NCBI GenBank assembly: GCA_010093705.1
Contig: MU006100.1
Coordinates: 248,001-281,869 of the forward strand
Direction: 5' to 3'
Origin: Patellaria atrata CBS 101060
Taxonomy: Eukaryota
Length of the DNA stretch: 33,869 nucleotides
Position numbers and translations under genes: made by a program. A model generated the notes under the pieces. The model was not told the origin of the DNA, did no database searches, and saw only the letters and a list, made by a program, of their open reading frames with translations. Positions 1 through 33,869 of the stretch are shown one piece after another (position 1 is the stretch's first letter; each line of letters opens with the position of its first letter).

Positions 1-340
1 GGATTTCCGAAGCGTGTTCGGTGGGGTTGTGCGACGAGAGGGTTATTTGGTGTTGGTGCTCCAGCTGCTGTGCGCGGCGTTTGAGGGATTGGAGGGTTTG
101 AGTGTGGTGAGTGGAGATTTGGGTGCGGAATTGGGAGAGCGTGGAGAGGGAGGTCGATATGCGGGTTAGGGAGGAGAGGTCGGGTTGGGGGCGGAAGTTG
201 GAGGCGCAGGAGGAGATGAGCTGGCATGTGCGTTAGGCTAGATATTGTGTGCAATTTGGAGAGATCTTTGAGGGTGTTTGCGCCGGAAGGGAGTTGGGAT
301 GGAAGGGACGTACAGCTGCGGGATCTTCGTCGAGGAGCAT
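1..340 (-). CDS. SPC24: Kinetochore protein Spc24 (Ndc80 complex), 5' part; runs off the window start. Exons 340-314 and 220-<1
   Basis: Not in the ORF track. The minus strand reads ATG CTC CTC GAC GAA GAT CCC GCA GCT | GTACGT...CTAAC...CAG (intron 313-221) | CTC ATC TCC..., giving MLLDEDPAALISSCASNFRPQPDLSSLTRISTSLSTLSQFR...HNPTEHASEI. This matches the MLLDEDP...NF..QPD...RI..SLSTL N-terminus I recall for Pezizomycotina Spc24. Confidence 0.88.
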
Positions 341-703
341 TGTGTGTAGACTGGGATTTTCGTATAGGTGTGTATGATGGTTCTGCGATCGCGACGGTTC
401 GAATCGGTGTAGAGATCTGGCTGTTCTGTAATTTATGTACGCGTTGTTCTGGGAGCTAATGGTCGGTTTTCGTGAGTTTGGTGTTCAATGTTTTGATTTT
501 GGGATCGAGGTGGTGCGTGCATGACCTTTTACCCAGCAACCGGCGAAAGTGACGCAGCTCCGACAAGGCATTCGTGACGGGAGCGTAAGCCATACAGACA
601 GCCCAGATCCAGGCGAGTGCCACCCGACATTTGCTTGTGATCGTCACAAATTATTATATTACCTACTATTTTACTTCTTCTTATCTCTTTGATACTTTAG
701 AGA
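341..703. promoter_or_regulatory. Short divergent promoter region shared by SPC24 and FIS1; contains an MCB element ACGCGT at 439-444
   Basis: Only 363 bp separate the two head-to-head start codons. An exact MluI cell-cycle box lies about 100 bp upstream of the SPC24 ATG. Function of the MCB site is inferred. Confidence 0.5.
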
Positions 704-1382
<679 letters not shown>

Positions 1383-2482
1383 TAGATAGGATGGAAGGGC
1401 TTTTCTCCATGGTTGGCTTGAAATTGTACGGAAGTATTTTCGGACGGGATATCTCCATTCTAGCAGCAATTACACATCTCAAGGTATTGTTGCATACTCC
1501 TTTGAGCGACTGTTTGACTACAAACTAGTCCTTAGATGTATGTTTGCTGAATGTTACTATCAAGAACAGCTGCCAGTCATCCCAAGATGATGATTGTCGT
1601 TTACCCTTTGGGCCGCGAGAAACACGTCCCCGAGAGCCCGGATAACCGATGCTGAATCGTCTCACTTGTCAAGAAGGTATCGGAAGCTTGTCGAAGCGAA
1701 CAGAAGAAAGTGAAAGCTTTCGCGCTGACCCCAAGAGCGGTGAAAATCATGACCCGGAGGAAATTCTTCTCAGATACAAGCTCTACAGTTGTTTTCATTT
1801 TCTGCTTCTTTCATCTCCTTGACTACAGTCTTTGTTCTCTTTAAAACCCTCTAGAGTAATTCTTTATAGTTGTGGGTTACTTGTTTTCGGGGGTCAAAGT
1901 GTCACTGGCCACCGAGACTTATCTAGAAGCTTCAGTCAGGTGTCAAGCGAGCACCGCCAGAGTACGTCACCGTAACCCTCACTATAACCTTCAAATCGAC
2001 AGCGTGTATACTGCTTAAATCTTCAATAATTTGCCACGATCTTGTCCTACAAAGAAATCACGCCCTTAACACTTCTAACGCGCCTGTACAGTATTCTACA
2101 TCTCCGCCCCTTTCCTCTTACGCTTTCCACTACACGAGAGCTAACCCCCAGACGTGGTTACCCGCTCTTCGTCTACTGACCAGCCTGTCACTTACACACG
2201 GCGCATGACAAGACTTTCTTGAACCTGAACACACTCCCTTTCATCGAGGAACGACAATTCGTGTTCGCCGAACAACCTTCGTGGCCCCTTATTTCTACTA
2301 CCTTGTCCACACCTTCACGAACCTGATTACGTCCCACTCTTCGACCGTACAATTCAGCTAGCCCCGCAAACTTGGCCGCAGCTATCGATACTTACATTAA
2401 AATTACTGGAAGCAGGAGCTTTTATTCTTCCGTAAATACCTTATTCTTACATGATAACGTCGTTTATCGAAGGCAACCCAAG

Positions 2483-4399
2483 ATGAGCCAATCTGAGGAG
2501 TCACGGAGGGAGAGGATATATTGCTATACCTGCGGCAAGTCCAGCGACAAACCCGAAGGCGATACCCTCTTCTGTCCCGCTATAGTACCTCTTCAAGACT
2601 TTGATGGAAATGCTGTCACAGGTGACGATGGCAGGATCGTTGAGGATACATGCATGTCGGAATTCGTTGAGATCGTATGTACTCTCATATTCCTTAAGTC
2701 GATGAAAGTGAATGCTCAATGCAGATCTTTCGAAGCAGGAAGCAACTTCTACCCCAACCCTGTGTAAACGCTAAACGAATCGTAGATCGAAGAAGACGAC
2801 ATCGACACCCCTGATGAGCATATGGGCCAGGAGCATGAAGGCCACTTAGATCCTCTACCTTTCTTCCATGACCGCTCTCCCCAGGGTGATTTCGGTGGAA
2901 ATGTGGCGTACGGACGAGTTGAGTTTACCAGGACGGGGCCGGGAAGCGTGAGGGTAGTTCACTCGTGGTCCGGACCAGGTCGTCAAAACGCAACAGAACA
3001 ACAGCGGGAAGGATCGCAAGGTAACGACCCATTTACTGGCAATCCGCTGCTTCCAGGCTTCGCATCGATGCTACATAATATTATGGGACTTCAAAATCCT
3101 CCCCAGGGATCCCAAGCAGGAGAAGGTCGTCAAACTCCTGGGTTATCACAGGAAGGGAGGAATAATCACACACATGAGTGGGAGGGGCCAAGACGACAGC
3201 CTCGCTTTCAGTATCATACCGAATTGCGTGGAGATCCCTTCTTTGGCTATTTTCAGGAGTAAGCATCATCAGCATAAACTGCCAGATCTACACTAATTTC
3301 GTTAAGCTTTCTTGACGGTATAGCTGGTCCATCCGGACATACACGACAACACACACATCCAGACCACGATGATCCCCATGACCCAAACGCCCAAGGTCGC
3401 AACTTCCCTAATCCATCCCAAGGCCCAGCCGGTGCCAGTATGACTCTCGTAGATCTTCTCCATACGATGCTCAATGGTAGATCGGCCGCTCATGGCGATG
3501 GAGTATACACCCAAGCAGCATTCGACGACATAATAACGCAATTAATGGCACAACATCAAGCGGGGAACGCTCCTGGGCCCGCCAGCGAAGAGGCAATCGC
3601 GTCCCTGCCGAAGAAGAAAGCGACGGCCGAAATGCTAGGCGACACGGGCCGCGCGGATTGCAGCATCTGCATGGACTCCGTGGGACTGGGTGACGAAATC
3701 ACGGTTCTGTACTGCGGACATTGGTTCCACGGTTCGTGCATCGGCGCCTGGTTGAAGGAACACGACACCTGTCCCTTCTGCCGGAAGGGCATCATGGAGG
3801 CGAAAGCAGATCCGGCGAATGCGTGTCGCGCCGAGGAACAGTCCACGAGCCGGGTCAGGGATTTCCAGACCGAGGCTCTAACTCCCACACCCGAGGATTC
3901 AAGAAGGCTAGAGGAGCGGAGACGCGAGGAGGAACAGCGTATGCTCGAGGAAGCGATGAGGAATGAGTTCTTAGACTCCCGAGCTGGAGCTAGCGCAGCG
4001 GCTGCAGAGCAGAATAGGCAGGAATCGGGCGTGGATAGGAGTCCGGCGGCTAATGCGGCTATGGCTGCTCAATCACGATATTACGCCCAACCCGCCTGTG
4101 GGGAGAGGGATACGACGCCCGACCCCAGAATCCCGGGTTCTTGGATCTCGCCTTCGCGGTCGCCGCTCCCGACCCGCGACGCAGCAGAATCGGAGGAACG
4201 GCGCTCATTTTTACCGATTTGGGTGCCCTCGGAGCAGCAGCAGCAGCATAGTGGGTTGATTGGCTCTAATAACCCGTATAGATACCGTGATAATGGGGCG
4301 CAGGATTCTGGGAGCCAGCGTGAGGGAAGCGGTGAGTCGAATGGTTCGAGCATTGGGGATCGGGTGAGAAGTTTCTTTGGGGGTGAGAGAAGAGGCTGA
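2483..4399 (+). CDS. RING-H2 E3 ubiquitin ligase, RNF115/RNF126-like, with N-terminal zinc ribbon (~585 aa). Exons 2483-2674, 2786-3258, 3307-4399
   Basis: N-terminal YCYTC...CP...C.SEFVEI zinc-ribbon-like segment. GDGVYTQAAFDDIITQLM...PASEEAIASLPK precedes the RING-H2 CSIC...CGHWFHGSCIGAWLKEHDTCPFCR. Introns GTATGT..TAG (2675-2785) and GTAAGC..AAG (3259-3306) join three track ORFs in frame. Confidence 0.9.
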
Positions 4400-5136
4400 A
4401 CCAGTGTTTTGTCACTTCGTTTGTGCGGTTGATTTGCACAAGGGTGTGTCTGCTTCTGCGGTGTTGTGGTGATGCGTTGGGTTTTGAGGGACATGGTGGG
4501 TTTAGACTGTGGTGTTTATTGGGTTCGGATGGCGGTTGGTGTCTGGTGTTGAGGTGGAGAGGATACTTAGGTACTTTACCTTGTGCATGATGTTCACATG
4601 TCTTTTGTTGTGTGTTGTTGGTGTTTTCATGCTGGATGTGGGGATCTTTTGTATCCCTTCATTTTGATATTGCAATCGTATGAGCGGTCAACCTCGTGTT
4701 GTCTTCCCGCGCGAAGAGGGGAGCTTGTTCTGAAGCTGGAGGCTAAGTGAAAGTGTGACATTTGAGTTGGGTATATTATATGCTATAAGGATACTAGATA
4801 TACAAAACGTATTAGAGTCTAGTAGGAAGTGTAGACATCTAGTATGATTACTAATGACTGCATCCCCCATCATTCGCGTGCGCTCGTTCTTAATGACAAG
4901 AGATTTACGAATGTGGTATATTTGATTCTCGATAAGAGTCCATCGACATTCCGACGGAAGCGAGCGTATAAAGGGCAGAGCATCTAACGCGTGTAGTGAC
5001 CGAAAGCGCCATAACCTTCCCTATGCACCCTACCACCAAGATACCATAGCCAACATTTGTACCGGCAACCATTCAAACCCAACCTGTGAAAATCCCCCTA
5101 CATTCCTCCTCGGGGTCATCATCCCCATATCTAGAA

Positions 5137-5781
5137 CTACCAGAGACCACGTAACCCACCCCATCTCCTCCTCCTAGGTCTATCAAAAGAATCCCACTCA
5201 TCCTCGCTATCCAAAATGCTCGAATCATCGCTCAAGGAGTCCAAATCACTATCATAATAATCGTCGTCGTAACGATTTCTTGCTGCCAAAAGGCCCCCAA
5301 GCCCGAAACGACTTCTCCGTGGCACATGGTTGAACCCAAACCCGTTTCCGAAACCTCTGGGTCGCAATCTGCCGAAAAGGCCCATGGGACGCGAAGGATA
5401 AGCTGGTCGAGTAGTCAAGCTGATAGTAGGGTTCCGGGGTATTCGGGGCCGGAGGTAGCTAGGTTGAGGGTATGCCGCGCGCGGCATGTCGTCGCAGAAT
5501 GAGGTCATTGAGTCGCCGTAGTTGTACGTTCCATATCTTCTGTGGAAGGGCATGCTGTTTAGAGCGTCGCGGAGATGGTGCTGGTTGCGGCCGTATGCTC
5601 GGTTGTACATTGAGAGGCTGTTGCGGCCGCTGTCGGGTCGGAACCGGCGACGGCCTTGTGAGTCGAAGGTTCCGGGTGGGCCGTATGGAGTAGGCATGAT
5701 GCGGGTGCGGTTGTAGAATTGGTCGGCGGGTGGGCAGTCTCGGCCTACGATGGGTTGTTGACTGGGTCGACGCCAGCTCAT
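5137..5781 (-). CDS. Hypothetical Arg/Gly/Pro-rich low-complexity protein (~214 aa) with acidic C-terminal patch
   Basis: Open frame from ATG 5781 (MSWRRPSQQP...) to TAG 5137 with biased, protein-like composition (GFGNGFGFN, DDDYYDSDLDSLSDDSSILDSEDEWD, RPRRRRW). No recognisable domain. The upstream AT-rich extension to 5991 in the ORF track looks like UTR. Confidence 0.6.
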   Translation of the reverse strand: MSWRRPSQQPIVGRDCPPADQFYNRTRIMPTPYGPPGTFDSQGRRRFRPDSGRNSLSMYNRAYGRNQHHLRDALNSMPFHRRYGTYNYGDSMTSFCDDMPRAAYPQPSYLRPRIPRNPTISLTTRPAYPSRPMGLFGRLRPRGFGNGFGFNHVPRRSRFGLGGLLAARNRYDDDYYDSDLDSLSDDSSILDSEDEWDSFDRPRRRRWGGLRGLW

Positions 5782-7112
5782 GTGAGGGTGGATAGTTTCT
5801 TTCGCTGTTGAGCAAATAATATAAGAAGCAGAAACCTTTTGTATCGTACACGAACTAGTTGAGAGGCTAATGTGGAGATGGGAATAAGGAGGTATACTCT
5901 GTCTTACGAGATCGATGAAAGGATGTAGAGGCCTTGATATGAAATAGCGGTGTAGGAAATAAGATAGTTTAGAAAGTTTGAATGATATCAAGTTATGTTA
6001 AACTAAGAATCAGTCGAAGCGTGGGGAGAGACAATCAGATTTATAGGCAAGACATGTCGTACTAAAACAACCTACCGTAGTAGCAATCATCCCATCATAG
6101 CATAACCTTATGGTCACCCGATTTCTAGCCAGTAAGATCATGATAAGATTTGCCATAAAGTCTCGACCATACTTCATGTCCATCGCAGAGAGGAGCCTCG
6201 GGTCTTGGAGAGGTACAAACTACGGACGATAGTATTGGAGCAAACAACAAGATACTGGGCAACAAACAAGATACAAGGAAAATCGACAAGATAATCATAG
6301 ATCAACGATTCGCAGCGATCAACAAACTTCAAGCAGATGGTTTAGATGCATCTTCAATTTACGGTACGTCCAGGCTCAAGAGACGGCTTCAAGCTCGACA
6401 CTGGTGCACCGGCTCACGGATAGTCCCATCCATAATTGTGCAGATACTATCGGCAAGAACATGATTTGCATCGGGATTACCGGTCGTAGGGAAGGACATC
6501 ACAGAAGGCCAGCCGTTCTCTGGAAGTTTGTTCTGTGGAAATCCTTCATGCATGCATATTGAGCTTTCTGGATGAAGCAGATCAGTTAACCTGTCAAGTA
6601 AGGAGTTCTTCAGTCCTGTCGAGAATGAAAAATTAAGAATAGACTAGAGCAAGAGCATAGATGCATACATGGTGGTAAAATTCTTGGGTGAAGAAGTTGT
6701 TCAAGGTGACTCTTAGGTTGAGGATTGAATAAATAAAATCGCGGTGTATGACTAAGCAATATTTTAGCGACCACCAGAAAGTCGAAATTCTTTACCATAA
6801 GAGCCCTTGTGTGTAATGAATTGCTGCCAACAAGCTCGACAGCTTTAAACCCAATAATCACTCCCACGTCTGTCTTCTACAACGAAACGAAATCACGTCC
6901 CAACAATAACCACATAACGCTCCTATTGATCCAACGTATCCGCATTCATTACCCTCATCCGATATCTAACGGCAACACCAATTCTTGCGTCACACGAGTC
7001 TATTTCCTCCTCTCAGGGATTAAGCTGTCAATCGTACCCACGCTTGTCACTACCTATCAACACGTCACATTTGCGCATCTTGTACATTTAGGATCATTCA
7101 TTCTACTTCGAT

Positions 7113-10100
7113 ATGGCCCCTTCGACCTTTGCTTCAGCTGCCGCAGGCAATAATTCAAATCCGTCGCGTGGAGACGGTGGCGTAGAATGGTGAGCTCACA
7201 CCCCCTCTTCTTGACCCCTTCGCGTTCCGGCCAAAACAAAGTTGTGCTCTCTTGATTTGGAGCGCAAATGAATCTACTACTCTTATCTTAAACCATCGAC
7301 GGGATGACATTCTCTACACCGGAGTTCAAACACCGCAACGCATTGACCTCTGCTTCGCTAGATCTCAGTTTCGCTAATGTAGAATTCAGGCCTCGACGCG
7401 CCAATGGCGCCACTCAAACCTTTCGACGACCTTCCGGTGCTCCAGGTCTTTCGAACACTTCACAACAGAGAGATAACACCGGAAATACACCCTCCAACAC
7501 CGGCCCTCTCTCCTCCGGAACCGGTGTATACGTTCCCCCTCACGTCAATGCACAGAGGAACGGGTCTATTGTAGACTCTAGATACTCCAAAGACCAACTA
7601 CTACAATGCTATCGTAGCCAGAAGGATACAGAACATCTCGATGATGGCTTGGCCAGCCTTTTCGTTGGCGGATGGGAACCTCACCTCACGAATGGCGCGT
7701 CTACTTCGTCTTGGGGAAGACGGGACGACCAGAACAAGGATACTCAAGCCGGTGCTGATGTCTGTTGGGAACGTGAAGGAAACGTTATTCCCCTGGGTCT
7801 CATGGAGCTTACTGAAGAAGAACGAGATGTGCGTGTTACTCATGCACTTGTAGTTTTGAACATGGTTGACTAAGTGCTATTATAGACCTTTTTATCCTCC
7901 GTTAACTCTCCTCTCAAACCACCTACGCAGAACCAAAATAAGGAGGGAACTGCCAAGGACGGTCTTTCAGTTCGTAAGTCTTCCATTTCGCAAGCACAAA
8001 CTCCTGGTACATTCGGATTGTCTTCTCCAACCTCCGCTCGCCCAACCGGGCGTCGACGCGATACGAGTGATGCTTTTCCATTCCCGTCTGTCGCGCAATC
8101 ACCCGGTAATCCCCGGTTTTCCCGCGATGAAGGTAGCGCAGCAACACCACCACCTGCTTTACTAAGACGCAGGACCGACTATAAGGACCCTAATGCTTCC
8201 GGTACTGATGAGCGCGATAAAGAGAAACCACGGGACACACCTGAGGCCACAAACCCTTTCGGTACCCTGAGGCGAAGTATAACCGGGCCTTTTAGTGCTG
8301 GGGTGAACCAACCTGCTTCTCCTTGGTCTTCCACGCCTCAAAGCGCAGGATTCTCCCCAATGGGTGCCTTTGGAAGCTTTGCGATAGCTCCCAGTACGGG
8401 TCAAGCGTCTACTCCCACGGAGAAGAAACTTGGCTTTGGAAGTCTAAGAGGTGAAAGTCGGTTCAAAGGTTTGATGAGTAAGGAAAGCTCCGAAGATATG
8501 TCTAGTAGAGGTCCCAGAGAGAAACATTCGCTCAGCAATCTAGGAAAAGTCCCGGAAACTGAAGGTGAGCGTCGTGTACCGTCTTGGATGGAGGCGCGCT
8601 TTAACAGGCCCACGAGCAACGACACGGACCCATTTCCGGATGAAGAGGGTCGTTCCGGAAGTGCTGCTCTCCTTAGAAACGATGATGGGCCTTCTCGAAC
8701 TCAAGGTCCAGGATTCGGAACTCCTAGCCGAAAGGAGTCTCGCGATGAAGGACTTGCAGCTTTTGGTATGACCCAGGAGAATACCGTGTTCAAGGATGTT
8801 TTTCATGGAAGGGATGATTACCAACATCAAACTCCACAACACCGGAGTGGAGCTGGAGGCCATGAGCCAATGAGCCCTACCGATACCAATCCCTATCAAA
8901 GCCCAGAACATGACAAGAATGACCACGAAGATCATGATGCCGAAAGTTCTGATATCCAGCACACACCTCTTCCTGGGCTCGGAGGCGGATTCATGGGTGA
9001 GTTAGGATCGCACCCTGGACAGGCACCCTTTGGTGGACTTGGTAACTTCGGGCGTGGACCTGCTCCGTACGAAATCGCTGCCAGTGATCGAAGTCAGACT
9101 TCAAGCGCCGGTCCTCCAAAGGCTTTCCTAGGTCTAACTGGCTTTGGAGGATTGCCTGGATTGGGTGGTCCTGCAGCTTGGCCTCCAGCTCAAGGAACTG
9201 TGGGCACTCCAGCTAGAGACAAGCAAAATTTTGGCGGCGCATTTGGAGAAGGTATCTTTAATTCAGGAACAGAAGTCCAGTCCCCTAGTCTTGCGGGACT
9301 AGGTGCCGGTGGGGGAATGTTTGGTGGAAGCATGAGCGGTAGCGGTACTCTCGGACGTACAAGTAGAATGGGGTCTCTGTTCCCGGCTGCCATGCAGGAA
9401 CAAATGCGATCGAATGAACAAGGAAGACAACACGCTGATGATGGTTCTGTTGAAGGAGGTGATCATCACCTTGGCTCTCTTGGGCGCAACACCTTCGGAA
9501 GTAATGCACCAGGATCGGGTGTTCCGGGGCGAGACACTGACAGTCCATTACGTGCTGGGCGGGGCATATTCGATGACATGCTTCCGACTCCGGGAGCTGG
9601 ACAACGAGGTATCCGAAACCTAGATACTGGTTTCGAAGAGCCTATTCCTGGACTCTTCGGTCACGGTCAAGGCCCTGGTTCAATTGGTAGCTCGGCTCCC
9701 GGTCAAGGTTCTCTCCTACCAAGGGGTAATCAAGCGCTCGCTCAATCGCAACCTCAACCTGCAAGTTCTGCATCTAATCAACCTCCCGCAGCTCAACAGC
9801 GCACCATGGTCATGCCAGATAGAATGCGTTGGATCTATAGAGACCCCCAGGGTCAGACTCAAGGGCCATGGTCAGGTTTGGAAATGCACGATTGGTACAA
9901 GGCTGGTTTCTTTTCGCCTGAGTTGCTTGTCAAGAAATACGAAGATCCAGAGTATGAGCCACTGGCACAACTCATTCGACGCATCGGCAATTCACGAGAG
10001 CCGTTTTTAGTGCCTCAGATAGGTATTCCTCATGGTCCACCTACTACTCAGGCTGGTAATGCCTGGGCAGGCGCAACTACGGCAGGATCTGCAGCCCAGC

Positions 10101-12270
10101 CTCCCTTTGCGAGTAGTTTTCCTAGTTTTGGTACAACCTTAACTGCAGAGCAACAAAATGCGCTTGAACGACGTAAACAGGAGGAACAGTATCTCATGGC
10201 CAGACAAAAAGAGCATCTCGCACAACAACAAGTTCTCGCTAAACAATTGCAGCTACAGGGCGGACATATCCACGGTCAACAACTACATCATCATTCCAGT
10301 GCCCATAGTCTACATAGTCAACCCAGTTTCGGCAGTATTACGTCTCCGGGAGGTTATCAACCATCGCCTTCGCAAGGTCCTATCTCTATGAACCAGCCCG
10401 TTCCTGGCTTCTTTGACAACTCCTTCCGACCTCAACCCGGAGCCCCTTTTGGTCCAATTGGTGGCGGTAACCTAGATCTACTCAGTCCTCTTAGAGAGGA
10501 AGAACTGTCAGGCATGATGGGTCAAATGAATCTTGGTCGTGGAGCTCCACCAACGTTTCCGGCACCTGGGGAGCTTTCAGGTCCTCAACAGCGTAATGAG
10601 CAATTTTCTCATGCTCAACAGGTCAATCAAATGCTGGGTGACCGTAACAGATTGCAACGTGAGCAAACCGAGCATGATGCCCTCCAACAGAACATTCAAA
10701 ATGAACAGCAGAGTGCACAGGCTTCTAGAGATCGTCTGCAGCAATTTCATGAATTGCGAACACAAATCGACGCCGAGTATTCCGAGCCATCCACCACTAG
10801 CCCTCCCGGTCAACGTATCGGTCCTCCGAGCCAACAGCTTCAATCTAGCAAGCAACAGGAGGCCCGTCAACAGCCAGCTGCGATCACTCAGATTACGGAA
10901 GTTACGTTTCAATCAGAAACTGCCACGCAACCCACGCAGGTCGAAGTTCTTTCCTTGACCGAGCAAGTCCAGAAAGCAACTGCAGCTAAACAAGCCCCCG
11001 CTCCTGCTTCACCATGGGGCAAAGTCGATACGACCATAGTACACCCTTTCCCTCCTCCTCAATCTCAATCCCCACTACCGGCTCCAGCTGCACAGAGGAA
11101 ACACAATGTCGCGGATACTTTGAATGCAGAGTCCAGGTCAAGATCTGAGACTCCGAATGCTGAAACTCCTGGACCTTCTATCGCACCATGGGCTAAAGAA
11201 CCTGTTGAAGCACCAAAAGGGCCTTCCCTCAAGGAGATTCAGGAAATGGAAGCTAGAAAGGCTGCTCAGCAAGAAGAGATTGCAGCTGCCGCTCGTCGCG
11301 CAGCGTTCGAGAAAGAGATGCTCGCACAAGCCGCTCAAGTTGCTCCAGCACCAGGTTTACCTTCAAGTGCCAATTGGGCCAGCGGTTCGTCTCCCGTGAC
11401 TGCCAGTGCTTCTACACCTTCGGCTTGGGCCAAACCTCTTGCAGGTAAAGCAGCTCAGACATCGGCATCTGCGAAGAAGACTTTACAGCAGATTCAGAAG
11501 GAGGAAGAGGCGCGTAAGCAGAAAGCTGCTGCTGCTGCTATCGCCGCCAACGCTGCTGGAGTCGCAACTCCAACCCTTGCTTCGGGTAAACGATATGCGG
11601 ATCTCGCAAGCAAAGCTTCTGGCTCTGCTGCTTCAACTAGCGGTGGTGCATGGACAACCGTCGGTGCCAGTGGAAAGGTCAAGACTCCCACCGTCGCAAT
11701 CCCAACCGGTCCTGCAACGAATCGTGCTGTTAGTGGTGGTGTCAGCCCAGCTGCAGCAGCTAAGGCGAGACCTACACCTGTAATCCGCAGCACTACCTAT
11801 GGCACCGCTCAGGTAAATGCGCAGGACGAATTTAAGAAGTGGGCTGCGGGTGAGCTTAAGCCGGATTTGAGCAAGGGGATAAATGGTAAGTCTACCTCTA
11901 ATCCTACCCTAATATATGAACTTTCATCGTCACATTGTCACTTCGCAAATGCTAATTTCCACGTCTAGTCGACGAATTTCTCTCCTCCCTGCTCATCCTT
12001 CCCCCCGAGGCTGACATCATCACCGAAGCCGTCCACTCCGTCTCCCAGACCATCGACAGCCGCCACTTCGCCGAAGAGTTCATCCGTCGTCGTAAGCTTG
12101 CCGATAAGGGCATCGTCGATACGAATGCATCGTCCAGTGGAGGGCAAAGCGCCGAGGGCAAAGGTGGTTGGAGCGAGGTTGCCAAGAAGAATCCACCGGC
12201 CGTCCAGAAGGAGGAGGTCGGGAGTAGTTTTAAGGTTGTCGCGGCGAAGAAACGGGGTGGAAAGAGGTAA
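7113..12270 (+). CDS. GYF-domain protein, GIGYF/Smy2/Syh1 family (~1605 aa). Exons 7113-7189, 7390-7828, 7886-11885, 11969-12270
   Basis: GYF domain WIYRDPQGQTQGPWSGLEMHDWYKAGFFSPELLVK. Smy2-type C-terminus (EFKKWA...VDEFLSSLLILP...IDSRHFAEEFIRRRK...WSEVAKK...FKVVAAKK). Three introns with GT/CTAA/YAG signals join the track ORFs in frame. Confidence 0.93.
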
Positions 12271-12533
12271 GTCTGTCGTGTATAGGATTAGTTGAAGCGG
12301 AAAGGGAATTGTGGGATGGGTTTGGAAAAGAAGTGGTATGATGTGACCCATGTTATGTGTTCGATGATAATTTCATTGATGAGCGAGTGCTTCAGACTGT
12401 ATGTCGGTATGGGTTTTATTATTCATGTAGCGTAGCGTAGCGTAGAGAAGTCCAGTACGGGTATATACCTTGTCCCCCCTCAAACTTCATAGAATTATTC
12501 CACCTCTTCTCCCACCAATACCCCTCCACATCC

Positions 12534-14610
12534 CTACTCCTCCACCGCCCTCTCCTTCCCCTTCCCCTTCCCCTTCCCCTTCCCAATCAACCCCTCCACA
12601 GCCCCAACAGTCCTCACGATCTCCGCCACCCCCAACCCGGCCATCTGCGCCACCTCCTCGTAAAAAAGCCGCGCCGGCCCCTCCAGCTCGTCCGAGGTGC
12701 GGTAGACGCGGTGGTTCTGCCCCGGTCGCAGTATTGAGCCTATAGTCGTAGTGTCGCCGGGTGTACCCGAGGGGATGGGGATGGGGATGGGCTTGACGAT
12801 CTCGAGGCCCCTCTGCACGGTCGCGAGACGGGCTACTTTGGGATGTTCCTCGCTCTCCCTGTCTTTCCCCCCTTCCCTGTCTTTGGCCCCTTCCCTGTCT
12901 TTCCGCCCTTCCCTGTCTTTGCCCCCTTCCCTGTCTTTGCCCCCTTCCCTACCCCCGCCACCGCCCCCGCCGTCCGCGCTGTGGGGGTTTGTAGGAGGAT
13001 CAACGGGAAACATTCCCCACAGCGCGGAGCGGAAATCGCTCTTCCGCTCCCGGGTCCCGAGGGCCTCGGTGCAGAATATCGAGGCGTAGAAGGACATGTA
13101 GGCGTCTAGTTCCTCGGGGGTTAGGGTCAGCACGTCATGTTCTGTGACTTCCATTGCTTGTTTAAAGGGGAGGACGGGGGTTGTTTCCGCGATTTGGGCT
13201 TCGTAGGTGGATTTTGCGGTGGCCCAGGTGGTCCAGTCGATTGACGCGGTGGAGGGGTGGGTGGGGGTTGTTGGGGTGCGGGTGGTGGTGGTGGTATTGG
13301 GAGGGAGGGGAAAGGGGAACAGGAGTCCAGTGGCGATGATCAGCAGGGAGAGGAGTTGGATATCAGGGTGCACGAGCAGCGCATGACCCCTCTTCGCCCT
13401 CGTTTTCGGCGTTGTCGGGTTCGGGTAACTGAAGGTGTAGCCTACACTTTCTGCTAGGGAGAGCACGAGGGGGTATACGTCTATGGGGAGAGCGAGGTCG
13501 ATCAGGTGGCGGAGGAAGAGTTGCGGATACGGCAGGGCGGGGAGAGTCATTTTATACGATTCCCGGTAGAATAGTACAATGGAGTGGATGGAGGCGTAGA
13601 GTCTTGTGGCGCGGAGAACAGAGGACGGCTCGAAGGATTCGATATAGTGGCTCGGAAGCCGCTTTTTCATCTCAGTGGGGAGGGTTCGGCCGGCGCGGTA
13701 GTAGAGGAGTTCGCCGTCTGTGACCCATTTGTAGAGGTCGCCGATGGTGATGGGGAGGTGGAGGAGGAGGGAGCTTAGGTATAGCAGAGCGAGCGTGTCG
13801 AGAAGGGGAGGGAGTGATTCGGGATTCCGGCCTGTGCGTGTACGAGGCGGTTTGGGTGTCTCGGTCTCGGGGTCGCTGGGACCTTCGGATTGGGAGCTGT
13901 ATAAAGGGGTTTGAGAGGCTGTGTCGTCGCCGGCTTCGAGGCGGGCGGAGAGGGGTTTGAGGCGGAGAGCCCAGAGGTCGCGTACGGTGATCTGGATGTC
14001 TGTTAGGGACTGATCTGTACTATACGAATTGTATAGATTGGGGGGGGGAGGGGGAGTGGGGGTGTTTGTATGGTACCTCGAATTCCTTGGGGAAGCGCTT
14101 CTTGTCCACAAGCCATCTAGTTTGCCGCCAGAGTATCAGCTGGTAGCACTGGAGATACAGTTCTAAGGCTGCTGGACCGGTGTATTCTGTATTTCAAAGT
14201 TAGCGATTGTATAGTCGTAGGCATGTACAGTATTTTCAATCCCACTCCGCCATACACACTAGACAGTCACTGATTCTCATGCTCTTTCTGTATTATTCTG
14301 TACAAAGGGTATTGACTTACGTTGCGCCACAGTCTCCCTTTTCACCCTCTCCTTCCTCGTCTTCTTCCCCTGCATACCGTACTGGTCTTCATCTTCCAGA
14401 GTTGCTAGTGTACCCTTGAGTCTATTAGCTCCGAGTTTTGAAAAGTTACTTAACGTTGCATAATTTTGCACCAAAGAGTATATGTTTAGTCCATACCTCT
14501 TGACGATGATCATTGTCACAATACGTATATCCATCATCGGCTGTATAGAATTTTTGTGAAGGACAATTTCCCCAGTCGCATCGTCGGCCAGTACGTCTAC
14601 GGTGCGACAT
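12534..14610 (-). CDS. RRN7: RNA polymerase I core factor subunit Rrn7 (TAF1B) (~591 aa). Exons 14610-14497, 14414-14321, 14186-14077, 13991-12534
   Basis: Reconstructed N-terminus MSHRRRTGRRCDWGNCPSQKFYTADDGYTYCDNDHRQE (C-x4-C-x14-C-x3-H zinc ribbon). It continues LYLQCYQLILWRQTRWLV....FP.EFEITVRDLWAL and DTLALLYLSSLLLHLPITIGDLYKWV, typical of Rrn7 cyclin-fold 1. The introns keep the frame. Confidence 0.9.
12555..12583. repeat. (TTCCCC)n hexamer microsatellite encoding (GK)n at the Rrn7 C-terminus
   Basis: About 5 tandem TTCCCC units, translating as GKGKGKGKGK. A (GGGGAT)3 repeat encoding IPIPIP lies at about 12771-12790. Confidence 0.9.
12856..12950. repeat. 18-bp coding minisatellite, ~5.3 copies (TCCCTGTCTTTNNNCCCT), encoding (REGGKD)n in Rrn7
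   Basis: Units are directly visible: tccctgtctttcccccct / tccctgtctttggcccct / tccctgtctttccgccct / tccctgtctttgccccct / tccctgtctttgccccct / tccct. Confidence 0.95.
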
Positions 14611-15102
14611 TATTCGCTTGCGATTTCACGCGACGTGATGAGGCCTACCCACTACTTTTATGCACTTTTGATGTTTTGGAAGCGCAGCGAAAGTTGTACC
14701 GAGGGCCAAGTTGAAGTACAGAGTCAAATCTATTTCAGTCACAATCTTGACATCTGATATCCACGGTTCGAGTTTGCTATAGTTCTATGACGTAACCGGT
14801 CAATATTTCGCATCACATTCTGCTCGTAATCAATGATTTAAGGTGATCCAAGATAACTTTTATTCTAGGAGAAGTGTACAGTTTCTGACGCTCTCCAAGA
14901 CTAAATAGGATCAATGCAAGCCCAATCCTCCGCTCATGAGTCATCAATACCTAACAAGGTCTTGCTGGTAATCAAGACGAAAAGAGACGAAAACACGTGA
15001 AAATACATTTGTGTCATAGTCGATATCGACGGAAATAACACAGAATAGTATCTCTCGCGAAAACAACCCCAAATATTCCCCAAATGTGCCAACCCCAACC
15101 CT

Positions 15103-15844
15103 CTAACCGCGAGGAGCTTCCTTGGCATCGATAGCAGTCTCTTCACCCATAGCAGTAAGGACAATGACGTCTGAACGACTTGTTAGTATACCGGTTCACA
15201 TTTGAGAATATTCCAGACACTTACTGGTGTCCTTGCCATCCTCGGTGAAAAGTTTCTTGATCTTATCGCCAACTTCACCCTCGGGAACTTTAACATCATC
15301 CTTGGTATCACCGGCATCGGTCATAAGAGAGAGGAAACCATCGTCGGTGACGTCAAGCTAAAAGAGATGATATATTAGCGACTGTTGTTGTACAGGACTG
15401 ATGAAAATACGTACAAGCTGATATTCGGTGCGACGGACGTTAGGGACATCCATATTGTGAGTGGAAGGGCAAAGTTCTTCAAGCTTCTTGCCAGTGAAGA
15501 TGTCAATGGCGACGAGATGGACCTTTGCGTGACCGTGCTTGCCAGTCTTGGAGGTGGACATTTCAACGATCTTGCAGGGACGGTTCTTGATGACGACGAA
15601 ACCGTTCTTCCTCAAGGCAGAGCACTGCATGGGAAAGGTGGTAGAGGCACCGGCATCGGCGCTCTCGAAGGTGTGTTGCTCATGCTATTGCGACCATGTT
15701 AGCTGCTGTTTCTGTGATATTCATTATGCCATTGTCGATTGTGGTGCGCGCGTGTCAGGCAGCGATGGGATGAAAGGCGGGGCAGATGGAGGGGTCAAAA
15801 GGTTGTTGGAGAGTGAATCCTACCTGCGCGTCGTTGTCGGCCAT
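15103..15844 (-). CDS. HYP2: Translation elongation/termination factor eIF5A (163 aa). Exons 15844-15824, 15684-15415, 15357-15225, 15170-15103
   Basis: [64 protein letters not shown]...EAPRG*. Contains the invariant hypusination loop [12 protein letters not shown], three canonical introns and strong codon bias. Confidence 0.99.
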
Positions 15845-16303
15845 GATGAAATGAGTGTCAGTTAAATCGAACTATGTGGCAAATAAATGCAACAAGAAGA
15901 ACAGGCTGAAAAGTTGAGGGAGGATGAGTTGAGTGGGCTGTTGTGTGTGAAGAGAAACAAAAAGTTGAGACCTGAGGGTGGAACAAAAGTTGTGCGGCGG
16001 GTCAGAAGGGAAAAAGGCGAAATTCCTCTAGACTCGATTGAGCCTCAGATGCGCCACATCTCCGGCAAGCGGGTTTGCATCTTTTGTCTGTTCCGTGAGA
16101 GGCTCGGACGGTCACTTGTTATTCCGCTCCGACCTCTGCACCTCATGCCAATCCCCTACCTTAGCAGTCGATAACTATGTATACAAACTGTAAGGAGCAA
16201 TCATAAAACAAACACAGAACTTACAGCTACTAACCCCTGAAGAAGCGAATAAGATATTCAAAATCCTCTAAATGTCAAGCTGGGCTATATCGCTGCTAAC
16301 ACC
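15845..16303. promoter_or_regulatory. Divergent promoter region between eIF5A and VPS52
   Basis: 459 bp separate the head-to-head ATGs, with a pyrimidine-rich leader on the eIF5A strand. Confidence 0.55.
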
Positions 16304-18442
16304 ATGTGGCTTGACAGATTCTCCCATCAGTCAACACCTTCAGGGACACCACCTCCCCAAGCCAGACCATATTCTCCTGCTCCGTCACGAAGACCATATC
16401 TCACTCCCGGGACTTTACCCGTTAGACCAGGTTTAAGTCCGAGATCCTCTTCTCTATCCCTCGTATCTGCCAACGTCTCCACAGCAAGTCTTCCCTCCAC
16501 GGTACGAATACCAAATGGATCAGGTTTGAGACAACAAATCGCTAGGACACCACCTAGTGGCATACAAGATCCATCAAAAGTGCTAGAAGATATATTCGGA
16601 AAGCCTCCGAGGAAGGGTTACCAGGATGACAGTAGTGACAAAAAGGTAGAGACGGAGAAGCCTTCAGAGCTAGTAGAGGATATCGACTTCGACGGGTTGA
16701 GCTTGGAAGCATTTGCGGAAAGGCAGGATACGCAATCTCGGGTAACGGCAATTGTACATAATTATAGCGCTCAATCAGTTGAAGAATGTATGTTTTATCC
16801 TGGATAGACCCCATCATGCCTTTGCTCATGCGTGTTATATAGTCGACAAGGAGAATGATAAATTCGAAGATCTTCATCGATCCATCCTAGCGTGTGATGA
16901 TGTCCTAAAATCCGTCGAGACATATTTGACCGGCTTCCAAGCAGACTTGGGCGCAGTGTCTGCTGAAATTGAAACACTCCAATCTCGATCAACTACTCTA
17001 AATACTAAGCTCGAAAACCGTAAGGTCGTTGAAAAGCTCCTTGGCCCAGCAGTTGAAGATATAACCATATCACCCGCAGTGGTTCAAAAGATTTCTGAAG
17101 GTCCGATCGATGCTGCATGGAATAAGGCCCTAGCAGAGTTAGAAAAGAGATCTAAAGCCATCGACGCACGTCTAAAAGAACCAAATGTCATCCAAGCTGT
17201 ACGAGACCTTAAGCCTCTATTAGACGATCTCACCAACAAGGTAAAATACCCCCCATATACTCCCCATACCAGACTAACCACCAAACCTAGGCCATCGAAC
17301 GCATCCGCGACTACCTCGTTGCTCAAATAAAGGCTCTCCGCTCCCCCAACATCAACGCCCAAATCCTTCAACAACAAAATTTCCTCGCCCACAAGGACCT
17401 CTCCGCCTTCCTCTCCCGTCACCACCCCCAACTCGCCGACGAAATCCGTCAAGCCTATATCAACACCATGCGCTGGTACTACCTGCACCACTTCACACGG
17501 TACCGGCAAGCACTCGAGAAGTTAAAGTTGTACCCGGTAGACGCACACTGGGTGCTTGCCGCAGACGAAAGCAGCGTAAAACAGCGCTCATCCGCCAAAA
17601 GCACAACAACAGGACCCTTCGACCCCTTTTCCCTCGGACGACGCATGGACATCCTCCGAAGCAACAAAAACTCCGCATTACCAAGCCACCTCGCCGAAGA
17701 CGACAAAAGCGCCCACTTCCTCGAAACGCCCTTCCACTCCTTCAACCTCGCGCTCCTCCACAACTGCACCTTCGAACACACCTTCCTCTCTACCTTCTTC
17801 AGCGGCACCCACGCCACCACCTCCCGCGCCTTCGACGTCATCTTCGCCCCGACCCTCTCCCTCGCCCACTCACTCACCAAAGCCCTCCTCGACTCCACGT
17901 ACGACGCGCTGGGCCTCCTCATCGCGGTGCGGCTGAACCAACGCGTCGCATTCGCCCTCCAGCGCGCCAAGATCCCCTGCTTAGACGGCTACGTAAACGG
18001 CACGGCGATGCTCCTCTGGCCTCGCTTCCAGCAAGTCATGTCCGCCCACACCGACTCCACTCGCAAGTTCACCGCAGCTCTATCCTCCAGACCGCCAGCC
18101 TCATCCCTGCTCTCGTCCTCGTCCTCCGCCGCCGCCGCCCAGTCCACGGCCCCGCACCCCCTGACTCAACGCTTCTCCAACTTCGCGCATGGCATCCTGG
18201 CCCTTTCCGCCGAAGCTGGCGATGAGGAACCCGTTGGCATGAGTCTTGATCGTCTGAGGACCGAGTTCGAGAACGCGCTGCTGAAATTGAGTAAAGGCAT
18301 CGCTGGGAAAAATAAGCCGGAAAGGTTTCTCGCGAATAATTATAGTCTCGTTGGGACGATTTTGGAGGGTGTGGAGGGGCCGCGGGCGGAGAGGATGAGG
18401 GCGCGGTTTCGGGAGCTGAGGGAGGGAGTCGAGGGCGGTTGA
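16304..18442 (+). CDS. VPS52: GARP complex subunit Vps52/Sac2 (~677 aa). Exons 16304-16787, 16843-17240, 17291-18442
   Basis: DLHRSILACDDVLKSVETYLTGFQADLGAVSAEIETLQSRSTTLNTKLENRK, AIERIRDYLVAQIKALRSPNINAQILQQ, AYINTMRWYY, YDALGLLIAVRLNQ, MLLWPRFQ, PHPLTQRF and FLANNY are Vps52 signature segments. Two frame-preserving introns. Confidence 0.96.
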
Positions 18443-18681
18443 AGGTGTGAGCGTACAGTTGCGGAACTGTGGGCCTTTTTTTTTTCTTTTGTTTTCGGGA
18501 GGCGTGATGTTGAGTTTGGCCGAGGAAAAAAAATAGTTATACTATAATCAATACAATCCCCCTCCCAGCCTTATACCCTCCTCATATACGTATCTGCATA
18601 TCATCTTTCCCTGTACTTCAAACCCCAAAACATTAACAGACAGCCCAATCTCCACCAAAAGCCAAAAAAAAAAATTAAAAA

Positions 18682-18844
18682 CAGTTTTCACGCTCTCCTA
18701 AGAGGGCGTGGTACATCTGCTGCCCCTGCTGGAGCCCGATGGGAGATAATGGGGGCAAGTTGCCCCCTCGGGGAGTCGACCCCCGGGGTTATCGATATTA
18801 CTTAGTGGCGCTACCACTAGGCCACTCCAGGGATTATGGAACTG
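18682..18844. ncRNA. Candidate structured non-coding RNA / tRNA-derived Pol III element (unidentified; strand unresolved)
   Basis: Seven nested helices within about 165 nt. The minus strand carries A-box TGGCCTAGTGG (18824-18814), a B-box-like GGGTCGACTCC (18782-18772) and T5/T11 runs (18681-18664). It matches no snRNA, rRNA or canonical tRNA I recognise. Confidence 0.6.
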
Positions 18845-19257
18845 GGTGCGAATTTGTTAGTTATAAAGTACTGGTGCTAGGTTAGGGTTTGAGAGGGGGG
18901 GGTCGCGTGATGGAGGTGAGGTATTTGGGGTTGTTTGTTTATATGCAGATAGGGGATTGTGGGGGTAGAGGGTACTGGGATTGTTTTTTTTATGGAGTTG
19001 TGAAGGAGGATTTTATATGGGGTAGTAGCTATGCAGTTGCTTGAGAGGTACTTTATTTATTAAATCTATAGTTGGATGTTTTATACTACACTAGCTGTCT
19101 AAGCCCACCGTGAAAAAGTCAACTTCGCTGACACGAGCGTCACCCTAATACATCACATAGACATCCCAAACGCCAATATACCGCCGATCCGTCACTATGA
19201 TAGCTCACACCCCGAACTCCTTCTTACAACGATAATATTACACCCAAACAACCCAAC

Positions 19258-22200
19258 TCACCCCCTCGAACTCCCCAAAATCTTCCCATACGCATCCTCC
19301 ACCTCTTTCGCAACTTCCAACAAACTCACAATAACAATCTGATGCGTGACATTCGGCAACCTATCCCTCTGTAGACCGATCCACTCCAGCGGCGGCGTGG
19401 CCTCACCCATATCCCTTAACTGCGGGGTTTCGATAACCGGGGGCTCGAGCGCCAGATACTCGTACTTCGACTGTGGCAGCTTAACCTCCGCCGTGATCTT
19501 GTTCTTTTCAAGGGATGGTTGTTTAGTCAAGTCTCCGCCGTCCTTGTCCTCGGAGGTGCGGATCTTGACTGCGGATTCGGGGAGAGGCTTTCCGAGACGG
19601 GATGCGAGGGTGTGGGAGTGCGTGCTCCACATTGAACGGATCGTGCTGATGCGGGAGTAGTTCCATCCGACGTCGACTTTGCCCTCGAAGGAGGACTTGA
19701 AGATGTAGTCGATGTGGTTGGTGTCGGGCGCTTGCCAGGTCTGCATTGATGCGATCACTTTCGGGACACGGAGGATAGTGCCGCCCTTTGCGGCTGCAGC
19801 GTTCAAGACGACGTCTTCAACTGTCACGTCACCGAGGGTCTTTGCGGTCTTAGGGTTAGAGATGGAAGCGAGGGCTATACTGAGTTGGCCGAGCGTGAGA
19901 CCGAGGCCGCTGTGAATCTTGTTCTCTTTTAATGCTACAGCAAACCGAGCTTGCGCATCAGATGCATCGAGTAGAAAGACTGCTTTGTCGAAGAAGCTAC
20001 CTGGGAAAATACCCACACGAAGAGATTTAAGAGTAACTACTACGTCTGATTGCAACGAGATTGGTGCTTTCATCTCATTGCTAGCTGGAGAAGGAGCGAT
20101 GATCTGTTGCGATCCCATCCTGGACGGCAAAATAGAAGACTTGCGTCGTAGATATTTCTCAATGTCACGTAGTGACTGGTCATAAGCCGCCTTATTCTCC
20201 TGCACCAGTCTTTCTAAGGCTTGTAGGAGGGCCAGTCCTTGCGAAGCACTTACTGCCGTGCAGAATACTGATACTCTTCCTCCGTCGAGAATAGCAACAA
20301 GCCTATCAGCAGACGTCGAGTCTTCCCTATGGACATTATACATAATAAACCCGAAGGATGTGACATCTGCAATTGCGAAAGCTTGGTAGTCAAACGCCAC
20401 CTTGACACGCAAGTGGTCAAATCCCGCTGAAGCTTGAATGAGAGGCGAGAATTGCTTTTGTTCGTTGTTCGATGGCCACTTGATCGATGTGCGGACTTTC
20501 ACTCCAGACAGGTTCACAAATCCACTCATCCTTCCAGCCGCGTCGATACCGATTTTCTCTACGCCGACACATAGATTGGACTCCCAATCCGAGCTCTTTC
20601 TAGATGAAGCCCACATATTTGTGATCGACCAAGAGGTCTTTCCAATCGCTTGGCCGAGGTCAACATCAACAACTAGATCTGAAATTGAAATAGTTGCGTT
20701 CCATCGGAAAGGAGTAGTTTGCGCAACTTGCTGATATCGTTGTACAAGATATTCTTGCGGCCCAGTGGTTGTTGCTGTGGTGGATTCTTTCGGTGATTGT
20801 CGAGCTTCCGGTGGAATCCAAATCTCTCTGAAGAGAAGAAAGTCCTGTAATTGTCTTGCATTTATTTGCGTACGTACGGGATTTATTCGCAGAATAGCTG
20901 AAACACCGCTCTTGCCGCTAAGATGTTTACTGTTCATCAAGGAAAGAATTATTGAATCAACGTCAAATGAAAATGTCGAGTCTCTCGAATAGACATGCTG
21001 TACAGATGCTTGGAGCTTGTCACAGGTAGCTGATACAGCGAAAAAGTGGCCTTGGTCGTCGGACCTCACGCTATTAGCGGTAATGTATACATCGTTAAAC
21101 TTCATGGTTGCAGCTACTCGGGCCATTGGTTGACAACTCAGACTGAACTCTTGTCTGCAGATTCGAACGCCAATGTTGAGTCTTGTCTTTCCAAGGATTG
21201 TGCTCGGATCTGCTGTGATTATACTATCCTCGTTCATCAAATTTTCTTGGACTCTTGGTTCCAGGAATTCCTTGGGTGAAATACTCTTCTCATCCTTGTT
21301 TTGAACGACTTGTTGGATGCTATTCGAGATATCCATGACCAGCGGAACGAACGTCGGATAGAGCGTATTGACCGATGGGTTGATCCTCAATTCAGCATTC
21401 AGAGTAGAATCCATATCTGTATCCTTATACTCCACCTTAAGCGCTACGCCGGGAGCACGTAACATAGTAGATGAATTTGACCCTTCGTTCACAAATTGTC
21501 CGTATCGACCAGATTGTGTTGTAAGCCCTTCTTTCAACCCTCTTGGTTTCATTCCACTACGTCCTGATCCTCGTTTACCATGTAAGTGAACAACTGCTCC
21601 TGCAAAATTTGCATCAATAAGCAGCGACCCCAATTTCTTCTTACCAAAGGGGTTACGTCTATCTGCACCGGTTGTAGTTGGTGTCTTTGTCCACGATGCA
21701 GTAACGGCCTGGACCTTGGTTGTCGACAAGCATATAGACTTGTATAAGATATTCGCGGGTACAACAAAACGGGACTCTAGTTGCAGATCGAGAGATTTTC
21801 CCCCTGCGTAGATGGCAAAGTTACGGTCTGCAGAAGAAGACCAATATACAACGTTGAAGATGACTTCGGGAAGCAGAGCGGAATTCATGGACCGTTGGCG
21901 TTTATCCTGAGATAATGGTACCATTTGGAGGCGTAAGTCTTCTATCTTCAGGCCTGCCGCATTTCCTCTTTTGCTAGAGAGGTCAATCTTCTTGAATGAC
22001 AATACTAAGTCTTCGACATCCATCCCGGATGAACCTGGGACAGAATTACCCACAATCCAACATATTTGTATCCCGGTCAGTTCTACTTGGAATGCTGATC
22101 TAAAAAGAGCACTAGATACGCTGCTATCGTCATCATTTACGCCGTCCTCCTTTGGAAGTAGAGATGTTTTCCGTTTGGGCGCCTGCAGTCTACGCAAATA

Positions 22201-25200
22201 TTTCTTCTCCCGCGATAGATCTAGATCCTTTAATTTGTCTTGGAGGTGATTCATTACATCCACAATGGTAGAAGCAGTATCGGCAAACAGATTAACCTCT
22301 AGACTGGAACTCTTGATCTGGTAATTTCGCCTAGAAGGCATCGAGTTATCATCCGGCGTGGTTCCCCGGAATGAGGCACCAAAGCGAACGTTACCACAGG
22401 GCTTAGAGCCATGACCATCTAGCAGATCAAGCTGAACACAGAGTTCTCGTAGATAAGCTTTGAACTGGGGATCCGGGAGTGCAGTCAATTCTTCGGATAC
22501 GTTGGTGATGCTAACGTGAACGCAATGAAGGGAAGCTGAAAGGTTGGCAGTGGATGAACCTTGCAGGCTTGTAGGAGCAGTCGCGATTATGCTTGTCCCT
22601 TCAAGAATGAACTGAACAGTATAAGTTGGTTGTGGTGATGATTCCCTCCGAGGGTGATGTCTACCAGGCAATGAAGACAAAATCTCTTGTGCATGTGATT
22701 TGAGTATCATTCCATCTTCTTTCATTGCCTCGAGGGTATTTGCAATTTCTGGTCGATTAAATGCAGTCAACAATCCATGGATCGCAGAAGCTTCGAATAC
22801 CACCCTTCGCATCGTGGTTACCGTCTTTATGTCTAGCGAACCATCCACCAATTTCACTAACTGAAGCTGTCCATTGACTGGAGGTATTTCCCAAGAAGAT
22901 ATGTTCCCAGACTTCTGGAAAGTCTTTCCAAGTATCTGATGATTTTGACGACCGAGATCATAATCTAGTTTCAATGAGAAATCACAATCTAGGGCAGGTC
23001 GCGCGGATATCCGTCCGATTCCACCGCTAATTGAGTACTTCAAGGACTGAAAGAGCGGAATATCTATGCGATATGATTCCATAAGTAGAGCTACAGTTAT
23101 ATTAGGCATTCCTCCTTTTGTTTCTTTTGTAGATCCCTCTGGAGCGCAATCATGAGCAGCTGTAGGACTCCCCAATCTACTTGCAATATATGTGAGTTCA
23201 TCGTTAACCACTCGGTCCACAACTTCGATTAATGCCGGTAATTCATCTTCGAACTTCATAGCGATTTCCTTGCTAGCACCTGCAATTTTCAGGTCGACCG
23301 GTTTGGTGCTATGGTTTCCGTGCTTCTCATGGGATATGAATAGATTGGGGGCAACCCACAATGCAGAATAGACACGGCGTGCCCGGGAACTGAAATCTGT
23401 TGAAGCAGCATCGGCATGTAACAGAGCGCTGATAGAGAGACTTTCAGGTGCTGTTGCTCCTAATGCTCCAACAACAGATAATTTCAATCCCTGACTCTTC
23501 CAGGCGCATTTAAGATTTATAGTGTCAAGTGTTATATTACCCGAATCGGTAGTAACAACAAACTGGACGTTATGTGCTTCCCTTGTGTCCAGTTCTTCAT
23601 GAATTCGATTTACGCTATGTTCGACGTCCTCTTTTGAAGTTAATCCCTGAGCCTGGAACAACTTGATAAGATCTTCTATAAGCTGGGCAATCTCCCAATT
23701 CAGATGAAGGAGTATGGAGCCTATATGGACTTGAACTGTGGTTGATTTTATTTGTACACCACTTTCAAGAAGCATTAATCCTAAAGGCGATGGCGGAGGG
23801 ACTGAGGCAAAATGGACAACTAGCGTTCTGAGGCGAATCTCACTTTGATTTGGACCTGGATCGACCAGTAAACCGATTGAGGATGACCGTACTTCTATTG
23901 TCCAAGACGTTGGATTCTTTGTATGAAGAGGTTCAACGCCAAAACCAGCTATCGAGCCAAATAATGTTCGCATCGCAAAGCTGTTTTTTACGTGTGAAAG
24001 ATCCCACGCGCGCCAGCTGTCCCAACTTTCAATGATCTGGGTCTCTCCATCTGGTGGACAGCAGGTAAATCTGTCAGCACAAGCGTCCCTTAGTTCTTGC
24101 TTGTCTTCGTCGGAGAGGCATTGGTAAATATAGCGGAATCGAGCAATGATTTTCCAGGAATCATGATTCCGCAGATGGTCTTTACTTGCTCGTAAAGCAT
24201 AGGACGCGCGTGTTAAGAATACCGGATCAGGAACATCTGCGCCAGACATGGTGAGTCGATATGCAAGATATTGCATGCGTCGTCGGTGCTCTCGGAGTAC
24301 GGATACAATTCTGGTCTCAAATTCACCGGCTAAGAGCGTTGTTCGATGTATCAACGGAGCTAAATATTCGATTCTTGTACTGGTTGTAGCAACTTCAAAA
24401 TCTTTGAAGGAAAGCTTTAACAATCCGGCATCTGCGGAAACAAGCCAGCATAGTACATCCACTATGTCCAGACGGACTAAACACTCTGGATTCCCCACCT
24501 TGTCTGCCTTCCCTTGAACAATTGCATGAAAAGCTCCTAGAGTAGCATGCAGTGTAGTCGTGTCACGCCAATCTGCGCCCTGCGGAGGTGTCTTGGATCG
24601 GAGGGCGACCCTAAGTCGTTTAATGATAAAATCGTATTGATCTTGTTCCATCCGTCCTCTAGATTCCTCCAAGTTTGACTGAAATGAATTTAGGAAACGG
24701 ATGCTAGCATGCGGTATTCGCAAGTTAAGTTCAACGAATTTTCCTTTTCCGGACTTAACCTTCCGAAGACCTAGAATTTCAGATATAACCCCAATTTGAA
24801 AGGAGTCCAACAGTGCCTCTGGGTCTTTGGCTTCTAGTGAATCTAAGAGATTTGCCACTGTAAAGACTGCTTCGGGCTTGCACAAAATCTGAATACCCGG
24901 TTCTACACTTACAATAAACGTTGTGTGAACTAGATGCTCATCAAAGGATTTGCTAGATACATCGTTGAAGTGGGGAGTAGAGTCATCGGAATGATGAGAT
25001 CGGGTAGAATTATCAGGCAGAGGAGGGACCTCTGCCATGTCAGGCTCCACGTTGTTCAGTGTAAAGTACGGAGTATTAAGACAACTAGAGAAAGCCATCG
25101 TTGAATGGGGTGCACGAAGGCCTCCGGGTTCCTTTGCTTGGGAAAGTCTGTCCTGCTCACTCCTTTGCACACTCATCCTCGATTCTCGACTTTGAGATCT

Positions 25201-28200
25201 AGTATTACCGAAATCGTTCTTTGGTGGCTGATCTAAGCTACTAGGTCTTGATAGTGAATGTGTGTTAGACGGAATAGTTCCATCAAGGTAACCTGTTGTT
25301 ATTGTAGTAATTGAATGCCTAATACTTCCAGTTTCACCACCAGCATGAACAGGTTCAGGAACCATAGGAAAAGGCATTGCTGGGATTTCAATCTCAGTGC
25401 GAGCTGTTGATCGCGAGTATGATTTGCTATTAGCGTCAACTGATAGGAAGAACGGTGTTCGATGTGTCCGCTCATCATGCTCTAGTACGTGATTTTGTTG
25501 CTTTCGCCTTTCTTCGCTGAAGTCATACTTTCTTTTTAGCATGTTCAGGCGTATAGCCGTGGAGAAATACGCATACGTCTCCACAACATGACGTGGTCCG
25601 CCTTGTAGTCGATGTCTTGACGCTAACTTTGCATCCACACAGCCTACATTTATTTGAGGGATAAGAACCTGGAGACGTTGGGAGAAAGTACTGCCAGCCA
25701 TATCATTGAACTCGACATTGATAGGCTCGGTCCTCACGAGTAATGCCTCGTCTCCAAGTAGAAGGGCCACATTCATAGGAGCTGCCTGTAGACGTAGAAA
25801 CGTAATGTCGTGGATAACTGCAGCCTTTACGATATCAAGTCCGTTTTCGTCATCGTCTAAGGTAAATACAAAGGCACGAATGCCTGCACCTAGGTTCTCA
25901 AGGAACTCAGTAGTAAGTTCCCCAGATATTTCGCCCACGTCAAAGTCCCAATTGCAGACGTATGTAGGCTCAGTTGGAGGTAATCCAAAAAGTCGATGGC
26001 CAAATATGTGAACGGACTGGAGGAAGAGTTGCGTCTCACCGGAGCTTTCAACCGGCGTCTCTGTGCTTGTGCAATATTTTCCAAGCGAAGCATGTAGTGG
26101 GCTGAAGTCAACCATAAGATCCATATAATAGTTAGTGAACCGTAAATCTGCTGAAGCAAATGCCGCATCTAACCTCACATGGTCATCGCTTGTGTATAGG
26201 TTTGAAGGCAAGAGGACACTTGCATTATCAACACTGACGCAGAGGATAACATCAAGATCATTAGACCTTTTAGAAGACTTTTCTAACTTGTCTTGAGTTT
26301 CCTGATAGTCACCTTGCTCTCGTAACCATTGAAACTCCTCCAAAGTTTTGAAATGCATGTCGTCTCCAAAATAATTTTCTCTCATCTTCATAAATTGCTC
26401 GATTAGAAACCCGAACAAGGTGAGACGTACGTTTGTTCCATGTATGTTAAGATTTAAAACGTCAGTAAAAGATGGAGAAGTCTCTGTGAAATAGCTGTGG
26501 CTCCCAGTTAGTTTCAATGAATCGAGATCGGCGACATTATTTGCTTTTATAAAGGTGTGAATCGTGTTACGGGGTGGCGTTGAAAGATCTAGTCCGAACT
26601 TATAACCCTTGACATCAAACGTTATCTCGTTCTGCAGAGGCCTGAACTGATCGAGAGGAATGGTTAGGTCCGCCTCGAGCTCTTCGCCATACATAATGAG
26701 AAAGTTATTGTCATCTATGTCCGACGGGTCGTTGACTATGTTCAATCCGTTCGTATTCAAATACATTCGGAAATCATCGAACTTGACATTCAGCAAATAT
26801 TTGAACGGAGTAAAAGTGAAGTAATCTGTAGGAGGTCCTGCACCCCAGTCCGAGATTAAATCCGTCAGTAGGAATAAGTGATCACGAAGGATAAATAGAT
26901 GGAGTCCATTAGATAGGATATTGAATTTCCATGTCCGCAGTTGATTCCACCCAAGAGGAAGTGGCAGATCACAGTCAAGTGACAAGCGACCTGCTCGCCA
27001 TAACAGTCCGTGATTCACACTAGACGATATTTCGGTCCCTGGAACATCAACATCTAACTTATTATGATAGCCATCTTTTGCAGCGACCATATCCATTCTG
27101 TAATTCACTGTTGTATCTGAGGCTATCTTGATATCTAACCAAGCAAATGGTCGGACATTAGGCCCGGGTAGACCTGCATCACGCTTCTTGAATCGGATTG
27201 ACTTTATGCGAGCCTTAGCGTGCGGCTTGGCCTTGTCTCCAGATTTCCCTCCGTCAGGACTATCACCGGTGAACGCCCCTGCTTTTCCTTTGAAACGCCA
27301 GTCCTTTGAAGGTTCCCGCACGGGGATACGAAGAATTGTTTCTTCTTCGATGCTAAGAAACATTCTGAACACTGAAAGGACTCGGGTGTCTCCACTGTGT
27401 AGAAGTTCAGCGGGAATTACATCAGTATAAGATCCAGGGAAGAAGAAGTTTTGGAAGTTCACACGGTGTCTGTCCGCCCAAGGTCCATAAGTAATAGTGC
27501 CGCCATGAATATGGAGATCGAGTCCATAGTCAGGTGGAGTTGTACCATTGATATCGGTATTATCTAAAGGTAGCCTAGATTGATCAAGGTCGTGGGGAAC
27601 AAAACCAGGTATATCCCAATAGAAGGTCATGCTTAGGCGCGGACAATCAGCTATAGTTGACGAATTTGCGTACTCTATGCCGCTCCATTCGTCGTGTTCG
27701 TTATGCTGAGTATCATCAAGATATCGTGTTAAGCCCTTCCATCGTTCCTCTCCAGGAATGGGTGGTGGGATAAGACTTGGTCCTTTACCAGATGTATTTT
27801 TGGTTGCTATAGAGTCAAATGACCGACGAAAAAGGGGTGACAAATTCTGTAAGGCAAGCAACATTCTGTGAGATTTGTGTGGTTTCGATGATTCTTCAGT
27901 AACATCTGGAGGAATATCGCTATTCACCTCTTTTTTGAGATTAGCTGCAGTTGCTAGTTGAAGGCCCTTAAAATCGGGATTCGGACGCATTTGGATAACT
28001 GGATGCGTAAAGTCAAAGCGGAATATCTGTTTATAGATATCAAGGGGTCCAGATTCACCGGCGTCGAACTCGCCCCAAGCGCTATCGAATTTCGCTGTGA
28101 TTATAGCTTTCGTATTTTCATTGCCTACAACTATTGCGCCTTTATTGCAATGGATGTGGATGGGAAAGAGACCTAAGATAGCAGGTATCTCAGGTTTGAG

Positions 28201-29052
28201 ATCCGAATTGAGAGCTGCTGCTCCAATTGCTCCATCAGCACCATAGGTTGTCTCGGTAGCGCGCTCTACGGGCTTGATATGAGTTGATTCAGGTGAAATA
28301 TGACCGTGGGCGGAACCTTGACTTTTCTGTCCCTCCGAATTACTATGTTGCGCCTGGGTATTTGGAGATGTCTCCTTCCGCTTCTTTGCTTTTGCGATAT
28401 TTTCAATAATGGAGTCATATATCGGACTCCGATTATAGAGAAATACCTCAACACCTGATGCCTTGATAGATATTCGGCATGGTAAATCTGGTAATGACTC
28501 TTTTCCCCCTCTTTCCTCTTTTCCTAGGCTGCGGCTCCTACTGCGCATTTCGCTATGGCTTGGTGAAGCTAGGTTGCATAGGCTCTCCTTTCTTGATGTT
28601 GTCCCGTTAGAACAGAATTCTGGTTTTTTAACCTTTCTAAGCCAGTATCTCCATGTTATGTAGCCTCCATGTACTAGTATCGTCTGGTTTTGCCCATGGT
28701 AACGTATGTCCCTGAAAAAAACTCTCCCAGCGAGGAGTGATATTTGCAAACTCTGTATATCCACATAGACACGATATTGATGCCAAGTGTAGGCCCTAAT
28801 TGCGTACGACAGAACGGTTGCGAATAGTCGATTGAAGTAGTAGAGGAAGAAGATTGTCCTATATAACCAGTAAGTATTAACAGTTTGCTAGGGAAGGGAA
28901 GTGAGCCTTACAATATGCCACAGACTAGCAGCTCAACTAAGTAAACCCTAAGGCATATTGTTAACAGTGTTCAATCTCTATTAGATAGTGGCATACCAAT
29001 TGAAGGACCCGTCGCCCCTCAAGGGCTCCGCAGTTAGACCTCCGGACGACAT
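19258..29052 (-). CDS. CSF1: Csf1, bridge-like lipid transfer protein (BLTP1/Tweek/KIAA1109 family), ~3230 aa. Exons 29052-28997, 28947-28912, 28858-19258
   Basis: A 3168-aa ORF plus two short 5' exons gives MSSGGLTAEPLRGDGSFNWVYLVELLVCGILTIFFLYYFNRLFATVLSYAIRAYTW (N-terminal TM anchor) then SLQISLLAGRVFF. YGPWADRHR, YFGDDMHFKTLEE and the C-terminal PQLRDMGEATPPLEWIGL..DRLP..TH are Csf1/BLTP1 hallmarks. Confidence 0.96.
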
Positions 29053-29492
29053 TTGTGCTACGATTGCGCCGCCTTGTTCTAGCCCAACTCATAATGGTTT
29101 CGCGAGAAGCTTGAGAGAGACATAAAGACGCGCTTGGATGATTCTGCAAACCGTTATGCGTGGGTTTGCATGCTGGTGGAGCTATTCACGCAGGTGTCCT
29201 TACACGTGCATTAAGGATGTCCACTGTCGGAAGTCAACATTTCGTTGGTCAGAGCTTCATCATCGCGAACCTGCCCTCCGCATCAACGTCGTTTCCGTCT
29301 GCCTAACTTTTTCTTCTTACACTACCTTCGCGTAGCATCTAGTATACAACTGTTGAAAAATGATTATGTCGTAACCTTCTAGGAGTTCCTTCATTCTCTA
29401 CTGCTTGTTCTGCTCCGAAAGCCTAACAATCAGAGCCCACCTACGATCCTACGGGCACGCCCCTGCGGAACCCTCGAGGAAGTCCTTTGAAG
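29053..29492. promoter_or_regulatory. Divergent promoter region between CSF1 and the TMEM184/Hfl1 gene
   Basis: 440 bp separate the head-to-head ATGs. Confidence 0.55.
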
Positions 29493-31806
29493 ATGTTGAA
29501 AACCAGGGATATACTCACGTTGGATGAAGGGACTGGGGCAAGATTTGCGAACATAATAACTACGTTGGCTGGAGTGTCAGCTCTCTCTGCAACGCTACTT
29601 ACATTTGTGTATGGATATCAAGATATCACTTTACGGACTGAGGCTAACGTCTAATCTCTTCCCATAGTTCAGTATGGCTTCAATCGTAAGTTTATTTACC
29701 ATATAGACCTGTACAGGTACTCATAGTAGTTAGGAAAAATTACCGGAAACCACTATTGCAGAGATATGTGGTACGGATATTACTCATGTACGTCTCCACT
29801 AATGCGAATCCATATGTTTTATTCTGATAATAGAAGGGTGCCTATATATTCTGCAGCATCTTGGGCAAGTCTTACATCACAAAATGTTGCATTCTGGGTA
29901 GATCCTTTTCGAGACGTATATGAGGTGAGCAATAGCTATTGTAGAGATCTCGCGCAAAAATTGATCAGATATAAAAGGCATTCACAATCTATACATTCTT
30001 CCAACTCCTGATAAACTTCATCGGGGGAGAACGTCAACTAATCGTTCTTATGCATGGCCGTCCGCCAGTCTCACACCTATATCCGCTCAATTACATACTA
30101 CCAAAAGTCGACATATCCGATCCCCATACATTTCTAGCCATAAAGCGCGGAATCTTACAGTATACTTGGATTAAACCAATTTTGTCAATTGCAACAATTA
30201 TATTGAAAGCAACAGGAACCTATCAAGAAGGTGATCTTTCTGTCGATTCTGGTTATCTGTGGAATGGCATTATCTACAATCTCAGCATTACAGTCAGTCT
30301 ATACGCTCTTGCTATGTTCTGGGTCTGTATGTCACAAGATTTGAAACCATTTCGACCTATGCCAAAGTTCCTTTGTATCAAAGGGATTATCTTTGCTTCA
30401 TATTGGCAGGGGTTCTTCCTGTCAATCCTCGTTTGGCTAGGCGCCATACCATCCGATACCCCTGGATACACGGCCGACACTCTTGCAGCTTCAATTCAAG
30501 ATGCACTGATTTGTTTTGAGATGCCTATTTTTGCAATCACTCATTGGTACGCATTTTCTTGGCATGATTACGCCGACGTTACTATCTCTGCAGCACGAAT
30601 GCCGGTCAAATTCGCACTTCGGGATGCTTTTGGCCCAAGAGACCTCATAGAGGATGCAAAGGACACATTCAGCGGAGAACATTATGAGTACAGAGCATTC
30701 GATGCTGATGACAATGTTCTTGCGCATGAAGAATCGTCGTCACGTGTTGCAAGGATGATGGAAGGTATGAGGTACGAAAGAGGTGGGAAAGGAAAGTACT
30801 GGATTCCGAAACCTGGGAATGATAGCGCAAGATCACCCCTTCTCGCCAAGGTTTCTGGCGGAAGGGCTCGAACTATGAGTCCTGCCGGGGGGATGCGTTC
30901 CGAAGACAGGAGGAATAAGTACGGTACGACAGGTGATATTGAGGAGACTACGCTTGACCCTGAAGAAGAGAAGCTGTACGACAATGCGAGAGCGTTAGAG
31001 TTCGGTGATTGGAATGTAAGTGAGTTTGAATCATGAATTGGATCTTATTGCTAAGAATGGATAAGTATCCGGTTATCACAGCACATACAGCTACTCGAGA
31101 GCATTATACACATGCTGATCCGAACATTGTTACTGCATCAACTAATCGACATCTCTTACAACCTACAAAACGTAATAGAGAACGACGTCAAAGCAGGATC
31201 AAGGAGATCCAACAATCTGCAGATAAAGGAAAGCATCGCAGCAATTCCAGTAATGGGGAGAGCTCCCGATCGAAATCAGTGTCTCGTCGTCCTGTCTTAG
31301 GAAGTCTTCTAAGGCATGAATCTTCATCTTCTGAATCGGCTAAATCCGATAATAGTCAACTAGTCGATCTTGTTGTGGAGGATCATGAGGCTGAAGAGGT
31401 CGAGAGAGTCCGAGCAAGAAAAGAAGGAGGGCCTGGTTGGAATGAGGTGGAGACAAAACACTTCATGTAAGCATCCTCAGCATGGATAGAAGAGATGAGC
31501 TGACTTGAATTTAGTCATACGTTTCCGGAAGATGATCAAGCGGAAGATGTGCGGGAAGGTTTTGATCCTGACAAACCTGAACCTTCCAGCAAAGATAAGC
31601 ACAATCTTGATGCACCTTTTGCTGTAGGGAATGATGAAGATGGGGTTACTCCAGATAAGTCTGATGACGAGACACATTGGGAGCGCCGCGATTATGACGG
31701 AAAGGACGGGGAGAATGGGAATACAGAACGCAGCCCTCAATACGGCAGCTTTCACGAAGAACGGAACGCGTGGGGCGCTCGGGATGATGAAGCCAGGGGG
31801 TCATGA
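29493..31806 (+). CDS. HFL1: TMEM184/organic solute transporter Ost-alpha family membrane protein, Hfl1-like (~668 aa). Exons 29493-29608, 29668-29685, 29734-29787, 29837-29924, 29978-31015, 31066-31466, 31515-31806
   Basis: Spliced product contains KNYRKPLLQRYVVRILLMVPIY, RDVYEAFTIYTFFQLLINFIGGER, KRGILQY, PKFLCIKGIIFASYWQG and IQDALICFEM...HWYAF, all Solute_trans_a family motifs. Six introns keep the frame. The HFL1 symbol is inferred from the long cytosolic tail with LY..A....FGDWNYPV. Confidence 0.93.
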
Positions 31807-33063
31807 TACTTTTCATGGCTCCTTCCTCATGACCTCTTTCTTCCATACACATACTTCTTGTTGTTCAGCATAGCGAAGGCGTCTTATCCAGCTATATACC
31901 CTTGCCTTTCACCTATTTCTTTTGATCATGAGGCCCGTTTTCTGACCGCATCTTTCTACTGACCTCTTCTCCACCAGTAGGCACAAAGTATATTTTGCAG
32001 CGCTCACTTACAAGGCTGTTGTGGCGCTTTCATGCACACCACTCACGAACAGCAAAGATATTCAACACCAATTAAGGCCAATTGCCTAATACGGGGATAA
32101 GATATACCTTCTGTCTTCTGAAATAAGTTCTGACTTCCAAACCTCATATGGTAGCTTGGTACTGTAGACTACTGTACAGTACAAAACGTATCTTTGTTGG
32201 GTACCTTTGTACTTTGTCCTGATCAGTGAGGACCTGATACTGCACCAGCACACTACTTTACTTCCCCATATTGTTATTAATCTGTTCCTGAGCTTGCGAT
32301 GCGCCAAGTATTAGTACAGTACAGTACTACTGCAGGACAGAAGATCTTGCATACCTCATGCTGATGCTTCGAAAGGACATCGCTGGCTCTCGTTTCATCG
32401 ACTTGTCGAACGGAACGGAGCCCGCAAGATACTAGCTCTAGAATGTCCGGCACTTGCGACCCCGACGGTGAGATCTGAAAAGAATTTTTTTTTGTCAGAT
32501 CGCGTGAAGGTGTTCTTCAGTATCGAGGTGTTCATGCGATTTGAGAGGTCACAGACAGTTCTCCTTTAACCGCCCACCGTACGAGGGTTATTTGACAAGG
32601 CTTAATGACAGCCAATGAAACTCCGTTTCGATACGCTCTCCAAGCTTAGGACAACCACCATATCGAGGACAGCTTTGGATGCTCCTATCTGAACCTTCGT
32701 GTATCCCCGTTATTGGGACAGACACTTTGCCCTTTTCTTTCTAACGAGGGGAATCTAATAATCATTGGGCGCTTCGATATGTAGGAACCGTCCTGAATCC
32801 CACCGTGCAATATGCGGCCTGTTTCGTGCCGAAAATCTGGACTGCCTGCCCTGATATTAATGGATGCAGGTCAGTCCGACTTCTCAAAAGCGCTGGATGC
32901 CCTGAGCTGCCGCTGCTGGAACTCACTCTCGAGCTTTGCAGCTTGTCATTCCTTTTTTTTCGTTCAATTCGACCGGCGTGGTCTTTTGAGTTGCGTGCTG
33001 GTTGCGTTTTGTCGGCTTCTCTTTGCAGCCTGAGATGACCTGTTGAGCATTTGCATATTTGCA

Positions 33064-33869
33064 ATGGGAGCTTCGCAGTCTGTTGAAGGCGCAAATAATC
33101 ATGGATGGCTGGTTACATCGATCGGGTGCTGTGCACCTACGAACAATCGTAATTCGGAGGATGAGGAGGAGTTGAAGCGGGAATGTGAGTTCTCTTAAGG
33201 CCCTCCATGAAGGAACAGCTGTCTGACTCGAGATCATAGCATCCGAACGAGATGTCACCATATGCTACGAACAGCCTCAGACCGTAGAGCCTTTACGCAA
33301 CCCTCCACCCTCCACCCGTCCTATCACGAGTCATTCGATGGCTCACTTCTCACATTGGATGGAAAATGGATTAGACTTCGCTTCAAGAGCATCTACCCGC
33401 ATCAGCATGAGCTCCTCACGTAGACCATGGACCTCTCATTCTCGTGCCTCTCATTCGCGAGGTCGACCTAGCATAGGAGCTCCCATGGACTTCCGAAAAG
33501 TTGAGGAAATCCCAAGACGCAGAAGAAGTTTTCGTCCCCTCGAACTAAGCATATACGTCCCCAACGGCATTCACCTCTCCCCTCTTCCCGATTTCTCCGG
33601 GGAATGGGACGAGAAAACCGTCGATCTAGCGATGCCGAAGGAAGCACACGTCAGGAGCGAGTCCGCAGCCTCGAATTACTCCAACTTCCGCATCCCCCGC
33701 AAAGCCCTCCCCTCCAGCTCATCCATTGACGAAACATCCATCCTCAACCTACGCAGGAGTATCGATATGGCACGACGCAGCACGAGCATCGATCTGGACA
33801 CCCTCTCCTCCACCCCCGGTCCAACGATCCGCCGCAGCCACACATCAACCACCCTCCCCTCCTCTCCTT
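33064..33869 (+). CDS. Conserved-type fungal hypothetical protein, predicted N-myristoylated, with CRIB-like motif; 3' truncated. Exons 33064-33184, 33240->33869
   Basis: Not in the ORF track because there is no stop in the window. MGASQSVEGANNHGWLVTSIGCCAP..., intron GTGAGT...CTGAC...TAG (33185-33239), then about 210 stop-free codons including RPSIGAPMDFRKV, FRPLELSIY, LSPLPDF and FRIPRK. Confidence 0.8.

Follow-up and report, generated by a model that had tools for sequence, protein, structure and literature searches.

Results

The window, by which we mean the whole 33.9-kb stretch of DNA that was analyzed, is fungal and carries VPS52 and CSF1 as convergent genes, with a spacer of ~815 bp between their stop codons. 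Pfam domains were found on both genes: Vps52_CC (E 7.9e-28) and Vps52_C (E 3.6e-60) lie in plus-strand frames ending at 18442, and Csf1_N (E 1.8e-133) and Csf1_C (E 2.8e-105) lie in a 3,168-codon minus-strand frame (28764..19258), which bears out the original prediction in its placement of a structured element between the two convergent genes. This element, ~165 nt in length, is separated from the stop codon of VPS52 by 240 nt and from that of CSF1 by 415 nt. The protein-atlas cluster nearest to the Vps52 C-terminus is mostly from Ascomycota, and the window genes carry introns. The remaining genes (2786-14135 and 29975-33868) are of ordinary housekeeping types and include, by their Pfam domains, a RING-finger protein gene (3278-4396, plus strand), a gene of 1,360 codons for a GYF-domain protein (7886-11965, plus strand), a gene for an Rrn7/TAF1B-like Pol I factor (12537-14135, minus strand) and a gene for an Ostalpha-type transporter (29975-31033, plus strand); several further ORFs in the window, of 150-290 codons, had no Pfam match.

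The spacer itself is of uneven composition. AT-rich stretches that read like fungal poly(A) signals follow the VPS52 stop codon at 18526-18556 on the plus strand and the CSF1 stop codon at 19051-19064 on the minus strand (TTTAATAAATAAAG), and if these stretches are used, the VPS52 and CSF1 mRNAs would both terminate short of the element. The flanks of the element (18550-18680 and 18850-19000) are of low complexity and strongly strand-skewed, with C and A prevailing on the plus strand before the element (GC skew ~-0.7) and G and T prevailing beyond it (~+0.8), and the 3' flank of each gene is C/A-rich on its own sense strand. Inside the element the skew is near zero, and the GC content amounts to 0.60-0.62 over 18700-18849 as compared to 0.37-0.49 in the flanks, in line with the earlier description of a GC-rich island in a low-complexity spacer.

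Upon rebuilding the fold from the helix coordinates, we obtained the eight properly nested helices that had originally been described, with 45 Watson-Crick pairs, 6 G-U pairs and no non-canonical pair on the plus strand. The terminal helix P1 (18682-88/18838-44) encloses a hairpin (18689-97/18702-10) and the helix P2 (18729-34/18825-30), and within P2 lie CCC-GAT-GGG (18735-43), the helix P4 (18745-50/18788-93) with the GGGGGC hairpin (18751-67) and the TCGGGG/CCCCGG hairpin (18768-86), and a last hairpin (18801-08/18814-21) that we refer to as D-like for reasons given below. The region 18729..18830 may form a four-way-junction core, which the pair probabilities favor on the plus strand and disfavor on the minus strand; here P2 (CTGGAG/CTCCAG) surrounds CCC-NNN-GGG, the D-like hairpin, and P4 together with the two hairpins that it closes. 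On the plus strand, the eight-helix structure has a predicted energy of -65.2 kcal/mol as compared to -67.1 kcal/mol for the minimum free energy (MFE) fold, while on the minus strand it reaches -53.7 kcal/mol, or -60.9 kcal/mol when enforced, as compared to an MFE of -66.3 kcal/mol, that is, 5-12 kcal/mol above it. The pair probabilities vary between helices: they are 0.31 on the plus and 0.01 on the minus strand for P2, 0.52 and 0.28 for P4, 0.71 and 1.00 for the GGGGGC hairpin, and 0.98 and 0.83 for the hairpin at 18689..18710. On the minus strand, P1 is present in the MFE fold with five Watson-Crick pairs and a mean pair probability of 0.64, and the hairpin around 18769..18785, T-like as described below, has a pair probability of 0.75. 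From this modeling, we place trust in the individual hairpins and in P1 on the minus strand, and we treat the four-way junction as tentative.

Compared to shuffled sequences, the element folds better than chance on both strands, to a modest extent (z of about -1.8 to -3.2). On the plus strand we obtained z -1.78, a level of folding that 10 of 200 shuffles matched, and on the minus strand z -3.20, with 1 of 200 equally good, while five alternative pairs of boundaries gave z between -1.8 and -2.7 over both strands. Relative to shuffles, the fold of the minus strand is hence at least as good as that of the plus strand. In sliding windows of 167 nt (n = 23, 18177-19443), z values of -1.95 or lower on either strand were found only where the window overlapped the element, with a z of -4.01 on the plus strand for 18627-18793. 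The predicted structure is thus real and local, with a modest excess of folding over chance, and the modeled fold energies and z-scores leave the two strands unseparated; thermodynamics by itself is no proof of a functional RNA and does not tell its strand.

No known RNA family accounts for the element, in line with the original prediction. At gathering score, none of the 4227 families of Rfam 15 matched anywhere in the window. At E<=10, six matches arose over 651 nt and three over 116 nt, all of them far under the gathering scores and at chance level. The only one from the tRNA clan aligned the model of mascRNA/menRNA, a vertebrate family of tRNA-like 3'-end elements, with its T-arm and acceptor to 18809-18762 on the minus strand (14.2 bits, where the gathering score is 42.5; E 1.3-7.4), and a Y_RNA match (13.9 bits, E 8.3) fell at 18498-18585, outside the element. 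Within the reach of the Rfam models, the U snRNAs, SRP RNA, RNase P/MRP RNA, 5S rRNA, riboswitches, small ribozymes, and Y and vault RNAs are therefore discounted. By reading the sequence we found neither C/D nor ACA boxes as expected for the two classes of snoRNA; the U run is too long for the Sm site of an snRNA; and long terminal inverted repeats or target duplications of a MITE are absent from the element. A C/D or H/ACA snoRNA, an Sm-site snRNA and a MITE were set aside on these grounds.

A tRNA gene was likewise not detected: ARAGORN at default settings found none in the whole window. At thresholds of 70-80% it returned a weak "tRNA-Ala" (anticodon AGC) at 18842-18761 on the minus strand, in another register, in which the hairpin with the A box described below becomes the anticodon arm and GUUCCAU pairs with AGGGGGC as the acceptor stem. 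This call is probably noise, since equally weak ones arose on the plus strand. Between the D-like and T-like arms the element has no anticodon arm of 5 bp and 7 nt, and no acceptor stem adjoins the T arm; the T arm is present (18785-18769), and the complement of the acceptor-like CUGGAG lies 34 nt beyond it, behind two extra hairpins. Like tDNA relics of the ZOD1/iYGR033C type, the element thus retains A and B boxes but not the fold of a tRNA.

A sequence of 10 nt near the element (18880-18889) reads GGTTAGGGTT on the plus and AACCCTAACC on the minus strand, which corresponds to 1.67 telomere-type repeats, 36 nt upstream of the Pol III start predicted below; we estimate that ~0.4 such sequences would be expected in a window of this size by chance. 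Telomerase RNA was considered on account of this sequence and rejected, as the telomerase RNAs of filamentous ascomycetes exceed 1.5 kb and the ~815-bp spacer is too short to hold one.

We found the minus strand of the element to carry the signals of a tRNA-type Pol III promoter. Both strands of the window were scanned for pairs of an A box and a B box set 25-70 nt apart, with at most 2+2 mismatches counted against the consensus forms TRGCNNAGTGG for the A box and GGTTCGANNCC for the B box. Ten pairs were obtained, nine of which had 2+2 mismatches, whereas the tenth, on the minus strand at 18824/18782, had 0+1. After dinucleotide shuffling of the window, a pair with a perfect A box and at most one mismatch in the B box occurred in 0 of 200 shuffles, and a pair with at most one mismatch in each box in 11 of 200. 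The A box, TGGCCTAGTGG (18814..18824, minus strand), has no mismatch to the consensus and is unique in the window; the B box, GGGTCGACTCC (18772..18782, minus strand), has a single mismatch (T54 to G). Between 18600 and 18900, the scan returned no A/B pair on the plus strand. The gap between the two boxes is 31 nt (42 nt from start to start), at the lower end of the 31-93 nt reported for yeast tRNA genes (PMC5356446).

Both boxes reside within hairpins that resemble the arms of a tRNA. The A box is part of a D-arm-like hairpin (18801..18821, minus strand) with a D-loop-like AGUGGUA that includes GG, and the B box lies inside a T-arm-like hairpin (18769..18785, minus strand) with a 5-bp stem CGGGG/CCCCG and a 7-nt loop GUCGACU, onto which the mascRNA model had aligned its T-arm. 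The placement of the boxes within D-arm-like and T-arm-like hairpins therefore suggests a descent from a tRNA gene. Three more hairpins follow on the minus strand, among them GGGGGC-AACUU-GCCCCC (18751..18767) and a 3' hairpin (18689..18710) with a stem of nine positions, a UUAG loop and one internal C.A (G-U on the plus strand).

The presumed ends of this RNA coincide with its terminal helix. In yeast, +8 of the tRNA is where the A box begins, and Pol III initiates 10-12 nt ahead of the mature 5' end (PMC5356446). By this rule, the start is predicted at the C-A-G of 18842-18844 on the minus strand, 18-20 nt upstream of the A box, and it falls on the first bases of the 5' strand of P1, CAGUU (18840..18844). 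The 3' strand of P1, AACUG (18682..18686), is followed directly by a candidate Pol III terminator (18664..18681, minus strand), which consists of T5 (18681-18677), AA, and T11 (18674-18664). The first T5 downstream of the B box is the one at 18681, and no T4 occurs within the predicted transcript (18843 to 18682). By our own arithmetic, the chance that the 5 nt at the predicted start would complement the 5 nt before the first T5 is ~0.01, and this coincidence is independent of the A/B statistics. The terminator by itself is weak evidence because A and T runs are frequent in the spacer. On the plus strand, the next run of at least five T lies ~130 nt past the element. Upstream of the predicted start, an AT-rich stretch contains a TATA-like TTTATAA (18861..18867, minus strand), a candidate site for TFIIIB/TBP, at about -24 to -18. 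As TATA-like sites are usually found at about -30, this one is closer to the start than expected, which counts against a Pol III gene.

We then looked for relatives and copies. A pattern that combines the D-loop with the B box proved to be rare: 596 Gb of prokaryote genomes contained 6 exact matches, and none of these six loci was alike. A metagenome scan with the same pattern gave 17 loci, none of which resembled the element beyond the words of the pattern, either by eye or by blastn (best match 14 nt, E 0.13). Two of them, L011 and L013, look like tRNA or tRNA-like genes with a T loop that, as in the element, starts with G instead of T; they are otherwise unrelated. A protein-database search with a 68-aa reading across the element in one plus-strand frame produced no candidate, and the exact hairpin strings had no match in the full text of the literature. 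Within the 33.9-kb window, blastn found no second copy, and no flanking direct repeats that could represent a target-site duplication were seen. Among sequencing runs, the locus was found only in two runs on one sample, both of them DNA and not RNA. Their contigs of 13.8 and 17.7 kb pass through the element unbroken; they are identical to the window and probably its source.

Discussion

We suggest that the minus strand of the element carries an independent gene for a small RNA, transcribed from an internal, tRNA-type (type 2) Pol III promoter into an RNA of ~165 nt that is derived from a tRNA without being one, and we assign this explanation a probability of roughly 0.6. TFIIIC would bind the A box (18824-18814) and the B box (18782-18772) and would set TFIIIB on the upstream AT-rich, TATA-like stretch, upon which Pol III would initiate near 18843 and terminate in the T5/T11 run (18681-18664). 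The product is predicted to measure ~163-167 nt, with its ends paired as CAGUU/AACUG and with a 3' oligo-U tail of the kind that is bound by La. Its location would not be unusual, as Pol III genes are common between the AT-rich ends of convergent genes. Overall, this is a well-formed prediction from the sequence: the motifs with their spacing and their scarcity among shuffles, the hairpins and the lack of a known family are observed, and transcription, the RNA ends, La binding and any function are inferred. Besides the position of the TATA-like stretch, the modeled folds also speak against it, since the nested architecture lies well above the MFE on the minus strand, where P2 is nearly absent, and since the fold z-scores are modest.

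The original prediction had assigned the structure to the plus strand, as an independent ncRNA or an element of the VPS52 3'-UTR, on the grounds that the wobbles are all G-U when read on the plus strand and would be C.A mismatches on the minus strand. This observation is correct for all six wobbles: four of them are G-U pairs at helix ends, and the two internal ones are G-U only on the plus strand, which is a point against a minus-strand Pol III gene. The argument is partly a selection effect, because a reader of the plus strand extends helix ends with pairs that are valid on that strand only. In a constrained fold of the minus strand, two extra end positions, innermost in the hairpins at 18801-21 and 18768-86, pair on that strand only, and the unbiased tally of about 6 to 2 for the plus strand is not decisive. 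The energy model, which disfavors the central junction on the minus strand, weighs more heavily against a minus-strand gene than this tally does. A plus-strand RNA would further be consistent with the full nested structure lying within 2 kcal/mol of the plus-strand MFE, with the strong folding of 18627-18793 and with the proximity to the VPS52 stop codon. However, the minus strand bears a perfect A box and a near-perfect B box, ordered and spaced as in a tRNA, which would then be a coincidence that none of the 200 shuffles reproduced, and the same strand also carries the TATA-like stretch and the T5 and T11 runs that abut P1, whereas the plus strand offers neither an A/B pair nor a nearby T run. 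The z-score of the element as a whole is only modest on the plus strand, and the poly(A)-signal-like sequence that may serve VPS52 lies upstream of the element. The earlier strand call is probably wrong, and a plus-strand RNA of either kind now seems quite improbable to us; what stands of the proposed structured fungal RNA is that the element is unannotated, locally structured and without an Rfam match, and what lacks support is its strand and the 3'-UTR assignment.

Three other explanations were considered. The element could be the relic of an old tRNA gene, comparable to ZOD1 and iYGR033C of yeast, whose A and B boxes may still bind TFIIIC and Pol III as a boundary or roadblock, with an RNA that would be scarce and functionless. 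The D- and T-like hairpins and the tRNA-like spacing of the boxes, in a sequence that fails every tRNA test, fit such a relic, as do the modest z-scores. Precedents come from yeast, where ZOD1 is described as an ancient, weakly transcribed tRNA-Ile gene and iYGR033C as a tDNA-Arg relic (PMC5356446), where weaker assembly of the Pol III complex lets the mRNA of a convergent neighbor, PCL5, extend by ~400 bp, and where B-box mutations in ZOD1 alter the transcripts of RPM2 (PMC4228148). A relic nevertheless leaves unexplained the three extra hairpins, the lack of any T4 over 165 nt, and the terminal helix by which the terminator is linked to the predicted start, and the island of structure extends over all of these 165 nt, beyond the tRNA-like part; we consider a relic unlikely, while granting it an appreciable share of the probability. 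A mobile element such as a tRNA-derived SINE, present as a copy or in part, would also combine a tRNA-like head carrying A and B boxes with a body unrelated to tRNA, yet the window holds one copy only, flanked by no repeat of the target-site-duplication kind, and the 3' end of the sense strand consists of T runs instead of an A-rich or simple-repeat tail. The unbroken passage of the two long contigs argues, weakly, against many identical copies, and we regard a mobile element as the least probable of all the explanations considered. Chance could produce a functionless GC-rich run of short palindromes on either strand, given that a z of about -2 is reached by 1-5% of shuffles. This would require the A box, the B box, their spacing, the terminator and the terminal helix to arise jointly, in addition to a sharp island of GC content and skew and an island of local structure, and it strikes us as very improbable.

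A minus-strand Pol III gene of this kind would have several counterparts, none of which it matches fully. Yeast RNA170 is ~170 nt long, and its name suggests a size similar to that of the element. As in the element, A and B boxes without a working tRNA are found at RNA170, a Pol III RNA of unknown function, and at ZOD1 and iYGR033C, all of them single-copy loci of Saccharomyces cerevisiae (PMC5356446, PMC4228148). The element differs from these loci, to which we liken it by description and not by sequence, in that it resides in another ascomycete, among intron-bearing genes, and in that a terminal helix ties its predicted start to its terminator. In RPR1 and SNR52, the A and B boxes occupy a 5' part ahead of a 3' part unrelated to tRNA (PMC5356446), and the element shares this layout. 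Its 3' part, in contrast, has no conserved regions of RNase P, no C/D boxes as read from the sequence, and no Rfam match, and its 5' end pairs with its 3' end, such that the mature RNA probably includes the "leader".

In animals, vault and Y RNAs are small transcripts of Pol III with ends that pair into a stem followed by a 3' U tail, and vault genes have internal A and B boxes; the predicted transcript resembles them in its paired ends and its 3' U tail. The bacterial YrlA RNAs join a terminal stem to a tRNA mimic built of D and T arms (PMC4201824, bioRxiv 10.1101/312249). Unlike the Y_RNA, YrlA and Vault families, the element has no match at gathering score and no helix that we recognized as Ro60-binding, and among the window ORFs scanned with Pfam we found no Ro60/TROVE or major vault protein domain. 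Neurospora milR-4 and the tRNA-miRNA units of murine gammaherpesvirus 68 are likewise Pol III transcripts with a tRNA or tRNA-like 5' part, hairpins and a T run, and in Neurospora Pol III makes further small-RNA precursors, one of them linked to a tRNA (PMC3547838). Compared to these units, the downstream stems of the element, with 3-9 pairs, are too short for Dicer-type precursors, and it contains no true tRNA for RNase Z.

As to what a minus-strand Pol III gene would do here, we tentatively propose a small and stable RNA of the RNP type that contains a tRNA-mimic module, an assignment that we hold at less than even odds. A more doubtful alternative is a weakly transcribed locus, where the bound Pol III/TFIIIC complex itself would act as a roadblock between VPS52 and CSF1; such a role at the level of the DNA is plausible by analogy to the effects on neighboring transcripts in yeast, given that the element lies exactly between two convergent 3' ends. 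It is conceivable, at a small probability, that the gene belongs to an undescribed family of Pol III small RNAs of filamentous ascomycetes, in which a U-tailed terminal stem would be combined with a tRNA-mimic module whose D- and T-like loops could kiss, and which would correspond, in fungi, to the Y, YrlA or vault RNAs, acting as the scaffold of an RNP or decoying enzymes that bind tRNA. We know of no Y-, YrlA- or vault-like RNAs in fungi, and word searches of the literature found neither a Pol III RNA of such kind described in filamentous fungi nor a Y RNA or Ro60 in fungi.

Hairpin-rich elements fold on both strands, and the coding strand is therefore better inferred from promoter and terminator signals than from counting G-U pairs on one of the strands. 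To our knowledge, the Pol III transcriptome of fungi outside budding yeast is largely limited to tRNAs, 5S rRNA, U6, SRP RNA and RNase P RNA. If the minus-strand Pol III gene is real, a single-copy, tRNA-derived Pol III RNA of ~165 nt with an architecture of its own would extend this set by a new RNA family. It could represent a tRNA gene caught in its evolution toward a different RNA, and it may illustrate the way in which convergent genes are kept apart by a Pol III complex.

Follow-up and report, generated by a model that had tools for sequence, protein, structure and literature searches.

In type-2 RNA polymerase III (Pol III) promoters, transcription usually starts 10–20 nt upstream of the A box. 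The yeast RPR1 and SNR52 genes carry their A and B boxes in a tRNA-like leader, and dicistronic tRNA–snoRNA genes and herpesviral tRNA–miRNA units are also known. Known TFIIIC-only sites need only a B box, and tRNA-type units lying between convergent Pol II genes affect termination and chromatin boundaries. tRNA-derived Pol III elements are rarely annotated; in addition to the SINEs of Aspergillus fumigatus, Mg-SINE and Foxy are reportedly tRNA-related SINEs of ascomycetes, and old SINE copies can lose their target-site duplications. The tRNA-related SINEs of A. fumigatus, for example AfuSINE2, are 140–493 bp long, occur in low copy number and carry A and B boxes (PMC5063351).

The window analysed here, a stretch of 33,869 nt of Patellaria atrata CBS 101060, is fungal nuclear DNA and holds on its minus strand an element that can be compared with each of these systems. 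It shares with the SINEs of the AfuSINE2 type a tRNA-related head with A and B boxes, a body unrelated to tRNA, a size in the range of 140–493 bp and a low copy number (PMC5063351), whereas it has no target-site duplication, ends in a T-run and in no A/T-rich or simple-repeat tail, is not known to have a partner LINE and shows repetition for its last 49 nt only. With tRNA genes and pseudogenes it has in common the A box, the B box, the geometry of the D-arm and T-arm, an upstream TATA-like word and an oligo-T terminator, but it differs from them in having no anticodon stem, in the displacement of the acceptor 3′ strand by 34 nt and in its negative results with tRNA finders. Like RPR1 and SNR52, the tRNA–snoRNA genes and the tRNA–miRNA units, it has its promoter boxes in a 5′ domain, followed by a structured RNA unrelated to that domain and by one terminator; unlike them, its downstream part matches no RNase P, snoRNA or other Rfam family. 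Finally, as in TFIIIC-only (ETC-type) sites and tRNA-gene boundary elements, a B-box site lies between Pol II genes, although the element, unlike the ETC-type sites, has the full anatomy of a transcription unit.

The element sits mid-way in a spacer of 816 nt that is flanked by convergent VPS52-like and CSF1-like ORFs. The last exon of the VPS52/Sac2 gene is the ORF ending near 18442 (+), which is 100% identical to a Patellaria atrata CBS 101060 protein; the next best match of this protein, in the nearest available relative, has only 58% identity. On the other side, the ORF at 19258–28887 (−), with 3209 codons and no intron, matches Csf1_N and Csf1_C and corresponds to a bridge-like lipid transfer protein of the Csf1/BLTP1 type. 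Further away, the window contains an exon of an eIF5A gene at 15358–15684 (−; IF5A-like_N, E = 1.7e-39) and, at 12838–12968, an 18-nt unit repeated six to seven times in tandem within the ORF at 12534–14135 (−), where the copies encode repeats of the GGKDRE type in a protein with Rrn7/TAF1B cyclin domains.

An initial annotation had read a tRNA-type Pol III unit on the minus strand of the spacer. The parts it named were a TATA-like word, an exact A box, a T-arm mimic of 5 bp and 7 nt enclosing a one-mismatch B box, an acceptor-like stem and an oligo-T stretch, and we find all of them on that strand. Read 5′ to 3′ along it, the TATA-like word TTTATAA (18867–18861) lies about 25–31 nt upstream of the putative start, which should fall in a zone at 18834–18845 if, as is usual in type-2 promoters, Pol III starts 10–20 nt upstream of the A box. 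The 5′ acceptor-like strand CCTGGAG (18831–18825) directly abuts the A box, as it would in a tRNA, and the A box itself, TGGCCTAGTGG (18824–18814), is an exact match to TRGCNNAGYGG. Folding gives a D-arm-like hairpin (18826–18804) with the stem AGTGGC/GCCACT. The place of the anticodon arm is taken by an A+T-rich stretch (18803–18786) which has no stem and is unpaired in the folds; counted by hand in tRNA register, one of five stem positions pairs, and the anticodon arm is thus missing, as had been noted. The T-arm mimic (18785–18769) has a 5-bp stem, CGGGG/CCCCG, in which all five pairs form, and a 7-nt loop, GTCGACT. It encloses the B-box-like word GGGTCGACTCC (18782–18772), one mismatch away from GGTTCGANTCC, with a G at tRNA position 54. 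In the initiator tRNA genes of eukaryotes, which are transcribed all the same, this position is an A, and the departure from consensus is probably not a strong objection.

Beyond the T-arm, the seven bases on its 3′ side do not complement CCTGGAG. The extra hairpins that had been described after the T-arm are present in the folds, among them the G+C-rich GGGGGCA-ACT-TGCCCCC (18767–18751). The acceptor-like 3′ strand CTCCAG (18734–18729) comes 34 nt after the T-arm, compared with directly after it in a tRNA. It is followed by a 49-nt module (18726–18678), which contains the hairpin CACGCCCTC-TTAG-GAGAGCGTG at 18710–18689 and, as described below, is repeated elsewhere. The candidate Pol III terminator is a split oligo-T at 18681–18664, made of T5 (18681–18677), AA and T11 (18674–18664). 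The T5 lies 90 nt downstream of the B box, and no T4 occurs between the start zone and the T5.

The spacing of these parts agrees with that of a tRNA gene. From the start of the A box to the start of the B box we measure 42 nt, within the 30–60 nt expected of a type-2 Pol III unit; the spacing is tRNA-like as had been claimed, and the distance of about 44 nt given for it has to be corrected. By manual count, the interval from the end of the D-arm to the T-stem is 21 nt, the length seen in class I tRNAs whose variable loop has 4 nt. With the A box taken to begin at tRNA position 8, this interval and the two arms on either side of it are placed precisely as in a class I tRNA, and a manual reading finds positions of the A14/G18/G19/A21/U33 type in register on the minus strand. 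The head may resemble a tRNA of the Glu/Gly type. Within it, TGGTAGCGCC (18816–18807) equals the primer-binding word of Ty1/copia elements. An LTR remnant with its primer-binding site was considered and rejected: the word is preceded by CCTAG and by no LTR end, it is explained by the D-arm, and the window has no LTR-like repeat.

The element is not, on the other hand, a tRNA gene. ARAGORN with default settings finds no tRNA gene in the whole window, and Rfam finds nothing at gathering score in the same stretch. When 821 bases and 101 bases were searched with E ≤ 10 allowed, the Rfam tRNA model still gave no match; these two narrow searches and a third one, of the downstream part, return only matches with E > 0.2, far below the gathering scores. 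Together with the lost anticodon stem and the displaced acceptor strand, these results exclude a tRNA gene and bear out the view of the initial annotation that this is not a canonical tRNA. When the ARAGORN threshold is lowered to 90% of its default, a single cloverleaf appears in the whole window, at 18761–18842 (−). Its register is different, and the inner part of the D-arm-like hairpin (18804–18826) is read as an anticodon arm; at the same threshold, 581 kb of control DNA give six matches.

We looked for copies of the element in the contigs of two DNA runs (X1 and X2) from one sample, which is probably the source of the window itself. In each run, one contig spans positions 16000–21000 without a difference, at a depth of 317.6 (X1) and 459.7 (X2). 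Segment 18678–18726, and nothing else of the element, recurs with four differences over its 49 nt in two other contigs of each run: 3432 nt (depth 318.6) and 9254 nt (depth 312.6) in X1, and 3832 nt (depth 467) and 2038 nt (depth 424.5) in X2. Moreover, short contigs match the core of the module (18695/6–18725) with two differences, one in X1 (33 nt, depth 983) and three in X2 (33 nt, depth 1200; 31 nt, depth 900; 31 nt, depth 380), at about 2–3 times the depth of the spanning contig. Since two other contigs have single-copy depth and the short contigs have 2–3 times that of the spanning contig, the module is multi-copy. What is new here, judging from these contigs, is that the 3′ 49 nt of the element are repeated elsewhere in the genome; they occur at no fewer than two further loci, and the number is probably nearer five or higher. 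The copies are 92% identical and their adjoining sequences diverge. A mitochondrial insert can be rejected, as the other copies of the module have nuclear single-copy depth.

The borders of the module are of interest on both sides. In another copy, whose loose end was read reverse-complemented, the module is followed by T4-GCCA-T9, and a split T-run is thus common to both copies. On the upstream side, the other copies depart from this one within a few bases of the module; a word of about 9 nt, GGRGCCCGA (+), seems to resume the likeness beyond a small indel, and the boundary of the module is therefore not sharp. In the 30 nt preceding the module, the consensus of the other copies (agreement 0.73) has a minus-strand T7, which would stop Pol III before it reached the module on that strand. 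As for the tRNA-like head, no second copy is found at ≥90% identity in the contigs of the two runs; nothing else in 16000–21000 matches a second contig at this level, and the head is therefore unique at ≥90%. Within the window, no second copy rises above the null obtained from shuffled chunks. In the genome copy count that had been proposed for this locus, run here on the contigs of the two runs, the multi-copy 3′ 49 nt lean towards a repeat of the SINE-like kind, whereas the head shows no second copy at ≥90%.

Taken together, we tentatively favour the reading, which we hold at a little short of an even chance, that this is a Pol III-type repeat on the minus strand, derived from a tRNA and SINE-like; it is the membership of the unit in a low-copy dispersed repeat family that would make it SINE-like. 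The head (about 18831–18769) would have kept the internal promoter of a tRNA gene, with its A box, its B box and tRNA-exact D-arm and T-arm geometry, and would have lost the anticodon stem and the acceptor strand expected after the T-arm; G+C-rich hairpins, the 49-nt module common to several other loci and the split T-run would complete the unit. TFIIIC would bind the A and B boxes, TFIIIB would be placed over TTTATAA, some 30 nt upstream of the start, and Pol III would make an RNA of about 160–173 nt ending in the T5 or the T11. The transcripts could then have given rise to further copies by retroposition, or the copies could have arisen by duplication at the DNA level. The descent from a tRNA gene, the transcription and the mode of spread are what we infer from the arrangement of the sequence. 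The element is, in short, most likely a plausible and ordinary repeat-derived feature of a known general kind.

Several observations argue for this SINE-like reading: the exact A box with a B box of one mismatch 42 nt further on in a perfect T-arm, a combination that is rare in shuffled and control DNA (see below); the well placed TATA-like word and the body free of T4, with T5/T11 next; the only cloverleaf of the window at the 90% ARAGORN threshold; the recurrence of the 3′ 49 nt in other contigs, with a split T-run after another copy; and the occurrence of low-copy tRNA-related SINEs in another ascomycete (PMC5063351). Other observations weigh against it. Besides the single head and the T7 upstream of the other copies, the search for a target-site duplication called for in the initial annotation came out negative: the two flanks have no common word longer than 5 nt, a length equalled in 768 of 1000 shuffles. 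The tail reads T5-AA-T11 on the sense strand, with none of the A-rich or simple-repeat sequence usual for SINEs. The Rfam tRNA model is silent, the lowered ARAGORN threshold also yields its six control matches, the B box is off consensus at position 54, and folding picks no strand. Indeed, both strands of the 182-nt unit give unusually stable folds (z = −2.68 and −2.60), matched for either strand by 2 of 200 shuffles, and since the folding energy is equally unusual on both, structure does not choose between them. Nothing on the element appears in titles and abstract beginnings of the Patellaria atrata literature, nor in those of the literature on SINEs, transposable elements and tRNA in Dothideomycetes, among the matches listed.

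The finding that only the 3′ module is seen elsewhere means that head and tail may be unrelated neighbours. The head would then be the lone relic of a dead tRNA gene, lying beside an unrelated repeat of which the module and the T-run are a fragment or an end, and the unit as a whole would not be transcribed; the neighbouring mobile element may even be of a kind that inserts near Pol III genes. We regard this as rather unlikely, although it accounts well for a head that is unique at ≥90% next to a repeated tail, for the divergence of the other copies, with their T7, a few bases upstream of the module, and for the missing anticodon stem and acceptor 3′ strand together with the negative default ARAGORN and Rfam searches. 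It accounts less well for the continuity of the unit. No T-run separates the head from the module, and a transcript started in the head would therefore enter the module and stop exactly at the T-run of the module. In addition, only 2 nt separate CTCCAG from the module, and it is CTCCAG that closes the head in the unconstrained fold. A comparison with 61 fungal metagenome loci carrying VPS52 orthologues adds an argument that is weak, the loci being distant and not syntenic: none of the 61 holds a tRNA gene, next to the VPS52 orthologue or elsewhere. The element itself has no match in these 61 related loci either (best blastn E = 1.2).

We may wonder at this stage whether the promoter-like words are there by chance, in a hairpin-rich spacer where the 49 nt derive from a MITE or another repeat in either orientation, with neither history nor function. 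An exact A box and a B box with at most one mismatch, 30–69 nt apart, occur once in the window, at this site; when the window was shuffled 300 times with its dinucleotides preserved, a single shuffle contained a pair of this kind (mean 0.0033), and none is found in the 581,561 bases of the 61 other fungal loci. With both boxes relaxed to at most one mismatch, the same 581,561 bases give two matches, neither of which has a TATA-like word and one of which has no T5 at all. In real fungal DNA, the background frequency is 0.024 for a stretch of 140 nt free of T4 with T≥5 in the 60 nt that follow, and 0.055 for a TATA-like word at the right upstream distance, both factors having been picked after the site had been seen. 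The joint presence of the boxes, the T-arm, the spacing, the in-register positions, the TATA-like word, the T4-free body and the T-run is far below one per window. The whole arrangement is thus very unlikely to be due to chance, although large scans still yield some chance A/B pairs, and the anatomy of a type-2 Pol III unit claimed for the minus strand is real and improbable by chance in shuffles, control loci and background frequencies alike. What can be said for the chance origin is that very many windows have been scanned, so that an event of 0.003 per window will appear, that the extra factors were picked afterwards, that structure is equal on the two strands and that the Rfam tRNA model is silent. 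A MITE is a poor source for the repeated part, as there is no terminal inverted repeat longer than 5 bp and no TA or TTAA duplication, and we consider the whole explanation unlikely. For the element in general, a MITE or another DNA transposon was rejected on similar grounds, the terminal inverted repeat being only CAGTT/AACTG (5 bp) and the flanks showing no TA, TTAA or other duplication.

Less probable still, and in our view decidedly unlikely, is a functional Pol III noncoding RNA gene, possibly one of a small family, from whose transcript tRNA 3′-end processing would free a conserved hairpin RNA of about 50 nt. The folds are consistent with such a design: without constraint, 18831–18726 forms a three-hairpin domain closed by CUGGAGU/GCUCCAG, the 3′ module (18726–18678) folds on its own, apart from this domain, and the repeated match begins 2 nt after CTCCAG. 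The module also remains 92% identical between copies whose neighbourhoods diverge, and another copy keeps the split T-run. The T7 upstream of the module in the other copies and the blurred module boundary speak against a gene of this kind, as do the lack of any C/D or H/ACA box seen in the sequence and the lack of an Rfam match. That the locus represents a fungal family of Pol III transcripts, in which the tRNA-like domain serves as both promoter and processing handle for the hairpin RNA of about 50 nt, is very unlikely; we know of no cellular tRNA-linked small-RNA unit of this kind in filamentous fungi.

The position of the element mid-way between convergent genes and its near-consensus B box could also be taken to indicate a site that is bound by TFIIIC but hardly transcribed by Pol III, if at all, and that separates the VPS52-like gene from the CSF1-like gene as a boundary or as a block to transcription. 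We hold this to be highly improbable, since the A box, the TATA-like word and the terminator are also present. Moreover, the gene pair is not kept in relatives: the C-terminus of CSF1, which would mark the convergent VPS52–CSF1 pair, is found in none of the 61 related loci, and there is thus no sign of a conserved boundary.

The reading of the plus strand as coding, which the initial annotation had set against the Pol III unit, found no support and can be dismissed as extremely improbable, since the ORF at 18679–18885, an open frame of 68 codons from stop to stop of which the first ATG leaves 48, matches no Pfam family and has no real homologue; in its favour stand the open frame itself and a wobble pattern reported in the initial annotation. 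Against 1.84 billion representative proteins, among which the ORF itself is not included, it has two matches, both of them internally repetitive proteins aligned in 10 and 7 short stretches, and neither an orthologue. The top match, P0121, encoded on one contig of 55.8 kb, has 1151 residues in repeats of roughly 80 residues, and the A-box/D-arm region, when translated in antisense, aligns with the motif ...SPLGHSVEYG of these repeats. P0121 may itself be, judging from this alignment, the translation of a tandem array of tRNA-like DNA in another organism.

If the SINE-like element is transcribed, a lineage of fungi that has been little studied (Patellaria atrata, a Dothideomycete) would gain a Pol III element of tRNA origin, and two convergent Pol II genes would have a potential site for Pol III/TFIIIC between them. 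Only one feature might hint at more than an ordinary decayed repeat, namely the conserved 3′ hairpin, which occurs with a T-run of its own at several loci.

Two minor observations concern the element and its near surroundings. Beside the two acceptor-like strands there is a weak internal likeness between 18830–18846 and 18734–18755 (+), with GGGATTATGG at 18830–18839 and GATGGGAGATAATGGGGG at 18738–18755; this likeness may be the trace of an old internal duplication. Directly after the stop of the VPS52-like gene, at 18455–18485 (+), a 6-bp hairpin, ACAGTT GCGG AACTGT, is followed by GGGCC and T10. It mirrors the AACTG and T-run with which the element ends on the minus strand some 180 nt away, the two forming an inverted pair that is 71% complementary, and this likeness may be due to chance or may represent a second, decayed end.
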